DNA of 64,000 nt, taken from the NCBI GenBank assembly GCA_026388545.1, contig JAPLJS010000075.1, positions 9,103 to 73,102 on the forward strand, given 5' to 3'. Source of the stretch: Deltaproteobacteria bacterium. GTDB lineage: Bacteria; Desulfobacterota; Syntrophia; Syntrophales; UBA2185. Under the pieces are notes generated by a model that ran no database searches, was not told the origin of the DNA, and saw only the letters and a program-made list of their open reading frames with translations. The translations under genes were made by a program, and so were the position numbers. Below are positions 1 to 64,000 of this stretch, one piece after another. The number at the start of each line of letters is the position of its first letter. Position 1 is the first letter of the stretch.

Positions 1-833
1 ACGATATCCATAATCACCGCAATACCTGCTTCGTGTGCGGCATCTATCAGCTCCTTAAGTTCTTCGGGCGTACCAAAGCGAGAGGAGGCGGCAAAGAAGC
101 TGGAGACGTGGTATCCGAATGATCCGTAGTAAGGATGTTCCTGGATGGCCATGAACTGTAGAGTATTGTAACCTGCGTCAACCACGCGGGGAAGAATTTT
201 TATCCTGAACTCGCTGAATGTCCCGATTTTTTCCTCGCACTGTGCCATTCCGACGTGCGCTTCATATATCCTTGCTGCTTCAGATAGTCTTTGATAGCAT
301 GGTTTTCGCCACTGGTAGGCGTTGCGCGGATTCCACACCTGGGCGGCGAAGAGTTTTGTATTGGGATCCTGTACTACACGGCGGGTGTAGGCGGGAATAC
401 GTTCCCCCCAACCGCCATGCCATTGAACAAAGAGTTTGTAAAGCTGGCCATGTTCAAGCCTGGCGAATGGCAGACGCAACTCCCAGTTTCCACTTTCACT
501 GATTCGCTGGAGGGAGAACTCAGGCTCTTTACGCCATCCGTTATAATCTCCAATCAGAAAAATGGCTGTGGCATTCGGCGCCCATTCGCGAAACACATAT
601 TCATTGTCTTTGCGATGGAGACCGAAGTACTCGTGCCCGGAAGCAAAATCTGCAAGCGATATGCGGCCACCGGTAAGTCGCTGCTCCACATCCTGAAATT
701 TCCTGTGCCTGCGCCGAATTACCGACGCATAGGGCTTAAGGAGAGGATCCCTAAAAAGTAGCGCAGGTTCTAAGGAACGAGACAATTTATCCTTTCCGTT
801 TTTCGATTGGTGGTGATTTCTTTTTAGCGGCAT
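1..833 (-). CDS. glgB: 1,4-alpha-glucan branching enzyme, N-terminal ~277 codons (gene runs off the left edge)
   Basis: Not in the ORF track because it is open at the window edge. My own minus-strand translation from the ATG (complement of 831-833) reads [13 protein letters not shown]...[21 protein letters not shown]...IYEAHVGM...[58 protein letters not shown]. This is typical of the CBM48 region and the start of the GH13 barrel of branching enzymes. The + strand ORFs at 218-761 are antisense shadows. Confidence 0.8.
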   Translation of the reverse strand, partial: [277 protein letters not shown]

Positions 834-873
834 TACCTAAAGCACCCTTTCCTCAATGAATGTTTCATTACAT

Positions 874-2448
874 TCATCGCCTCCATCCGAGATCCAGATT
901 CATATCCTTCGGTGCTTCTATTCTTACGGTCGTGAATAGAGACTTCTTTTGTCCTGCCATTATCTCAAGGTTCCAGATCAACGATGACGGGGTTTTTTCT
1001 GACGGATCGGGTTCGTGTTTTAACGACACTGTGATTCTTTCATCACGGGGCTGGGGATTTGGCTCTTCAAGAAGTACCCTGACGGGGGAGGTTCTGGAAT
1101 TCTGAACATCAATGCGCCAATCCCATGAGTACGTTTGCTTGTCCTGTAAAAAGTTTTTTTCACCCGATTTCTTCGAGAGTAACTGCGTGCTTGATGTAAT
1201 AAGGGGATCAGTACCAAAGAAGATGGACGCCTCCTGTCCGGCCAGCGCAAAATCCCGCTTTCCTAAAATTGCGCCGTCAATCATGAATAACGCGCTACCG
1301 GATGGGATTTCTTTCGGTTCTGTAAACTTGACGGAAGCCCTGACAAATACCTGGTTGCTCTGGCTCGGTCTTGCGAGAAAGATGAATTCAGAAGGCCATA
1401 TCTCTTCATCAAGTTTTACCTTCTGTTTCGATCCCGCAGGAATATTTTTTTTGCCAATCTGCCAAAGTGAATACGTGCTCTGTCTGATCTGCCGTGGCAC
1501 AGGGGGTGCTTCTTCAGCCGCTGCGAGAACTTCGGCACGGTCTTCGGCTGCTTCTGCTTTCATGGCCCTTTTGCGCACCCCTTCTAAGCGGTACACAGGT
1601 CGCGGCTTGATAATCCAAGGCGGTATATCAGCCGGAGCGGTAGATGTCGGCGGTTTCAGGGTAGCTAAATTGATACTCACATTATTCCAGTCCTGACCTG
1701 AACTCTGCCAGATTTCCGCTTCCCATGTAAAGAGTATCTGCTTATCTTGAGGCTTTGCTTCAAGACGATACAGGGGCTGCCATCCGCAACCGGCTAAGGA
1801 GTACGTATAGGTGAGCGTTTCTTCAGCGTACCGTGACCCCGAAAGAAGAAGGGTTACCTCCCAGGCGGTTTCCTTCTTTCCCGCAGCGCGATCGAGATCA
1901 TCCTGTAAATTTGTAATCTGTTTGTCCAGCATTTCGAGTTCAGATTCCTGCGAAAGTTTATCCTGATAGGCTTTCTTGATATTTTTGCCGATAGCAGCGG
2001 CCATGTTGTGGGCATCCGGGATCGTCTTTACCTTCGCCTTGGTTTGTAACTGCCAGAACTGAATCTGCGCGTCAAGGGAACGAATCAACGCTTGCAGTTT
2101 TTTTCTTTCATTTTTGCGCTGTTCCAACTGTTTTCGAAGGTTCGATATTTTTATATCATCCTGGCGGATAACCTGCCGCCAGGCCTGATCATCGATTCTC
2201 ATTTTCGAATCATGTGGTAAGCGGGTCACGAGAGAATTCGGATCAGCCTGTCCCGGAAGAATGAAGACAGCTTTCTTTATATCTTTTCCTTCAGTTTGAA
2301 GTTTTACTTTCGCTACTTCAAGAACCTGCGCGGATTCAGGAAAGAAAGTAACCTCGCGCGGAGCTGACCAGGAGTTTGCCGGAGTGAGGCAGATAAAGAA
2401 TGCAAAGACTGACACCCATTTCTTTGTAAATATTTTCATGTCCGGCAT
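874..2448 (-). CDS. secreted DUF4139/DUF4140-like (MuiA-like) protein, function unknown
   Basis: 524-aa ORF with a signal-like N-terminus (KKWVSVFAFFICLTPANSWSAP) and a central coiled-coil stretch. The C-terminal pattern IPSGSALFMIDGAILGKRDFALAGQEASIFFGTDPLI...WRIDVQNSRTSPVRVLLEEPNPQPRDERITV is one I associate with DUF4139. The family call is by eye only. Confidence 0.6.
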   Translation of the reverse strand: MPDMKIFTKKWVSVFAFFICLTPANSWSAPREVTFFPESAQVLEVAKVKLQTEGKDIKKAVFILPGQADPNSLVTRLPHDSKMRIDDQAWRQVIRQDDIKISNLRKQLEQRKNERKKLQALIRSLDAQIQFWQLQTKAKVKTIPDAHNMAAAIGKNIKKAYQDKLSQESELEMLDKQITNLQDDLDRAAGKKETAWEVTLLLSGSRYAEETLTYTYSLAGCGWQPLYRLEAKPQDKQILFTWEAEIWQSSGQDWNNVSINLATLKPPTSTAPADIPPWIIKPRPVYRLEGVRKRAMKAEAAEDRAEVLAAAEEAPPVPRQIRQSTYSLWQIGKKNIPAGSKQKVKLDEEIWPSEFIFLARPSQSNQVFVRASVKFTEPKEIPSGSALFMIDGAILGKRDFALAGQEASIFFGTDPLITSSTQLLSKKSGEKNFLQDKQTYSWDWRIDVQNSRTSPVRVLLEEPNPQPRDERITVSLKHEPDPSEKTPSSLIWNLEIMAGQKKSLFTTVRIEAPKDMNLDLGWRR

Positions 2449-2470
2449 CTGCTAACCTCCAGAAACAGTA

Positions 2471-3805
2471 TTAATGATCTGCAATAGTTTGAGAAATCTT
2501 TTTTACTTCGTACATGATTGAAGGTAAATCGACATGCAAGAGTTCTCTTTCATGCATTATAATTCTACCTCCAATAATGCTCGTTTTGACATCAGAACCG
2601 GAAGCCGAATAGACAAGCTGTGAATAACAGTTATACATCGGCGTAAGATGCGGTTTCTTGATATCGACGATAATTATATCTGCAAACTTCCCTGGCTCAA
2701 TGGAGCCGATCCTGTTTTCTAAACCCAAGACCTTCGCTCCGTTCACCGTGGCCATTTTTAAAACCGTTTTCGCATCCATCACTGTCGGATCCATCCGGAT
2801 TACCTTGTGCAACTTGGCAGTGGTGCCCATCTCTCTAAACATGTCCAGGTCATTATTGCTCGCGCATCCATCGGTGCCAAGCCCCACGGTGATTCCTTTT
2901 TTTATCATAATCGGGATGGGTGCACACCCTGCCGCCAGTTTCATGCTGCTTTCGGGATTGTGAGATACTTTAACGTTGCAGTCACGCAGAATTTCTATTT
3001 CGTCATCTTCAAGCCAGTTGCAGTGGGCAGCTACGGTACGATCATCTAATACGTCGAGGTCTCTGAGGTATTTGACGGGCGTTTTCCCGAACCGTTTCCT
3101 GATAATAACCACTTCGTCTTTTGTTTCGGATACATGAATGTTGTACAAAACTTCTGCCTTACGTGCAACATTTTTTATAAACGAGAGGGTTTCGGGAGCA
3201 CAGGTGTACGGTGAGTGGCAGGCGAGGGCAGGGATGATCAAAGGGCCTTCTTTCTGCCATTTGTTAATAAATCCCTCCGCTATATCAGCAATTTTTACAG
3301 GGTCATTTGGATTGGGAAGATCGATAAATCCCTGGCAGACGACGGCACGCATACCGGAATCAATTGCTGCACGGGCGACGCTGCTTTCATAAAAATATGC
3401 ATCGCAAAAGGTTGTGGTACCGGAAAGAATCATCTCTGCAATTGCAAGCATGGCGCCTGCATACACCATGTCTCGGTTTACGAAACGTGCCTCGGCGGGA
3501 AAAATGTAGTTATTCAGCCAGTCCATGAGGGGAAGGTCATCGGCAAGTCCCCGGAAGCATACCATGGGCAAATGTGTGTGAGTGTTGATTAATCCAGGCA
3601 TTACTATAGAGCCGGAAGCATTCAGAACTTTTTTTGCCGTGTATAAAGTTGCACCGTGCATATCTTTGTGCGTAACAAACTCGATCTTTCCATCTTTGAT
3701 GCCGATTACCGGATGGTCGATGACCTCCAAGGCATCAGACATGGTAAGAAGGGTTCCGCCTTCGATTAAAATGTCAAGTTCATTATTTTCCATGAGCTTG
3801 TCCAC
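2471..3805 (-). CDS. mtaD: amidohydrolase, 5-methylthioadenosine/S-adenosylhomocysteine deaminase family (copy 1)
   Basis: 444-aa ORF with the metal-binding motif MPGLINTHTHLPM, the stretch DWLNNYIFPAE and GLGTDGCASNNDLDMF. Length and layout are typical of MtaD-type deaminases. Confidence 0.8.
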   Translation of the reverse strand: MDKLMENNELDILIEGGTLLTMSDALEVIDHPVIGIKDGKIEFVTHKDMHGATLYTAKKVLNASGSIVMPGLINTHTHLPMVCFRGLADDLPLMDWLNNYIFPAEARFVNRDMVYAGAMLAIAEMILSGTTTFCDAYFYESSVARAAIDSGMRAVVCQGFIDLPNPNDPVKIADIAEGFINKWQKEGPLIIPALACHSPYTCAPETLSFIKNVARKAEVLYNIHVSETKDEVVIIRKRFGKTPVKYLRDLDVLDDRTVAAHCNWLEDDEIEILRDCNVKVSHNPESSMKLAAGCAPIPIMIKKGITVGLGTDGCASNNDLDMFREMGTTAKLHKVIRMDPTVMDAKTVLKMATVNGAKVLGLENRIGSIEPGKFADIIIVDIKKPHLTPMYNCYSQLVYSASGSDVKTSIIGGRIIMHERELLHVDLPSIMYEVKKISQTIADH

Positions 3806-3807
3806 GC

Positions 3808-5136
3808 TTAGTTTATGCCAAGACTATTTTTAATTTTTAAAGCAGTTACTTCAATCGTTGCCATTATATCATTTTCGTCTATTGTGAGAAGCTTTCGATT
3901 TTTCAGCACGACTTTCCCGTTGATTAAGACGGTGTCAACATCAGCTCCATTAAAAGCGTAGACAATATGGGAATATTCATTGTAGAGCGGGGTAAGATGG
4001 GGCTTGTTTAAATTGATGATAATTATATCCGCCTTCATGCCTACCTTGAGAGAACCGACAAGTTTGTCCATTCCTAAAACTCTTGCCGCATCACAGGTGG
4101 CCATGCGGACAACGGTCTTTGCGTCCATCACTGTCGGATCGAGCTGGACGACTTTATGGAGTTTAGCGGCAGTATCCATCTCCTGGAACATATCCAAATT
4201 GTTATTGCTTGCACAGCCGTCGGTGCCGAGACCAACTCTAACACCTGAGGTCATCATTTTTGTTATTGGTGCGACACCGGAGGCAAGTTTCATATTACTT
4301 TCCGGATTGTGAACCACCTTGCATCCGTGATCGGCAAACATATGTATATCTTCTTCATCCATCCAGACACAGTGAAAGGCAATGAATCGTTCATCAAGGT
4401 AGCCGATATCCTTCAGAAAGGATGTTGGGGTTTTTCCATACTTTTCTGTTAGTTGTTCCTTTTCGATTCTGGTTTCAAGATAGTGCGTGGCAATGCGAGC
4501 CCCGTATCTGTCGGCAATTTTCTTTGAACCTCTCAGAAGGCTTTCGGAACAGGTATAGAGGGAATGGGGTTCAACAACGATATTCACCAGCGGATCGTTT
4601 GCCCATTTTTGGATGAGCTTTTCTGTGTATTTCAGACCTTCCTCCGGTGTTTTTACACTGGGGGATGGGAAATCAAAGAGAACCTCGCCGACGAGACAAC
4701 GCATGCCTGCAGATTTCGCTGCCCTTGCCACGTCATCTTCAAATATATACATATCGCAGAATGTCGTTGTTCCGGACTTGATCATCTCTGCGCACGCAAG
4801 CAGACTTCCCAGATAAGAAAAATCTTTGTTTACAAACCTGGCCTCCGCGGGAAATATATAGTTATTCAACCAGTCCGTAAGCTCAAGGTCGTCGGCTAAT
4901 CCTCGGAAATATGTCATGGGGGCATGTGTATGACAATTAACAAGGCCGGGCATTACCAGGGAATTTTCTGCGTCGATGATTTCCCTGGAAGTATACTGGT
5001 TCTCAATTTCCTCATTTGTTCCGATTGCAATGATGTTCTCGCCTTCAATGGCAATTGCACCATTTTTAATCAAAGTACCCTTTTCATCCATAGCCAATAT
5101 CCTGCCGCCGGAAATTAGCTTGTCAACTTCTTTCAC
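3808..5136 (-). CDS. amidohydrolase, MtaD-family deaminase (tandem paralog, copy 2)
   Basis: 442-aa ORF starting 2 nt upstream of copy 1, with the same motifs (MPGLVNCHTHAPM, DWLNNYIFPAEARFVN, GLGTDGCASNNNLDMF). It is colinear with copy 1 over its whole length. Confidence 0.8.
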   Translation of the reverse strand: MKEVDKLISGGRILAMDEKGTLIKNGAIAIEGENIIAIGTNEEIENQYTSREIIDAENSLVMPGLVNCHTHAPMTYFRGLADDLELTDWLNNYIFPAEARFVNKDFSYLGSLLACAEMIKSGTTTFCDMYIFEDDVARAAKSAGMRCLVGEVLFDFPSPSVKTPEEGLKYTEKLIQKWANDPLVNIVVEPHSLYTCSESLLRGSKKIADRYGARIATHYLETRIEKEQLTEKYGKTPTSFLKDIGYLDERFIAFHCVWMDEEDIHMFADHGCKVVHNPESNMKLASGVAPITKMMTSGVRVGLGTDGCASNNNLDMFQEMDTAAKLHKVVQLDPTVMDAKTVVRMATCDAARVLGMDKLVGSLKVGMKADIIIINLNKPHLTPLYNEYSHIVYAFNGADVDTVLINGKVVLKNRKLLTIDENDIMATIEVTALKIKNSLGIN

Positions 5137-5235
5137 CGCACGATACCCCCGCCTTAAAATTGATGAGGTGCTTTATATCATCCAATTAAACTCTTGACAC
5201 GTATTTTTAAAAATAATAAGAAAATATCGCGTTAT

Positions 5236-5323
5236 GCCTGGGTGGCGGAATTGGTAGACGCAAGGGACTTAAAATCCCTCGATACATAGTATCGTGCCGG
5301 TTCGACTCCGGCCCTAGGCACCA
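5236..5323 (+). tRNA. tRNA-Leu, anticodon UAA, CCA encoded
   Basis: Cloverleaf read by eye. Acceptor GCCTGGG/CCTAGGC has one G-U pair. The D arm is GGCG...ACGC. Anticodon stem AGGGA/TCCCT carries loop CTTAAAA. There is a long variable arm, T arm CCGGT TCGACTC CGGCC, discriminator A and CCA. Confidence 0.9.
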
Positions 5324-5331
5324 GTAATAAC

Positions 5332-5369
5332 AAGGGGTTATGCTCTACTCAGGGCATAACCCCTTTTTT
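5332..5369 (+). terminator. Rho-independent terminator after tRNA-Leu
   Basis: 12-bp perfect stem AAGGGGTTATGC / GCATAACCCCTT with a 10-nt loop, running into a T6 tract. Confidence 0.8.
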
Positions 5370-5492
5370 GCTTCAATTATGTTCATAAATAATTGAAATA
5401 TTTACTCGTATAGTGTACAAACTTATTGATTTCTTTTCTTAAAAACGGAACTAAATGTAGGAGGGTATGCGCTATTTAAGGAGCTATCGGAG

Positions 5493-7055
5493 ATGGAAGT
5501 CAAAGAGAAAACAAAAGGGCAGGCCATAAGAGAGTTGGAAGAATTGGATCAGCATGCTACTAAATTAAAAGAAGGAGAATCACATAACAAGCCGGCTGAG
5601 GAGTTACGGAAAGAGAATTCATCACGAATACTGGTTGTTGATGATGCCTCGGTAGACCTGGAGCTGCTGAAAAATATTCTTACGAATCATGGTTGTCAGG
5701 TAAGTACGGCCTCCAGCGGGAACATGGCACTGAGATCAGTGCCGGTTGAGATGCCGGATCTGATCCTGCTGGATGTGAAAATGCCGGGTATGGACGGCTA
5801 CGAGGTTTGCCGTCTGCTGAAGTCCGACGGACAAAGCCCCCAAATTCCGATAATCTTCATCAGTTCACTTGACGAGACCGAAGATATAGTTAAGGGCTTC
5901 AATGCGGGAGGTATTGATTTCATCAGCAAACCGTTTCAACCAGCCGAGATTATAGCCCGTGTAGAAACACACTTGGCCTTACGGCACCTGCAAAAGAAAT
6001 TAGAGGCGCAAAACATTCAACTACAACAAGAAATTAATGACCGCAAGCAGGTGGAGGAGGAGTTACAGCGATCACACGATAATTTAGAAAGACTGGTAGC
6101 AGAGAGAACTGACGAACTGCTCATAAAAAACCGGCAACTGGAAGCAGAGATCGAAGAGAGAAAAAAGGTTGAGGAATATTTAAGGGAATCAGAACAGCGC
6201 TTGTCTGATATTATTGATTTTTTACCCGATGCAACGTTTGCTATTGATAGTAAAGGTAAAGTAATTGCATGGAACAGGGCCATTGAAGAGATGACCGGTG
6301 CAAAGCCAGAGGACATTTTGGGGAAGGGGGATTATGAATATGCCCTGCCGTTTTACGGTATTCGGAGGCCGATACTGATTGATTTAGTGTTTAGCACCGA
6401 TGAAAGGGTCAGGAAGGAATATTCTTTTTTTAAGAAAGAGGGAGACGTTCTTTTGGCCGAAGGTAATGCATCTGTCAAGAATGAAATTCGAGTACTTTGG
6501 ACTAAAGCCAGTCCTTTATACGACTGCAGGGGTAATATTACGGGCGCCATAGAGTCTATCCGCGATATCACAGAGCGCAGACGGTCAGAGAACGCTTTGA
6601 AAAAAAGAGAAAAGGAATTGGATGTCAAAACCCGAAACCTCGAGGAACTCAATACCGCTTTGAAAGTCCTGCTGAAACAGAGAGAAGATGACAAAAATGA
6701 GATTGAAAAGAGAACAATGTCTAACGTCAAGGAACTCATTATACCCTATATCGACAAATTGAAAAAGGGAAGCTTGGATAGCAAAGATATGGCGTATCTA
6801 AGCATAGTTGAATCAAATCTCAACGGTATTTTATCCCCATTTTCACACAGACTTTCCACAAAATATATGAGTTTTACTCCTAAAGAGCTTCAGATAGCTC
6901 ATCTTATCACTGAAGGTAAAACAACAAAGGAAATAGCCGAATTGTTGAACACATCTACCGGAACAATTGATTTTCATAGAAACAATATCAGGAATAAACT
7001 GAATCTGAAAAATAGAAGGGCCAATCTTAGATCATATCTTTTAACATTATCGTGA
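5493..7055 (+). CDS. response regulator: REC - coiled coil - PAS - coiled coil - LuxR-type HTH
   Basis: 520-aa ORF with RBS TAAGGAG 9 nt upstream. The receiver domain reads RILVVDD...[16 protein letters not shown]...KP. A PAS segment spans [34 protein letters not shown]...[12 protein letters not shown]. The C-terminal [43 protein letters not shown] matches a LuxR/FixJ HTH. Confidence 0.85.
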   Translation: [520 protein letters not shown]

Positions 7056-7081
7056 AAAAAGCATTCTTCCTTCCATTTTAC

Positions 7082-8095
7082 CTATGATGCGGCACATATT
7101 TGGGCGAAGCGACCGACATTCTTATCTTCACCGAGAGCTATAAGTTTATCGCCTTTCGAAATGATATAATTTGCCATGGGGTTGAATATCATTTGGCCGG
7201 TATCTTTTTTAACCGCAATAATTATGAGACCGTAATGTTGTCTGATTTCTGATTCCTCTAATGATTTATCGATAATGGGTGATCCGTCGCAGATAGCGAG
7301 TTCTTCCATTCTCAGTCCAAGGCTCTGCCTCCTTGTTGTGATCTCAATGAAATCAAGCATTGCAGGCTTTGTAATTGCCATGGCCATTCTCATACCTCCC
7401 AGGGTGTAGGGAGAAATGACCCGATCGGCGCCCGCTTGCAGGAGTCTGTGTTCAGATTCCATTTCTTCGGAGCGAGAGAGTATATAGATATTCGGATTAA
7501 GTTCTTTCGCAGTCAGGATTACATAGAGATTTTGCGGATCGGTGGGGAGTGTACAAACAATACCCTTTGCCCTTTTTATACCGGTTTCAATAAGCGTCTT
7601 GTCCTGTGCGGCATCCCCCTTATAATATACGAATCCTTCTTCCTCGATTTTCTGAATGGCTTCCGGATTGTTATCGATCACGACAAAATCGACTTTTTCC
7701 GCTGATAACTCCTTGCATATGAGATATCCAATCCGGCCACACCCGCAGATAATGTAGTGATTGTTCAGTTTTTTCAGCATTTTTTCCAATTTACCCCTTC
7801 CTAAAATTAATCTGAAGCGTGACTCGACCATGGTTTCCGTGAAGAGAACAACGGTATACAGCATAGTGCCGACCCCAAAAATAACCAGAATAACAGTGAA
7901 TATCCTTCCCTCTTCTGTTTGAGGATAATAATCACCATACCCCACAGTAGAAAGGGTTATTACTGTTGTATAAAGAGACTCGGACAAGCTCCATCCCTCA
8001 ATAAGGTGATAACCTAATGTGCCGATTATAAAAAGTAAAAATAAACCTAACAGGGCTATTTTTAGATTGGTGGTCGGTATCAAGGAGACCTCCAA
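7082..8095 (-). CDS. potassium channel with RCK (TrkA-N/TrkA-C) gating domain
   Basis: 337-aa ORF with two TM helices flanking the K+ selectivity filter TVGYGD. A Rossmann motif ICGCGRIGY follows, with a C-terminal TrkA-C-like segment. Confidence 0.85.
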   Translation of the reverse strand: MEVSLIPTTNLKIALLGLFLLFIIGTLGYHLIEGWSLSESLYTTVITLSTVGYGDYYPQTEEGRIFTVILVIFGVGTMLYTVVLFTETMVESRFRLILGRGKLEKMLKKLNNHYIICGCGRIGYLICKELSAEKVDFVVIDNNPEAIQKIEEEGFVYYKGDAAQDKTLIETGIKRAKGIVCTLPTDPQNLYVILTAKELNPNIYILSRSEEMESEHRLLQAGADRVISPYTLGGMRMAMAITKPAMLDFIEITTRRQSLGLRMEELAICDGSPIIDKSLEESEIRQHYGLIIIAVKKDTGQMIFNPMANYIISKGDKLIALGEDKNVGRFAQICAAS

Positions 8096-8171
8096 AATGA
8101 TGTTTATGACTTTAAGATACAGAATAACTACATCGTTGTAAACAAAAGATGATGTGAATATTCAGAAATAT

Positions 8172-8630
8172 TTACTCCTGTCTCTTTACGCATGAAGGCA
8201 TGACGAGATGAGCCGTGCCTGTTATAACCGTGACGTTATCCTGATTTATGACCTCAGTGAGGAGCTTCACCAATCCTTTATCCGGATCCCAATCCGTTAC
8301 TTTGGCACGGGCTTTTACCTGATCACCGGGCCTGACGGGAGCAAGAAAACGTAATTGCTGGCTTAAATAAATTGAACCAGGGCCTGGCAGAACGGTTCCC
8401 AACAATGATGATATTAAGCCGGCGACAAGCATACCTGGGGCAATTCGACCTCCGAACAAGGTACTCTTTGAGTATTCTTCGTTTAAGTGAACAGGATTTT
8501 CATCGCCGGATATACGAGCAAACGTTATAATATCTTCATCACTGATCAATTTTGTCAGTGTGGCTTCTTCTCCGATTGTAAAACTTCTCCGCTCTGTTAT
8601 TTTTTCCATTCGTATCTCCGATCTGTCCAC
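8172..8630 (-). CDS. MaoC-like (R)-specific enoyl-CoA hydratase / dehydratase
   Basis: 152-aa ORF with the hot-dog fold signature FARISGDENPVHLNEEYSKSTLFGGRIAPGML. Confidence 0.75.
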   Translation of the reverse strand: MDRSEIRMEKITERRSFTIGEEATLTKLISDEDIITFARISGDENPVHLNEEYSKSTLFGGRIAPGMLVAGLISSLLGTVLPGPGSIYLSQQLRFLAPVRPGDQVKARAKVTDWDPDKGLVKLLTEVINQDNVTVITGTAHLVMPSCVKRQE

Positions 8631-8849
8631 TCCTTTACCGATTTCATTGATTCTCCTTTATAGGTTACACTCCGCTGAATCGTAAGATCAAACATCCTGC
8701 TTACCTTGATCTTGCAAATTATCAGATGTTTTTATATGATTTATTGGATATCTTCCAAGCCTGAATCGTACCGTATAGTTGAAATAGTATCCAATAAAAA
8801 AATATTTTGTATCGATTGAGCAATTGCAAATGGCACAATATGTTGAGGA

Positions 8850-9434
8850 TTGAGGAGGCATGCAATGGTGAAAGAATTGATTGTGAAGAACAGGAGCTGC
8901 AGGAGATTTTATGAGAACTACTCAATAGATATTGAAACGTTGAGAGAGCTTGTTGATTGTGCGAGACTCTCTGCGTCGGGGGCAAACCTGCAACCGTTAA
9001 AGTATATTCTTTCCTGCGATTCTCAAAAAAACTCTCTGATATTTTCAAATATTGCATGGGCAGGGTATTTAAAAGAATGGCCGGGTCCTGAGGAGGGGGA
9101 AAGACCATCTGCGTATGTTATCATCCTTGGCGATAGAACCATCAGCCCGACATTCGGGTGCGATCACGGCATCGCTGCTCAAAGTATTCTTCTTGGCGCT
9201 ACGGAAAAGGGTCTGGGAGGGTGTATGATAAACTCTGTGAAGAGGACTGAGCTGCAAAGAGTTCTTACTATACCTGAACAATGTGAAATTCTCCTGGTCA
9301 TAGCAATCGGAAAACCGAAAGAAAAAGTCGTCATCGAACCGGTTGGCGCCAAAGGTGATATACAATACTGGCGGGACAGTGAAGGAGTTCATCATGTGCC
9401 GAAGCGGTCTCTTGATGAAATAATAATTGGCTGA
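8850..9434 (+). CDS. nitroreductase family protein
   Basis: 194-aa ORF. RSCRRF...LRELVDCARLSASGANLQPLKY and the C-terminal EILLVIAIGKP are typical of the NADH/FMN nitroreductase fold. The start may be the internal Met at 8865. Confidence 0.75.
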   Translation: MRRHAMVKELIVKNRSCRRFYENYSIDIETLRELVDCARLSASGANLQPLKYILSCDSQKNSLIFSNIAWAGYLKEWPGPEEGERPSAYVIILGDRTISPTFGCDHGIAAQSILLGATEKGLGGCMINSVKRTELQRVLTIPEQCEILLVIAIGKPKEKVVIEPVGAKGDIQYWRDSEGVHHVPKRSLDEIIIG

Positions 9435-9696
9435 ACCTTACCGAAAAAAATCAAATATCGCTTGAATATAAAAAAATATTGTATATTATAAACGATTGTT
9501 CGACGGAGCATGTCCGTTATCCGTGGGTAGAGTAGGGAAGCGGGTTTAAAAAAAACAGGAATTACCTGTCAAAAATGCCGAATCTGTAAAGGAGGGATGT
9601 GATATTTCGATAAATTTGACGGTGGTGAGTAGGCACACGGAAAATTGGAGATTTAGCGATAAGGTTTGGTTAAATGAGTAATATAAGGAGAACGAT

Positions 9697-11454
9697 ATGA
9701 ATGCAGCATTACTTCCTATAATAGCAGCTGTTTTATTCTATTTAGGTTACCGGTTTTACGGAAGGTATATTGCAAAAATATTTAAAGAAAATGATGCCAA
9801 CCCCACGCCGGCGGTTACAATGAAGGATGATATAGACTATGTGCCAACGAAACCGATTGTCTTGTTCGGGCATCATTTCGCGAGTATTGCCGGCGGCGGA
9901 CCCATCATCGGCCCCACGGTCGCGATGATGTTCGGATTTATCCCCGTATGGCTGTGGGCTGTGTTGGGGAGCATCTTTATCGGTGCGGTACATGACATGA
10001 CGGCGCTCTTTGCGAGCGTTAGGGAAAAGGGCAAGTCCGTTGCGGAGATAGCAAAATCGACCTTGGGAAACACAGGATTTTTTCTCTTTATAAGTTTTAC
10101 CATCCTCGTGCTCTTGCTTGTCACCTCGGCATTTCTTGGCTTGACGGCAACGGCGCTGACTTCGTTGCTGTCATTGGACGTACTGAAGTTGGATCCCTCC
10201 CAGACGGTGGTGAGGACAATAATGGTAGGGGGGGTAGAGAAGGCCGTGATAGGCGGTATCGCCTCCACGTCCGTCATCGTTATCACCTGTTGTGCCCCTT
10301 TCATCGGCTACCTGGTGTATAAAAAGGGGATCAATGTGTATCTCGCCTCCGGTATCGCCATCGTTGTGTGCTTCGTATCAGTTGTCATCGGCATGGAGTA
10401 TCCGGTTCAGTTTAGCCCCAATACGTGGATGATCATCCTCTGTTTCTATACATTCCTTGCCGCGGGAATCCCCGTCTGGATTATCCTGCAGCCGCGGGAT
10501 TTCACAAATTCCTTTTTGCTCTATAGCGGTATTCTTGCATTGTTTATTGCCGCCATCGTGGCCGGCTTTAAAGGTGTTACCTTTTCAGCCCCGGCGTTCA
10601 ATGTCGCCGGAGGAACAGCCAAGATGGGTCCCATCTGGCCGTTTTTATTTATCACCGTCGCGTGCGGCGCCATTTCAGGGTTCCATTGTCTGGTTGCCGG
10701 CGGGACGTCTTCAAAACAGGTTTCAAAAGAATCGGATATTAAAAAGATTGCCTACGGCGGGATGCTGTTAGAGGGTTTGCTTGCCATCGGCGTCCTCGTC
10801 GCGGTAGGATGCGGTATCGCGTTTTCTGACTACGCGAATATTGTATTTCCGACCGTCGCAGGGGCAAGATCAAACCCCATTCTGGCATTTGCCGCCGGAG
10901 CAGGCGGCTTGTTTGATAAGGCATTCGGGGTACCGCCTGTGTACGGGACGGTGTTCGGAATCCTCCTTGTGGAGGGTTTTGTGGTGACAACACTCGATAC
11001 GGCAGTCAGGCTCAACAGATATTTATTCGAAGAGCTCTGGCAGGTGATATTCAAGGATGTTCCGAAGGTAATGAAAAGCTATCTCTTTAACGCTGCGCTC
11101 TGTGTGGTCTTTATGTACCTTCTGGCTTACAACAATGCGTTCTTGGTCATTTGGCCAGCCTTTGGTTCCGCGAATCAATTGCTTGCCTCCCTGGCACTGA
11201 TTGCCGTGTCCGTATGGCTCGTAAACAGAGGAGTCAATGCGTTGTTCACCGTAGTGCCGGCGATATTTATGATGGTGACAACCATATATTCTCTGTTTAT
11301 TCTGCTCATTGAAAAATATCTTCCCAAGCAAAACTACGCGCTGGCTGCATTTGCCGCATTGATGATCATTCTGTCCATCGGAGTGATATGGGTAGCGTTT
11401 AGAAAATGGCAGGAATTGAAGAAGAGCGGTAAAATAGCAGAAAGTGCAGCATAA
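9697..11454 (+). CDS. cstA: carbon starvation protein A (peptide/pyruvate transporter family)
   Basis: 585-aa polytopic membrane ORF. The N-terminal YRFYGRYIAKIF...VLFGHHFASIAGGGPIIGP is the CstA signature. RBS AAGGAG lies upstream. Confidence 0.85.
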   Translation: MNAALLPIIAAVLFYLGYRFYGRYIAKIFKENDANPTPAVTMKDDIDYVPTKPIVLFGHHFASIAGGGPIIGPTVAMMFGFIPVWLWAVLGSIFIGAVHDMTALFASVREKGKSVAEIAKSTLGNTGFFLFISFTILVLLLVTSAFLGLTATALTSLLSLDVLKLDPSQTVVRTIMVGGVEKAVIGGIASTSVIVITCCAPFIGYLVYKKGINVYLASGIAIVVCFVSVVIGMEYPVQFSPNTWMIILCFYTFLAAGIPVWIILQPRDFTNSFLLYSGILALFIAAIVAGFKGVTFSAPAFNVAGGTAKMGPIWPFLFITVACGAISGFHCLVAGGTSSKQVSKESDIKKIAYGGMLLEGLLAIGVLVAVGCGIAFSDYANIVFPTVAGARSNPILAFAAGAGGLFDKAFGVPPVYGTVFGILLVEGFVVTTLDTAVRLNRYLFEELWQVIFKDVPKVMKSYLFNAALCVVFMYLLAYNNAFLVIWPAFGSANQLLASLALIAVSVWLVNRGVNALFTVVPAIFMMVTTIYSLFILLIEKYLPKQNYALAAFAALMIILSIGVIWVAFRKWQELKKSGKIAESAA

Positions 11455-11503
11455 GAGTAATGGTATAAAAAAACAGGTTTTAATAACAGGATTTAGAGAT
11501 TTC

Positions 11504-11537
11504 AAGAAGGGACAGATCACACTGTCCCTTCTTTTTT
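11504..11537. terminator. bidirectional intrinsic terminator between convergent cstA and the dehydrogenase gene
   Basis: 12-bp perfect stem AAGAAGGGACAG / CTGTCCCTTCTT with a 6-nt loop and a T-run on the + strand. It sits between two convergent stop codons. Confidence 0.7.
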
Positions 11538-11551
11538 CATTGTGCCATCAT

Positions 11552-12547
11552 CTATAAACGTCTTTTCGGCAGCACCTCGGGATTGACGAGGTTTGGAGGC
11601 ACATGACCGCTCAGCCCGGCGATGAGATTTTCAGATGCCATAGTGGCCATTCGTATACGGGTTTCCAGTGTGCCGCTTCCTACATGCGGGAGCAGAATAA
11701 CATTATCAAGTTCCGTTAAGCCGGGAGTCAGGGCAGGTTCATTTTCGTAGACATCCAGACCGGCGCCGCCTATTTTTCTGTTTCGGAGAGCCTCAAGCAA
11801 AGCCTGTTCATCGACCACGGGACCACGCGACGTATTAATCAGGTAAGCTGTAGGCTTCATACGGGAAAGTTCATCCGCACCGATAAGATGTTTTGTGTGT
11901 TCCGTAAGTGGAACGTGAAGGGATACAAAGTCCGCTTCCATAAGTAATGTCTTCAGACTGACATATTCCGCATTGAGTTCTTTTTCTTCCGATATATCGA
12001 TTCTGCTGCGGTTGTGATAAATGATCCGCATGTCAAATCCTTTCGCCCTTCGCGCAACGGCCTTTCCGATTTCTCCGAGGCCGATAATCCCCAGGGTTTT
12101 CCCCGTAACGTCACGACCCAGAAAGAGCATGGGCGCCCAATACCGGAAGCGCCCCTCTCTTGTAATCTTATCACATTCCACTAATCTCCTGGAAATGGAC
12201 AAGATCAACGCAAATGCCAGTTCCGCGGTGGCGTCCGTCAGTACGCCGGGCGTATTGGAAACAAGTATCCCGCGGGCGGTGGCGGCTTTAACGTCGATAT
12301 TATTGTAACCAACGCCGAAGTGGGCAATCATTTTTAAAGAAGCTGCCTTGTCAAGGACTTCCTCATTGATAGTGTCCGTTATCATTGAAATAAGACCATC
12401 ACTATTTTTGATACCCTGGAGAAGCTTTTGTCTTTGAAAGGGCTTGTCTTCGGCATTTGCTTCCACCTGATAGTTATTTGCAAGGATAGTCATAACTTCT
12501 TCGGGGATACGTCCCGTGACGATTATACGTTTCTTCATCGCTATCAC
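11552..12547 (-). CDS. D-isomer-specific 2-hydroxyacid dehydrogenase (glyoxylate/hydroxypyruvate reductase type)
   Basis: 331-aa ORF with the NAD-binding motif GIIGLGEIGKAVARRAKGFDM. The catalytic region reads LINTSRGPVVDEQAL...GAGLDVYENEP...LPHVGSGT. Confidence 0.8.
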   Translation of the reverse strand: MIAMKKRIIVTGRIPEEVMTILANNYQVEANAEDKPFQRQKLLQGIKNSDGLISMITDTINEEVLDKAASLKMIAHFGVGYNNIDVKAATARGILVSNTPGVLTDATAELAFALILSISRRLVECDKITREGRFRYWAPMLFLGRDVTGKTLGIIGLGEIGKAVARRAKGFDMRIIYHNRSRIDISEEKELNAEYVSLKTLLMEADFVSLHVPLTEHTKHLIGADELSRMKPTAYLINTSRGPVVDEQALLEALRNRKIGGAGLDVYENEPALTPGLTELDNVILLPHVGSGTLETRIRMATMASENLIAGLSGHVPPNLVNPEVLPKRRL

Positions 12548-12732
12548 AATTATCCGGATGTTTATTTTTAATTCACAACATAGAGAGAGATATATACATC
12601 ATTTCTTAATCTCGCGAAAGTCTGATTTGTCGCGAAGTGATTATAGCCTAACGCAGGGAGCTTGATTTAAGACGGAAAGTATGAGATTGTAAATCAAAAT
12701 AATAATGAAAGAACAGGTGGGATTTTAAACAC

Positions 12733-14094
12733 ATGGACTACAATGTAATCATCATAGGGTGTGGACCGGCGGGGATATTTACGGCACTGACCCTTGCGGA
12801 AAACGGCATCGAAGGGGTAATCCTCTTCGATCAGGGCAATGAACTTGAGAAACGTTCAAGACGCGACGCAAGAGACGTCCTCTGCGGGTGGGGAGGCGCC
12901 GGAGCTTACAGTGACGGAAAGCTCAATATTTCAAATGAAGTAGGCGGCTATCTTTCAGAATTTCTCGATAAAAACGACCTCACACATCTCCTGAAGAGCA
13001 CAGATGAAATCTTCGTCAAATACGGAGCGCCGGACCGCATATTCGGAGACTCAGCAGCGTCGGTTGAAGAAATTGCCGATCAGGCCAGTCTTGCAGGGCT
13101 CGCATTTATTCCGACAGTTATTCGCCATATTGGTACAGAAAACTGTCAGCGAGTTTTAAGTAACATGAGAAAGGCTCTTGACGGTAAAGTTGAAGTCAAA
13201 ACATGCTGCCAGGTTCAATCATTGATTGAAGAAAATGGGCAAATCAACGGTGTGAAGCTTGCGGACGGTCAGATCATAAAGAGCAAATACGTTGTTGCCG
13301 CGCCGGGAAGGGTAGGGGCCAATTGGATGAAGGGGGAAGCGGAATCGCTCGAACTGAGAACAACGTCGAGCCCGGTAGACATCGGCGTCCGCGTGGAATT
13401 GCCTGCAACTATCCTCAAAAAAATAACGGATATTACCTACGAACCAAAGCTAATTTATTATTCAAAAACATTTGATGATAAGGTTCGCACCTTTTGCATG
13501 AATCCTTACGGAGAAGTAGTCATTGAAGAAAGTGAAGGCATAACCACAGTAAATGGCCATAGTTATGCCAAACGAAAAAGTGATAACACCAACTTTGCAA
13601 TTCTCGTAAGCAATACATTTACCGAACCTTTCCGCGATCCCATCGCATACGGTCGCTACATAGCGAGACTTGCCAACCTTTTGGGTGGCGGTGCGATTGT
13701 TCAGAGATTAGGGGATTTACTTGCCGGCAGGAGATCCACGAAAGATCGCATTGACCATTGCCTGACAAGACCGACACTCTTGAAAGCTACACCGGGCGAT
13801 CTCAGTTTTGTGTTTCCGTATCGTCACTTGCAGAGTATAATCGAGATGCTTCAGGCTCTGGATAAACTTGCGCCCGGAGTTTATTCCCGGCACACCCTCC
13901 TTTATGGAGTCGAAGTTAAATTTTATTCGAACCGCATAGAAGTATCACGGGAAATGGAAACAAAAGTGAAGAATCTTTTTGCCATCGGTGATGGAGCCGG
14001 CATTACAAGAGGCTTATTGCAGGCATCTGCATGTGGCGTATTAGCCGCACGGGCCATTGCTTCCCGTATAATGGGAACTCACACAAATACATAA
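12733..14094 (+). CDS. FAD-dependent oxidoreductase (COG2509-like, function unknown)
   Basis: 453-aa ORF with N-terminal dinucleotide motif VIIIGCGPAGIFTAL and C-terminal FAIGDGAGITRGLLQA. Confidence 0.7.
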   Translation: MDYNVIIIGCGPAGIFTALTLAENGIEGVILFDQGNELEKRSRRDARDVLCGWGGAGAYSDGKLNISNEVGGYLSEFLDKNDLTHLLKSTDEIFVKYGAPDRIFGDSAASVEEIADQASLAGLAFIPTVIRHIGTENCQRVLSNMRKALDGKVEVKTCCQVQSLIEENGQINGVKLADGQIIKSKYVVAAPGRVGANWMKGEAESLELRTTSSPVDIGVRVELPATILKKITDITYEPKLIYYSKTFDDKVRTFCMNPYGEVVIEESEGITTVNGHSYAKRKSDNTNFAILVSNTFTEPFRDPIAYGRYIARLANLLGGGAIVQRLGDLLAGRRSTKDRIDHCLTRPTLLKATPGDLSFVFPYRHLQSIIEMLQALDKLAPGVYSRHTLLYGVEVKFYSNRIEVSREMETKVKNLFAIGDGAGITRGLLQASACGVLAARAIASRIMGTHTNT

Positions 14095-14241
14095 TCAATG
14101 TCGTTGACTTAAGCACTTTGACCCCCCTCTTTTCTAAAGAGGGGTTGGGGGAGATTTTACGGAAGGCAATTAAAATCCCCCTGAATCCCCCTTTACAAAG
14201 GGGGACTTGAAAGAGATAATATTCTTAAGTCAACGACATTG
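14095..14241. mobile_element. MITE copy 1 (147 bp, non-coding, with terminal inverted repeats and a 9-bp target-site duplication)
   Basis: Starts TCAATGTCGTTGACTTAAG and ends CTTAAGTCAACGACATTG, giving a perfect 18-bp TIR. It is flanked by AATACATAA (14086-14094) and AATACATAC (14242-14250), an 8/9 direct repeat. Internal hairpins are CCCCTCTTT-TCT-AAAGAGGGG and CCCCCTT-TACA-AAGGGGG. A second copy lies at 43471-43653. Confidence 0.75.
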
Positions 14242-14322
14242 AATACATACGATTAAATCAACACTCTTCCCATTGAGAAAATCTCACTATGAGTGAGTCA
14301 TATTGCATAATCAGGAGGTAAA

Positions 14323-15834
14323 ATGAAAATTCTTGTTAAGAAAGGGAACATTACGAAGTTCAAATCTGAGGCCGTCGTTGTGCCACTCTATGAAGACGCA
14401 AAGGAGCTTCAGGGAACGTCAGCACTTCTTGATAAACAGAGCGGTGGGCTCATAAAAGAAATAATAGACAGGAATGATTTTGAAGGTAAGCACCTCCAGG
14501 TATCGGTAGTATATACAAAAGGAGACATACCGGCAAAACGGATTGTTTTAGTGGGTATGGGGAAAAAAGCGGATTTCACAATGGACAAAATGAGATGCGC
14601 CTGTGCGACAGCGGCACGACACGTAAGATCATTGAAATTGAAAGAATTTTCGACATCTCTGGATTTCATTTATACCGATAAGCCTCTCGATCAGATCATA
14701 CAGGCCGTTGTGGAGGGTGTGTTTCTCGGCCTTTATCAATTTACGCCTTTCAAGACTGTGGACAGGGATAAAATCACGGAAATAAAAGAATTCATACTCG
14801 TAGAAGAGAAAGATGAGACATATAAAAGTATACTATCCGTGGCAAAAGAAGCGGAAATTATCTCAAACGCCGTGTATTTTACGAGAGATATGGTTTCACA
14901 TCCGGGAAACATGATGACCCCGACAGATATGGCAAACGAAGCACGTAAAGTTTCGTTGAGAAAGAACGTGAAATTAACAATCTTTGACGAGGCAAAGATA
15001 AAGAAAATCGGCATGAATGCCCTTGCTGGTGTTGCGAAAGGAAGCGATGAACCTGCCAGGTTTATTATCCTGGAATACCTTGGTGGAAAAAAGACAGCCC
15101 CGGTTATCGCTTTAGTCGGTAAGGGGCTGACATTCGACAGCGGCGGTATTTGCATAAAACCGCCCGACAAGATGGATGAGATGAAATCCGACATGGCCGG
15201 CGGTGCTGCGGTGATGGGAGCAATTATGGCGGCATCCGATCTGAAGTTGAAGGTGAATGTTATTGGCCTGATACCGGCAACAGAAAATCTTTCGGGCGGA
15301 AAGGCATGCAAGCCTGGCGATATCCTGAAATCGCTTTCCGGTCAAACCATTGAGGTCGTAAATACGGATGCGGAAGGCCGGTTAATTATGGCTGATGCAC
15401 TTACCTATGCCGGGAGGTATAAACCGGCAGTTATTGTCGACCTGGCTACATTGACGGGTGCATGTATCGTTGCCCTTGGCAATCATGTAACAGGAATGAT
15501 GGGAACAGACGACAAACTGAAACAGAAAATAAAAGATGCGGCAGATGTGACTGGTGAGAAAGTCTGGGAACTCCCTCTATGGGAAGAGTATCATGAGTTG
15601 ATAAAGAGTGATGTTGCGGACTATAAAAATACCGGTGGAAGGCCGGGCGGCGCTATCACAGCTGCCGCGTTCCTCAGCAAATTCGTAGGCAATTACCCCT
15701 GGGTGCATTTAGATATTGCCGGTCCCGCATGGCTGACAGAGAATAAACCCTATATCCCCAAAGGGGCATCGGGTGTAGGTGTCCGCTTGCTGGTTCAGTT
15801 CCTCAAAGATTGGCAGAAAGAGGCCAATAATTAA
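14323..15834 (+). CDS. pepA: leucyl aminopeptidase (M17)
   Basis: 503-aa ORF with the M17 signature VVNTDAEGRLIMADAL. It also carries GKGLTFDSGGICIKP and MKSDMAGGAAV. Confidence 0.9.
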   Translation: MKILVKKGNITKFKSEAVVVPLYEDAKELQGTSALLDKQSGGLIKEIIDRNDFEGKHLQVSVVYTKGDIPAKRIVLVGMGKKADFTMDKMRCACATAARHVRSLKLKEFSTSLDFIYTDKPLDQIIQAVVEGVFLGLYQFTPFKTVDRDKITEIKEFILVEEKDETYKSILSVAKEAEIISNAVYFTRDMVSHPGNMMTPTDMANEARKVSLRKNVKLTIFDEAKIKKIGMNALAGVAKGSDEPARFIILEYLGGKKTAPVIALVGKGLTFDSGGICIKPPDKMDEMKSDMAGGAAVMGAIMAASDLKLKVNVIGLIPATENLSGGKACKPGDILKSLSGQTIEVVNTDAEGRLIMADALTYAGRYKPAVIVDLATLTGACIVALGNHVTGMMGTDDKLKQKIKDAADVTGEKVWELPLWEEYHELIKSDVADYKNTGGRPGGAITAAAFLSKFVGNYPWVHLDIAGPAWLTENKPYIPKGASGVGVRLLVQFLKDWQKEANN

Positions 15835-15840
15835 AGCCGT

Positions 15841-16815
15841 ATGGGGATACTTCTCAAAATTAACAATCTCAGCACCCATTTCGAAACAGAGTACGGCATC
15901 ATAAAGGCTGTCGATGATGTGGACCTTGCTGTCGATAAAGGAGATACACTTGGTGTTGTAGGTGAGTCCGGTTGCGGTAAAACGGTGCTTGCTCTTTCGA
16001 TTATGCGATTGATACCAAGTCCGCCAGGGAGGATCGTTTCCGGTAATGTCTTTTTTGAAGGAATTGATCTCCTCAATCTTGATACCGAAAAGATGCGCAG
16101 TATACGGGGCAAGGATATATCCATGGTCTTTCAGGAGCCCATGACTTCATTGAACCCTGTTTTGCGGATTGGCGATCAGATTACCGAAAGTATCAGATTG
16201 CATCAGGGGCTTGGCAGGAAAGAAGCCATGAACCGCGCCATAGAAGCGCTGCGGCTTGTAGGAATGCCCTCGCCGGAAAGAATTGTCAGGAATTATCCCC
16301 ACCAGATGAGCGGCGGAATGCGCCAGAGGATAATGATTGCAATGGCCCTGTGCTGCAGCCCAAGGCTTATGCTTGCAGATGAGCCGACAACTGCCCTTGA
16401 TGTAACAATACAGGCGCAGATTATTGACCTAATAAATAGATTGAAAGAAAATGTCGGTACGTCGGTTATTTTGATTACCCATGATCTCGGTGTGATTGCT
16501 GAAGCAGCCCAGTTTGTGGCCGTTATGTATACCGGTAAGATTGTTGAATATACTTCAGCAAGCAACCTCTTCTCCACACCTCTGCATCCCTATACGGTCG
16601 GCCTCATGGAATCAATCCCAAAGATAGACGGCATTTCCGGGCAGGGTGAATACCTGAAAGTAATACCTGGTGTCGTTCCGAGTTTGTACGATCTACCCAA
16701 AGGATGCAGTTTTCAGGATAGGTGTTCCCATACAATGGAAATTTGCAGGGAAGCGGAACCGCAATTAAAAGAAAAATCATTCGGGCATAAAGTACGCTGC
16801 TGGCTTTATGAGTGA
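15841..16815 (+). CDS. oppD: oligopeptide/dipeptide ABC transporter ATP-binding protein (OppD/DppD type)
   Basis: 324-aa ORF with Walker A GESGCGKT, signature MSGGMRQR and Walker B LMLADEPTTALD. The C-terminal Cys-rich oligopeptide-type tail reads PKGCSFQDRCSHTMEIC. Confidence 0.85.
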   Translation: MGILLKINNLSTHFETEYGIIKAVDDVDLAVDKGDTLGVVGESGCGKTVLALSIMRLIPSPPGRIVSGNVFFEGIDLLNLDTEKMRSIRGKDISMVFQEPMTSLNPVLRIGDQITESIRLHQGLGRKEAMNRAIEALRLVGMPSPERIVRNYPHQMSGGMRQRIMIAMALCCSPRLMLADEPTTALDVTIQAQIIDLINRLKENVGTSVILITHDLGVIAEAAQFVAVMYTGKIVEYTSASNLFSTPLHPYTVGLMESIPKIDGISGQGEYLKVIPGVVPSLYDLPKGCSFQDRCSHTMEICREAEPQLKEKSFGHKVRCWLYE

Positions 16816-17184
16816 ACGTTTATATTTAGGGTTCATCCGGTTCATGCGCACTTCCGTAGTCGTTAGATCTACCTTTATCGCAGCCTTGCAGGCTTCAAAT
16901 GCCTATACGTAACAAAATGATGATCGGGTCAGTTTATTGAATACCATTGGAAACATTCGATTCCTTAATGTTTATTTTTTCATCCAAGGGGAAAGTGGAT
17001 GTCTTCCTGTTATCCACAAATCATCAACCTCGGTAAAAATGCAGGACTTCGAAAGGCAATCAATGATGTTCTTTTCATCCGTAATTGTGATATGGATGAT
17101 GTAAATATCAACGGAGAAAACAAACCTCAACCTGTAGTATCGGGAGAAACCGGTCTATACGACTCAGAAAAAGGAGATATCTTC

Positions 17185-18093
17185 ATGGAAAGGATTTTGA
17201 ATAAGGATTATGTAAAAAAGTTAGTTTTTATTCTCACGATAGTTGTGACAACGGCCTTCATTTCTGGAGTCCTCATGGCGGCAGATCTGAAGGACGTAAA
17301 AAAGAAGGGTGTCCTCCGCCATTTAGGCATTCCCTATGCTAACTTCGTTACCGGGGCCGGCGATGGCATGGACATTGAGCTTATGACCCTTTTTGCAAAA
17401 TATCTGGGGGTCCGGTATGAGTATGTCAAGACGGACTGGGGCGATATCTTTGGTGACTTGACCGGGAAAAAAGTAAAACCAAAGGGCGACGACATCGAAA
17501 TGGTTGCTCAGGTACCGATCAAGGGCGACGTGGCCGCGAACGGTCTTACCGTTCTTCCTTGGAGAAAAAAGGCTGTAGATTTCTCCGTCCCAACCTTCCC
17601 CAACCTTGTATGGTTAGTAGCCCGAGCTGACTCCTCGGTACAGCCCATTAAGTCTAGCGGAAATATAGAAAAGGACATCGAAGCGGTAAAAAAAATCATC
17701 GCCGGTCAGCCCCTGCTCGGCAAAGCAGGGACCTGCCTTGAACCCTCCCTCTATGGCCTCGAAAAAATTACGGACAAGATCAAGCTTTTCCCTGGTTCTC
17801 TGAATGACATTGCCCCAGCCGTGATCAAAGGCGAGGCGGATCTGACGCTCCTTGATCTCCCTGACGCCCTGGTTGCCCTCCAAAAATGGCCCGGGAAAAT
17901 CAAAGTCATCGGCCCGGTGAGTGAGAAACAAGACATGGCAGCGGCCTTTTCCAAGGATTCGCCGAAGCTTCGGGAGGCATTTAACAGATTCATACGAAAG
18001 ATAAAAAAGGATGGAACCTATGAACGCATCGTGAAGAAATATTATCCCTACGTATTTGACTATGATTCAGAATTTTTTAGAAGAAATAAATGA
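17185..18093 (+). CDS. periplasmic solute-binding protein, family 3 (amino-acid-binding type), likely co-sensor of the downstream kinase
   Basis: The ORF track gives 16999-18093. I prefer the ATG at 17185 because AAGGAG lies 8 nt upstream and the product then starts with a signal/TM segment (LVFILTIVVTTAFISGVLMA). The body LRHLGIPYANFV...MDIELMTLFAKYLGV...DVAANGLTVLPWRKKAVDFS resembles the SBP_bac_3 family. Its stop overlaps the kinase start (ATGA). Confidence 0.75.
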   Translation: MERILNKDYVKKLVFILTIVVTTAFISGVLMAADLKDVKKKGVLRHLGIPYANFVTGAGDGMDIELMTLFAKYLGVRYEYVKTDWGDIFGDLTGKKVKPKGDDIEMVAQVPIKGDVAANGLTVLPWRKKAVDFSVPTFPNLVWLVARADSSVQPIKSSGNIEKDIEAVKKIIAGQPLLGKAGTCLEPSLYGLEKITDKIKLFPGSLNDIAPAVIKGEADLTLLDLPDALVALQKWPGKIKVIGPVSEKQDMAAAFSKDSPKLREAFNRFIRKIKKDGTYERIVKKYYPYVFDYDSEFFRRNK

Positions 18094-21038
18094 GAGTTAC
18101 CGGAATGAAAAAAACAACGTCAAACCTGATTCCAGCATTTTACCGTAATCTGTTGATTCTTTGTGTAATTGTGGCGGCTGTTGCCTTTGTCTTCTTTCTT
18201 TTATTCATGAACTACCGTTTTGCCGTCGATCTCCGCGGAACTAACCTCAAAAACATGAAGGTGGAAACAGAAAAAAGGGTTGCCTCGGTCGGCTTTTTCT
18301 TTGCCGACCGAAAGGATGACCTCATCAATCTGGCCCTCAGCCGCGAGATATCCGTGTTCTTCGAAAATAAAGCCCTTGGCATGAGTATGGAATATGGGCT
18401 CAAATATAGTCTGCTTCCCATTCGGGAGCGCTTCCAGTATCTCGTGAATCGAAAGAAACTCGGTAGCGATGCCGTCTATTCGAGGATTATGCTGATCGAA
18501 AGGAACGGCACGATACTTGTGGATACATTAACCACGACTGGTCATAAAGTGATGCGCGAGGGATTGAAGGAACTTCTTGTCCCGAAGTACCGGGACGGGG
18601 CGATCCTCTCCATTGATGGTGGGAGAGAAATTGTAGCTTCTCTTTCTTACTTCTTTAAAAACCACTATACCGGTCAAATCATTGCCTGGATTCAACCGCA
18701 AACCCTCTATAAAAACATCCTCGGTGAAGGAGGATCTCCAAGCGATATCAGCAGTCTCATCACCAATGAGGGAAAGACCTTCCAATCTGTAGGAGTTTCT
18801 TTTCCCTCGCAAATTTCCAGCTTGCCCAATATGGCCGCGCTCACGCTTGGTGAACCTTTCGAATTTCAGGATCTGAATGGAGAGAAGCAATCATGGATAG
18901 GGGTAAAAACGCCTATTAGCGGTACACCGTTTCACATGCTGCGTTTAATTACCGCGTCGAACGTCGTGGGTAAATTGACTCCCCAATATCTCCTCACGAC
19001 AATGGGCGTTATCGCTTTCGTGCTGCTCGGCGGTGCGGCCTTCACCATCATACTCAATGTGAGGGCGAAGGAAACGGTACGGGAAAGCGAAGAAAAGTTT
19101 CGTGCTTTTTTTGAGACATCAAGAGATTGCGTTTTTATTACTTCCAAAGATGGCAGATTTATAGATTTTAATGATGCTGCTGTGTGGCTTTTGGGTTATG
19201 AAAGCAGAGACGAATTACAACAAGTAAGGATACCAGATTTATATCAAGATGAACAGGATAGACACAGGCATACACAGATTATTGAGCAGCAAGGATTTTG
19301 TCAGGACTTTCCCGTAAATTTACGAAAAAAAGATGGCAGTATCATCAATACTCTTGTTACATCAGTTCTCAAAAAGGATAAAAATGGGGAGGTAATCGGT
19401 TATCAGGGAACAATCAAAGATGTTACGGATCAAAAGCGGGCGGAGGAAGCCCTCCGGGAATCGGAACGACGGCTGTCTGAGATCATTGATTTTTTGCCTG
19501 ATGCAACCTTTGCTATCGATCGAGAGGGGAAAGTCATCACATGGAACCGGGCCATTGAAGAGATGACCGGTGTCAAAACCGAATATATGTTAGGAAAAGG
19601 GAACTATGAATATTCCTTACCGTTTTATGGGACTCGGAGGCCGATCCTGATTGACCTAGTATTTGAAACGAATGAAGAGATTGTGAAGAAATATCGGTTT
19701 ATCGAGAAAAAAGGAGATATTCTTTTTACTGAGGCTGATGTGCCTCTAAACAATCAAAATCGTGTCCTCTCGGGGAAAGCCAGACCTTTATATGACAACA
19801 TGGGTAATGTCATCGGTGCCATAGAGTCCATCCGCGACATCACCGAGCGCAAGCAGGCGGAAGAGGAAAAGCGAAGCCTGCAAGAGCGTCTGCAGCGTGC
19901 GGAGAAGATGGAAGCCCTGGGGACCCTGGCGGGCGGCGTCGCTCATGATCTCAACAATGTCTTGGGCGTTGTCGTTGGATATGCGGAACTGATCCTTAAC
20001 AGTGTGGATGAGTCAAGCCCGATAAGACCCCGTCTCGTGAACATTATGAAAGGAGGCGAGAGGGCTGCCGCGATTGTGCAGGACCTGCTGACCCTTGCCA
20101 GAAGGGGAGTGCCTAGCAAAAACGTACTTAATCTGAATAGCATCATCTCTGATTTTCAGCAGTTACCGGAGTTTGAGAATCTGTCTTCCTATCATTCTTC
20201 CGTTCGGATCAAGACCGATCTTGAGCCGGACCTGTTGAACATCTCCGGTTCTTCTGTACATCTTGCTAAGACATTATTCAATCTGGTTTCCAATGCGAGC
20301 GAGTCTATGACGAAGGGCGGCGTCCTGACCATCAAAACGGCCAATCAATATCTGGACAAGCCACTTCAGGGATATGACGAGGTAAGGGATGGGGACTATG
20401 TTGTCCTTTCCGTGTCTGATACGGGTGAAGGCATACCCGCAGCCGATCTGAAACGCATCTTTGAGCCGTTTTACACGAAGAAGGTGATGGGGAGAAGCGG
20501 AACGGGATTGGGATTGGCGGTGGTCTGGGGTACGGTGAAGGATCATCATGGATACATTAACGTTCAGAGTGAAGAGGGAAAAGGAAGCACCTTTACCCTT
20601 TATTTTCCGGTGACAAGGGAAGACATCTCCTCTGAAGCTGTTGCTGTAGCCATTTCTGAATACATGGGACATGGCGAATCCGTTCTCATTGTGGATGATG
20701 TCAAGGGTCAGTGCGATCTGGCTGCCGAAATGCTTCAGACGCTCAATTACAACGTCACAACTGTCTCCAGCGGTGAAGAGGCAGTAGCGTACTTAAAGGA
20801 GCACCAAGCTGACTTGATGGTTCTTGACATGATTATGGACCCCGGCATGGACGGACTGGACACCCACCGGAGTGTCCTTGAGATTCACCCGAAACAAAAG
20901 GCGATTATCGTCAGCGGTTTTTCGGAGTCGGATCGGGTGCATGCCGCGCAGGCCCTCGGTGCGGGGGCATACGTGAGAAAGCCCTATGTCATCGAGAAAC
21001 TGGGACTGGCCGTGAGGGAAGAGTTGGATAGAAAATAG
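18090..21038 (+). CDS. hybrid sensor histidine kinase (TM - periplasmic domain - TM - 2x PAS - HisKA - HATPase - REC)
   Basis: 982-aa ORF with two TM segments bracketing ~270 aa. The H-box reads [13 protein letters not shown], with G-boxes DTGEGI and GTGLGLAVV. The C-terminal receiver reads VLIVDD...[14 protein letters not shown]...KP. Confidence 0.9.
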   Translation: [982 protein letters not shown]

Positions 21039-21486
21039 ATGAAATCATATTCACCAGTACAAACGGTATTCATTGATTCTCAGTGATACAGCCAGGTGTA
21101 GATAAGTAGGTGAACAAAAGTCCAGCCTTATACGACTTTCGCCAAGATCAGCCTCAAGAATTGCCATTCGAAGTGTTGTATATTTCTTCAAAAAACCGAC
21201 TCATTTCTTTCAATAAACTATACGATGCCCACGGTCTTAGACCTTTGATAAATTACATAAAATCATCAGTCTTTGTATTCATGGCAAAGCAGCAATTCTT
21301 TCATTTAACAGGTTTTCGGATTCCCGATGGGACTCTCTCCCATGGATGCCGTCAAACGATCACAGCGCATAACGGAAAATGAATTATCTTGACACATAAG
21401 AACATAATCCCCTATTCTATAAGTTAGGCACTCCCCGTAGAAAGTATCTGTCAATCACCATTAATTCATGTCGAAAGGAGAAACCC

Positions 21487-22938
21487 ATGATCATAACATT
21501 GTCCAACGGTCGGCAAGTCCCCGTTGAGATGCACAAGATCAAGATTGTGCAGAGGATGAATTTGCTCCCCTCAGAGGAAAGGCTGAAGTGTATCCGTGAG
21601 GTCGGCTACAACACATTCCTGCTGCCGTCACGAGAAGTTTTCCTTGACTGGCTGACCGACAGCGGCACCAATGCGATGAGCGATAACCAGCTCGCCGCGA
21701 TGATGGTCGCTGACGATGCCTACGCAGGCTCCGAGAGTTTCTTCAAACTGGCTCGAGCAGTGAAGAATGTTTTTGGATACGAATACACTCTGCCCGTCCA
21801 TCAGGGCCGCGCCGCCGAGCATTTGCTTGTTAAGGTTTTACTCAAGCCCGGCCAGGAGGTGTTGAACAACTACCACTTTCCTTCAACCCGTGTTCATGTG
21901 GAACTCGTAGGTTCCAGAATACATGACCTCGTGCCGGACGATTCATTCGTGCCCAAAGGGGACGCGCAATTTAAGGGGAACATTGATATCAAAAAGATCA
22001 AGAAAGTCTTTAAGCAGCTCGGCGCCGGTAAAGTAGCATTTGTTCGAATGGAGGCGACGACAAACCTCATTGGCGGTCAGCCCTTTTCGATGCAGAACCT
22101 CAGGGAAGTGAAGAAAATTGCATCGGAAAACAACGTACCGCTCATCATCGACGGCAGCCTCGTGGGTGAGAATGCTTATTTCATCAAGAAGCGTGAGAAG
22201 GGTTATGCCGACAAGTCGCTACGCGAGATTCTCAAGGAAATGATGGGCTACGCGGACATTCTCTATATGTCGGGACGCAAAAGCGGCAGCGCACGAGGCG
22301 GGCTCATCGCGACGAACAACAAGCAATGGTTTGACCAGTTGATGGTCTGGCTTCCTGTATATGAAGGTTTTTCAACATATGGCGGCATGTCCACGAAGGA
22401 AATTGAGGCATTGGCCGTAGGTCTGGAGGAGATGACCGATCCGGAGGTGGCAGGGAGCAGTCCGGAGTTCATTCGTTATTTCGCCGAGCGCCTACAGGAA
22501 TATGGCGTTCCTGTAGTCACCCCGCCGGGCGGGTTGGCCTGTCACGTCGATGCGCGCGAATTTCTTCCGGATATCCCGCCGCTCCAATATCCGGCGGAAT
22601 GCTTGAATGCGGCCATGTATCTCGTCTCAGGTGCGCGAGGAGTTGAGCGCGGGACGATGTCCGAGGATCGCGATCCCAAAACCGGAAAGGAAGTCACGGC
22701 CAGAATGGAGCTGGTGCGTATCGCAATTCCGCGCCGGGCGGTAACATTGGGGCAGATCGAGTACGTCGCGGATCGTGTGGCCTGGCTGCACCGGCACAAG
22801 GACCTCATCGGAGGGCTCCGTTTTGTCGAAGAGCCGCCGGTTATGCGGTTCTTCTTCGGCCGGCTTGAACCGGTCGGAGCCGACTGGGGAGCGAAGCTCG
22901 TGAAGGCATTTCAGGCTGATTTCGGTAAAGAATTATGA
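21487..22938 (+). CDS. beta-eliminating lyase family PLP enzyme (tryptophanase / tyrosine phenol-lyase type)
   Basis: 483-aa ORF. FLDWLTDSGTNAMSDNQLAAMMVADDAYAGSESF...LPVHQGRAAEHLL...MEATTNLIGGQPFS...YMSGRKSG is colinear with TnaA/TPL proteins. Substrate cannot be assigned by eye. Confidence 0.75.
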   Translation: MIITLSNGRQVPVEMHKIKIVQRMNLLPSEERLKCIREVGYNTFLLPSREVFLDWLTDSGTNAMSDNQLAAMMVADDAYAGSESFFKLARAVKNVFGYEYTLPVHQGRAAEHLLVKVLLKPGQEVLNNYHFPSTRVHVELVGSRIHDLVPDDSFVPKGDAQFKGNIDIKKIKKVFKQLGAGKVAFVRMEATTNLIGGQPFSMQNLREVKKIASENNVPLIIDGSLVGENAYFIKKREKGYADKSLREILKEMMGYADILYMSGRKSGSARGGLIATNNKQWFDQLMVWLPVYEGFSTYGGMSTKEIEALAVGLEEMTDPEVAGSSPEFIRYFAERLQEYGVPVVTPPGGLACHVDAREFLPDIPPLQYPAECLNAAMYLVSGARGVERGTMSEDRDPKTGKEVTARMELVRIAIPRRAVTLGQIEYVADRVAWLHRHKDLIGGLRFVEEPPVMRFFFGRLEPVGADWGAKLVKAFQADFGKEL

Positions 22939-22986
22939 TTGATTAAGCGATGAGGCAGGAGGGATCATGGCTTCTGCCTCGGTAGA

Positions 22987-23134
22987 CCATTACATCCCTA
23001 TACAGTGGGTCTCATGGAATCAATCCCAAAGATAGACGGCATTTCCGGGCAGGGTGAATACCTGAAAGTAATACCTGGTGTCGTTCCGAGTTTGTACGAT
23101 CTACCCAAGGGGTGCAGTTTTCAGGATAGGTGTT
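22987..23134 (+). pseudogene. relic of a second oppD allele (about 49 codons of the 3' part, no start, diverges after ...FQDRC)
   Basis: It aligns to 16579-16726 of the intact oppD. All 7 nucleotide differences I can see (cct/cca, ctg/tta, acg/aca, gtc/gtg, ggc/ggt, aaa/aag, gga/ggg) are synonymous. The track ORF 23005-23193 is this relic read from an internal Met. Confidence 0.85.
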
Positions 23135-23400
23135 TTCGGGATGAAAAGTGCTGCGGATTGAAAGTTTATTCCCTTTCAAGAGGAATGCTGTAGTCATCCC
23201 TAAGTCAATGTTGACTGATTATGAGAAGTATGCAACATTGCAAACCGCAATTGTTAAGATATTTTGCTGTTGCAAGAAAACCCTACGATAAACGGAGAAA
23301 ACGTACCTCAACCTACAGCATACAGAAAAACCGGTCAAATAGAGTCAAACAATCCGGTTCTGTCTTTCATGTGAATAGAACTGCACTGGAGAATTGAGTT

Positions 23401-26133
23401 TTGCCCACGGAAAAAATCACCCTCTCCCAGCTCGAATCCTTCCTTTTCAAGTCTGCCGATATTCTGCGTGGCAAGATGGACGCCTCGGAATTCAAGGAAT
23501 TCATCTTCGGCATGCTCTTCCTCAAACGTCTCTCCGACGAGTTCGACCGCAAGCGTGAGCAACTGCGGAAGAAAGACTTCGCCCATCTGAAGGATCAGCC
23601 CGACCTCATCAACGAACTGTTGGAAGAGAAGACCGCCTACGGCGAGACCTTTTTCGTTCCGGTGCGCGCCCGCTGGCATGAAGCCTGGATCGACCAGAAT
23701 GGTGAGTTGGTTCCGGCCCTGAAAGACCTGAAGCACGACATCGGCAACATGCTCAACAAGGCAATTGCCGCCGTCGAAGAGGAAAATGACGCTCTTGCCG
23801 GGGTTCTCAAAAACAACATCGATTTCAACGCTGTCAAAGGCAAAACCAAGATCCCCGACCAGAAGTGGAAGGATCTGCTGGACCACTTCAACCAGCCCCG
23901 GTTCGTCCTGATTAATGACAACTTCGAGTTTCCCGACCTGCTGGGCGCGGCCTACGAATACCTGATCAAGTTCTTTGCCGACAGCGCGGGTAAGAAAGGC
24001 GGCGAGTTCTACACACCCGCCGAAGTGGTGCGCCTGCTGGTGCAGATTACCAAGCCCGAGGCGGGCAACGAGATCTACGACCCTACGGCCGGGTCCGGCG
24101 GCTTTCTGATTCAATCACACCAATATGTGGAGGAGCAGGGGCAAGATCCCAACGATCTGGCTCTGTACGGCCAAGACTCCAACGGCACCGTCTGGTCGAT
24201 CTGCAACATGAACATGATTCTTCACAATATCACCCGCTTTACCATCGAAAACGGCGACACCCTGGAGGACCCGCTGATCCTGGAAAACGGTCAGGTGCGA
24301 AAGTTCGACCGCGTGCTGGCCAATCCGCCCTTCTCGCAGAATTACAGCCGCGCCACCTTGAAATTCCCCACCCGTTTCCGTGAATGGTGCCCCGAGACCG
24401 GCAAAAAAGCCGATTTGATGTTCGTGCAACACATGCTGGCCAGCCTCAAGCCGCGCGGCCACATGGCCACCATCATGCCCCACGGTGTGCTCTTTCGCGG
24501 CGGTAAGGAAAAGCTGATTCGCGAGATCTTTATCAATGACGACGTGATCGAGGCCATCATCAGCCTGCCGCCCGGCTTGTTTTACGGCACCGGCATCCCC
24601 GCCTGCATCATCGTGGCCAACAAGAACAAGCCCGAAGCCCTCAAGGACAAGGTGCTGTTTATCAATGCCGACCGCGAATACGCCGAGGGCAAGGCCCAGA
24701 ACAAACTGCGCCCCGAAGACATCGAAAAAATCGACTTCGTCTTCACCCATAAGCGGGAAATTCCCCAATACAGCCGCCTGGTGGACAAGGCCGAGATCGT
24801 CGAAACTCATGACTACAACCTCAACATCCGCCGCTATGTGGACAATACCCCCAATCCGGAACCGGAGGATGTGCAGGCCCACCTAATCGGCGGCATTCCC
24901 GAGGCCGAGGTCGCTGCCCGCGCGGCCGACTTTGCCCGCTTCGGGATAAAACCGGATACCCTCTTCCAGCCCGACAAGGTGAAGTCCGCCTCAGGCGGAA
25001 GAGAGGGTGCCCTGGGGCAGCGCCCCGGCTACCTCGATTTCCGCTCAGGGATTGAAACAAAACCCGCCATCAAGACCACGCTCGAAGCCGACCCCGCACT
25101 CTTGCAGGTCATCACCGCTCACCACGAAGCCCTGGAAGCCTGGTGGGCAGTGGCCCGCGAAGACTTTGCCGGGTTGCAGGACGGCAAAAAAATGCCCGAA
25201 GTCCGCCACGAACTGCTGACCACTCTGAAAGACAAGCTCATACCCTTGAACGTGCTCGATGAGTTCAAGAGCGCCGGGGTGTTTGTGAACTGGTGGCAGC
25301 AAATCCGTTATGACTTAAAAACCATCATCTCCACCGGCTGGCACCATAGCTTGATTCCGGATAACTACCTGCTCGCCGCCTTCTTCCAGGTGGAGGCTGA
25401 TGAGATTGAAACATTGGAGGCACAGATCAGCGAGGCCCAGAGCGAACTGGCCGAGGCAGTGGAAACGGCGCAGGAAGTGGCCGCCTATGAGCCGGAAGAA
25501 GATGAAACCGTCACCGCTGCCGTCATAAAAAAAGCCCTCAAGGACCTGATCGACGACCTTCAAGGCAGTTCCAGCGACTCTGCCCGTAAGGAGCTTGCAA
25601 CCCTGCAAGGACAGGAAAAAATCATCACAGCCATTGAAAAGCGCATCAGAGACAGCAAGGCAGTGCTGAAAGCCAGAACCGACGAACTGGAACTTAAACT
25701 CCAACTCAAGCGCTTGGGCGGCGACGAGTTCAAGGCCGAGAGCCAGGAGTTGATCCGGCAGGTGGACGCCCAACTGACGAGCCTCGATAATAACAACAAA
25801 AACGATAAGAAGAAAATTACCGCCCTGAACAAGGACAAAGCCGCCCTCGAAGCACGTCTTGCCAGAACCGGCGCGATCCTTACCGCCATCGGCGGACAAC
25901 TCATCGAGGAGGAAGCCCGCAGTCTGATCCTGAAAAAGCTCTACGACCTCGCCCACAACGAGCTGAACCGCTATCTGAATGCCGAAAAGCGCGGGTTGTT
26001 TGCTGTGGTGGAAAACCTCTGGGACAAGTACGCCGTCTCCAGCCGTGAACTGGAAGAAGAACGAGCACAAACCCTGAAGGAACTTGATGGGTTTCTGAAA
26101 AGGCTGGGCTATCTGGAAGCCAAGACATCTTAG
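23401..26133 (+). CDS. hsdM: Type I restriction-modification DNA methyltransferase subunit, unusually long (910 aa) with a coiled-coil C-terminal extension
   Basis: TTG start with GGAG 9 nt upstream. The HsdM N-domain reads [36 protein letters not shown]. The AdoMet motif is [12 protein letters not shown] and the catalytic motif is LANPPFS (NPPF at 24322-24333). About 430 further residues are rich in heptad-like E/K/L. Confidence 0.9.
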
Positions 26134-26199
26134 GCAAAGACAAAAACAGCGATTCCGGCATCCTTTTGCTGGAGAGGCGCCCTGGTAAGTAAACCGTGC

Positions 26200-26228
26200 T
26201 TGACATCACGTAATTTTGTGAGTAAAAT
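26200..26228 (+). promoter_or_regulatory. near-consensus sigma70-type promoter upstream of the AAA/DUF4143 gene
   Basis: TTGACA (26200-26205), a 17-nt spacer, then TAAAAT (26223-26228). It lies 69 nt upstream of the ATG at 26297. This is a sequence match only. Confidence 0.4.
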
Positions 26229-26296
26229 CACTCAGCGTATTGAGTAAATTGTAAATCACGCTTTATCCGTGACGCTCATTCAGGAGGTTCGCAGGG

Positions 26297-27493
26297 ATGT
26301 ATCATCGCTCCATGTATCATATGCTGGTGAAGAGGCTGCAGGAACCGCGCCGGTTCATCCAGGTCCTCGCCGGGCCGAGGCAAACGGGGAAGACCACGAT
26401 CGTGCGCCAGGTTGTAGACGAGAACCTAATCCCGGTCCACTACGCCTCCGCGGACGAGCCCACCCTCCAGAGCCGGGCATGGATCGAGCAGCAGTGGGAA
26501 ACGGGGAGGCTCCTGGTTGCCGAGACGGGGGGCAAGGGCGGGGCTCTCCTGGTTCTGGATGAGGTCCAGAAGGTCACCGGCTGGTCCGAGGTTGTAAAAA
26601 GGCTTTGGGACAGCGACACCCACAATCGTATATCCCTCAAGGTCGTCCTCCTGGGTTCGGCGCCGCTCCTGATTCAGCGGGGGCTGACCGAAAGCCTCGC
26701 CGGCCGGTTTGAGATCATTCCCGTGATTCACTGGTCATACGCCGAAATGCGGGAGGCTTTCGGGTGGGATCTTGACCGCTTCATCTATTTCGGCGGCTAT
26801 CCCGGAGCGGCCGACCTGATCGCCGACCGACAACGCTGGTCGCGTTACATCATCGATGCACTCATCGAGACGACCCTTTCCCGAGACATCCTGCTCCTGA
26901 CGCGGGTCGACAAACCCGCCCTGCTCAGGCGCCTTTTTCAACTCGGTTGCTCCTTCTCCGGACAGATACTTTCCTACCAGAAAATGATCGGGCAGCTCCA
27001 GGATGCGGGCAATACGACGACCCTGTCCCATTACCTGGAACTGCTGGCCGGCGCCGGCATGCTGACCGGCCTGCAAAAGTTTGCCGCGCATCAGGTCCGC
27101 GAGCGGGCATCGAGCCCCAAGCTTCAGGTATTGAACACGGCGCTCATCACTGCGCAATCTCGGCTTACCTTCGATGAGGCGCGAAAGGATCGGGAGTTTT
27201 GGGGCAGACTGGTGGAATCGGCGGTTGGGGCGCATCTGATCAACAGCGCCACGGGAACGGGCATCGAATTGTTCTACTGGCGCGAGCGTGGCAGGGAGGT
27301 CGATTTTATCCTGCGTTCCGGCAAGACCGTGGTCGCCATCGAGGTCAAGAGCGGCTTACGTAAAGTAGGACTTCCGGGCATGGTCGCCTTTGACAAGACC
27401 TTCAAACCGCAGCGGAAACTGCTGGCCGGCGGCGACGGCATTCCTCTGGAAAAGTTCATGCTCACCCCGGCGGCGGCGTGGATCGCAGGATGA
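26297..27493 (+). CDS. AAA-family ATPase with DUF4143-like C-terminal domain
   Basis: 398-aa ORF with RBS AGGAGG upstream, Walker A LAGPRQTGKTT and Walker B LLVLDEVQ. The C-terminal half (...YPGAADL...ETTLSRDIL...ELFYWRERGREVDFIL) is typical of the AAA_14/DUF4143 family as I recall it. Confidence 0.75.
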   Translation: MYHRSMYHMLVKRLQEPRRFIQVLAGPRQTGKTTIVRQVVDENLIPVHYASADEPTLQSRAWIEQQWETGRLLVAETGGKGGALLVLDEVQKVTGWSEVVKRLWDSDTHNRISLKVVLLGSAPLLIQRGLTESLAGRFEIIPVIHWSYAEMREAFGWDLDRFIYFGGYPGAADLIADRQRWSRYIIDALIETTLSRDILLLTRVDKPALLRRLFQLGCSFSGQILSYQKMIGQLQDAGNTTTLSHYLELLAGAGMLTGLQKFAAHQVRERASSPKLQVLNTALITAQSRLTFDEARKDREFWGRLVESAVGAHLINSATGTGIELFYWRERGREVDFILRSGKTVVAIEVKSGLRKVGLPGMVAFDKTFKPQRKLLAGGDGIPLEKFMLTPAAAWIAG

Positions 27494-27501
27494 ATGTCTT
27501 G

Positions 27502-27692
27502 ACCCACAACGAGATAAACCGCTATCTGAATGCCGAAAAGCGTGGGTTGTTTGCTATGGTGGAAAATCTCTGGGCAAGTACGCCGTCTCCAGCCGTGAAC
27601 TGGAGCGGGAGCGTTCCGAAACCCTGCGGAAACTCGATGGCTTCCTCGAAGCCCTCGGTTATTATGGAGAAAAAGTGAAGAGTGAAGCTTAA
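27502..27692 (+). pseudogene. relic of the 3' end of a second hsdM allele (frameshifted)
   Basis: It aligns to 25951-26133 of the intact hsdM ([44 protein letters not shown]). One base is missing relative to hsdM (CTCTGGG-CAAGTAC versus CTCTGGGACAAGTAC). Its stop at 27690-27692 overlaps the start of the next gene. Confidence 0.85.
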
Positions 27693-28806
27693 GATATTCG
27701 TTAGCAGTGTTCAAAAGGAGTTTCAGCAAGTTCGTCTAGACTTGAAGGCGTTCCTCACAGGTGACGCTGTTCTCCATCGGTTCATCTCTGAGGTTTTCCT
27801 TTTTGAGGAACTTCCGGCGAAAGACCGCCGTGCCGACCAGGTTTACCTGGAAGAAGTGAAACGGTGTGACATCTATCTGGGAATCTTTGGTTACGACTAC
27901 GGCAACGAGGATAAGGATGGCGTCTCTCCTACCGAACACGAATACAACTATGCCGGCAAACATCGGAAAACCCGGCTTATCTATGTCTGGGGATCGGACG
28001 AAAAGAAGCGTGCGCCAAAAATGCGGCAACTGGTCAGTAACGCAAGCTCCGAGCTGATAAGACGCCGTATCGAAAACTTAAGTGCCCTAACGTCCGAAGT
28101 CTATGCCAGTCTTGTGGATTACCTCGACGGGTTGGGTGCCCTGCGTGTTCCACCCTTTGATACCTCCGTCTGTGCTGGCGCTACCTTTCATCACCTTTCC
28201 CGTAAGCGTATCGAGTGGTTTCTGGAAACTGCTCGCCGGGAACGCAATTTCCCCCTCAAGCAAAGCACGACGACGCAGGCCCTGCTCACCCATCTGAACC
28301 TGTCGGAAAAGGGAAAACCGACAAATGCGGCTCTGCTTCTCTTCGGAGCTGCCCCCCAGCGTTTTCACCGCACGGCTGAAACCAAATGCGTGCACTGCCA
28401 CGGCGACGAATATCGCCGCCCCTTCGCCTCCCAGCAGATCTATACCGGAGATGTCTTTGAGCAGGCCGATCAGGCGCGCGACTTTGTCCTTGCCAAGATC
28501 AATCGGGCGGTAGGTATCCGTGCAGAGAGCAATGTCGCGCCTGCCACCTACGAGCTTCCACCAGACGCTATCGGTGAGGCAATTGTTAACGCTGTTGCCC
28601 ACAGGGATTATCACAGCAACGCATCTGTTGAAGTTCGTCTCTTTTCCAACCGTCTTGAAGTCTGGAACCCGGGTAGGCTGCCCGGCACGTTGACATTCGA
28701 CGATTTGCGCCATGACCACCCTTCGGTGCCTCACAACCCTCTTATTGCCGAATCGCTTTACCTGACGCGATATATCGAAAAGCGGGCTCAGGCACTCAGC
28801 GTATGA
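27682..28806 (+). CDS. DUF4062-like N-domain fused to a RecG-like/HATPase_c_4 DNA-binding core, N-terminal ORF of a frameshifted gene
   Basis: GTG start. The N-terminus KIFVSSVQKEFQQVRLDLKAFL...CDIYLGIFGYDYG matches the DUF4062 pattern. The core reads NAALLLFGAAPQRF...IGEAIVNAVAHRDYHSNASVEVRLFSNRLEVWNPGRLPG...HNPLIAESLYLTRYIEK. Reading then breaks where the family continues with xGSGxxRM. Confidence 0.7.
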   Translation: MKLKIFVSSVQKEFQQVRLDLKAFLTGDAVLHRFISEVFLFEELPAKDRRADQVYLEEVKRCDIYLGIFGYDYGNEDKDGVSPTEHEYNYAGKHRKTRLIYVWGSDEKKRAPKMRQLVSNASSELIRRRIENLSALTSEVYASLVDYLDGLGALRVPPFDTSVCAGATFHHLSRKRIEWFLETARRERNFPLKQSTTTQALLTHLNLSEKGKPTNAALLLFGAAPQRFHRTAETKCVHCHGDEYRRPFASQQIYTGDVFEQADQARDFVLAKINRAVGIRAESNVAPATYELPPDAIGEAIVNAVAHRDYHSNASVEVRLFSNRLEVWNPGRLPGTLTFDDLRHDHPSVPHNPLIAESLYLTRYIEKRAQALSV

Positions 28807-29126
28807 TCGAACTTTGCAGGGAAGCAGGTTTGCCGGAGCCACAATTCGAGCAACGCAGTGGTTCATTCGTTATTACTCTCTGGCGGGACTGGTTGACTCC
28901 GGATGTGCTGGCCAAATTCAATCTGAATGAACGGCAAATCATGGGACTTGCCCTTCTTCGGTCGGAAGGGCGTATCACAAGTGGAACTTATCAGGAACAG
29001 ACCGGTGTAAGCCGGCAAACGGCGACTCGCGATTTGGAAGATATGGTATTAAAGGGCATTCTTGATCGTCATGGAACTCGCCGTGGAGCTTTTTATGTGA
29101 AGGCTAAGGGTATGCCTCAAGTATGA
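28803..29126 (+). CDS. C-terminal ORF of the same frameshifted gene (end of the HATPase_c_4 core plus a winged helix)
   Basis: In this frame the sequence upstream of the Met already reads AGSGTQRMIELCREAGLPEPQFEQRSGSFVITLWR, which is the expected continuation of ORF 27682-28806. A wHTH follows (ITSGTYQEQTGVSRQTATRDLEDMVLKGIL). Confidence 0.7.
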   Translation: MIELCREAGLPEPQFEQRSGSFVITLWRDWLTPDVLAKFNLNERQIMGLALLRSEGRITSGTYQEQTGVSRQTATRDLEDMVLKGILDRHGTRRGAFYVKAKGMPQV

Positions 29127-29274
29127 CTCATATGCCCCTTGGCGAGCAGCATTCTTAATGCCTCAGATATGCCCTAAATGCCTCAAGAAATCTTTGGGGG
29201 CGAAATCTGGTTTGGCGGATTGAAATGCCCTTCATGACCCGTCTTAAGAAAGGGGCCAAAGGGGCCATTTTCAA

Positions 29275-29844
29275 GTGTTGCAGGAATGTGCCACTCATCG
29301 GAAAGGGCTCACAAAGGGCTCAAAGGGCTCATGGTGTATGGAAGCCCAATGTAAACAGGATAGATATAATATGAATGCTTCTCAACTGGAAAGTGGACAT
29401 AAACTGGACAAACGGGACATTCTAACGGCGACTTCTAAAGGGGACACAAAGGGGACAAAGGGGACATTTTCAAGCAATGTCGGCCTTGACGAGCCTGAGT
29501 TTGCCTTTACGGACTGCTTTGTCGTTACTATCCGAAGAAAGCCTGAATTGGCCTTTAAGGCCGTAGGCGGGATAACCGGGGAAGTCACTGGGGAAGTTAC
29601 CGGGGAAGTAAAGAAACTCCTGACGGTACTGGTTGGAGAGATGAAACGTACAGACATCCAGAAGGCTCTGGCCATGCGGCATGAAGACTACTTCAGGGAG
29701 GCTTATCTCATTCCGGCGCTAACTGCCGATGTTATCGAAATGACAATCCCCGGCAAACCCACAAGCAGCAAACAGAAATACCGGCTTACCCAGAAAGGGC
29801 GCGACCTCATCGCGAAGCTGGCTGAAGGGGGAAAAGTGAAATGA
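29275..29844 (+). CDS. orphan C-terminal tail module of a RecG-like/Fic-associated protein, probably a gene remnant kept in frame
   Basis: Only the last ~125 codons look like protein: GLDEPEFAFTDCFVVTIRRKP...(TGEV)x3...KKLLTVLVGEMKRTDIQKALAMRHEDYFREAYLIPALTADVIEMTIPGKPTSSKQKYRLTQKGRDL. The start is uncertain (GTG at 29275 or ATG at 29371). The stop overlaps the hsdS start (ATGA). Confidence 0.45.
   Translation: MLQECATHRKGLTKGSKGSWCMEAQCKQDRYNMNASQLESGHKLDKRDILTATSKGDTKGTKGTFSSNVGLDEPEFAFTDCFVVTIRRKPELAFKAVGGITGEVTGEVTGEVKKLLTVLVGEMKRTDIQKALAMRHEDYFREAYLIPALTADVIEMTIPGKPTSSKQKYRLTQKGRDLIAKLAEGGKVK
29575..29610 (+). repeat. 3 x 12-bp tandem repeat encoding (TGEV)3
   Basis: ACCGGGGAAGTC / ACTGGGGAAGTT / ACCGGGGAAGTA, differing only at third codon positions. 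Confidence 0.8.
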
Positions 29845-31130
29845 GCGCTGTGGAAGGGTGGAAAACAGGTCGGCTCGGCGAATTATGCTCGATTGAGATT
29901 GGTGGAACTCCATCCCGTAGTAATCCAGACTTCTGGGATGCATCGAAGGATACGTCGAATCACTGGGTATCTATCAGAGACCTTAATCAAACTGTAATTA
30001 CTGATACTGCTGAACATATCTCAGATTCTGGGGTTAAGCATTCTAATGTGAAATTGCAGAATCCGGGAACCGTCCTTCTCAGTTTCAAGTTAAGCATTGG
30101 CCGAGTTGCTTTTGCTGGTGTGCCTCTCTATACGAATGAGGCAATTGCAGGCTTAAACTCAGATCAGATTAACACAAATTATTTATTCCATGGTCTTCAT
30201 CATTGGGACCTTTTGCAGGGTGTGGATCAGGCAATCAAGGGGGCGACTTTAAACAAGGAAAAGCTGAAAAAGATAACATTTAAGTATCCAGGCTCACTAT
30301 CCGAACAAACCAAAATCGCCGATATTCTCTCGACGGTGGATCGGGCGATTGAACAAACCGAGGCGTTGATTGCCAAACATCAGCGCATCAAGACCGGCCT
30401 GATGCAGGACCTCCTCACCCGCGGCATCGACGAACACGGCAACCTCCGCTCCGAAAAAACCCACCAATTTAAAAACTCCCCGCTGGGGCGGATTCCGGTG
30501 GAGTGGGAGATAAAATCATTCGGGGAGATTACAGGAAAATACGGAGGGATCCTCCAGACAGGGCCGTTTGGAAGTCAGCTCCATTCTTATGAGTATGTAG
30601 CTGACGGTGTTCCTGTGGTAATGCCCCAGGACATTGCTTCAAACGGCATTTCAACCGCTAATATTGCACAGATAACTGAGAAAAAAGCCCAATTTCTTAC
30701 AAGACACCGCATGATTCTGGGTGATTTGGTATTTGCCAGACGTGGCGATTTATCAAGGTGCGCTGTCATAGGCGAAAAAGAACGAGGATGGCTGTGCGGT
30801 ACTGGATGCCTGCTTATGAGACCACCCGTCAAGGTGCTTTCACCAAGATGGACAGCAAATACATACAGATTTCATTCAAGCCAATTGCAGGTTGCTGTAA
30901 GCGCCGTAGGTTCAACAATGCCCAATCTAAATACAGGCATTCTATCGGATATCAAGGTCGCTCTGCCATCAATTGAGGAACAGACCCGCATTGAGAGCCA
31001 ATTACAAGCTGTTGACTATGGCGAAGTAGCAGTTAGGAATCGACTGCATAAACTCCGCTCCCTTAAAGCCGCTCTCATGCAAGACTTGTTAACGGGGGAA
31101 AAGCGTGTCACCGCACTTTTGGATAATTAA
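29841..31130 (+). CDS. hsdS: Type I restriction-modification specificity subunit (two target-recognition domains)
   Basis: 429-aa ORF. The conserved central region reads EQTKIADILSTVDRAIEQTEALIAKHQRIKTGLMQDLLTRGID. The conserved C-terminal region reads EEQTRIESQLQAVD...LHKLRSLKAALMQDLLTGEKRV. Two variable blocks lie between them. Confidence 0.9.
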   Translation: MSAVEGWKTGRLGELCSIEIGGTPSRSNPDFWDASKDTSNHWVSIRDLNQTVITDTAEHISDSGVKHSNVKLQNPGTVLLSFKLSIGRVAFAGVPLYTNEAIAGLNSDQINTNYLFHGLHHWDLLQGVDQAIKGATLNKEKLKKITFKYPGSLSEQTKIADILSTVDRAIEQTEALIAKHQRIKTGLMQDLLTRGIDEHGNLRSEKTHQFKNSPLGRIPVEWEIKSFGEITGKYGGILQTGPFGSQLHSYEYVADGVPVVMPQDIASNGISTANIAQITEKKAQFLTRHRMILGDLVFARRGDLSRCAVIGEKERGWLCGTGCLLMRPPVKVLSPRWTANTYRFHSSQLQVAVSAVGSTMPNLNTGILSDIKVALPSIEEQTRIESQLQAVDYGEVAVRNRLHKLRSLKAALMQDLLTGEKRVTALLDN

Positions 31131-31211
31131 TAGGAGATCTTCTATGACTGTAAAAGACATTGCCATCTGGGACATTCACGCCTGCAAGGTCGGCAGGCAG
31201 GGAGAACCATC

Positions 31212-31475
31212 ATGAAAGTTGAAGGGCAAGACTGGCATTGGCAAAATGGAAATGGCCTTTCCGTGCAGATCGGGAAAGTAAACGATCATGGCCAAAGATG
31301 TGGTGGCCATCGCGGTGTCTTGGGTTCGGACTTCAACCAGTATGCCTATAAGGTTGAGTGTACTTATTGCGGCCACGTTTATGGGGCAAATGGGAGCGAC
31401 ATGCACGAACGCCTATGCCCCGCCTGCCAAGGTGGAGCCATGGGAATCCGTTTCTGGCAGGTCCAAGAAGGCTAA
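31212..31475 (+). CDS. small zinc-ribbon protein (87 aa), unknown function
   Basis: CTYC (31359-31370) and CPAC (31416-31427) sit 15 residues apart, forming a CxxC...CxxC knuckle pair. GGGAGA lies 7 nt upstream of the ATG. It is on the same strand and packed between hsdS and the giant ORF. Confidence 0.55.
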   Translation: MKVEGQDWHWQNGNGLSVQIGKVNDHGQRCGGHRGVLGSDFNQYAYKVECTYCGHVYGANGSDMHERLCPACQGGAMGIRFWQVQEG

Positions 31476-31544
31476 CTGCCTGAAAAGAAATAATAGATAT
31501 ATCAATATGATTAATGTAGATTTCATGTTCCAAGGAGCGACATC

Positions 31545-34500
31545 ATGGGACCGGAAATAGTCGTCGGAATTCTCGGGGGATGGTTGTGGAAAAAGCTTAC
31601 TGATGCCACCGAGTCTACAGATGAGAATATTGCGATCAAAAAGGCCTTCGACGCTGCTGTAGGAAAAGGTTATGAGCTTTTTTCAAAAAAGTACAGTAAC
31701 TTTGCTGCCTCATTATTCGATCAGGCTTTCTTGGAAAACTACGCAGGTCCTGAGTTAAGCAAATATCTGACGCGTCATGAATATCCTAATCCCGCAAGCA
31801 TTGCTGCAGCATATAGTTCTCAGTTCCATGTATCGTTACCAGATGGGGTTGAAGAAGCAGTCGCCGATTTCCTTGATTTCATCTTACAGGCACTGAAGGA
31901 ACAACCGGCGCTTCAAGATATTCTCGATCGGAGAGAGATCGAAGATACTAACCGGTTAGTTGGTGAAGTCCACAAGGCCATAATATCGACTGAAGAAGAC
32001 TGGCAAACTCTTGAGGATGCAAGTTGTGATGCAATTGCCCGCATTAGGGACGATATTGCAAACACAGTGTGTTTGACTCTCGGTCCTGACAAGAAAATGC
32101 TTAATGTAGTCTTTCAGGAAAAAGGCGCAGCCATTTTCATAGGCCCTTCCGGTTGCGGCAAATCAGCACTGGCTAAACGAATCGCCATGAATTCAGGTTT
32201 GTTTTCACGTTTCATATGGTTGACTGCCGAAATCTTAAATAAACCGACGTTAGTTGAAACCGAGAGGTCGCTTGGCCTGCGCCATACCTTTCACGCTGTT
32301 TTTGCTAATGCCAAAGGACTGCGAATCCTTTTGGTTGTGGATGCAATGGAATCCCTCACCAATGAGGGCATCGCCAATATGGCCCACGTGATGCGCGCCA
32401 CAAAAGAAGCCGGTCACCGGACCGGCTGGAGTTATCTTCTCATTTCACAACCAGAAGGCTGGGATCAGGTCGCCTTTAACCTTCGCCGCTCCGGGGTGTC
32501 ATTGGATGATTTTCAAGTAATACAAGCATCAGGACCTTCAAAAAAGGATGTTCAATGCGTGCTCTCCTGTATGCCTGGCCTTCTGCCCATAGCCTATAGC
32601 CCCACACTTCCCGATATTCTGACCAATCTCAAGCTTCTGGATCACGTGGCGAGTCAGGCAAGAATTAAGCCGCCTGAAGCAGGAGCAGCATGGACAAGTG
32701 CGGCACAGGTCGTTGATTGGGTTTGGGAAGGCTGGCTTGGAACAGGCAAGGGCCGATACGCACGTGGCGGAGTACTAAAGCTCCTCGCTGAGATAGAAGC
32801 CGATTCCTTCGGGAGGGGAATTGCACTCTCTCGACTGTCCGCAGAGCAACATGCTATTCTCGCACCCCTTGAAGACGATGAAAAGCTAATCAACGTCCGT
32901 AACGAGCGAGTCTTTTTTCGCCACGATTCGACTGCCGATTGGGCCAGATACCTCAGTTTAGCGGGTGAGGTTCCACTATCTCCTCGCCTGCGAGAATTAT
33001 CTTCATACCCGAAATGGAATACGGCAATCCGCTTGGTGGGACAGCGAGTCTTGGACAAGGGTGATTCAACCGGAACGGAGTGGGCGGCACTGCTTGAGGA
33101 GGTTGCCGATGGATCGCCGCGAGGAGAAGCAGCACAGGACCTGCTTCTTGATGCCGTGATTCTGTCCACAAACTCAACAACACATCTGGACAAGATTTGG
33201 CCGATCATCGTGAAAGAAAATGGCAAGCTCCTCCAACGTCTATTGAACCGGTTCCTCCATGTGGCGACAATTCCTGACCGACAGATTCTTCTCATAGCGC
33301 CGGAAGATGAAAAAATGCGACGCTATCTCGCCAGTACTATGAGGGAGCCGATATTTATCTATTGGTGGGCTTTTGTGGACTGGGTTTACCGGAATTTGGA
33401 GAATGTCATTAATTTGGCTCCAATCCCCTTGGCCAAGATATGCACCATATGGTTAAGCAATATGTCCATCGCCAAGGGTAAGCAAAAACCTTGGACACGG
33501 AGGAAGCAAGTGGCGGAAATGGCGCGCGCACTGGCCAGGGAATTACAGGCGAAAGATATGGAACATTCCCCTGTAAGAGAAGCGGGAAAAGTAGCATATA
33601 AAGCAGCATTTCTGGCTGCTTCCGAAATCCCCGATGAGATAGGCCAATGGGCGCTGGAAATGGCCAAGCGTCGTCCTCCGTCGCCAGACATTTTGGCACG
33701 TCAAGAAGCTTACTTGAATAAGGAAGCAGAACGACAGAAACAGCTCGCAGATCCCGCATATCAAGAAAGAATGAATGAAATGGCTTATCTTACGACGCCT
33801 ATATTAGCACTGGGACCATTGAGAGATCCATGGCCAGACGGACCTCTGGCGATGGTTGACCATACCTTCCAGAAGGGTGCACTTGATATGTGGACACTGT
33901 TGCCTCTTATGGCGGCAAAACCGGCACTTGCTCAAGAACTTATTCTATCCCTTTCCATCGAGCATCCTTCCCATGAAAGAGAGGGCTCTATATCATCGTA
34001 TGAGTGGTGTGGACTTCAATTCGGCAACGACGGCACGCCAGCGATGTATTTTCGCGGCCCTTTTCTTGTCTTCCTGCAAATCAATCCGAAAGTCGCCTTG
34101 GATACAATTATCCGGCTTGTGAATTTTGCTACAGACAGATTTTGTGAACGGATGTCAAAGCATCGAGGATACGGAGGAAAGGCTCAGGCCTGGAGCGTGC
34201 AAATTCCTCTCGCCGATGGAGAAGCGGTCTGGTGTGGTGACCACCGGGTCTTCGGATTCTTCCGAGGCGAAACATTTAACACTGCTCTATTATCTTCTGC
34301 ACTAATGGCTGTGGAGAAATGGCTATACGATAAGATTGAAAAGGGCGAAGAAGCAGACGAATGGATCGGACAAATTCTTGAAGGTAGCCGGTCAGTGGCT
34401 TTCGCCGGGCTGCTTCTAACTGTAGGGAAGAAGTCTCCCGCCCTACTGGAGGGGATTCTTTTGCCCTTGCTCGGCGCCTGGCAATTCTATCAATGGGACC

Positions 34501-36500
34501 AAAGTCTCATCATGAATGGTGACGTTTGGAGAATCTCTATGATGAATTGGGTGTCTCACGGCGAGAAGATCTACGACCAGGTCATCGCATGGCATACCCT
34601 TTCGCATCGTAAGGCTGATCTTTCCAACGAAGCTTTACGGCTCTTCTTTAGCAGTCAACCTGTTAGGGACTTTTTTAATGAGATGTATGTACGATGGACG
34701 TCTGACGAAGAGACGCGGGAGGCGACAAAATACATCGCTGAACGCTTCAATCCCAAGAACTATGCGCTGAAAAAGGGAAGCGACGAGAAGCACGTGGAAA
34801 TCCATTTTCAGTGGCCTGAGCACATGCAGGAGGAAACCTCTGCAAATTTAAAAAAATCCGAAGATGGAATGCTCTTACTCTCTTTCCCTGTGAAGTGCCG
34901 TCGTATACTGGATGGAGAAATAAGCCTATCCAGCACTGAATTGGAAGAGTTCTGGTCCCAAATCCAGCATATCTCTACCATGGCTGAGCAAGATATTGAA
35001 ATCGAGAGGGCAAGCCAGCGTGTGGATGCGCTTTGCGGAGGCATTGCCGTCTTATTCCTCCACCACAGGGAGTGGTTGACAGAATTCCCGGAAAAGGAAG
35101 AATGGTGCATCAAATATATTTTCGATACTCTCGCTGACCCACCCCGACCATCTCAGTTTGATTGCGAGGATTCAATAAGCGGGCTGCATTGGGATGCATT
35201 TGTCGGAGAAGCGGGAGTTCTTCTTCTTACAGAAGAACCAGACAATGAGCATGCAAGATTTGTTGCAGCTCATGGGGTAATGGCCTATCATGAGGAAGCA
35301 ACCGGCAGTACACTTACCCGCGCATTCCGTCTGCGTGAGAAACTCGGAGAAGAATTCACCCGCCTCCTCAACTTAAGTCTCCTCTGGACAACCCTGAAAT
35401 ATTTGCGGCCGATGGAACATCATGAAAGTGCAGAAATAGAAAAGTGGGGAAGGTGGGTGGATAGACTTTTTAGATATTTTGTTGCCGGCAAGGTACCTTC
35501 TGCCCCCATTTCCGTCGGGCGTTTGGCTAAGGCTGGATCGCGCATTTACGAAAGACGGTATCACCGAAGGCAATGCAAGCGTTATCCGGGATATGTGCCG
35601 AAGCGACTACTTTGGAACGGCGGGATGCACCCCTCTTTGCTTAGAAAATCGCTGTCATGGCTCAGCGCTGCAAAGATGAACGACCCTCATCTGCCGCTAG
35701 GACTCATCGATGATATTTCTTTGGCTCTTTTGGAATTCAGCATATCAGCTGCCTCCCTAGAGGATGATAATGAATACTACGACCATCACAATATTCCTAA
35801 TGAATTTGACCTATGGGTATTTGAGGTTCTCTCCTCGCATATTTTGAAGAGAGCAATTCCCGATGAGTCCTCTAAATTCTGGAAGCCCCTTTTCGATGTC
35901 GGCCCACCTCTGCATAATTGGCCGAAGTTTTTCCTTATGTCATGGTTTAGAACCTGTTTGCAGTCAGCGGAGTGTCTAGAAGATTTCACTAGGCATTGGG
36001 CCACAATGATCGCTTATGTCTTGGATCATCCGAAATGGAAAGAAACGAATTCACAACAATACTATGATAGCGAGGAAGTGATTTGCCAACTTATGGGAAT
36101 GGATTCTGAGGCCCGAATTGTTGGGGAGGGCCGCTTTGAAAAAGCGCTGGAATCTCTTCAACCTTATTACGATAGTTGGAGAAAACGGTGGCTGCAGGGG
36201 CAGCATAGCCTTATGAATTTCTGCAGGCTTTTGACATACCCCGCTGCAAGGCCGCTCCGAACCAAGGGTGTCTTATGGGTACGCGAAGTCTTGACGGGCG
36301 AGACCCATTTTGGCTCAAGAGAAAAGTATCTTGAGGAAGCGCTACTAAACATGCTTCACATTTTCTGGGCTGAACATCGAAAAATCTTGCATGATGATCC
36401 CTCGCTTAAAGAAGCCTTTTTGGATATCCTCACATGGCTTGTCCAGCGGCTAAATCCGGGAGCATTAGAGCTTCAGGATGAGTTTATCAGAAGCGGATAA
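31545..36500 (+). CDS. giant (1651 aa) P-loop NTPase of unrecognised family, STAND-like tripartite layout
   Basis: An uninterrupted 4956-nt ORF with AAGGAG 8 nt upstream. Walker A is FIGPSGCGKSALAKR (GPSGCGKS = 32142-32165) and the Walker B-like motif is RILLVVDAME (32322-32351). It has a ~190-aa helical N-region and a ~1300-aa Trp-rich C-region in which I recognise no catalytic motif. Confidence 0.85.
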   Translation: MGPEIVVGILGGWLWKKLTDATESTDENIAIKKAFDAAVGKGYELFSKKYSNFAASLFDQAFLENYAGPELSKYLTRHEYPNPASIAAAYSSQFHVSLPDGVEEAVADFLDFILQALKEQPALQDILDRREIEDTNRLVGEVHKAIISTEEDWQTLEDASCDAIARIRDDIANTVCLTLGPDKKMLNVVFQEKGAAIFIGPSGCGKSALAKRIAMNSGLFSRFIWLTAEILNKPTLVETERSLGLRHTFHAVFANAKGLRILLVVDAMESLTNEGIANMAHVMRATKEAGHRTGWSYLLISQPEGWDQVAFNLRRSGVSLDDFQVIQASGPSKKDVQCVLSCMPGLLPIAYSPTLPDILTNLKLLDHVASQARIKPPEAGAAWTSAAQVVDWVWEGWLGTGKGRYARGGVLKLLAEIEADSFGRGIALSRLSAEQHAILAPLEDDEKLINVRNERVFFRHDSTADWARYLSLAGEVPLSPRLRELSSYPKWNTAIRLVGQRVLDKGDSTGTEWAALLEEVADGSPRGEAAQDLLLDAVILSTNSTTHLDKIWPIIVKENGKLLQRLLNRFLHVATIPDRQILLIAPEDEKMRRYLASTMREPIFIYWWAFVDWVYRNLENVINLAPIPLAKICTIWLSNMSIAKGKQKPWTRRKQVAEMARALARELQAKDMEHSPVREAGKVAYKAAFLAASEIPDEIGQWALEMAKRRPPSPDILARQEAYLNKEAERQKQLADPAYQERMNEMAYLTTPILALGPLRDPWPDGPLAMVDHTFQKGALDMWTLLPLMAAKPALAQELILSLSIEHPSHEREGSISSYEWCGLQFGNDGTPAMYFRGPFLVFLQINPKVALDTIIRLVNFATDRFCERMSKHRGYGGKAQAWSVQIPLADGEAVWCGDHRVFGFFRGETFNTALLSSALMAVEKWLYDKIEKGEEADEWIGQILEGSRSVAFAGLLLTVGKKSPALLEGILLPLLGAWQFYQWDQSLIMNGDVWRISMMNWVSHGEKIYDQVIAWHTLSHRKADLSNEALRLFFSSQPVRDFFNEMYVRWTSDEETREATKYIAERFNPKNYALKKGSDEKHVEIHFQWPEHMQEETSANLKKSEDGMLLLSFPVKCRRILDGEISLSSTELEEFWSQIQHISTMAEQDIEIERASQRVDALCGGIAVLFLHHREWLTEFPEKEEWCIKYIFDTLADPPRPSQFDCEDSISGLHWDAFVGEAGVLLLTEEPDNEHARFVAAHGVMAYHEEATGSTLTRAFRLREKLGEEFTRLLNLSLLWTTLKYLRPMEHHESAEIEKWGRWVDRLFRYFVAGKVPSAPISVGRLAKAGSRIYERRYHRRQCKRYPGYVPKRLLWNGGMHPSLLRKSLSWLSAAKMNDPHLPLGLIDDISLALLEFSISAASLEDDNEYYDHHNIPNEFDLWVFEVLSSHILKRAIPDESSKFWKPLFDVGPPLHNWPKFFLMSWFRTCLQSAECLEDFTRHWATMIAYVLDHPKWKETNSQQYYDSEEVICQLMGMDSEARIVGEGRFEKALESLQPYYDSWRKRWLQGQHSLMNFCRLLTYPAARPLRTKGVLWVREVLTGETHFGSREKYLEEALLNMLHIFWAEHRKILHDDPSLKEAFLDILTWLVQRLNPGALELQDEFIRSG

Positions 36501-36733
36501 GTTAAGAGAAAAAGGGACGCTTTCCGTATAAATTATTGTTCATTCTTTTGGGAGCGGCCTGTCTCAGAGGAATAAAGGACAGGTTCTAATTATCTTTGAG
36601 ACAATGTGTAACAATAGAATTGCCCCCTTTTGTCATAGTGCGAGGGTCCCATTAACAAAAAAAACACCCCATTACATCAAGCACAACGAGCGCAACCACT
36701 CTCCAAGAACCCTCTGTGGAGGGAGGATATATA

Positions 36734-37114
36734 ATGACTGACCGCTACACTCCGACATGCTACATAAGCCCCGGCATTCTGCATAGTATCGAGCAGATTG
36801 GGGAGGCTTTGAGTAATCTCCGGGAGGGGTCTGACAATGCTATTGTTCCCGTTCTGCGGCGCGGCAACCGCATCAAAACCACTCAGGCATCGCTGGCAAT
36901 CGAAGGCAACTCGCTGAGGCTGGAACAGGTCACGGCGGTACTGTCCGGCAAACGGGTGTTGGCGCAACCCCGTGAAATTCAGGAGGTGCGAAACGCGAGC
37001 GATCAAGAAAGCGACCATCAAAGCGACCAAGTAATATGTCTGATTTGCGCCCGCAATCAGAAATACCGCCTGACAGCGCACGGCTTACAATTGCTGAACA
37101 AAGGGGAAATCTAA
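36734..37114 (+). pseudogene. internally deleted fic gene (Fic_N region fused to the extreme C-terminal tail, catalytic core missing)
   Basis: GGAGG RBS, then MTDRYTP...ISPGILHSIEQIGEAL...PVLRRGNRIKTTQASLAIEGNSLRLEQVTAVLSGKRVLAQPREIQEVRNA, a Fic N-terminal region with the S-x-x-x-E-G motif at 36890-36910. This joins directly to ...ARNQKYRLTAHGLQLL, the tail seen in 29275-29844. No HPFxxGNGR motif is present. The stop overlaps the hsdR ATG (TAATG). Confidence 0.7.
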
Positions 37115-40100
37115 TGCAGGACAAAACGCCACAGTACATCAAGATCGACGAGCGCAATCACGTCGAGAAGCCCCTACTCGATCAGCTTGACGGGCTGGGC
37201 TGGGAGGTCATCGATTTTGACGGCAAGCAGCACCCCGGTGACAGCTACCGCCAGAGCTTCACAGAGGTGGTGATGCTGCCGGTTCTGCGGGCGCAACTCA
37301 AGGTCATCAACGACTGGCTGGAAGACGATCAGGTGGAGGAGGTGATCAAACAGCTCACGGCGAACTTTCCCGGTGCGGGATTAATTCAAAACAACCGCCA
37401 CGCCTTTACCCTGCTGCTGGAGAACACCAGTGTCAGCGAGAACCGCCGAACGGGAGAGAAAAGCCCGACCGTATGTTTTGTAGACTTTGACCATCAGGAG
37501 AACAACCGCTTTATCGCCGTCTGCCAGCTCAAGGTGCGCATCCTGGGCACCGAGTACCACATCGTTCCGGACATCGTCCTGTTCCTGAACGGTCTGCCGG
37601 TGGCGGTGATCGAGTGCAAGTCGCCCAAGGTCAAAGACGCCATCCCCGAAGCCATCGACCAGTTACTGCGCTATGGCGAGCAGCGCGGAGCGAAGGGAGA
37701 GGGCAGTGCGCCGCTTTTCTATTACAACCAGATCGTGATCGCCACCTGCAGAAATGAGGCCAAGTTCGGCACCATCACCACCCATAGCGAGAAGCACTTC
37801 TACCGCTGGGCCGATCCCTATCCCCGCACAGTGGATGATCTGGAGCACGGCGGCAGCGGCCCCAACGATCAGCAGCGCCTGGTCGCCGGGATGCTGGACC
37901 GCGACAATCTGCTGGATATCATCCGGACCTTCACCCTCTTTTCGAGCAACGACAAGGGCGAGACGATCAAGATCGTGGGGCGCTACCAGCAGTTCCGCAC
38001 CGTCAAGCTGGCGGTGAAGCGCCTGCTTACGGGCCAAACCCCGCGCGAGCGCAGCGGCATCATCTGGCACACCCAGGGCTCGGGCAAATCGCTGACCATG
38101 ATGTTCATGGTGCGGGAGATGTATCGTCATGCCCGGCTCTCTCGCTGGAAAGTGGTCTTTGTGACCGATCGCACCCAGTTGGAAGGCCAGCTAACTGAGA
38201 CCAGCAGGAGCATCGACTTTACGGTCAAGGTGGCGGACAGCATCAGGAAGCTCAAGGAACTGCTGGGCTCGGATTCCTCGGATCTGGTCATGGCCATGAT
38301 CCATAAGTTCCGTGAAGCCGATCTGACCGAGACCTTCCCGGAGCTGAATGCCAGCCCGAACATTCTGGTGATGACCGACGAAGCCCACCGCTCCCAATAC
38401 GCCATGCTCGGGGCCAATCTCGACAAGGGCATCCCCAACGCCGCCCGCATCGGCTACACCGGCACGCCCATCGACAAGACCGAACGGGTTTTCGGCGACT
38501 ACATCGATAAATACACCATGCGCCAGTCCATCGATGACGGCGTGACGCTGGAGATTGTTTACGAAGGCCGCACCCACAACGCCGAAGTGGCCGATCAGAC
38601 CGGCATGGACACGGCTTTCGCAGATGTCTTCAGCGACTACAACCTCCAAGAGCGCCTGAAGATTCTCGGTTACGGCTCCCGCGACGCTTATCTGGAAGCC
38701 GAGCCCACCATCGAGGCCAAGGCCAAAGACATGGTGACCCACTACCTGACCCATATATTTCCCAATGGCTACAAGGCGCAAGTAGTGGCCACCTCCCGCG
38801 AGGCGGCAGTGCGTTACAAGAAGCACATAGACAACGCCCTGGCGGCTGCCCTCGCCGACCTTAAACAGACCAATCCACGGAGGCTCGACCTCGACCAGCT
38901 GAGTAAGCTGAAGACGGATTTCATCATCTCCGGCAGTCACAACGACCTGCCTCATCTCAAGGCCTATTCGGACAGTTCCAGGCACGAGGCGAGCATCAAA
39001 AGCTTCAAGATGGCCTTCGGGGGCGAGGAGGAAGGTGTCACCGGGGACATGGGGATCTTGATTGTGATGAATATGCTCATTACCGGCTTTGATGCCCCGG
39101 TGGAGCAGGTGATGTATCTGGACAAGGTCATTGTGGCCCACAATCTTCTTCAGGCCATCGCCCGCGTCAATCGTGTGGCCGGTGAGATGAAGGACAAGGG
39201 CTTCGTGGTTGATTATGTGGGCATCGGCCACCACCTGAAGAAGGCCATCGACACCTACGATGAGCGCGAACAAAAGGAAGTGCTCGACACCTTGAGCTTT
39301 CCCGAGGAGGAACTGCGTGAACTACGAGCCAGCCATGCCGCCGTCATGGATCTGCTTAAAAACCACGGTCTGACGGACCTGACCGATCACGATGCGTTCT
39401 TTGATCTCTTTTATGACGAAGATCTGCGTTTCGATTACATGCTGGCATTCAAGAATCTGACTCAGTGCCTGAACGTGGTCTTTCCCGCCCGGCAGGCCCT
39501 TGACTATATGGCCGACTACCAGGCCCTTGCCGCGATCAATGTGATGGCTGCCAAACACTTCCGCGATGAGCGACTGAGCATGAAAGGCATCCTGCCCAAG
39601 CTGCGCGGCATCACCGATGCCTATCTGGAGTCAAAGGGGATTGAGGTAAAGGTCGAGCCGATCTCCATTCTCGATGCGGATTTTCAGAAACAGGTCGGCA
39701 ATCGGAGCCGCACCAAGACCAAGGCGGCGGAGGTGGAGCACGCCATTCGCCACCACCTCGATGTCGAGCTGGACGACGACCCCGATCTGCAAGCCTCCTT
39801 TGCGGAGGCGCTGGCGGTGATTTTCAAGGAGTTCCGCGACAACTGGAACAAGATCTACGAGGAACTGGAGAAACTGCGGGCGCGCATTATCGATGTCGGC
39901 AAGGAACCGACCTATGGGTTGCACCGCAAGAAGCAGATGCCGCTCTTCCGGATGTTCAAGCGAGAAATCTTCGGGGAATTCTTTGGGCAAGACGGCGTTC
40001 AACTGCCGGAAGGGGCGCTTGGGATAGCGGAAAGGATGAGTGCGGAAGATAAAATCAGCCACCTGGTTGATTTGACGCAGCAGTCCTTCCTCGTGGTGGA

Positions 40101-40293
40101 GCGGGAACTGAAACTCACGGGCTTCTGGGAGAGCATCCCCGCCCGCCAAAAGCTGAGGGCGGACCTTCAGATGATCCTGCTTGCTCCGGAATTCTCCAAG
40201 CTTCCCGGTATTGTAAGGAACCGCGCCCATATCATCTCCCGGATTATGGAATTCGCCGAAAATAAAAACGACGTCATTCTTTACGCGGAATAG
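37114..40293 (+). CDS. hsdR: Type I restriction enzyme endonuclease/translocase subunit
   Basis: I prefer the ATG at 37114 (AAGGGGA upstream; MQDKTPQYIKIDERNHVEKPLLDQL) to the track start at 37036, which overlaps the fic remnant. The nuclease motif reads VPDIVLFLNGLPVAVIECKSP. Helicase motif I is HTQGSGKSLTM, motif II is VMTDEAHRSQ, and a later motif reads LITGFDAP...QAIARVNR. Confidence 0.9.
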   Translation: MQDKTPQYIKIDERNHVEKPLLDQLDGLGWEVIDFDGKQHPGDSYRQSFTEVVMLPVLRAQLKVINDWLEDDQVEEVIKQLTANFPGAGLIQNNRHAFTLLLENTSVSENRRTGEKSPTVCFVDFDHQENNRFIAVCQLKVRILGTEYHIVPDIVLFLNGLPVAVIECKSPKVKDAIPEAIDQLLRYGEQRGAKGEGSAPLFYYNQIVIATCRNEAKFGTITTHSEKHFYRWADPYPRTVDDLEHGGSGPNDQQRLVAGMLDRDNLLDIIRTFTLFSSNDKGETIKIVGRYQQFRTVKLAVKRLLTGQTPRERSGIIWHTQGSGKSLTMMFMVREMYRHARLSRWKVVFVTDRTQLEGQLTETSRSIDFTVKVADSIRKLKELLGSDSSDLVMAMIHKFREADLTETFPELNASPNILVMTDEAHRSQYAMLGANLDKGIPNAARIGYTGTPIDKTERVFGDYIDKYTMRQSIDDGVTLEIVYEGRTHNAEVADQTGMDTAFADVFSDYNLQERLKILGYGSRDAYLEAEPTIEAKAKDMVTHYLTHIFPNGYKAQVVATSREAAVRYKKHIDNALAAALADLKQTNPRRLDLDQLSKLKTDFIISGSHNDLPHLKAYSDSSRHEASIKSFKMAFGGEEEGVTGDMGILIVMNMLITGFDAPVEQVMYLDKVIVAHNLLQAIARVNRVAGEMKDKGFVVDYVGIGHHLKKAIDTYDEREQKEVLDTLSFPEEELRELRASHAAVMDLLKNHGLTDLTDHDAFFDLFYDEDLRFDYMLAFKNLTQCLNVVFPARQALDYMADYQALAAINVMAAKHFRDERLSMKGILPKLRGITDAYLESKGIEVKVEPISILDADFQKQVGNRSRTKTKAAEVEHAIRHHLDVELDDDPDLQASFAEALAVIFKEFRDNWNKIYEELEKLRARIIDVGKEPTYGLHRKKQMPLFRMFKREIFGEFFGQDGVQLPEGALGIAERMSAEDKISHLVDLTQQSFLVVERELKLTGFWESIPARQKLRADLQMILLAPEFSKLPGIVRNRAHIISRIMEFAENKNDVILYAE

Positions 40294-40982
40294 TGACAAT
40301 GGACATGGCTTACACGATTCAAAGATCTGCCAAACGGCACAAGCTGACCATCACCGTTGAGCGTAATCGAAGCATCTTAGTGCATGCGCCACAGGGAATA
40401 TCCGACGAAAAGATCCGGCAGGTGGTGGCCTCCAAGCGCCAATGGATTTACGAGAAGACGGGCCACCCTCAGAAATACCGGGATCTGCCCCATCCACCGG
40501 GGAAGGAACTGGTCAGCGGCGAATCGGCACTCTATCTGGGGCGGCAATACCGCATTGAAGTGATCAATATAGGAATGGCCGAAGTTCATTTCGCCCAGCG
40601 CTTTTTTATTCCGGCGACACAGGGGGAGAAACGGGCGGAGGCGTTGCGTGAATGGTATGTCGGCAAGGCCAAAGAAAAGATCGTCCCGCGGGTGAAGGGT
40701 CACGCCCGCGAACTCGGCGTCGATGTTGCCGGGGTCAAGATCGTGGACAATCGCTACCGCTGGGGTTCCTGCACCGTCAAGAACAACGTCAGTTACAACT
40801 GGCGGCTGATCAAGGCGCCCATGTTTGTCATCGACTACGTCATCATCCATGAACTCGCCCACCTGATCGAAGCAAACCACACGTCCAGGTTCTGGAACAT
40901 CGTCCGCGCACAAGCTCCGACGATGGAAAAAGCAAAGGCTTGGTTGAAGGAGAATGGGCAGTTACTTGAACAAGATATATAA
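40293..40982 (+). CDS. DUF45 / YgjP-like (M48-related) zinc metallopeptidase, hsdR-associated
   Basis: 229-aa ORF whose start overlaps the hsdR stop. HExxH is present in VIIHELAHLIEANHTSRFW, with WGSCT upstream. This is the COG1451-type layout. Confidence 0.8.
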   Translation: MTMDMAYTIQRSAKRHKLTITVERNRSILVHAPQGISDEKIRQVVASKRQWIYEKTGHPQKYRDLPHPPGKELVSGESALYLGRQYRIEVINIGMAEVHFAQRFFIPATQGEKRAEALREWYVGKAKEKIVPRVKGHARELGVDVAGVKIVDNRYRWGSCTVKNNVSYNWRLIKAPMFVIDYVIIHELAHLIEANHTSRFWNIVRAQAPTMEKAKAWLKENGQLLEQDI

Positions 40983-41024
40983 GCGGTCTAGTATCAAAAT
41001 GAATGCCCAGTAGATAAGGAGAGA

Positions 41025-41996
41025 ATGAAAGCTGTCTTAGTTGATATACAGGGAATAAAAAAATACTTTACCGTACAGTCCGCATTGTTATCAGGGCACC
41101 AATCTGTCGTTAAGGCTGTTGACGGTATTTTTCTCAAAATATACCGGGGGGAGACTCTCGGGCTCGTCGGTGAGAGTGGCTGCGGAAAGTCAACCCTCGG
41201 GCGTCTCATTATGAGACTTGAAGAACCCACGGGGGGCCAGATATTTTTTGAAGGCGAGGATATATTTAAATTTTCAGGCAAGAATCTAAAAGATTATCGT
41301 AGAAAGGTTCAGATTATTTTTCAGGATCCTTATGCATCGCTGAACCCCCGCAGAACAGCGGGGGACACTATAGGAGAACCGCTGTTGATTAATACGACCA
41401 GTGATATTAAAGAAAGGGAGGGTGAAGTCGTCCGGATCATGGATTATGTCGGACTTACCGCTGAACAGATAGGTCGGTATCCTCATGAATTCAGTGGTGG
41501 TCAGAGGCAGCGTATCGGCATCGCAAGGGCCATTATCCTCAAGCCGAAATTAATCATTGCTGATGAGCCTGTTTCAGCCCTGGATGTTTCTATCCAGGCG
41601 CAGATATTGAACCTTCTGAAAGATCTCCAGAAAGAATTTAATTTAACGTACCTTTTCATAACCCATGATCTCAGTGTCGTAAGACACATGAGCGACAGGA
41701 TTGCCGTAATTTATTACGGTAAGATTGTGGAGCTTGCAGAAAACCGTGAACTCTACGAACACCCCCTTCATCCTTATACGTTAGCACTCCTTTCCGCAGT
41801 GCCGATGCCTGATCCGGGGAGAAAAAAACAGCGAGTGATTCTGGGGGGGGAGATTCCCAGCCCAACGAACCCTCCGGGTGGATGTGCATTTCATCCCCGG
41901 TGTCCCTACAAAATGGATATCTGTGATAAAGTTGAGCCGGATTTCAATGACAGAGGGAATGGACATTTTGTAGCGTGTCATATGGAAGGAACTTGA
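41025..41996 (+). CDS. oppF: oligopeptide/dipeptide ABC transporter ATP-binding protein (OppF/DppF type)
   Basis: 323-aa ORF with RBS AAGGAGA, Walker A GESGCGKST, signature FSGGQRQR and Walker B IIADEPVSALD. The C-terminal tail is GGCAFHPRCPYKMDIC. Confidence 0.85.
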   Translation: MKAVLVDIQGIKKYFTVQSALLSGHQSVVKAVDGIFLKIYRGETLGLVGESGCGKSTLGRLIMRLEEPTGGQIFFEGEDIFKFSGKNLKDYRRKVQIIFQDPYASLNPRRTAGDTIGEPLLINTTSDIKEREGEVVRIMDYVGLTAEQIGRYPHEFSGGQRQRIGIARAIILKPKLIIADEPVSALDVSIQAQILNLLKDLQKEFNLTYLFITHDLSVVRHMSDRIAVIYYGKIVELAENRELYEHPLHPYTLALLSAVPMPDPGRKKQRVILGGEIPSPTNPPGGCAFHPRCPYKMDICDKVEPDFNDRGNGHFVACHMEGT

Positions 41997-41998
41997 TA

Positions 41999-43348
41999 TT
42001 ATATCTTCTTTACGATCATACTGAATTCTCTTTTCTTCCAGAAATAAATTATAACGAAAGCAAATACATTAGAAAGAGGTTGTGCCATCCAAACGCCATT
42101 TAAGCCAAAAAATGATGGAAGCAAGAGGAGCATAGGTATCAACAATACCGCATCTCGTATGAGCAACAAAACCATGGATGTTAATCCTTTGCCAAGTCCA
42201 ATGAACATATTGATCCACATAATATTTGGACCGATCAGCAAGAGCATGGAAACGAAGATTCTCAATGCGGGCACGGCTATTTCTAAAAGCTCGGTGTCAT
42301 TGGTGAAGAGTGCAAGAATAGAGTGAGCAAATATTTCGAATAGTAAAAAAACTGTTATAGAAAAAATAACAGATATTTTAACCGCGACATTAACTGTTTC
42401 CATCAGTCGTCCATAGAGTTTGGCGCCTTCATTGAAACCGACCATTGGCATTAATCCTTGTCCCATGCCAAACAAAACCATAACAACAAGTCCATTGATG
42501 CGAAAACAGAGGCCGAGGGTCGCTATGGCAAGTGAGCCGAAGTTAGCGAGGATATGATTATAGACTATCAATACGAGACTAAAGACAAGATTCATTACAA
42601 CAGAAGGAAATCCGGTCTGATAGATAGAAGCTATTATCGATACATTGGGCATCAGATCGCGCCGGTTTAATGCATAACGGGACGACTTTAGATGAAGGTA
42701 ATAAAGAGATAAGAGACCCGCAATAAAATAAGCTAAGACGGCAGAAATTGCTGCACCACGAATACCCATTTGGGGAAATGGCCCCAATCCGAAGATAAGA
42801 AAGGGATCCAAGATCGCGCCGATTATTGACATGGTCAGGATGATATACATGGATGCGCTTGGGTTGCCTTCGGCACGCAAAAGGTTGTTCGCTATCATCA
42901 GGAACAATAAAAAAGGGGAGCCGAAAACAATTGTAACAAGATATTGCCTTGCTAAAGGAAGTATATCTCCGGTAGCGCCAAAGAGAATCAGGATTTTATC
43001 GTGATACGCAAGGGTAATGACGATTATCAGTAATCCCAGTAAAGAGGAGAGGAGAATCGCCTGACCTGCAGTTTGCTTAGCTCTCAGGTGCTGTCCGGCG
43101 CCGAACATGCGGGCTGCAAAGGAGCCGGCGCCGACACCGGTTCCTATACCGATAGCAGCGAACACCATCTGGATAGGAAAACAGATGGTCAATGCTGCCA
43201 TAGCCTGCGGACTGAGTCTGGTCAACCAGAAGGTATCGATGAGATTGTACAGAGCCATTGCAAACATGGCAGAAATGGAGGGCCAGCTCATTTTCAGGAG
43301 CAGGGGGAAGATACGCCCTTTTCCGAGATCAAGGCTTTTGTTTTTCAT
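41999..43348 (-). CDS. MATE family efflux transporter
   Basis: 449-aa ORF predicted to be 12-TM. The N-terminal ...LLKMSWPSISAMFAMALYNLIDTFWL... is typical of MATE/NorM proteins. Confidence 0.8.
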   Translation of the reverse strand: MKNKSLDLGKGRIFPLLLKMSWPSISAMFAMALYNLIDTFWLTRLSPQAMAALTICFPIQMVFAAIGIGTGVGAGSFAARMFGAGQHLRAKQTAGQAILLSSLLGLLIIVITLAYHDKILILFGATGDILPLARQYLVTIVFGSPFLLFLMIANNLLRAEGNPSASMYIILTMSIIGAILDPFLIFGLGPFPQMGIRGAAISAVLAYFIAGLLSLYYLHLKSSRYALNRRDLMPNVSIIASIYQTGFPSVVMNLVFSLVLIVYNHILANFGSLAIATLGLCFRINGLVVMVLFGMGQGLMPMVGFNEGAKLYGRLMETVNVAVKISVIFSITVFLLFEIFAHSILALFTNDTELLEIAVPALRIFVSMLLLIGPNIMWINMFIGLGKGLTSMVLLLIRDAVLLIPMLLLLPSFFGLNGVWMAQPLSNVFAFVIIYFWKKREFSMIVKKI

Positions 43349-43470
43349 ACAGTGCTTATTTTTATTTGATACTGATTTGTGCTAAAATCAACAAATGATG
43401 TAACGCCAAATGTAGGGCGGTATTTGGTATAAATATGTGCCAATCTTACTTTGCATTTATTGTTCGTTAG

Positions 43471-43653
43471 TCAATGTCATTGACTTAAACACTTTGACCC
43501 CCCTCTTTTCTAAAGAGGGGTTGGGGGAGATTTTACGGAATACAATTTAAAATCCCCCTGAATCCCCCTTTACAAAGGGGGAGTTGGTATTACATTAACC
43601 CCCTTTACAAAGGGGGACTTGAAAGAGATAATATTCTTAAGTCAATGACATTG
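43471..43653. mobile_element. MITE copy 2 (183 bp) with a perfect 9-bp target-site duplication
   Basis: Same element as 14095-14241. Ends are TCAATGTCATTGACTTAA... and ...TTAAGTCAATGACATTG. It is flanked by GTTCGTTAG at 43462-43470 and again at 43654-43662. It carries an extra 35-bp module that repeats the CCCCCTTTACAAAGGGGGA hairpin. Confidence 0.8.
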
Positions 43654-43783
43654 GTTCGTTAGTTAAAAATATTAGCTCTGCTTACATCGATTATATATCT
43701 ATTTCAAGAAAATTCATGTATTTGAGACATGATTTTAATCGAGCATATATTACCTTTAACAACAACATCAGGTCACACATTCA

Positions 43784-44698
43784 ATGACATATAATTTGAT
43801 AGTAATTCTGGGAGCAACTGCATCGGGAAAAACTAAACTTGCAGTTCGCCTGGCAAGAGATATGGGATCTGAGATTATATCGGCAGATTCTCGTCAGGTC
43901 TACCGGGGGATGGATATAGGAACCGGCAAGGATTTGAGTGAATATCTGGTTGATGGAGCAGCCATACAGTATCATCTCATAAATATTGTCGATCCGGACT
44001 ATGAATTCAATGTTTTTGAGTACCAGCGGATTTTTTCCCGTTGCTTCAACGATATTTCCTCACGGGGTTTAATGCCTATTATGGTGGGTGGAACCGGTCT
44101 ATACATTGAATCAATAATAAAGGGATACAGGATGCTCGAAGTTCCAGAAAATCCGACACTCAGAAAGGAGCTTGAAAATGAGGATATGCAGAAAATGGTG
44201 GAGCGATTTCGAAAGCTCAATCCTGCTGTTCACAACACCACGGATTTATTGGATAGGAAACGACTTATACGCGCAATAGAAATACTGGAGTATACAAAAT
44301 ATAAAGGAAGTGAACGCAAACCGACCATTCCAATGATACTTCCACTGGTGATCGGTATCCGATGGGAGCGTTCAATATTACGTCAGAGAATTACGAACCG
44401 TCTAAAAGAGAGATTAAGCTCAGGCATGGTTGACGAGGTAAAAAAACTTTATGCCTCCGGAATTGGGTGGGATAAACTTAATTATTTTGGTCTCGAGTAT
44501 CGTTATGTCAGCCTCTATCTCCAGGGTGAGATGAGCTATAATGACATGTTTCATAAACTGAACACTCGTATACACCAATTTGCAAAGAAGCAGGAAACAT
44601 GGTTCAGGCGTATGGAAAAAAACGGGGTTGAAATTCATTGGATAAACGGCGATGATTATGACTCAGTTAAAAAAATAGCTGAATGTATGATGAAATAA
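43784..44698 (+). CDS. miaA: tRNA dimethylallyltransferase
   Basis: 304-aa ORF with P-loop GATASGKT, then IISADSRQVYRGMDIGTGK and VGGTGLY. Confidence 0.9.
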   Translation: MTYNLIVILGATASGKTKLAVRLARDMGSEIISADSRQVYRGMDIGTGKDLSEYLVDGAAIQYHLINIVDPDYEFNVFEYQRIFSRCFNDISSRGLMPIMVGGTGLYIESIIKGYRMLEVPENPTLRKELENEDMQKMVERFRKLNPAVHNTTDLLDRKRLIRAIEILEYTKYKGSERKPTIPMILPLVIGIRWERSILRQRITNRLKERLSSGMVDEVKKLYASGIGWDKLNYFGLEYRYVSLYLQGEMSYNDMFHKLNTRIHQFAKKQETWFRRMEKNGVEIHWINGDDYDSVKKIAECMMK

Positions 44699-44717
44699 AT
44701 CGTGCATTTATTTTATT

Positions 44718-44754
44718 AAAGAGATAACATATCAAGTTAATGTTATCTCTTTTT
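44718..44754 (+). terminator. Rho-independent terminator after miaA
   Basis: 13-bp perfect stem AAAGAGATAACAT / ATGTTATCTCTTT with a 9-nt loop, running into a T-run. Confidence 0.8.
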
Positions 44755-44879
44755 CATACAGTTCGCTCCTTTTAGCTAATATATTCAAGTCAGTATGGTA
44801 CTAGTGGTTAAAAAGGGAAAGTCTAAGTTCGATACTATGAAAATAAGATAATGTTATAATATTATAGAGGAGACCAATC

Positions 44880-45965
44880 ATGGTATACCAAAAATATATA
44901 CGTAACTTCTTTATCGCTGCCTGCCTCATTATGCTTGCATTAGGCGGTTGCGGATCAAAAGAAGAGAAGTCGGGAAGTGAAAAAGCTGAATTACAGAAAC
45001 CGGAGGTTCAGCAGTCAGAACAGTCTTCTTCTGAGTCAACGGTTTCATCATCGATAACGCAATCAGCAGGATCTGGGATCGTCATTGATGTTGACGGCGC
45101 GAAATTGACAAAGGAACAATTGGAATCGGAAGTTAAGAAAAAAATGTCAATAATAAAAAAGCAGGTGCCTGCTGATCGTCAACAGCAAGTCAAAGAGAAT
45201 GTTCGGAAGCAGGTTATTAATGACTTTACAGTAAGGACTCTTCTCGCAAATGAGGTTAACAGACTTAACCTCAGCGTAATCGACAGTGAGGTTACAGAAG
45301 CTGTTGATCGACTTAAGAGCAGCCTTCCTAAAGGTATGACAATTGATGATCTCATGAAGAAGAACAAGATAACTAAGGAAAAAATGCAAGAGGAGATCCG
45401 TTTCGGAATTAAAATCAACAAGCTGGTTCTGTCGCAGATGTCAGGCAAAACTAAACCTACGGAGAAGGAAATAAACAAATTTTATCAAAAGAATAAGGAA
45501 AAGTTTAAGATGCCTGAGTCCGTTCACGTTCGACATATACTCGTGGCAAAGGCAGCCGGAGATGATGATAAGGTAAAAACGGAAAAAAAGACAAAGGCTG
45601 AGGATTTACGAAAACAACTGGTTGCAGGCGCCGACTTTGCCGTTATTGCCAAGAATAATTCTGATTGTCCAAGCAAGCAAACTGGTGGTGATTTAGGTGT
45701 GTTTTCACACGGTGAAATGGTCAAGCAATTTGAAGATGCTGCCTTTTCACAAAAAGTAAATGCCATAGGGCCAGTTGTTGAAACTGAGTTCGGTTACCAT
45801 ATAATCCAGGTCTTAGAGCGGCACGACTCGAAAACACTTAGTCTTGATGACAAGATGAAAGCAAATATTTCTGCCTTTCTCGAACAACAGAAGCAGCAAG
45901 AAGGCTTTGATGCCATGTTGAAAAAATTGAGGTCTAAGGCTAACATCGTCGTTTATCAGAATTAA
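44880..45965 (+). CDS. peptidyl-prolyl cis-trans isomerase, parvulin (PpiC) type, lipoprotein (PrsA/SurA-like)
   Basis: 361-aa ORF with lipobox LALGGCGS. The parvulin domain reads VRHILV...DCPSKQTGGDLGVFSHGEMVKQFEDAAF...FGYHIIQV. Confidence 0.8.
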   Translation: MVYQKYIRNFFIAACLIMLALGGCGSKEEKSGSEKAELQKPEVQQSEQSSSESTVSSSITQSAGSGIVIDVDGAKLTKEQLESEVKKKMSIIKKQVPADRQQQVKENVRKQVINDFTVRTLLANEVNRLNLSVIDSEVTEAVDRLKSSLPKGMTIDDLMKKNKITKEKMQEEIRFGIKINKLVLSQMSGKTKPTEKEINKFYQKNKEKFKMPESVHVRHILVAKAAGDDDKVKTEKKTKAEDLRKQLVAGADFAVIAKNNSDCPSKQTGGDLGVFSHGEMVKQFEDAAFSQKVNAIGPVVETEFGYHIIQVLERHDSKTLSLDDKMKANISAFLEQQKQQEGFDAMLKKLRSKANIVVYQN

Positions 45966-45987
45966 TTTCGTATGAAATACTCCGGCA

Positions 45988-46803
45988 TCAGAACGAGTGT
46001 TTCTTCTCTGGAAAGATGCCATTTCTTACTTCGTCAATATATTGAGTGACGGCCTCCTTCATTTGTACATTTAGATTTGCATAGGACTTGACAAATTTTG
46101 GTATAAATTTTTCAAACATCCCCAGCATATCATGGAGAACAAGCACCTGGCCGTCGCAATCAACACCGGCGCCTATGCCAATTGTAGGTATCGTAAGGGA
46201 TTGTGTAACTTCTTTTGCCAGTGTCGACGGCACACATTCTAAAACAACCGAAAAGGCACCAGCTTCTTCAAGTATCTTGGCATCTTCTATAATTCTTTTC
46301 GCAGCTCTTTCTTCTTTTCCCTGAACTTTGTATCCACCAAACTGGTGAACAGATTGAGGTGTGAGTCCAAGATGTGCCATTACAGGAATCCCCGCCGAGG
46401 TGATTCTTCTCGTGATTTCGGCCACATCTCTGCCTCCTTCGAGTTTTACGCCCTGCGCGCCGGCTTCCTGGAGAAAGCGACCGGCGTTATATAGTGCATC
46501 CTCGACAGAAACCTGATAAGACATAAAGGGCATATCACCGACAACCATAGCGTGTTTTGCTGCACGGGACACTGCCTTTGTATGATGAATCATTTCTTCC
46601 ATGGTAACGGGTAGGGTACTTTCATATCCTAAGACAACCATCCCCAGCGAATCTCCAATGAGTATAATATCGACACCTGCCTCATCGACAATCTGAGCAG
46701 TTGGATAATCGTAGGCTGTCAACATTGAGATTTTTTCGCCCTTTCTTTTCATGTCGCGAATTACGGCGGTTGTGATCTTATTCATGCTGGCCTGTTTGCT
46801 CAT
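45988..46803 (-). CDS. panB: 3-methyl-2-oxobutanoate hydroxymethyltransferase
   Basis: 271-aa [55 protein letters not shown]...[10 protein letters not shown] is the classic PanB sequence. Confidence 0.9.
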
Positions 46804-47698
46804 TTTCTATACCTCCTTCGAGTATTTTTTTAATAAGCTCTGCGTTGCGGGGTGATAAGGTCTTCTTTTCTAGTCCAAGGTCTGCAGTCAGAATGCCAAG
46901 TATGCTGTACGCCTCTAAAAAAGACGGCATTTTGTTACGCAAGGCATGCATATGCTTTTTTATAGTGCCAATGTCTCCACGCGAGACCGGTCCTGTGAGA
47001 GCTTGTATCGTTCCCTTTGTCTCGATATTACTCATTGTACCCTTAACAAGCGGCCAGAAAGCGCGAACGGCATCCTCATGGTTCAAACCGAGTAACCGGT
47101 AAATCTCTTTAACCATATACATAAGGGTCGTCAAGTAGTTAGACGCAATACATGCTGCAACATGGTAAAGGGGTTTGTCGACGTCGGAAACGAAAAAGGG
47201 AATACCACCCAAGTGCCTCACCATTTGAACTGACCATTCCTTAATTTTCTCTTCGGCAGTAATTCCGAAAGTGCTTCCGGGAATATTTTTAATGGCGCCT
47301 TCTACGTCGGCAAATGACTGAAGGGGATGTATGCAGGCTATGTTGGCGCCGGCATTATGCGCAGATTCAAGAAGATTAAGCCCTCCCGCACCGCTCATGT
47401 GAATGACCTTTTTGCCGGGATTTATACTTCCTTTACTTGATATTTTCTCACAAACAGAGGCAATAGCATCGTCTGAGGTTGTAATGAGAATACATTCAGC
47501 CTGAGCGGCTGCATCAGAAAAGTTCTTATAGGGTTTGCCACCCGTATAGGTTATGCCCCGATTTAGGGAAGAAGCAGATCTGCTAGCGACTGACACTATT
47601 CTATAACCGGATGATTTGAGGAGAAATCCGATTGCCGTACCTACTTTACCGAGCCCCAGGATGGCTACAGTATCTTTTCTCATTGCTTGAATACTCAT
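46778..47698 (-). CDS. Rossmann-fold NAD(P)-binding protein with DUF2520-like C-domain, operonic with panB
   Basis: 306-aa ORF with dinucleotide motif [14 protein letters not shown]. Its 3' end overlaps the panB start by 26 nt. The DUF2520 assignment is by recollection of the family layout. Confidence 0.65.
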
Positions 47699-47720
47699 AT
47701 AAAGTAACGTGTATGCAATT

Positions 47721-47755
47721 TAAAAAGGCCTTCCAGATAAACCCCGGAAGGCCTT
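47721..47755 (-). terminator. intrinsic terminator inside the 5' leader of the DUF2520-panB operon (attenuator / riboswitch expression platform candidate)
   Basis: The minus strand reads AAGGCCTTCC-GGGGTTTATCT-GGAAGGCC followed by TTTTT. It ends about 25 nt before the start codon at 47698. Confidence 0.6.
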
Positions 47756-47987
47756 AAGATAAAGACGCTCTTATATGACCATTCCGTCTCGGTCCATCTG
47801 TTCGTGGATCCAAGCGGATTGATACACACTATCATATAAGATTATGGGCAGTCAATAGAACAATGCTTGAAACAAACTAAAAACATCAAAATCCAGTGAT
47901 ATTTTCCCCAATGTAACCTTGTAATTGGTTTATCTGTCATATATAACAATTACAAAAGAATCATTATCTTTTATGGAGCCTGAAAAA

Positions 47988-48632
47988 ATGAAACACATTG
48001 ATCTTATGATTTTTGACTTAGATGGAACCCTTGTCAATTCAGGAGAAGACATCGTCACGTCAGTAAATCACACCCTTAAAGCCTTAGATATTAGTACGAA
48101 AATATCAGAGGAGATTCTCGGTTTCGTAGGGGATGGTGTTCAAAAATTGATCGAAAGATCCCTTGGCAAGGATTTTCAACATCTATTTAATGATGCCATC
48201 GGAATATTTTCTGCATACTATGCAGAGCACATGCTCGATACGACATCATTGTGCGACTCTGTTATCGAAATTATGGAGCATTTCCATGATAAAAAAAAGG
48301 TTATTATCACAAATAAACGTAAATATTTTACGCTCGAGATAACAAAAGCTTTGGGAATCTCAAAATACTTCGATGAAATTATCGGGTCGGATAGCACAGA
48401 GTATAAAAAACCCGATCAACGTTTGTTACTTCCGCTTCTTGAAAAATTTAGTGCGAAGTATAGTGATACAGTGGTAATCGGCGACGGCGTCAATGACATA
48501 ATGCTTGCCGGAAATGCGGGAGTTTTGAGTTGTGCCCTTTTAAATGGATTAACAGGAAGAGATATCCTGCTTAACCTTAATCCTGACTTTGCGTGTGAAG
48601 ATCTTTCGGAGTTGATTAGAATATTCAGGTGA
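47988..48632 (+). CDS. HAD-superfamily phosphatase (phosphoglycolate phosphatase-like)
   Basis: HAD motif I is MIFDLDGTLVNS, with VIITNK and a motif IV VVIGDGVNDIMLAGNAG. The track ORF starts at 47925. I prefer the Met at 47988 (or 47973), which puts motif I at the usual distance from the N-terminus. Confidence 0.75.
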   Translation: MKHIDLMIFDLDGTLVNSGEDIVTSVNHTLKALDISTKISEEILGFVGDGVQKLIERSLGKDFQHLFNDAIGIFSAYYAEHMLDTTSLCDSVIEIMEHFHDKKKVIITNKRKYFTLEITKALGISKYFDEIIGSDSTEYKKPDQRLLLPLLEKFSAKYSDTVVIGDGVNDIMLAGNAGVLSCALLNGLTGRDILLNLNPDFACEDLSELIRIFR

Positions 48633-48633
48633 A

Positions 48634-50052
48634 ATGAATTGTAATATTTGCGGTATGATTAATAAAACTAAGAAATACATAGAAAAACATCGTTTGCTTG
48701 AAACGGGGGAGCGTGTTGTCGTTGCAGTTTCCGGAGGACCGGATTCTATTGCCCTATTAAAAGTATTGGAGATGGTTTCTGATGAATATAGACTAACGTT
48801 AATTGCAGCACATCTCAATCATGGACTTCGAGAGGAGGCCGGCTACGAAGAACAATTCGTGCGCGGAATCAGTAACGAAATGATGATTAATTTTGAGTGT
48901 AACACCATAGATATCACATCTATTAAAAAGGGAAGTGGAAAATCCACAGAAGACATAAGCAGGATTGTAAGATACCAGTTTCTCAATGATGTAGCAAAGA
49001 AGTATCAAGCTCAAAAAATCGCACTGGGACATCATCTTAATGATCAAAGTGAGACAGTATTAATAAACTTCTTAAGGGGTAGCGGTCCCGAGGGGTTGAA
49101 GGGAATGTTACCTGTAAGGGATTCGTTGTATATCAGGCCGCTTCTTGGTGTAAGCAGGAATGAAATACTCTCATTTCTGGATTCCCATAAAATACCGTTT
49201 ATGAATGACACATCAAATACCGAAGACGTCTTTCTGCGAAACAGGATCAGACATTTATTAATACCTGAATTAAAGGGAAAATATAATCCTAAACTAGAAG
49301 AAAGCCTCAACAATATGGCGGATATCATGCGTCTGGAAGATGATTATATGAAAATGATTACAGATAATATCTTGTCGGAATGGGATGTTGAACCTGACGA
49401 CGATGAAATTACCATCAGGATATCCGAGCTTAAAAAGTATCATAAAGCCATTCAGCGAAGAATTTTGAAGATCCTTCTGCGTCGGTCAACGCCAAACTCT
49501 CAGGGTATTGGATATCCTCATATAAAGGCAGTTTTAGATTTCGCCTATCGTAATCACCCCAGCGGTTATCTGAATCTCCCTCATAATATAGAGGTGTGTC
49601 GCGAATATGATTCTCTTTTCATTTCCGGGTGGAAAAAATTTGGGAAAATAAATATTGGTGAAAAATGTGATCAACTTTATTTCGAGGTTACATTACCGGG
49701 TTCAGTAAATGTTGCTCAGTTAGGAATAATCATCATATTTTCATTTGTTGAGCCGCCAGTCCAGATAAAAGCTGATGAGAATAATATTGTTTATATGGAT
49801 TATGATAGGATAGTTTTACCACTGATTATAAGAACTGGAAAACCGGGTGACAGGATTCAGCCTCTGGGCATGAAAGGAACAAAAAAGATAAAGTCATTTT
49901 TTATTGATGAAAAGATTCCCATTAATAAACGGAAGAGATTCCCCCTATTATCAGACAAGGAGTCGGTAATATGGATTGTAGGAATGAAACTGAGCGAACG
50001 CGTCAAAATCACGGAAAAAACAAGACAGATACTTAAAGTAGAAATTGTTTGA
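48634..50052 (+). CDS. tilS: tRNA(Ile)-lysidine synthetase
   Basis: 472-aa ORF with the PP-loop VAVSGGPDS, then LIAAHLNHGLR and LGHHLNDQSETVL. Confidence 0.9.
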   Translation: MNCNICGMINKTKKYIEKHRLLETGERVVVAVSGGPDSIALLKVLEMVSDEYRLTLIAAHLNHGLREEAGYEEQFVRGISNEMMINFECNTIDITSIKKGSGKSTEDISRIVRYQFLNDVAKKYQAQKIALGHHLNDQSETVLINFLRGSGPEGLKGMLPVRDSLYIRPLLGVSRNEILSFLDSHKIPFMNDTSNTEDVFLRNRIRHLLIPELKGKYNPKLEESLNNMADIMRLEDDYMKMITDNILSEWDVEPDDDEITIRISELKKYHKAIQRRILKILLRRSTPNSQGIGYPHIKAVLDFAYRNHPSGYLNLPHNIEVCREYDSLFISGWKKFGKINIGEKCDQLYFEVTLPGSVNVAQLGIIIIFSFVEPPVQIKADENNIVYMDYDRIVLPLIIRTGKPGDRIQPLGMKGTKKIKSFFIDEKIPINKRKRFPLLSDKESVIWIVGMKLSERVKITEKTRQILKVEIV

Positions 50053-50163
50053 AATAATAACAAGGTTAATGTAATTGTACATTGATATACTCTAAGGTGA
50101 AAGGGTTTTCAGATTTGGATTGCACCATTTGCCTTAAGACGGTGTGTCAAGAGGGAGGTAATA

Positions 50164-52005
50164 TTGAATTCATTACAAAAAAACATAGCGCTATGGCTGT
50201 TTATTAGTCTCGTATTTGTGTTGCTGTACCATCTTTTCAATCAGCCCAGGAATGCGCAGGAAAATATAATATATAGTGATTTTATAAGCTATGCAGAAAA
50301 AGGGCAGGTTGTTGATGTTACAATTCAGGGCGAAGGTATTACGGGTAAGCTTAATAATGGGAAGAATTTTAAGACATATGCCCCGAAAGATGCTGGGATA
50401 ATTCAACTTCTCAAGGAAAAAGGTGTCAGAATTGCATCTAAGCCTGCCGATGATTCTCCCTGGTATATGAATGTCTTGATTTCCTGGGTACCTATGCTCC
50501 TTCTTATAGGGGTGTGGATATTTTTCATGCGTCAGATGCAGGCAGGTGGAGGCAAGGCAATGGCATTTGGGAAGAGCAAAGCACGTCTCGTTACGGATAA
50601 GACGAAAAAGGTGACATTTGCGGACGTAGCAGGTATCGACGAGGCCAAAGCAGAACTGGAAGAGGTGATCGATTTTCTCAAAGATCCTAAAAAATATACA
50701 AGGCTTGGTGGAAGGATACCCAAGGGTCTTCTCCTTGTTGGGCAGCCGGGTACCGGAAAAACATTACTTGCAAGGGCAATTGCAGGTGAAGCAGAAGTTC
50801 CTTTTCTGAGTATAAGCGGGTCTGATTTCGTCGAAATGTTTGTTGGTGTCGGGGCCTCCCGGGTAAGAGATCTCTTCGAACAAGGTAAAAAAAATGCCCC
50901 ATGCATTATCTTTATTGATGAGATTGATGCTGTAGGCAGACACAGAGGTGCAGGCTTGGGTGGTGGTCATGATGAAAGAGAACAGACATTGAATCAGCTT
51001 CTTGTGGAAATGGACGGGTTTGAATCAAATGAGGGAGTAATTCTTGTATCAGCAACGAACCGACCCGATGTCCTTGATCCTGCACTCCTCAGGCCTGGGA
51101 GGTTTGACAGACAGGTCATGGTTCCCCTTCCAGATGTTAAAGGCAGGGAAAAGATTTTAGTAGTGCATACAAAGAAGACACCTCTTTCAGATAATGTTGA
51201 TTTTGCTGTAATCGCAAGAGGAACTCCGGGGTTTTCAGGCGCCGACATCGAAAATCTTGTCAATGAAGCAGTTCTTTATGCAGCACGATACGGTAAAGAT
51301 AATGTCACTATGAGTGACTTCGAATTTGCAAAAGACAAGGTTATGATGGGCGCCGAAAGAAAAAGTATGGTGATTAGTGATGCAGAAAAAAGAAACACGG
51401 CTTACCATGAATCCGGTCATGCTTTGGTGGCGAGATTATTGCCGGGGAGCGATCCTATACATAAAGTGACCATTATCCCCAGAGGCATGGCTTTGGGATT
51501 GACGCAACAATTACCTGTTGATGAGAAACATACCTATCCCAAGCAGTATCTTTTGAACAACATCGTCATTCTTTTAGGTGGCAGAGCAGCAGAAGAGCTG
51601 ATCTTGAACGAATTTACCACAGGTTCCGGAAACGATATAGAGCGGGCGACAAACCTTGCCAGAAAGATGGTATGCGAATGGGGCATGAGCGAGGAAATGG
51701 GGCCTCTGAGCTACGGGAAAAAAGAAGAACAGATATTTCTCGGACGTGAAATTGGAGCACACAAAGATTACAGTGAAAAAACTGCTCAAAGAATCGACAA
51801 AGAAATAACACGATTAGTTTCAGATAGTTACGAAAAAGCAAAGAAACTTCTATCAGATCATATCGATATCCTCAACAAGATTGCATCGGAACTCCTTGAA
51901 AAAGAGGTATTGAATACTGCCGAGTTAGACGACATTATCCGGTCAAAAATGGGAGAGAGGGAAGAAACAGGAAATTTAAAACTGCAACAAAAGTCAGCAA
52001 ATTAG
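50164..52005 (+). CDS. ftsH: ATP-dependent zinc metalloprotease FtsH
   Basis: 613-aa ORF with a TTG start and GAGGGAGG upstream. It has an N-terminal TM, Walker A GQPGTGKT and Walker [10 protein letters not shown]. The SRH reads [20 protein letters not shown] and the protease motif is HESGHA. Confidence 0.95.
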
Positions 52006-52037
52006 AGAGATCCTGTTTACATTATATTGCATAAATA

Positions 52038-53261
52038 ATGGGAAGTAGTACTTCTGAGAAAAAGCGTTTAAGATACCTCCATCTAAGATCATCACATGAA
52101 GCTCTGGAAGTGTTGAGAAAGATCGGTGTGGATCCATACGGGATCGAGGCAATGCTGCCAAAGATGATGCATCTTAACATATTACTTGAGGATATTAAGT
52201 GTAATGTCGCGAATATTATAAAACAAGAAATGCTTTCTATCGGAGGAGATGCGGCAGTTTCACGCTCTTCAGTTTCATGCAGCGTGAAGGAAACGGATGT
52301 CGTTATCATGGGTACAATAAAGCAGATCCTGCGATTTTCAGATAAAATATCGGTTCAACCCTTAGGATTGAGCAATATATCAAAGGACATCAAACAACTC
52401 CTATCCAATATTTCAAAAGACCTGTTTATTCTCAAGACATGTAAAAGGGGAATGGTCTTAGGAAACCGTACTCAGCTTATGGGTATACTTAATGTGACCC
52501 CTGATTCATTCTCCGACGGCGGACTCTTTAAAGTTCCGGAAGATGCTATAGAATACGGTATTAGAATGGTGGAAGAGGGTGCAGACATAATTGATGTGGG
52601 AGGGGAATCTTCGAGGCCGGGAGCAGAAGCAGTGTTAATTGAAGAAGAAATAGCAAGGGTAATTCCAGTAATAAATAGCTTAGCAAGCCGTGTAAGCGTT
52701 CCGATTTCAATTGACACAACAAAGGCAGAGGTTGCCAAAAGAGCTATTGAAAACGGTGCAGAAATTGTCAATGATATAAGTGCTATGAGTTTTGATCCAC
52801 GGATGTCAGATGTAATTGCCGATACGGGAGCTGCAATTATTCTTATGCACATGAGGCGAACTCCTCTTGACATGCAGAAAGGAGATTTATCGTATAAGTC
52901 TCTCCTTGGAGATATTATTGAATATTTGAGAGAAAAAATGGAAATAGCTTATATGGCCGGCATATCTATCGAAAATGTTATGATCGATCCCGGTTTTGGT
53001 TTTGGGAAAAATGGAGAAGACAATATCAAGTTATTAAAATATCTCTCAGAGTTCAAGGTGCTGGGAAGGCCTATTGTAACAGGTGTATCACGGAAATCTT
53101 TTATTGGCAAAATAACGGGGGGCGGACCTTTGGAGCGTTTAGAAGGAACTGCTGCTGCAGTGACGGCAGCCATCTTGAATGGGTCAACTGTTGTCAGGAT
53201 ACATGATGTGAAATATATGAAAAAGGTCGCTAAAATCGCCGATGCAATTGTAGGGGCATAA
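52038..53261 (+). CDS. folP: dihydropteroate synthase with a ~147-aa N-terminal extension
   Basis: The pterin-binding domain starts at MGILNVTPDSFSDGG (ATG 52479) and continues with IIDVGGESSRPG and GFGFGK. The in-frame upstream 147 codons are open and protein-like. Confidence 0.85.
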   Translation: MGSSTSEKKRLRYLHLRSSHEALEVLRKIGVDPYGIEAMLPKMMHLNILLEDIKCNVANIIKQEMLSIGGDAAVSRSSVSCSVKETDVVIMGTIKQILRFSDKISVQPLGLSNISKDIKQLLSNISKDLFILKTCKRGMVLGNRTQLMGILNVTPDSFSDGGLFKVPEDAIEYGIRMVEEGADIIDVGGESSRPGAEAVLIEEEIARVIPVINSLASRVSVPISIDTTKAEVAKRAIENGAEIVNDISAMSFDPRMSDVIADTGAAIILMHMRRTPLDMQKGDLSYKSLLGDIIEYLREKMEIAYMAGISIENVMIDPGFGFGKNGEDNIKLLKYLSEFKVLGRPIVTGVSRKSFIGKITGGGPLERLEGTAAAVTAAILNGSTVVRIHDVKYMKKVAKIADAIVGA

Positions 53262-53303
53262 TCTTGTTGATTTCGTAGCGAAATGTGTAAATTGGATTGA
53301 AAG

Positions 53304-53681
53304 ATGATTTATGGAATAGGAACGGATTTTGTCGAAGTTTCAAGGATTGAAAAAATCCTGCAAAAATGGGGAGAGAAATTTACCGGGAGGGTATACTCAA
53401 AGGGCGAAATAGATTATTGTCACAACAAGGCTTTCCCCGCGATGCACTTTGCAGCACGGTTCGCCGTAAAAGAGTCTTTTCTGAAATCTCTTGGCATTGG
53501 ATTGGGCATGGGGGTAAAATTAAGAGACATTGAAGTTATTAACAACTTACGGGGAAAACCGATGCTGAAAATAAATGAAAGAATAGAAGGTATCATTGAT
53601 AAATTCGGTATAACCGCCATACACATAAGTATAACTCATACAAAAGAACACGCGCACGCTATAGTTGTTCTTGAGAAGTGA
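53304..53681 (+). CDS. acpS: holo-[acyl-carrier-protein] synthase
   Basis: 125-aa ORF. MIYGIGTDFVEVSRI...FAVKESFLKSLG...ISITHTKEHAHAIVVLE is typical of AcpS. Confidence 0.9.
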   Translation: MIYGIGTDFVEVSRIEKILQKWGEKFTGRVYSKGEIDYCHNKAFPAMHFAARFAVKESFLKSLGIGLGMGVKLRDIEVINNLRGKPMLKINERIEGIIDKFGITAIHISITHTKEHAHAIVVLEK

Positions 53682-53749
53682 AATAAACCACACAAGGGTT
53701 AGGCTTACGCTGGAATGTTGGTTTTATTGTCTCATATGTCTTAGAAAAT

Positions 53750-54238
53750 ATGAATGAAGATACCTCACATATGACTGTGATTTCCCGGAATCCGGAAGAA
53801 ACTATTTTTATAGGAAAGATCATAGGAGAAAATCTTAGCATCCAGGATGTAGTTGCTCTCATTGGTGAGTTAGGCGCAGGGAAAACGTGCCTTACACAAG
53901 GTATCGCCCGCGGTGTCGGAGTACCGAATCTGTACCCGATAACAAGTCCCTCATTTACACTGATAAATGAGTACCAGGGAAGAGTGATCCTCTATCATTT
54001 TGATCTGTATCGATTAACAGGATCTCATGACATTGAAGATATGGGATATGAGGAGTATCTTTTTGGAGACGGAATTTGCGTTATTGAATGGGCAGACAAA
54101 ATTAGAGATATTCTTCCCATTAATACTTTATTTATTTCCTTAAAGTATCTTAATGAAAATGAGAGGGAAATGATTTTATCTGGAAAAAAGACAAAAGTGG
54201 ATCATATTTTTACTGCATTTAAAAACGGAGGATTTTAG
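53750..54238 (+). CDS. tsaE: tRNA threonylcarbamoyladenosine biosynthesis ATPase TsaE
   Basis: 162-aa ORF with P-loop LIGELGAGKT, then SPSFTLINEY...YHFDLYRL and EWADK. Confidence 0.85.
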   Translation: MNEDTSHMTVISRNPEETIFIGKIIGENLSIQDVVALIGELGAGKTCLTQGIARGVGVPNLYPITSPSFTLINEYQGRVILYHFDLYRLTGSHDIEDMGYEEYLFGDGICVIEWADKIRDILPINTLFISLKYLNENEREMILSGKKTKVDHIFTAFKNGGF

Positions 54239-55462
54239 TTGATGGCTCTTGTCGTACAAAAATACGGTGGCACATCAGTTGCCGATATTAATAAAATGGA
54301 GAGTGTGGCCAGAAAAATAATAAAATCAAAAGAAGAAGGAAATGACGTTGTCGTTGTAGTATCGGCCATGGCTGGGGAGACAGACAGGCTCATACAATTA
54401 GCTCAAAAAGCGGCTGATGAGCCCGATGAAAGGGAATTTGATTCACTTGTTTCAATAGGAGAGCAAGTTACTATCACCTTACTATCAATTATTTTAAACA
54501 AATTGGGATATAGGTCAAAATCTCTGCTGGGTTTTCAGGTCAAGATACTTACTGATCAGGCTTATAAAAAAGCGAGGATTATAAAAATAGACACAAACAA
54601 AATAGCTAAAGAACTTAAAATGGGAACCATTGTCGTTGTTGCCGGCTTTCAAGGTGTAGACGAGGAAAACAATATTACGACCCTCGGAAGAGGAGGTTCC
54701 GATACTAGCGCTGTTGCACTCGCAGCAGCTTTGAAGGCAGATGTCTGTGATATATATACTGATGTTGACGGGGTTTACACAGCGGATCCAAACATATGCA
54801 GTAAGGCAAGAAGGTTAAGTAAGATTTCCTATGATGAAATGCTTGAGATGGCAAGGGCAGGGGCTAAAGTACTTCAGCCCCGCTCAGTAGAATTGGCGAA
54901 AAAATTTAATGTGCCTGTTTGTGTAAGGTCTTCTTTTTCTGATGGAGGAGGTACACTGGTGACAAAGGAGGATGAAGAAATGGAAAGAGAAGTAGTATGT
55001 GGGGTAACATATGATCGTGATCAGGCGAAAATCACCGTAGTTCACGTTCCTGACAGGCCGGGTATTGCAGCTCGTCTATTTACACCATTAGCACATCATA
55101 ATATCGTGGTTGATATGATTATACAGAACGCAAGCATAGAAGCTTATACAGATTTAACGTTTACTGTCTCACGTAAAGACATCAAGAAATCGTATGAGCT
55201 CATTGAAGAAGTAGCAAAAGAAATCGGTGCAAAAAAGATAGAAATTGATGATGATGTGACTAAAGTATCCATTATCGGAGTGGGAATGATTAGTCATTCA
55301 GGAGTTGCTGCCAAGATGTTCTCGGCTTTATCCGGGGAAGGAATAAATATATTGATGATCAGTACTTCTGAGATTAAGATTTCATGCGTTATACAGGCAA
55401 AATATACAGAACTTGCCGTGTCAGCCCTGCATGATGCTTTCGGTTTGGATAAAGAGCGATAA
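54239..55462 (+). CDS. lysC: aspartate kinase (with two C-terminal ACT domains)
   Basis: [38 protein letters not shown] and a C-terminal ACT repeat. The start is TTG at 54239 or ATG at 54242, with GGAGG upstream. Confidence 0.9.
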
Positions 55463-55483
55463 CCATGACGTAAGTTGTATTAA

Positions 55484-56059
55484 ATGAGTATGAGCATAAC
55501 AGGTAAACAATTTGACGGAGCAATCGTCATAGTTGTCATGACGGCAATTATATATATAATTGCTTATTATTTTCCTCTTTTTCAACCTCGAATATGCCTC
55601 ATTCCTTTTGGAGATAAGACTTCTGGCCCCATAATCGTTGAAATCATCGGTGATCACGTGCATAACGGTATTTATCATATGGGCGAGAAAGCAAAAGCCT
55701 ACGATCTTCTCTTTGCAGCCGGAGTCAGAAATCTCGATGGGTTTGATAAAAAAAACCTCAATACAACGCTTTCATCTGGTAAATCAGTTTTTATAGAATC
55801 AGGCAATCAACTCAATATAACAGAAATGAACAATGCAAAAAAGCTGGCATGCAATATTCCTATAGATATCAATAAAGCCTCACTTGATGATCTCATTATG
55901 ATTCCCGGAATTGGTGAAAAGACGGCATGGCAGATAATTCAATTAAGAAAAAAATATGGAAGCTTTAAAAAAATTGATGATTTGATGGCTATACGCGGCA
56001 TCAAGGAGAAAAAAATTACAAAATTGAAGGGGTATTTCTATATAGATCAGATTTCGTAA
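55484..56059 (+). CDS. comEA: ComEA-family helix-hairpin-helix DNA-binding protein
   Basis: 191-aa ORF with an N-terminal TM. The C-terminal INKASLDDLIMIPGIGEKTAWQIIQLRKKYGSFKKIDDLMAIRGIKEKKITKL is a tandem HhH. Confidence 0.8.
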   Translation: MSMSITGKQFDGAIVIVVMTAIIYIIAYYFPLFQPRICLIPFGDKTSGPIIVEIIGDHVHNGIYHMGEKAKAYDLLFAAGVRNLDGFDKKNLNTTLSSGKSVFIESGNQLNITEMNNAKKLACNIPIDINKASLDDLIMIPGIGEKTAWQIIQLRKKYGSFKKIDDLMAIRGIKEKKITKLKGYFYIDQIS

Positions 56060-56104
56060 AACTAAAGGACATTATTCGCCTGTCGAACTAATATTATCGT
56101 TTCT

Positions 56105-56740
56105 TTATCTGAATTTATCGAGGTAACTCATTACCCTTCGGACATATACCTGTGTTTCACGGTAGGGGGGGATTCCCCGGTGCCTAATTACTGCATTCTC
56201 GCCTGCATTATAGGCTGCAAGAGCTAATGGGAGATTGCCGTTAAAGTAATTCAATAGATACCGAAGATATTTTACACCACCTTCAATATTGTTTTCGGGA
56301 TGGAAGGAATCCTTCACCTGCAGAGAAGATGCAGTTGCCGGCATCAATTGCATTAGACCCTTGGCGCCTTTACGAGAAACTGCCCTGTGATTGAAATTTG
56401 ATTCCGCCTTGATGATTGCTTTAATTAAGGCGGGTTCTACATTATGCTTTTCCGATGCCTTTATAATAAGGTGATCATAACTTGATATATTGTCTCCTAA
56501 CTTTTTATCCAAAAGGATACGCTTCTCTCTCATGACAAGAATGTATTTAGCACCGGCGTCAGTCGGTACATTGGTTAAATGGACAACACCCTCTGCGTCA
56601 ATGTATTTGTATATATCAGCAAGGGCGGAAGAGGGAAAGGTTAAGAGTATGGCCAATGACGTCAGGACGAAAAATCGCATGGTATCCTTATCTTTGATCA
56701 TTTGGGAAATAATATAAAATATGATTCTGATGACCACCAT
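56105..56740 (-). CDS. lytic transglycosylase (SLT domain) with DUF4124-like N-domain
   Basis: 211-aa ORF with a signal peptide and DIYKYIDAEGVVHLTNVP. The SLT catalytic region reads LIKAIIKAESNFNHRAVSRKGAKGLMQLMPAT...AYNAGENAV. Confidence 0.8.
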   Translation of the reverse strand: MVVIRIIFYIISQMIKDKDTMRFFVLTSLAILLTFPSSALADIYKYIDAEGVVHLTNVPTDAGAKYILVMREKRILLDKKLGDNISSYDHLIIKASEKHNVEPALIKAIIKAESNFNHRAVSRKGAKGLMQLMPATASSLQVKDSFHPENNIEGGVKYLRYLLNYFNGNLPLALAAYNAGENAVIRHRGIPPYRETQVYVRRVMSYLDKFR

Positions 56741-56872
56741 GACTTCATATACTACTACACGAAAGCTTTGAATTCAAGTATTTAATTCAAATATTCTTTA
56801 TTTTTCATTATTCTTGACAGTGGCTGGGCATGGTGATAATGATAACAATTAATGAAATTATTAATCATGTGT

Positions 56873-56949
<77 letters not shown>

Positions 56950-57176
56950 TTGAATATTTAGAGAATTCATCTGTTACTGTAATTTAATATCGTTCACTTT
57001 TAAATCACATATAAAATTCAAAATCCCTTGACCTCAATGATATTATCCCCATCGCGAATAATAAAATTTTATTGTCTTGATAAATTTCTTAATTATCTAT
57101 AAAAACCACGCGTTAAAATATCCATAGTACAGGTTAATGTTATATAATATTTTCACATTATTTAATTCTTTTTATT

Positions 57177-57878
57177 ATGCTGAAAGTAAAACAATTCCGT
57201 CATAATTTAGATAATTTAGGTTATCTTATATACGGACAAAATCAAGCTATTGCCATTGACGGCGGTGCAGTTAAAGAAATTTGCGCTTTTATTGAAAACC
57301 GGAAATTAGAGCTTCTTTTTGTTACGAACACACATGGACACGCAGATCATACTATCGGGAACATCTCTCTTCTCCATGAAACACATGCTCGACTTTTGCG
57401 ACATGAAGAAATTGTTAACATGGGGGCGATAGAATTAGAGAAACAAAAAATTACCATCTATAATACCCCCGGACATACAGATGATTCCGTATGTTTTCAT
57501 TTTGATGTCAGCTTAATTACGGGAGATACACTTTTTAATGGCACCGTCGGGAATTGTTTTTCGGGCAATTTGAAAAATTTCTATCAATCAATAAAAAATA
57601 TTATGAACTTATCACAAGACACGATAATTTATCCTGGCCATGATTACGTGCAGGACTCGATGCAGTATGCAAGAGCTATCGAACCGGATAACAATGATAT
57701 AGAAACCTTTTTGAATAATTATAACCCGAATCATGTTTTTTCAACATTGATGGAGGAGTTAAAAGTTAATCCTTACCTTCGTTTTAATGAGAATGGTATT
57801 ATCGATCTTTTAAAAAAGCATGGTCTTCCTTGGAAAACTGAATTGCAGCGATGGCAATCTTTGATGGCAATGGAATAG
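57177..57878 (+). CDS. MBL-fold metallo-hydrolase (hydroxyacylglutathione hydrolase-like)
   Basis: 233-aa ORF with VTNTHGHADH, TPGHTDDS and YPGHDY. The C-terminal NPYLRF is typical of glyoxalase II. Confidence 0.75.
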   Translation: MLKVKQFRHNLDNLGYLIYGQNQAIAIDGGAVKEICAFIENRKLELLFVTNTHGHADHTIGNISLLHETHARLLRHEEIVNMGAIELEKQKITIYNTPGHTDDSVCFHFDVSLITGDTLFNGTVGNCFSGNLKNFYQSIKNIMNLSQDTIIYPGHDYVQDSMQYARAIEPDNNDIETFLNNYNPNHVFSTLMEELKVNPYLRFNENGIIDLLKKHGLPWKTELQRWQSLMAME

Positions 57879-57903
57879 TCAACATGAGAGTCAGATTATT
57901 TTT

Positions 57904-58845
57904 TTATCTCAGTGTTAGACGATATGATTTTACCTTCATTACGGGATTGTACGATTTTTTAGATTGAGCAAGATTAGGAAGGTTCATATCGCTTTCCTTG
58001 TTGATATACTTATAGCCTTTAAATAGGTGCTTAGAACATTCATTATCAAGGAATTGATAGAGCCCTTTTATATGAGGGTAGGCCTTTTCAAAATTAAGCA
58101 CTCCCATATTATCTGTAAGGATTGAGCTGATTCCAAAAGCACTTACCACACTATCTATACGGATAAGAAGGCCCCTAGCCTCCAAAGTATCTATATTGTT
58201 CAGAGCAGCTGTTGTTGCCATCTTTTCACAGGCAAGGTCCTCATTCTGATCCAAATCACACTTGCGCAAATCGCACCATTCTTGCAAGAAATTCAGACAA
58301 TCCTTAACGTTATCTGGACTTATCATTTCTATCTCAACTTTGCCTCTCTCAAGGTATGTCTTGTAAAACTGGTGGATCAAATTCCTCTGCTTAATGTATT
58401 TATTTCCCTTCAAGTGCACAAGATCTTCCGTCAGATAAATGTAATCATCGAATTTTGTCTGTGCAATCACCGTGAAATAGAATTCAATCTCTTTGCGGTC
58501 GTACTTCAGGAGGAAATCCTCCGGTATGAACCAGTAGCTTGAAAATCCAAGTTTCTTTGCAATAACAAAAAGATATTCAGGTGTAATTTTCTCTGTTGGG
58601 GATATTGGCAGAATAAGATGGTTATCTTCAGGTTTGTTGTATGATTTGTTGCCTATAATTAATGTGTTATTTTCTATGGTATAATGAGCGATAAGCTTTG
58701 GGTTGCTCCATACAATGAGCGATAAAAGTGAATAGGTACTTAAACGGTTTTGTTGATTCTCAAAAAAAACCTTCAGTTTTTTATAATCCGTAACGTCTAA
58801 TTGTTTTAATATCATAAAGAATTTAAGTAATAGTGTGAAGCTCAA
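57904..58845 (-). CDS. DUF2156-like protein (related to the C-domain of lysyl-phosphatidylglycerol synthases), function unknown
   Basis: 313-aa ORF. The family call rests only on the general layout I recall. The likely start is the internal Met (MILKQLDV, at 58815). Confidence 0.5.
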   Translation of the reverse strand: MSFTLLLKFFMILKQLDVTDYKKLKVFFENQQNRLSTYSLLSLIVWSNPKLIAHYTIENNTLIIGNKSYNKPEDNHLILPISPTEKITPEYLFVIAKKLGFSSYWFIPEDFLLKYDRKEIEFYFTVIAQTKFDDYIYLTEDLVHLKGNKYIKQRNLIHQFYKTYLERGKVEIEMISPDNVKDCLNFLQEWCDLRKCDLDQNEDLACEKMATTAALNNIDTLEARGLLIRIDSVVSAFGISSILTDNMGVLNFEKAYPHIKGLYQFLDNECSKHLFKGYKYINKESDMNLPNLAQSKKSYNPVMKVKSYRLTLR

Positions 58846-59068
58846 GTCGAAGTTTCAATAAATTTAGCATGATAATATTTCTAAAGTAATATAAAATGTA
58901 TGATCTTCATGTCAAGCCTGATTACAAATATATCAAAATTCCTCATGAATGTATTATAAAAGCATGGTGATATTAAAAAGATCAATATTGACGATGCAAA
59001 TAAAGTAAGTAATGAGAATCGAAAGATGGCGTTGTAAAAATGGAGATGGTCAGTTCTATAAATAGCCG

Positions 59069-59097
59069 TTGACATTCTACCATGTAATGAATATATA
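59069..59097 (+). promoter_or_regulatory. sigma70-type promoter for tRNA-Leu(UAG)
   Basis: TTGACA (59069-59074), a 17-nt spacer, then TATATA (59092-59097), about 20 nt upstream of the mature tRNA 5' end. Confidence 0.45.
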
Positions 59098-59116
59098 GAA
59101 AAGATTAGCCTAATGA

Positions 59117-59203
59117 GCGAGAGTGGCGGAATTGGCAGACGCACTGGACTTAGGATCCAGCCCGCCTGAGCGGATAGGGGTTCAAATCCCCTCTCTCGCA
59201 CCA
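59117..59203 (+). tRNA. tRNA-Leu, anticodon UAG, CCA encoded
   Basis: Acceptor GCGAGAG/CTCTCGC. Anticodon stem CTGGA/TCCAG carries loop CTTAGGA. There is a long variable arm, T arm GGGGT TCAAATC CCCTC, discriminator A and CCA. The track ORF 58881-59249 (-) is a shadow. Confidence 0.9.
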
Positions 59204-59250
59204 GATATGACGAAGAGAATATAAAAATAATTAAAGAGGTTGATATCACC

Positions 59251-60555
59251 GTGTCGGAAACTACAATGGCTGTAAGAGTAGAAGATGTAAGTCCTGTACA
59301 AAAGAAGCTGTTATTTGATATTTCATGGTTAGAAGTTAAAAATGAACTCGAAGCAGTTTACAAAGATGTGGGGAAAAAAGCCAATGTTAAAGGCTTCAGA
59401 CAGGGAAAAATACCAAGGAATATTTTAGAATCTCTCTATAAAGAATCTGCTGAAGAAGAAGCAATATCTAATCTCATAAATAGATATTATTGGGAAGCTT
59501 TAAAAGAAAATAATATTGCTGCCGTTGCTCAACCAGAGATAGAGCAAGAGGGAATAGAAGCGGAGAAAAATTTCACTTTCACCGCAACCGTCGAAGTTGA
59601 ACCAATTATTGAACCAAATGGTTATATCGGTCTTGAGCTTGAAAAAGAGGAACACGAAGTTGGGGATTCCGACGTTGAGACGAGACTCCAGGAAGTTCGT
59701 GAGATGTTCAGTACTATGGAAGAGATGGAAGCCGACAGGGGAATAAATGAAGGTGATTTTGCTGTCATTGATTTTGAAGGTACCCTCAATGGGAACCTCA
59801 TTAAAGAGATGAAAGCAGATAATTATCTTTTGGAAATCGGCTCGAAAACATTCGTGCCCGGTTTTGAGGAAAAAATGATAGGTATGAAAAAGGGTCAGGC
59901 GGAACAAATAAAAATTAAAATGCCTGATGATTATCATGCGAAGAAGTTGGCGGGAGAAGAAGTCGTATTTTCAGTACTATTAAAAAATATAAAAGAAAAA
60001 ATATTGCCTGAAATTGATGAAAAATTTATTCATAATTTTGATAAATATGAGACATTGGATGATCTAAAAAGAGATATTAGAAAGACACTCGAAGAGGAAA
60101 ATATTGCCAGGTCAAATTCGGCTTTCAAAAATCAGATAATTGACAAACTATTGAAAAAAAATGAATTTGAAGTGCCGCTGTCATTCGTAAATAGACAGGT
60201 CTCATACATGATCGAGGATATGCAAAGAAGGATGGCTGCGCGAGGTATCAAGCGCCAGGAGGCATCTGAACTATACGATAAATTTTATCAGATCTATAAA
60301 GATGAAGCCAAGAGGATTGTAAGAACGATCCTTCTTATGAAAAGCATTGCTGAGAAAGAATCTATTACCGTATCTGAACAGGAAATTGACGAGAAGATTA
60401 AGGAACTCGCCAATCAACGGGCACAAAGCTATGATTCTTTAAGAAAATCTTTAGAAGAAGGCAATATGATCGAAGACATAAAAAATGAAATTATCAATAC
60501 AAAATTATTTACCTTCATAGAAGACAAAGCGAAAGTAATAATCGCTAAAAAATAA
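59251..60555 (+). CDS. tig: trigger factor
   Basis: 434-aa ORF with a GTG start. It has an N-terminal ribosome-binding region (...GFRQGKIPRNILE), a central FKBP-like segment and a position immediately upstream of clpP-clpX. Confidence 0.9.
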   Translation: MSETTMAVRVEDVSPVQKKLLFDISWLEVKNELEAVYKDVGKKANVKGFRQGKIPRNILESLYKESAEEEAISNLINRYYWEALKENNIAAVAQPEIEQEGIEAEKNFTFTATVEVEPIIEPNGYIGLELEKEEHEVGDSDVETRLQEVREMFSTMEEMEADRGINEGDFAVIDFEGTLNGNLIKEMKADNYLLEIGSKTFVPGFEEKMIGMKKGQAEQIKIKMPDDYHAKKLAGEEVVFSVLLKNIKEKILPEIDEKFIHNFDKYETLDDLKRDIRKTLEEENIARSNSAFKNQIIDKLLKKNEFEVPLSFVNRQVSYMIEDMQRRMAARGIKRQEASELYDKFYQIYKDEAKRIVRTILLMKSIAEKESITVSEQEIDEKIKELANQRAQSYDSLRKSLEEGNMIEDIKNEIINTKLFTFIEDKAKVIIAKK

Positions 60556-60573
60556 CAATAAGGAGGGCGAAAA

Positions 60574-61158
60574 ATGCCCTTAATTCCAATGGTAATTGAA
60601 CAGGATGGAAGGGGTGAAAGAGCCTTTGATATTTATTCAAGGCTTTTAAAAGACAGGATTATTTTTCTTGGTACGGCAATTGACGATGATGTTGCAAATC
60701 TTGTTATTGCCCAGATGCTCTATCTCGAATCTGATGATCCCGATAAGGATATATTCTTTTACCTGAACTCACCTGGAGGTAACGTTAGTTCGGGAATGGC
60801 GATCTATGATACTATGCAGTATATTAAGCCTCACGTCTGTACGGTTTGCATGGGTCAGGCAGCAAGTATGGGAGCGTTACTCCTTGCTGCTGGTGAGAAA
60901 GGGAGAAGAACTGCCCTTCCGCATTCAAGGATATTGATTCATCAACCGCTCGGTGGATTCTATGGTCAAGCAACTGACATAGATATACAGGCACGCGAGA
61001 TATTACGTATGAAAGAAGAATTAAATCATATTCTTGCAGATCTGACAAATAAACCTCTTGAGAAGATACAGAAGGACACAGAGAGGGATTATTACATGAC
61101 GTGTGAACAGGCAAAGGAATACGGCATTATCGATGAGATTATTTTAAAAAGGCAATAA
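60574..61158 (+). CDS. clpP: ATP-dependent Clp protease proteolytic subunit
   Basis: 194-aa ORF with [19 protein letters not shown] and the catalytic Ser in GQAASMGA, followed by IHQPLGG. Confidence 0.95.
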
Positions 61159-61180
61159 AAAAAATAAAGAGGTATTTTAA

Positions 61181-62443
61181 ATGGTTAGACGGAACAAAGA
61201 TAACCAGGGAGGTCAGGGCATTTTATTCTGTTCATTTTGTGGTAAGAATCAGAATGAAGTGAGAAAGTTAGTTGCCGGACCAGCTGCATATATATGCGAT
61301 GAATGTATTGAACTTTGTAGGTGTATCGTCGAAGAAGAATGTGAACCGACTATTAATGAAGAATTCCAGAAGGGCATACCGGATCCGAGGAGCATAAAAA
61401 AGTTTCTGGATCAGTATGTAATTGGGCAGGAAAGGCCTAAAAGAGTTCTTTCTGTGGCTGTTTATAATCACTACAGGAGGTTGTTCTCTAATGTAGATTT
61501 GGACGGCGTTGAAATACAAAAAAGTAATATTTTATTGATCGGACCTACCGGGTCGGGTAAAACACTTCTCGCAAAAACCTTGGCAAAGCTTCTTAATGTT
61601 CCGTTTACCATTGCCGACGCGACAACACTTACAGAAGCAGGGTATGTGGGAGAAGATGTTGAAAACATTATACTTAGTCTCCTGCAGAATGCCGATTACG
61701 ATGTTGAGAAGGCTTCTAAGGGTATTGTGTATATTGATGAAATTGATAAGATTGCGAAGAAATCGGGAAATCCTTCAATTACAAGAGACGTTTCCGGTGA
61801 AGGGGTTCAACAAGCCCTTCTCAAGATTATAGAAGGAACGATGGCAAATGTACCACCAAAAGGAGGTAGAAAACATCCTCAGCAGGAATTTATCCAAGTG
61901 GACACAACGAATATATTATTCATTTGCGGCGGAGCTTTTAACGATTTAGAAGACATCATCTCTAAGAGACTCAATGCATCAACCATGGGCTTTGGTGCAG
62001 ATATTAAAAGTAAACGGTACAAAAAGGTAGGGAATCTTTTATCGGATGTTCGGCCGGAAGATTTGTTAAAATTTGGCATGATTCCAGAATTCATTGGACG
62101 TTTACCGGTAATCGCTACATTGAATGAATTGGAACAGGATGAGCTGGTAAGAATTCTCATTGAACCCAAAGACGCTATTACAAAACAATATAAAGTGTTA
62201 TTTGAGCTCGAGAATGTTAAACTTAAATGTACGGATGGGGCCCTCAGAGCAATAGCTAAATTATCTGTTGAAAGAAAGTCGGGTGCTCGAGGACTTCGAT
62301 CAGTTTTAGAAAATACAATGCTTGATATCATGTATGACTTACCATCTCGAAATGATGTAAGGGAATGTGTTATCACCGAAGATGTTGTTATGAATAAAGA
62401 AAAACCAATATTAATCTTTGAAACAAAATCTGAAACTGCTTAG
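61181..62443 (+). CDS. clpX: ATP-dependent Clp protease ATP-binding subunit ClpX
   Basis: 420-aa ORF with zinc-binding CSFCGK...CDECI, Walker A GPTGSGKT and Walker [10 protein letters not shown]. The pore loop is GYVGEDV. Confidence 0.95.
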
Positions 62444-62474
62444 AATGAAATTATAAATTATGGGAAAGAGAATT

Positions 62475-64000
62475 ATGTTTGATTTTTTGAAAAATAAGGA
62501 AGACGATTATACGAAAACCACAATTCCCTTATTGCCGTTGAGAGATGTCGTTGTTTTTCCGCATATGATTGTGCCGCTTTTTGTAGGCAGAGAAAAATCC
62601 ATTGCCGCGCTCGAGTCTGCAATGAAAACTGAAAGAGGCATATTCATGGTAGCACAGAAGAATGCTCAGAAGGATGAACCAACCGAAAATGATATATATA
62701 AAGTCGGTTGCATAGGCGTTATTATTCAGCTATTAAGGCTTCCCGACGGGACAGTTAAAGTACTTGTTGAAGGAAAGAAAAGGGGAATTATTAAAGAATA
62801 CTTACCTAATGAAGATTTCTTCACGGTTAATGTCGAAGAAATTCAGGATGTCGATGAAAAAAATCAGGTAAAGACTGAAGCCTTAACGAGAAATATACGA
62901 GACTCATTTGAAACTTATGCGAAACTCAGTAAGAAAGTCCATATGGAGATGGTCAGCACAATATCGACGATAGACAACCCTTCGAAATTAGCGGATGTTG
63001 TCATATCTCACATAAACCTTAAACTTGAAGAAAAACAAAAATTATTGGAGCTTTTCAACATCAATGACCGGCTTGAATCTGTATACGAGCTCATGCTCGG
63101 CGAGATTGAGATTATGGAGGTTGAAGAAAAGATAAAGCGAAGGGTCAAAAAGCAAATGGAGAAGACCCAGAAAGACTATTACCTGAATGAGCAAATGCGA
63201 GCCATCCAGAAAGAAATGGGTGAGAAGGATGAATTTAGAAATGAAATAGCCGAACTGGAAAAAAGGCTGAAACAAAAAAAATTATCTGAAGAGGCATTTA
63301 AGAAGGTTAAGCATGAGATAAAGAAGCTACAAATGATGGCTCCCATGTCTGCCGAGGCAACGGTAGTGAGGAATTATATTGATTGGTTATTGGATATGCC
63401 CTGGTCTGAAAAGACATTGAACAATCACACTCTTAAAGAATCAGAGATCATTCTGGACGAAGATCACTACGGCTTGAAACAGGTCAAGGAAAGGATACTC
63501 GAATACCTTGCTGTTCAGTCTCTGGTGAAAAAAAATAAAGGACCTATCCTTTGCTTCGTTGGTCCGCCAGGGGTTGGAAAAACTTCTGTGGCCAAATCAG
63601 TTGCCCGGGCGACAAATAGAAAATTTGTGAGGATTTCACTTGGCGGCGTTAGAGACGAAGCCGAAATTAGAGGACACAGAAGAACCTATATAGGAGCCTT
63701 ACCCGGAAAGATCATTCAGCTTATGAAAAAAGCAGGGTCGAATAATCCTGTATTTTGCCTCGACGAAGTAGATAAACTTAGTTCTGATTTCAGAGGAGAT
63801 CCTTCATCAGCACTGCTCGAAGTACTTGACCCAGAACAAAATAATTCCTTTAACGATAATTACTTAGAGGTTGATTATGATCTTTCTGATGTAATGTTTA
63901 TAACAACGGCAAATATTCTTCAGACGATACCTGCACCTTTACAGGACAGAATGGAAGTGATTCGCCTTGCCGGCTATACCGAACCGGAAAAGTTAGGTAT
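62475..64000 (+). CDS. lon: Lon protease, N-terminal ~508 codons (runs off the right edge)
   Basis: Not in the ORF track because it is open at the window edge. My translation from the ATG at 62475 reads [43 protein letters not shown].... Walker [10 protein letters not shown] lies near 63560. Confidence 0.9.

Follow-up and report, generated by a model that had tools for sequence, protein, structure and literature searches.

A DUF4062-GHKL-winged-helix gene interrupted by a one-nucleotide frameshift in a type I restriction-modification operon

Genes and features at the locus

The window, that is, the whole 64-kb stretch of DNA that we analysed, contains a type I restriction-modification (R-M) operon in which the gene studied here lies between an AAA_14/DUF4143 gene and hsdS (Table 1). 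The gene follows a relic of an hsdM 3' end, which keeps both the native overlap between the hsdM stop and the gene start and a GGAG ribosome-binding site. Alignment of this relic with the end of the resident hsdM (25945-26150) and with the junctions of two related loci, L003 and L006, shows that its last 60 nt match L003 almost exactly, with one base missing (GGG-CAAG). At and beyond the 3' end of the gene are six arrays of short direct repeats, followed by an orphan C-terminal cassette.

Table 1. Features of the locus in window coordinates
Feature	Position	Strand	Description and basis
Host type I R-M operon	23401..40293	+	Pfam, PADLOC, NCBIfam
hsdM	23401-26133	+	In host type I operon
AAA_14/DUF4143 gene	26297-27493	+	In host type I operon
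hsdM 3'-end relic	27502..27692	+	Alignment with resident hsdM end and L003/L006 junctions
ORF1	27682..28806	+	GTG start, 374 aa; NIR/DUF4062 head, connecting helix, most of GHKL ATPase
DUF4062/NIR TIR-like domain	27691..28071	+	Residues ~4-130; Pfam PF13271
GHKL (Bergerat-fold) ATPase	28315..28884	+	Residues ~212-401 of read-through protein; Pfam PF13749
Frameshift site	28778..28781	+	A4 run; intact form A5 (GAA AAA GCG GGC...)
-1 frame continuation	28779..29126	+	GHKL domain end and wHTH (about 28908-29108); stop 29124-29126
Two arrays of three direct repeats each	29110..29185	+	Unit ATGCCYCA; spacing 11+9 in both
Four further 9/11-spaced arrays	29249..29474	+	Units GGGGCC, GGGCTC, nTGGAC, GGGGAC
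Orphan alternative C-terminal cassette	29482..29844	+	GHKL end (GLDEPEF...) and Fic-like_C winged helix; Pfam Fic-like_C E 1.5e-22
hsdS	29841-31130	+	In host type I operon
Avs4-like NTPase	31545-36500	+	In host type I operon
hsdR	37036-40293	+	In host type I operon

A single gene split by the probable loss of one A

The first-pass annotation of this DNA had read two ORFs (27682-28806 and 28803-29126) as halves of one gene separated by a 1-nt homopolymer frameshift, and this reading holds: they are a single gene split by a 1-nt deletion that turned an A5 run into A4, since the PF13749 profile runs collinearly across the two frames and the homologues are single ORFs. The 3' end of ORF1 consists of seven out-of-frame codons and a TGA, giving the terminus ...LYLTRYIEKRAQALSV, while the -1 frame of the same DNA gives ...YRKAGSGTQRMIELCREAGLPEPQFEQRSGSFVITL... 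up to its own stop, for a read-through product of ~481 aa. In an alignment with intact homologues, the break falls after K367 and before A368, in ...YIEK-AGSGTQRM.... Residues 1-367 of ORF1 are 92-93% identical to intact 487-aa homologues, and in over 116 close relatives, at 78-93% identity, the gene is one uninterrupted ORF of 478-496 aa. The best 120 homologues all carry PF13271 and PF13749, and our family alignment is made of the 116 among them that measure 470-500 aa. At the frameshift site itself, every one of the 43 family gene copies found (41 loci) is in frame through Y-I-E-K/R-x-G-S/T-G. On the question of whether orthologs are normally two separate genes, the homologues examined include no naturally split form.

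As for the missing base, it had been proposed that the gene could be repaired either in the A4 run or in the neighboring G3 run (28784-28786). The A run is favored, because the closest loci, L003 and L006, read GAA AAA GCT/GCG at this site and because a near-identical contig, X3, has an extra A, inserted after 28777. Restoring a base in the G3 run instead, which would yield K-R-G, was rejected on account of this same extra A and of the homologues, which encode Ala or another small or hydrophobic residue (GCx/GTx) after AAA/AAG.

The two alleles were compared in assembled Logan contigs of four runs, so the comparison concerns the presence of alleles; no RNA run was among the sequencing runs listed for the locus. 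The A4 allele occurs in X1, X2 and X6, contigs from three samples of one study that show no differences from the window; X1, from the source run, has a depth of 19 and 0 differences over 2001 nt. The A5 allele is found in X3, a contig of another study that is ~99.5% identical, at a depth of only 4.2. Because a near-identical contig of another study carries A5 while three samples carry A4, the loss of the A is probably a real and recent mutation. Sequence decay is low, with only one private substitution (D323N) in the 233 alignment columns of 95% conservation or more, against a family median of two. The first-pass annotation had left three options, namely recent inactivation, misassembly or expression through frameshifting, among which recent inactivation is best supported by the A4 and A5 contigs, the frames of the homologues and the low decay. 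The window copy is a pseudogene, in which the frame shifts just before an invariant G-S-G-T box, so that the Bergerat fold lacks its final helix and strands and the DNA-binding tail is missing as well.

Three other accounts of the break have to be weighed against this one. It is unlikely that the organism truly carries A5 and an intact gene, the missing A being a sequencing or assembly error. The site is indeed a homopolymer, other metagenome-assembled members of the family (e.g., L045) contain many frameshifts typical of long-read error, and all three A4 contigs come from one study, and therefore probably from one platform and pipeline, so that with inspection limited to contigs a systematic platform error could remain. 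However, these independent contigs all have A4 and are otherwise free of differences, depth in the source run is 19, four A's are too few for a short-read error hotspot, and the neighboring large genes (hsdM, hsdS, hsdR and a 1651-aa gene) are uninterrupted. We give still less credence to a natural split system, in which a 374-aa NADase with a truncated ATPase would work with a 107-aa wHTH protein translated from the ATG at 28803. This ATG overlaps the ORF1 stop as ATGA, as translational coupling would have it, and corresponds to the conserved M of ...TQRMIEL..., and there is almost no sequence decay; yet the cut falls inside the Bergerat fold, where the model loses helix 371-381 together with strands 388-401, it parts the invariant G-S-G-T box from the N-box, homologues of this form are lacking among those examined, and an NADase head set free of its regulation would probably either be inert or harm the cell. 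The least probable account is that the frameshift is bypassed in expression, by a -1 ribosomal slip on GA-AAA-G or by polymerase slippage on the A run, which would provide some full-length protein or a phase switch. A-AAG is a known bacterial slippery motif, and a -1 slip on it, with tRNA-Lys moving from AAG to AAA, would recover precisely the ...IEKAGSG... of the wild type. Yet all 43 family copies and the X3 allele are in frame at the site, a four-base run is far shorter than the tracts known for phase variation or transcriptional slippage, and the downstream sequence, being the same in relatives that are in frame, does not imply a conserved stimulatory element.

Domain architecture of the read-through protein

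The architecture consists of a DUF4062/NIR head, followed by a PF13749 GHKL ATPase and a variable wHTH. An N-terminal DUF4062 domain and a HATPase_c_4 core had both been suggested earlier, and profile searches support both. PF13271 matches residues 4-91 over its full profile (1-82) with an E value of 1.7e-20 and 73.4 bits, against a cut-off of 24.7. The family profile also matches the DUF4062 structure of KpSwz (PDB 10wc_A) over residues 2-172, a stretch that takes in the first stalk helix (E 9.7e-14). In this HMM alignment, the T-E of KpSwz (chain residue 82 corresponds to E97, the construct offset being 15) aligns with T84-E85 of our protein. The putative catalytic residue E85 (codon 27934-27936) lies in the motif S82-P-T-E85-H-E87-Y and is retained in the window copy; among 53 diverse members, at least 90% have E85 and 100% have E87. 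The AlphaFold2 model of a 92% identical homologue, P0007 (pLDDT 89.4), matches in Foldseek the folds of nucleoside deoxyribosyltransferase (NDT, 8pqt), TIR-STING (9lmq), the RPS4 TIR and the SARM1 TIR. According to three 2026 preprints DUF4062 is a TIR-like NADase, which makes "domain of unknown function" an outdated label; NADase activity and its dependence on the catalytic Glu are reported for KpSwz, PsAvs2, Vulcan, Vesta and TEP1 (10.64898/2026.05.01.722283; 10.64898/2026.09.04.749371), the equivalents of E97 being E108 in PsAvs2 and E1008 in TEP1. By homology, the intact protein would be expected to have NADase activity.

The GHKL module is recognized as two collinear pieces of PF13749 (HATPase_c_4): ORF1 contains profile positions 2-58 near its end and the second frame has positions 54-89 at its beginning, with scores of 46.9 and 29.2 bits (cut-off 26). 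Intact relatives carry PF13749 in their precomputed domains, and those that we scanned score 69-145 bits. The N-box residues are E299 (28576-28578) and N303 (28588-28590), while the G369-S-G371-T box directly follows the break and is out of frame in the window copy. E299, N303, G369 and G371 do not vary among the 53 members, at least 90% of which also keep N329-P-G331. The P0007 model matches 3lmm (DIP2311) with an E value of 7e-15, and also histidine-kinase catalytic cores; 3lmm is found by sequence as well (E 4.9e-15). The PF13749 module of RzAgo binds and hydrolyses ATP through E314/N318, and ATP binding drives a tetramerization that activates the N-terminal effector (10.64898/2026.05.29.728809). 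E299/N303 correspond to these two residues by motif spacing rather than by direct alignment, and by analogy the DUF4062-GHKL-wHTH protein may contain an ATP-driven oligomerization switch. The C-terminal winged helix, at residues 407-475 of the P0007 model, has weak Pfam matches to HTH_11, DIP2311-like_C and SoFic-like_C.

Repeat arrays and an orphan C-terminal cassette

The ATGCCYCA units start at 29112/29123/29132 and 29158/29169/29178, the first array overlapping the last codons and the stop of the gene, and the units of the four further arrays are ones used by other family alleles. Four of the five (11,9) arrays of the whole window fall within 29110-29465. Across the family, triple repeats spaced 11+9 bp are present at the gene 3' end in 33 of 37 loci, compared with 1.8% of control stretches, and mostly lie between the gene and a downstream methylase or specificity gene. 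Unit and wHTH co-vary, and the closest wHTH relatives of the window copy (L024 and L043) share ATGCCYCA. This co-variation could reflect physical linkage in one recombining cassette rather than binding.

The orphan cassette, whose stop overlaps the hsdS ATG, corresponds in BLASTP to the C-terminal ~120 aa of further DUF4062-GHKL proteins (P0203, P0131, P0128 and others), which carry Fic-like_C. We considered whether a 189-aa ORF spanning this region (29275-29844) could be a Fic-related gene in its own right, and rejected this: its start, ~70 codons, is nothing but translated repeat arrays, and the rest is the family C-terminal cassette.

Family and genomic context

Apart from its swapped head, the protein has the core of the SLFN_AlbA_2-GHKL-HTH ("Schlatpase") proteins. 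SLFN_AlbA_2, HATPase_c_4 and HTH are found in the representatives whose match begins only at residue ~155 (38-48% identity), in line with the earlier proposal that DUF4062 stands in the place of an AlbA_2/Schlafen head. The window protein itself has no match to PF04326 (SLFN_AlbA_2) at E<=0.01 in Pfam, and because this domain is absent, although the relatives matching from ~155 onward have it, we regard the protein as a sister architecture sharing the chassis and not as a Schlatpase member.

The DUF4062-GHKL-wHTH family is large, highly conserved and horizontally spread, and the fusion is not rare. Residues 1-400 are 63-93% identical across phyla, which is unusual for a defense gene. We took a census of context in 44 species-representative loci (related loci in GTDB representatives, ORF/BLAST clustering). 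Family members usually lie inside R-M operons, type III being the most frequent. About 18 copies lie between type III res and mod, four follow an HKD-SNF2 helicase, and three follow hsdM (L003, L006 and, loosely, L023). The view of the gene as a hitchhiker of type I operons, regularly placed between hsdM and hsdS, thus describes the window copy and fails for the family. Some members are found outside R-M operons, in defense islands next to SIR2-STAND and KAP NTPase genes. Neither PADLOC 2.0 nor NCBIfam (the latter queried with an intact homologue) has a model for this architecture. Argonaute-associated PADLOC models gave partial matches in the GHKL region, which we read as the shared PF13749 and not as membership. 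The literature on HATPase_c_4 and COG2865 yielded nothing functional beyond the preprints cited here.

Discussion

The overall best explanation, to which we assign a probability of about 80%, is that the window copy is a recent pseudogene that lost one A from an A5 run, derived from a single ~481-aa NIR-GHKL-wHTH gene of a mobile R-M-operon family with a presumed NADase defense function. In the intact protein, the wHTH would hold the protein on the triple-repeat DNA sites at the 3' end of its own gene, and ATP-driven oligomerization would bring the TIR-like heads together and switch on NAD+ hydrolysis, leading to growth arrest, i.e., to abortive infection by NAD+ depletion.

The same DNA-binding tail could be explained otherwise. 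The family might mainly be a DNA-binding regulator of its R-M operon, resembling controller (C) proteins, that binds the 11+9 arrays upstream of mod or hsdS and whose TIR-like head is a sensor or degenerate instead of a suicide effector. The wHTH, the operator-like position of the arrays in most loci, the database name "predicted HTH transcriptional regulator" and the unusually strong conservation speak for this; we nevertheless hold it to be rather unlikely, since the catalytic Glu and other NADase active-site positions vary little or not at all, the ATPase motifs are preserved and some members occur outside R-M operons. The two roles are, moreover, compatible. A tentative proposal, which we think possible without favoring it, would couple the inferred NADase to R-M: an allele-specific wHTH would anchor the protein on its own arrays upstream of the methylase or specificity gene, tail and sites being swapped as a cassette, and the protein would guard or time R-M and kill by NAD+ depletion when R-M is subverted, a PrrC-like logic built from unrelated parts. 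If this is true, the four foreign arrays and the orphan tail of the window would be relics of cassette swaps.

It was only in 2026 that experiments gave each half of the protein an activity, that of an NADase effector for DUF4062/NIR and that of an oligomerization switch driven by ATP for PF13749. Few passengers of R-M operons are as conserved and as widely transferred as the fusion of the two. It offers a natural effector-swap experiment, a Schlafen nuclease against a TIR-like NADase on the same chassis, with a co-varying pair of DNA-binding tail and DNA site built in. The window copy mainly shows that such genes are lost quickly. It is no working system, and its value is that of a dated case of decay whose intact sister allele exists in nature.

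Among known systems, the closest are the Schlatpase/COG2865 proteins (SLFN_AlbA_2, PF13749 and a C-terminal HTH; e.g., DIP2311, 3LMM, and the RzAgo module), which have the GHKL-HTH chassis in common with our family from residue ~155 to the end, use the same E-x3-N ATPase motif and likewise occur in or around R-M operons, the type I operon of L006 carrying one of each type. They differ in the SLFN/AlbA_2 nuclease head, replaced here by DUF4062/NIR, and in the arrays: a single SLFN paralogue was checked, that of L006, and its 3' end has no 11+9 repeats. Swarozyc (KpSwz, PDB 10wc), Evangelion (Eva01), Vulcan and NIR-Avs2 have a homologous head, the catalytic Glu of KpSwz aligning with E85, and share with the window family an N-terminal effector, a C-terminal sensing or auxiliary part, horizontal spread and a place among defense genes. 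They bear a portal-binding AUX, HEAT repeats or STAND-TPR where our family has a GHKL ATPase and a wHTH, and, unlike them, the window family is embedded in R-M operons and carries DNA repeat arrays. The alignment with the KpSwz chain ends beyond residue ~172, the rest of the window protein being GHKL and wHTH and its neighbors R-M genes; the auxiliary parts of Swarozyc, Evangelion, Vulcan and Vesta (portal-binding AUX, Eva AUX, HEAT repeats and an alkaline phosphatase partner) were not found in the window protein or its neighbors. Conversely, the main texts of the three DUF4062 preprints make no mention of HATPase, RecG or HTH architectures. The prr locus holds a latent suicide-type effector between hsd genes, and the PrrC/RloC-type effectors of type I R-M operons resemble the window gene in this placement; they are an unrelated family, pairing an anticodon nuclease with an ABC-type ATPase where ours would pair an NADase with a GHKL ATPase.

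A single gene split by a one-base deletion

The two ORFs inside the type I restriction-modification (R-M) operon (see table), which we re-derived together with their translations just as the first-pass annotation had described them, are indeed halves of one frameshifted gene. Pfam matched both domains proposed for it, DUF4062 at residues 4-91 (E = 1.7e-20; numbering of the read-through protein) and HATPase_c_4. The latter profile is collinear over the two frames: ORF1 ends with its positions 2-58, and the second frame opens with positions 54-89; since a single domain model thus spans both frames, this is direct evidence of a frameshift within one gene. Moreover, homologues are intact. A search of 5.8 billion proteins gave 5544 significant matches among the candidates scored, and the best 120 of these all carry PF13271 and PF13749, are 78-93% identical to ORF1 and, in 116 cases, are 470-500 aa long. 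At the point where the window switches frame, the aligned intact homologues read ...YIEKAGSGTQRMIELC....

The window DNA at the break is ATC GAA AAG CGG GCT, while the two closest loci in a type I context have ATC GAA AAA GCT/GCG GGC/GGT, and the site is in frame in all 43 family gene copies found there (41 species-representative loci). Judging from these relatives, the lesion is an A5 run shortened by one base to A4 at 28778-28781. Repair in the neighboring G run, originally offered as an alternative, is unsupported because the relatives' codons place the missing base in the A run. The frame breaks at residue 368, directly before the G-S-G-T box; the ATPase fold loses its final helix and two strands, and the DNA-binding tail is lost as well.

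Features of the operon in the window (all on the + strand)
Feature	Coordinates	Remarks
HsdM	23401-26133	910 aa, ~430 aa beyond the methyltransferase domains
AAA_14 + DUF4143 ATPase	26297-27493	full-length match to PADLOC candidate system PDC-S01, E = 1e-178
hsdM 3'-end relic	27502-27692	diverged second copy, one base missing; overlapping hsdM-stop/gene-start junction as in locus L003
ORF1	27682-28806	GTG start, 374 aa, ends ...LYLTRYIEKRAQALSV before the stop
-1 frame continuation	stop 29124-29126	...YRKAGSGTQRMIELCREAGLPEPQFEQRSGSFVITLWRDWLT...
11+9 arrays, direct repeats of ATGCCYCA	units start 29112/29123/29132 and 29158/29169/29178	resident unit
Four further 9/11-spaced arrays	29249-29474	GGGGCC, GGGCTC, nTGGAC, GGGGAC; units of other alleles, unlike the resident one
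Orphan C-terminal cassette	29482-29844	GHKL end + Fic-like_C winged helix, as in other DUF4062-GHKL proteins
1651-aa P-loop protein	31545-36500	flanked by hsdS and hsdR

The deletion is probably genuine and recent

A base missing from a homopolymer might be a sequencing or assembly error, and we therefore compared alleles, at the level of Logan contigs rather than raw reads. The contig from the likely source run (X1, depth 19) shows no difference over the full 2001 nt, and A4 recurs without differences at the break site in the contigs of X2 and X6, two further samples from that study, which makes an artefact improbable. A near-identical contig from another study (X3, with a depth of only 4.2) has an A put in behind 28777, that is, the intact A5 allele, and one other letter differs in 172 nt; the extra A restores the frame and fits the codons used by the closest relatives. 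When the read-through protein, with an X set at the break, was compared with 116 close homologues, it showed a single private substitution (D323N) over 233 columns at least 95% conserved, for a family median of two, and the gene is thus without further decay. A programmed bypass, in which a -1 slip on A-AAG would yield the exact wild-type sequence, as can be read from the sequence itself, is unlikely since there is no sign of selection for such a slip. We conclude, in line with one of the fates initially suggested, that the deletion is genuine, recent and inactivating, that it is carried by one local population, and that the intact allele circulates elsewhere. The gene is off in this organism.

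Two window codons are atypical: 28303-28305 encodes S208, a leucine in close homologues and in the X3 allele, and 28648-28650 encodes N323, just upstream of the ATPase W-N-P-G motif, at a position that is D in 114 of 117 sequences. Each could be a neutral variant or a mark of early relaxed selection. In other metagenome-assembled genomes (MAGs), five loci (L045, L039, L042-L044) have the family gene in multiple frames, and in L045 res and mod are likewise affected, which looks like long-read homopolymer error, not biology. Such loci make frameshift counts across MAGs an unreliable measure of pseudogenization.

A NIR head on a GHKL-HTH chassis

A family profile built from 53 diverse members matched the DUF4062 domain of Swarozyc (KpSwz, PDB 10wc_A; E = 9.7e-14, residues 2-172). 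T84-E85 aligns to the T-E of KpSwz, and, given a construct offset of 15, the residue aligned to E85 is E97, which is required for defense. Among the 53 members, E85 is at least 90% and E87 100% conserved, and the window copy retains both. In Swarozyc, Evangelion, Vulcan, Vesta and Avs2, DUF4062/NIR domains are effectors of abortive infection that hydrolyze NAD+ (three 2026 preprints).

PF13749 is a Bergerat-fold GHKL ATPase, and in RzAgo, a SLFN-pAgo, ATP bound via E314/N318 leads to tetramerization, which activates the N-terminal Schlafen nuclease (2026 preprint, 10.64898/2026.05.29.728809). Neither E299-x3-N303 nor G369-S-G371 varies among the 53 members of our family. The AF2 model of a 92% identical homologue (P0007, pLDDT 89.4) matched DIP2311 (3lmm) over about 365 columns, and also nucleoside deoxyribosyltransferases, TIR domains and histidine-kinase catalytic cores; residues ~407-475 form a winged helix in this model, and Pfam gives weak helix-turn-helix-type matches in the tail.

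A library-wide search returned 13,793 representatives at E <= 0.001 (698 at E <= 1e-30). Of the 150 best clusters at 50% identity, about 57 have alignments that begin at residues 1-5 and run beyond 390; others align from residue ~155 only, at 38-48% identity, and all scanned relatives of this kind carry SLFN_AlbA_2 and HATPase_c_4 (+HTH). By this alignment pattern, one GHKL-HTH chassis bears either a Schlafen or a NIR head, which bears out the proposed domain swap on a RecG-like core. The type I operon of locus L006 holds both forms, NIR-headed (9995-11461) and SLFN_AlbA_2-headed (17270-18613). Two homologues are composite: P0152 (897 aa) is a tandem of a weak TIR_2 match plus GHKL, then DUF4062 plus GHKL, and P0123 (2918 aa), in which the query matches four separate stretches, has two PF13749 and two SLFN_AlbA_2 stretches in Pfam. 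Each may be a multi-gene array of the chassis that was fused or mis-called.

The variable tail travels with a repeat array

In the 116 close homologues, identity per column lies at 0.7-0.9 as far as residue ~400 and at 0.3-0.45 over the last ~80 residues. Over the last codons or just downstream of the gene, 33 of 37 family genes have one or more arrays in which three direct repeats of ~8 bp follow one another at exactly 11 and 9 bp, and 18 have two. Such arrays occur in 1.8% of random 165-nt stretches from the same loci, seven other spacings tested gave 0-2 loci each, and the 3' end of the L006 SLFN-headed gene has no 11+9 array. The units vary by allele (GGGCTCA, GGGGCCA, CAGGACA, ACCCGTCA, ATGAGACA, ATGCCTCA and others). 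Identity of the winged helix-turn-helix (wHTH) tail is 0.50 in locus pairs with a common repeated 6-mer versus 0.43 otherwise, a difference reached in none of 5000 label permutations, whereas the core is no closer in such pairs (0.74 versus 0.75). Tail and repeats thus travel and vary together.

The window retains relics of earlier cassettes. Its resident unit is common to loci L024 and L043, and its closest wHTH tail among the loci compared, L043 left out, is that of L024. Four of the five 11+9 arrays of the entire 64-kb window lie within 29110-29465, and the 27-nt stretches 29249-29275 and 29448-29474, both ending ATTTTCAAG, are 93% identical; 29249-29474 looks like a pile-up left by successive 3'-cassette replacements. 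A 189-aa ORF (29275-29844), the stop of which overlaps the hsdS ATG, is unlikely to be a gene: its opening ~70 codons are translated repeat arrays (KGLTKGSKGS, KGDTKGTKGT), and residues 70-187 match the C-terminal cassette of other DUF4062-GHKL proteins.

By analogy with RzAgo, ATP-dependent oligomerization of the GHKL domain may switch on the NIR head; the TIR-like NADases KpSwz and TEP1 are activated by assembly, which points in the same direction. The active head would then deplete NAD+, with the wHTH as a possible site-specific DNA anchor or regulator at the R-M operon and the repeats as its putative binding sites, although physical linkage alone could account for the co-variation of tail and repeats. 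As an alternative to this NADase scheme, or in addition to it, the protein may regulate in a controller-like manner.

A passenger of R-M operons

We surveyed 44 GTDB species-representative loci by clustering neighboring ORFs and annotating cluster representatives. The loci span Thermodesulfobacteriota, Nitrospirota, Acidobacteriota, Verrucomicrobiota, Pseudomonadota, Spirochaetota, Clostridia and others. In about 18, the gene has a protein of ~1030 aa with ResIII + RE_endonuc on one side and on the other a type III methyltransferase (E = 0 for PADLOC MTase_III), frequently with a UvrD-like helicase beyond it. It lies downstream of an HKD-SNF2 helicase in four (the downstream gene annotated in L007 is an Eco57I/type IIG-like methylase), downstream of hsdM in three (L003, L006 and, loosely, L023), and adjoins a TOTE-type AEP-primase/helicase in three; the remaining contexts are mixed or cut by contig ends, e.g., SIR2-STAND, KAP NTPase, a Fic gene and some non-defense genes. 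The full-length fusion was found in 2 of 21 other genomes searched of the window's taxonomic family. Given these contexts and this occurrence, the gene is a mobile passenger of R-M-type operons generally, and not, as first thought, of type I operons specifically. In L024, the second ORF upstream of the family gene is of NUDIX-NrtR type (8054-9247), and a 185-aa ORF separates the two. NrtR proteins are regulators of NAD metabolism, and this neighbor may be a coincidence or a hint of an NAD link.

In the window, the AAA_14/DUF4143 gene is bracketed by the resident hsdM end (25945-26133) and the hsdM relic, the last 60 nt of which are closer to the hsdM-gene junction of L003 than to the resident end. 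Retention of this junction before the NIR-GHKL gene shows that the AAA_14/DUF4143 gene arrived later, as an insertion between hsdM and the NIR-GHKL gene. The long HsdM, which matches PADLOC MTase_I model PDLC03031 (positions 1-758 of 834) and is common to L003 and L006 (82-84% identity), is therefore an established subtype, not a local oddity. The 1651-aa protein has a weak local Avs4 match (62 bits for NCBIfam NF041815, the cut-off of which is 1500; E = 1e-12 for PADLOC Avs4). In the type I operon of the closest relative, L003 (7474-10604), the hsdR match changes frame around residue 857 (7474-9966, then 9972-10604); this hsdR may be frameshifted while the NIR-GHKL gene there is intact.

Comparison with known systems

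No HATPase, RecG or HTH architecture is mentioned in the main text, figures apart, of the NIR, Swarozyc or Evangelion preprint. With Schlatpase/COG2865 proteins (SLFN_AlbA_2, PF13749 GHKL and HTH), the family has the chassis in common but differs in the head, while with single-protein NIR defenses it has the head in common but differs in the auxiliary part. NIR-GHKL-wHTH is thus a variant of known chassis and head families, of which the window holds a recently broken copy.

Follow-up and report, generated by a model that had tools for sequence, protein, structure and literature searches.

A predicted Avs4-lineage STAND NTPase with an NNH2-like N-terminal domain in a type I restriction-modification operon

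Two genes separate hsdS from hsdR in a type I restriction-modification (R-M) operon of the window, as the whole stretch of 64,000 nucleotides analysed here is called. In the EcoprrI locus this slot is occupied by prrC. The larger of the two genes encodes a giant protein with a P-loop, and the question is what this protein is, and whether it works with the small Zn-ribbon-like protein encoded upstream, with the R-M enzyme, or alone. The initial annotation regarded the two genes as a candidate for an undescribed R-M-embedded defence module. Defence genes embedded in type I operons are documented (PMC11411939; 10.1101/2024.01.29.577857), and PrrC occurs nearly always within a type I R-M system (10.1101/2024.01.29.577857).

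Organisation of the locus

The features of the locus, with those of the giant protein, are as follows.

Stop at 31130: hsdS (Methylase_S)
31212..31475, + strand: Zn-ribbon-like gene, 87 aa, ORF confirmed, CTYC...CPAC
31545..36500, + strand: predicted Avs4-lineage STAND NTPase gene, 1651 aa, whole CDS with the stop codon counted
31545..32066, + strand: NNH2-like all-helical N-domain, aa 1-~150, with the connecting helix to aa 174
32142..32165, + strand: Walker A GPSGCGKS, aa 200-207, with invariant residues, aligning to the EcAvs4 P-loop
32325..32351, + strand: Walker B region ILLVVDAME, aa 261-269, aligning to EcAvs4 VIVVDSAEKL
32985..36497, + strand: C-terminal helical Trp-rich sensor, aa ~481-1651, homologous to the Avs4 sensor
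34035..34649, + strand: most conserved core of the sensor, aa 831-1035, source of the direct Avs4 match
36716/36734..37114: candidate Fic remnant with a Fic-N-like SLAIEGN motif
37036/37105..40293: hsdR (TIGR00348 match, E 3e-139)

Both ORFs lie between hsdS and hsdR at the coordinates initially given, except that the start at 31144 is that of a separate upstream ORF of 23 codons in another frame, and not that of the 87-aa gene. The ORF of the giant NTPase is uninterrupted over 1651 codons. The strong ribosome-binding site that had been noted is the sequence AAGGAG at 31532-31537, 7 nt upstream of the ATG. The product is identical to MCX5846497.1, an "ATP-binding protein" from a Deltaproteobacteria metagenome-assembled genome.

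The GC content is 0.46–0.51 over the segment from 29 to 37 kb, compared with 0.56–0.61 in hsdM and hsdR. The lower GC content perceived by eye in the two genes agrees with the computed values, which are low in hsdS as well. The composition of the NTPase gene and hsdS looks foreign to hsdM and hsdR. Apart from the SLAIEGN motif, no recognisable domain was found in the ORF at 36716/36734..37114, which is consistent with the Fic remnant that had been placed before hsdR. Genes for PDC-S01, DUF4062 and Fic proteins are found in the same defence operon. A promoter and terminator scan between 30.9 and 37.3 kb left the intergenic gaps empty and did not exceed the number of sites obtained with shuffled sequence; it is therefore uninformative on separate transcription of the genes.

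Compared with the 87% identical copy in locus L001, the giant gene has a dN/dS of 0.21, with values of 0.16–0.23 in all segments and 0.16 in the N-domain. This indicates that all 5 kb of the gene, N-domain included, are under purifying selection, and hence that the gene is functional. Synonymous divergence is unusually low over the Zn-ribbon gene (dS 0.06) and the 5' part of the giant gene (0.11), versus 0.3–0.4 downstream.

Relationship to the Avs4 lineage

The giant protein had been described as having a STAND-type layout, with an N-terminal domain, an NTPase and a long helical sensor, and this organisation is supported by homology to Avs4 in both the ATPase and the sensor. The positions given for the Walker A and Walker B-like motifs were correct, and the key residues (G200, S202, G203, G205 and K206 of Walker A, D266 of Walker B) are invariant in an alignment of 12 sequences of the family.

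Direct comparison of the giant protein with the Avs4 profile of NCBIfam (NF041815) gave a local match with an E-value of 1.4e-17, between aa 831-1035 and profile positions 778-983. The match to the PADLOC Avs4 profile is also local (E 1.1e-12). The protein is thus not outside any named family as initially thought, nor is the module undescribed: this confident match to a described defence family is the kind of result that the initial annotation itself had set against its proposal. The matching region is the core of the sensor, GPF...LVNFATDR...SALMA.EKWLY...SRSVA...VGKK, in which a group of invariant columns is found.

When the PDB was searched with the single sequence, only generic AAA+/ABC P-loop matches were obtained, and a family profile was required to reach EcAvs4. 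With the family profile A1, EcAvs4 (PDB 8DGF) was matched with an E-value of 3.7e-18 over four collinear stretches, those beyond the P-loop covering residues 447-654, 762-1086 and 1479-1575 of 8DGF_A. Alignment of the family with the Avs4-clade protein P0015 using hhalign gave a probability of 100% and an E-value of 1.2e-39 over 1283 columns; P0015 itself matches 8DGF with an E-value of 1e-84. The relatives P0006 and P0008 match the Avs4 ATPase region (E 2e-31 and 5e-33), and the matches of relatives to NACHT, nSTAND1 and nSTAND3 are weak and under the Pfam curated cut-offs.

This homology places the giant protein on a divergent branch within the lineage of Avs4 (AVAST type 4) STAND NTPases. 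It is not an Avs4 equivalog, as its local NF041815 score of 62.3 bits is far below the equivalog cut-off of 1500 bits. P0015 itself scores only 654 bits against the same cut-off, and the identity between the giant protein and EcAvs4 is below 20%. The architecture is that of EcAvs4: one large polypeptide combines an output domain at the N-terminus, a P-loop NTPase of the STAND type and a helical sensor of more than 1000 residues. The homology is collinear through the ATPase and the sensor, and a defence-island context is common to both proteins. EcAvs4, however, has an Mrr-like PD-(D/E)xK nuclease at its N-terminus, where the giant protein has an NNH2-like helical domain. Searches with Pfam, PADLOC and NCBIfam revealed no domain of the nuclease, protease, TIR, SIR2, methylase or helicase type in the giant protein, in agreement with the initial annotation.

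At least 137 GTDB species have a relative of the giant protein, usually within a defence island or a mobile region, which bears out the defence context initially proposed. BREX and CBASS adjoin the relative P0006, a TIR-nSTAND-WD40 protein and a CHAT protein adjoin P0011, and a type I operon adjoins the distant relative P0007. Among the genes closest to 33 genome relatives are those for Dsr2, DISARM DrmA/D, Lit, AbiEi, LmuB, CapP, BrxH and SoFic, for integrases and for further NACHT proteins.

The N-terminal domain

Most of the family has another N-terminal domain. A domain of about 270 residues with the pattern TGGxGFxFE...DD...SxK, in which D61, D62, S79 and K81 are invariant, was found in 63 of 80 relatives, whereas none of these 80 has the NNH2-like domain. 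The proteins with the TGGxGFxFE domain (P0006-P0013, L019-L098 and P0015 from Providencia) belong to the giant protein's own family and share its NTPase and sensor, with 24–37% identity over aa ~150-1651, but the giant protein of the window is devoid of their N-domain. The motif pattern might denote a Cap4/DUF4297-like PD-(D/E)xK nuclease, an assignment that is unproven. Pfam detected nothing in this domain when whole proteins were submitted, the sole similarity in the PDB was to AbpA (8ZUE, E 0.13), and the one PADLOC match, to PDC-M54A, concerned 3 of 13 sequences. In the small subfamily of the giant protein (five sequences found), this canonical domain appears to have been replaced by the NNH2-like helical bundle.

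An exhaustive HMMER search with the NNH2-like domain yielded 290 representatives, N-terminal in all cases, carried by NACHT/nSTAND or TPR-GreAB-C-PIN proteins. The giant protein's N-domain was aligned with the N-termini of 36 of these HMMER relatives (alignment A5), and 14 of the 37 sequences match the Pfam family NNH2 (PF22734), with a best E-value of 2e-8; the N-domain of P0044 matches over positions 21-177 of the 181 of the model. The N-domain of the giant protein has no direct match to Pfam NNH2 at E ≤ 0.1. Its distant relationship to NNH2 is therefore proposed transitively, through the profile matches of its relatives, and the domain would be a shuffled N-terminal module also borne by other STAND proteins.

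An AlphaFold2 model of the N-domain, built with the 37 sequences, has a pLDDT of 92.5 and consists of seven helices. It begins with a short hydrophobic helix (MGPEIVVGILGGWLWKKL). No catalytic motif was found in the domain. A Foldseek search with this model against the PDB and BFVD gave no match below E 0.6, and a profile search of the PDB gave nothing below E 0.1. Bcl-xL, BAX and IncA, with E-values of about 1 and TM-scores of about 0.2, were not considered as evidence. A first model obtained with four sequences was poor (pLDDT 63), and the associated Foldseek result was meaningless.

The NNH domains of bacterial NACHT/NLR-like proteins (Kibby et al., 10.1101/2022.07.19.500537; PF22734) belong to the same class of N-terminal helical module, but the NTPase and sensor of the giant protein resemble those of Avs4 and not those of the NACHT clade. 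The N-terminal domains closest to that of the giant protein (E 7e-46 to 3e-23) belong to TPR-GreAB-C-PIN proteins (PF20698), which have no P-loop and contain TPR, GreA/B-C and PIN RNase domains instead of the NTPase and Avs4-like sensor. As these closest relatives already carry a PIN effector, the NNH2-like domain itself may not be an executioner.

What is found in the window would thus be a sensor of the known Avs type rather than a new two-gene system. Its unusual trait would be the exchange of the N-domain of an Avs4-lineage protein for a helical module that is common to hundreds of NACHT/STAND and TPR-GreAB-C-PIN proteins, and the giant protein could serve as a compact single-gene test case for the role of NNH-type domains.

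Proposed mode of action and the neighbouring genes

Avs4 becomes active when it binds the phage portal protein directly. We give a probability of roughly 0.7 to the giant protein being a single-protein antiviral receptor of the Avs type, acting independently of the type I R-M enzyme. By analogy with Avs3 and Avs4, the C-terminal helical sensor of about 1170 residues would bind a phage protein made during infection; this binding would lift autoinhibition and allow the P-loop module to bind ATP, and oligomerisation would then bring the N-domains together and turn on the output. The output domain would be the ~270-aa TGGxGFxFE...DD...SxK domain in most of the family and the NNH2-like bundle in the subfamily of the window. 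As no catalytic motif is present in the latter, its output may be non-enzymatic, through membrane perturbation or proximity-induced assembly, or may consist in the recruitment of a partner in trans. Many interchangeable N-terminal effectors exist among Avs families (PMC13581612). It is a doubtful proposal that the NNH2-like domain is itself a non-enzymatic executioner, which sensor-driven oligomerisation would free to disturb the membrane or to seed an assembly that causes cell death. If true, bacteria would have, on an Avs4-type sensor, an equivalent of the CC/HeLo-type output known from the NLRs of plants and fungi. A coupling of the sensor to the neighbouring R-M enzyme by this domain is less likely than the executioner function.

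The independent receptor would owe its place between hsdS and hsdR to the frequent insertion of other defence genes into R-M operons, and the operon of the window, which already holds several other defence passengers, provides a clear example of this for what is probably an Avs-type gene. A guard of the type I enzyme was also suggested initially; it would sense inhibition of this enzyme as PrrC does, or anti-restriction proteins, and trigger abortive infection. The slot is indeed that of prrC, an R-M gene is adjacent in all informative loci of the NNH2-bearing subfamily, and P0007 provides a further type I operon next to a relative. The R-M partner varies, however: it is type I in the window, but L106 and L107, whose NTPases are 85% and 83% identical to that of the window, adjoin a type IIG/MmeI-like methyltransferase and no type I genes. 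HsdR/M/S-like ORFs were found within 10 kb in only 4 of the 80 fetched loci of relatives, leaving 76 without. PrrC/RloC and TgvAB are likewise found inside type I hsd operons (PMC11411939; 10.1101/2024.01.29.577857), but neither PrrC, an ABC-type ATPase with an anticodon nuclease, nor the GmrSD-like TgvAB has sequence or domain similarity to the giant protein, in which PADLOC recognised Avs4 only and no PrrC/RloC, the ABC-like P-loop similarity being weak. Its sensor shares homology with the Avs4 sensor, whose target is a structural protein of the phage (PMC13581612). A guard function is hardly probable, although the R-M gene beside every informative locus of the subfamily means that there may be some functional link to R-M. 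We regard as very improbable that the giant protein is a disarmed or non-defence derivative, turned into a regulator, a decoy or a housekeeping STAND protein after the loss of the canonical N-domain. Defence and non-defence STAND clades are reported to be interspersed (Lee et al., PMC13581612), and the missing domain was not replaced by any effector-type domain detectable by Pfam, PADLOC or NCBIfam; but the replacement recurs at the N-terminus of NACHT proteins and of others from conflict systems, it is under purifying selection like the rest of the 5-kb gene, the Walker motifs are intact, and the gene shares a defence operon with those of PDC-S01, DUF4062 and Fic proteins.

The remaining reading is that of a two-gene module, in which, for instance, the NNH2-like domain would recruit the Zn-ribbon protein as an effector, adaptor or regulator. 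The NTPase has no recognisable enzymatic effector, and the two genes are co-oriented, 69 nt apart, in an arrangement kept in L001-L003. The low dS common to the Zn-ribbon gene and the 5' part of the NTPase gene suggests that both move together, as a single segment that was exchanged recently. A partnership is nevertheless improbable. A family HMM of the Zn-ribbon detected the gene in 3 of 91 loci of the NTPase family, all of which are syntenic copies of this operon, and the gene is absent upstream of the close NTPases of L106 and L107. It was not seen upstream of P0003 or P0005. Neither the pair proposed initially nor the co-occurrence to be checked is borne out, as 88 loci lack the Zn-ribbon gene and none of its own 25 homologues has a giant NTPase nearby; an unconserved Zn-ribbon partner is a second result that the initial annotation had set against its proposal.

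The Zn-ribbon gene is best seen as a co-oriented passenger with no conserved NTPase partner, probably a separate small mobile gene that stands beside the NTPase by chance in this operon lineage, and the candidate two-gene system is refiled as a probable Avs-type STAND sensor. The 25 homologues (60–95% identity) have the conserved core NGQRCCGHRGV...YKVEC..CG.VYGANGSDMHER.CP.C, and no Pfam family is recorded for any of them. No match to the Zn-ribbon was found in phage records; among PHROGs only phrog_13335, which has no functional annotation, matched, weakly (E 1e-3), and two weak matches were to plasmids or chromids. The homologues are found in unrelated contexts: next to integrases, a transposase or an Rce1-like gene, within a primase/DUF3987 element, and on six viral contigs of IMG/VR.

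Gene content between hsdS and hsdR

The interval between hsdS and hsdR contains the following features (window coordinates).

up to 31130, +, hsdS (Methylase_S)
31144-31215, +, upstream ORF MTVKDIAIWDIHACKVGRQGEPS*, 23 codons, strong RBS TAGGAG
31212-31475, +, Zn-ribbon gene, 87 aa, CTYC and CPAC pairs
31545-36500, +, giant NTPase gene, 1651 uninterrupted codons, AAGGAG 7 nt before the ATG
aa 200-207 of the giant protein, +, Walker A motif GPSGCGKS
aa 261-269 of the giant protein, +, Walker B region ILLVVDAME
36716/36734-37114, short ORF, Fic-N-like 'SLAIEGN' motif and no other domain
3' flank of the module, hsdR (TIGR00348, E 3e-139)

Both main ORFs, the Walker motifs at their nucleotide positions, the hsdS and hsdR flanks and the short ORF, whose motif fits a Fic remnant, were confirmed as described in the initial annotation. 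The lower GC content was also borne out, with 0.46-0.51 over 29-37 kb versus 0.56-0.61 in hsdM and hsdR. The start of the module, initially placed at 31144, was revised, as this position begins the separate 23-codon ORF, in another frame and 5' of the 87-aa gene. The stop codon of this ORF (TGA) overlaps the Zn-ribbon start codon (ATGA), and the ORF could represent a leader peptide, a means of translational coupling, or a remnant. It is kept in two syntenic copies of the operon (L001 and L002), where three of six substitutions are synonymous in its frame. The NTPase gene is under purifying selection along its entire length (dN/dS 0.21).

Relationship of the giant protein to Avs4

Domain libraries revealed no effector domain in the giant protein, in agreement with the lack of effector motif noted initially, and gave only sub-threshold AAA matches. 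Residues 831-1035 locally match Avs4 (AVAST type 4; NCBIfam NF041815, E 1.4e-17; PADLOC, E 1.1e-12). A word-indexed search of 5.8 billion proteins yielded 15 relatives, including an identical Deltaproteobacteria MAG protein (MCX5846497.1), four sequences at 66-87% identity, eight of 1542-1806 aa at 24-33% identity, and a Providencia protein, P0015. By its profile matches, the latter is clearly an Avs4-clade protein (NF041815, 654 bits over profile positions 175-1578; EcAvs4 structure 8DGF, E 1e-84). The relatives P0006 and P0008 match the Avs4 ATPase region (E 2e-31 and 5e-33, respectively). A 12-sequence family profile matches EcAvs4 (8DGF_A, E 3.7e-18) in four collinear stretches that take in the P-loop, the helical region after it, the core of the sensor and the C-terminus, and hhalign aligned the family with P0015 over 1283 columns (probability 100%, E 1.2e-39). 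Judged from these matches, the NTPase and the ~1170-aa region initially described as Trp-rich and helical are homologous to the ATPase and sensor of Avs4. The giant protein is nevertheless deeply diverged, with less than 20% identity to EcAvs4 and a score far under the curated equivalog cut-off, and is filed as a divergent Avs4 relative, not an Avs4 equivalog. The proposed STAND-like sensor is thus supported by intact NTPase motifs and an Avs4-homologous sensor, while the notion of an undescribed family gives way to membership of the Avs4 lineage, to which the NCBIfam, PADLOC and 8DGF matches tie the protein.

The N-terminal domain

When a single genome was scanned for each GTDB species, at least 137 carried NTPase relatives, and 80 of these loci were fetched. 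Among the sources are Acidobacteriota, Planctomycetota, Cyanobacteria and delta- and alphaproteobacteria, besides other groups. All the scanned relatives align only to residues ~150-1651. A ~270-aa N-domain with the pattern 'TGGxGFxFE...DD...SxK' is present in 63 of the 80, as well as in P0006-P0013 and P0015; the window's N-domain occurs in none of these proteins. The subfamily of the window carries a 150-aa domain in place of the canonical one. The canonical domain resembles Cap4/DUF4297-type PD-(D/E)xK nucleases in how its motifs are arranged and may be one of them. Its best PDB match is AbpA (8ZUE, E 0.13), and no nuclease family was returned for this domain by Pfam for five full-length relatives or by PADLOC for 13 N-domain sequences.

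With the window's N-domain as query, HMMER was run exhaustively over 1.84 billion representatives and gave 290 proteins (E<=1e-3), the domain being N-terminal in all matches listed. Among 36 long matches, 18 match NACHT, 20 AAA_16, and fewer nSTAND1, nSTAND3 or nSTAND5; the tails are of the TPR or HEAT type. Five lack a P-loop and are TPR-GreAB-C-PIN proteins, an architecture found in the ~1300-aa P0042, P0043, P0047 and P0050, and these are the closest to the window's domain among the matches listed. When the window's copy was aligned with the N-termini of the 36 relatives, Pfam NNH2 (NACHT N-terminal helical domain 2) was matched by 14 of the 37 sequences (best E 2e-8) but not directly by the copy of the window. 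The AlphaFold2 model built from this alignment is confident (pLDDT 92.5) and all-helical, with a short hydrophobic N-terminal helix (residues 3-18), five more helices and then a long one (residues 121-174) leading into the NTPase. Nothing significant was retrieved by Foldseek against PDB and BFVD, nor by a profile search against PDB.

On sequence grounds, the giant protein is a sensor of the Avs4 lineage whose N-terminus has been exchanged for an NNH2-like domain, and its gene is embedded in a type I R-M operon. Avs3, Avs4 and Avs7 (PMC13581612) suggest, by analogy, that the C-terminal sensor would bind a phage protein, that ATP-dependent oligomerisation would follow, and that proximity would switch on the N-domain. 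As its nearest relatives are borne by P-loop-less TPR-GreAB-C-PIN proteins, the NNH2-like module is common to STAND and non-STAND conflict systems; since these proteins already bear a PIN domain, it may serve assembly, targeting or recruitment rather than act as the killer. The hydrophobic first helix of the model makes a membrane-directed role a candidate worth testing. NNH domains are named in the survey of bacterial NACHT proteins by Kibby et al. (10.1101/2022.07.19.500537), where, in the passages that name them, NNH is just a domain name with no function assigned. The protein is of interest mainly as a way into the role of NNH-type domains.

Neighbourhoods and operon passengers

BREX and CBASS lie directly upstream of P0006, P0011 has a TIR-nSTAND1-WD40 and a CHAT protein as neighbours, and P0007 is immediately preceded by a full type I operon. 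For 33 genome relatives, the two closest ORFs on either side include Dsr2, DISARM DrmA/D, Lit, AbiEi, LmuB, CapP, BrxH, SoFic and PDC-S05, as well as transposases, four integrases and three further NACHT proteins. Such surroundings indicate defence islands and mobile regions. HsdR/M/S-like ORFs were found within 10 kb at only 4 of 80 loci. The expected defence context was recovered, but not recurrence inside hsd operons, and the suggestion of a guard of the type I enzyme is not upheld. The family is defence-associated without a specific tie to type I enzymes.

The Zn-ribbon gene is real and conserved, with 25 homologs at 60-95% identity in which Y46, K47, C50, C53, C69 and P70 are invariant and C30 and H33 nearly so. 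At 31299-31304 (codons 30-31) the window reads RCGGH versus RCCGH in 23 of 25 homologs (of the others, two read CR and one lacks the region), so that one of two adjacent near-invariant cysteines is lost to glycine. The homologs adjoin integrases and a transposase or an Rce1-like gene, or sit in a primase/DUF3987 element, and six relatives at 41-51% identity lie in IMG/VR predicted viral contigs (L099-L104). None of the homologs has a recorded Pfam family, and the only PHROG match is weak, to a PHROG of unknown function. The initial annotation had treated the two genes as a pair. Its Zn-ribbon member was detected by HMM in only 3 of 91 NTPase-family loci, all syntenic copies of the window operon (L001-L003); at the loci of NTPases 85% (L106) and 83% (L107) identical, a type IIG/MmeI-like methyltransferase directly precedes the NTPase with no Zn-ribbon between. 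The Zn-ribbon gene is not a partner of the NTPase. The NTPase combines an intact-motif STAND module, an Avs4-homologous sensor and a swapped N-module in a defence context, and at the family level it is independent of the Zn-ribbon and type I genes.

L001-L003 (NTPase 87% identical) share the gene order of the window: hsdM, DUF4062/HATPase_c_4/Fic-like_C, hsdS, Zn-ribbon, NTPase, hsdR and a YgjP-like gene. Two regions 5' of hsdS differ.

26297-27493, +, PDC-S01 phage-defence-candidate gene (AAA_14 + DUF4143; PADLOC E 1e-178)
27682-29844, +, three ORFs of 374, 107 and 189 aa (DUF4062 + HATPase_c_4 / HTH / Fic-like_C)

The PDC-S01 gene, between hsdM and the DUF4062 gene, is absent from L001-L003 and is thus another passenger. 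In PADLOC the 374-aa ORF resembles SIR2/pAgo-associated proteins. In L001-L003 one 504-aa gene stands in place of the three ORFs, and as only the last ~390 nt can be aligned, the allele of the window is either rearranged or a different one. The hsdS gene aligns with its L001 counterpart (~90%) only over its second half, from 30301; in the 5' half (29841-30300) the first target-recognition domain differs, implying that operons nearly identical elsewhere differ in DNA specificity. At the position of the Fic remnant, L001-L003 have an AbiEi/AbiEii pair (AbiEi-like in L001). The flanks of the remnant, 36626-36713 and 37123-37262, both match one ~175 bp stretch of L001 (14950-15125) just downstream of its NTPase gene, so 36626-37262 resembles a site of cassette exchange whose junction has been duplicated. 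These differences in content indicate that the hsd operon gathers and swaps defence passengers; such embedding is already known from TgvAB in Vibrio (PMC11411939) and from a 'guilt-by-embedding' survey (10.1101/2024.01.29.577857).

Divergence from L001 is mosaic. The Zn-ribbon gene has a dS of 0.06 (~98% nucleotide identity including intergenic DNA), and the N-domain 0.11 versus 0.26-0.39 for the rest of the NTPase gene (against L001/L002; regions 30301-32000 and 32000-36500), which suggests that recent recombination moved the Zn-ribbon gene and the N-domain-coding 5' end together. The 85% identical NTPase of L106 (2798-7725) is split in the gene calls into ORFs of 1025 and 605 aa that continue the same protein, either a frameshift/nonsense pseudogene or an assembly error; it is flanked by an MmeI/Eco57I-type methyltransferase 5' and an MqsA-like/Peptidase_M78 pair 3'.
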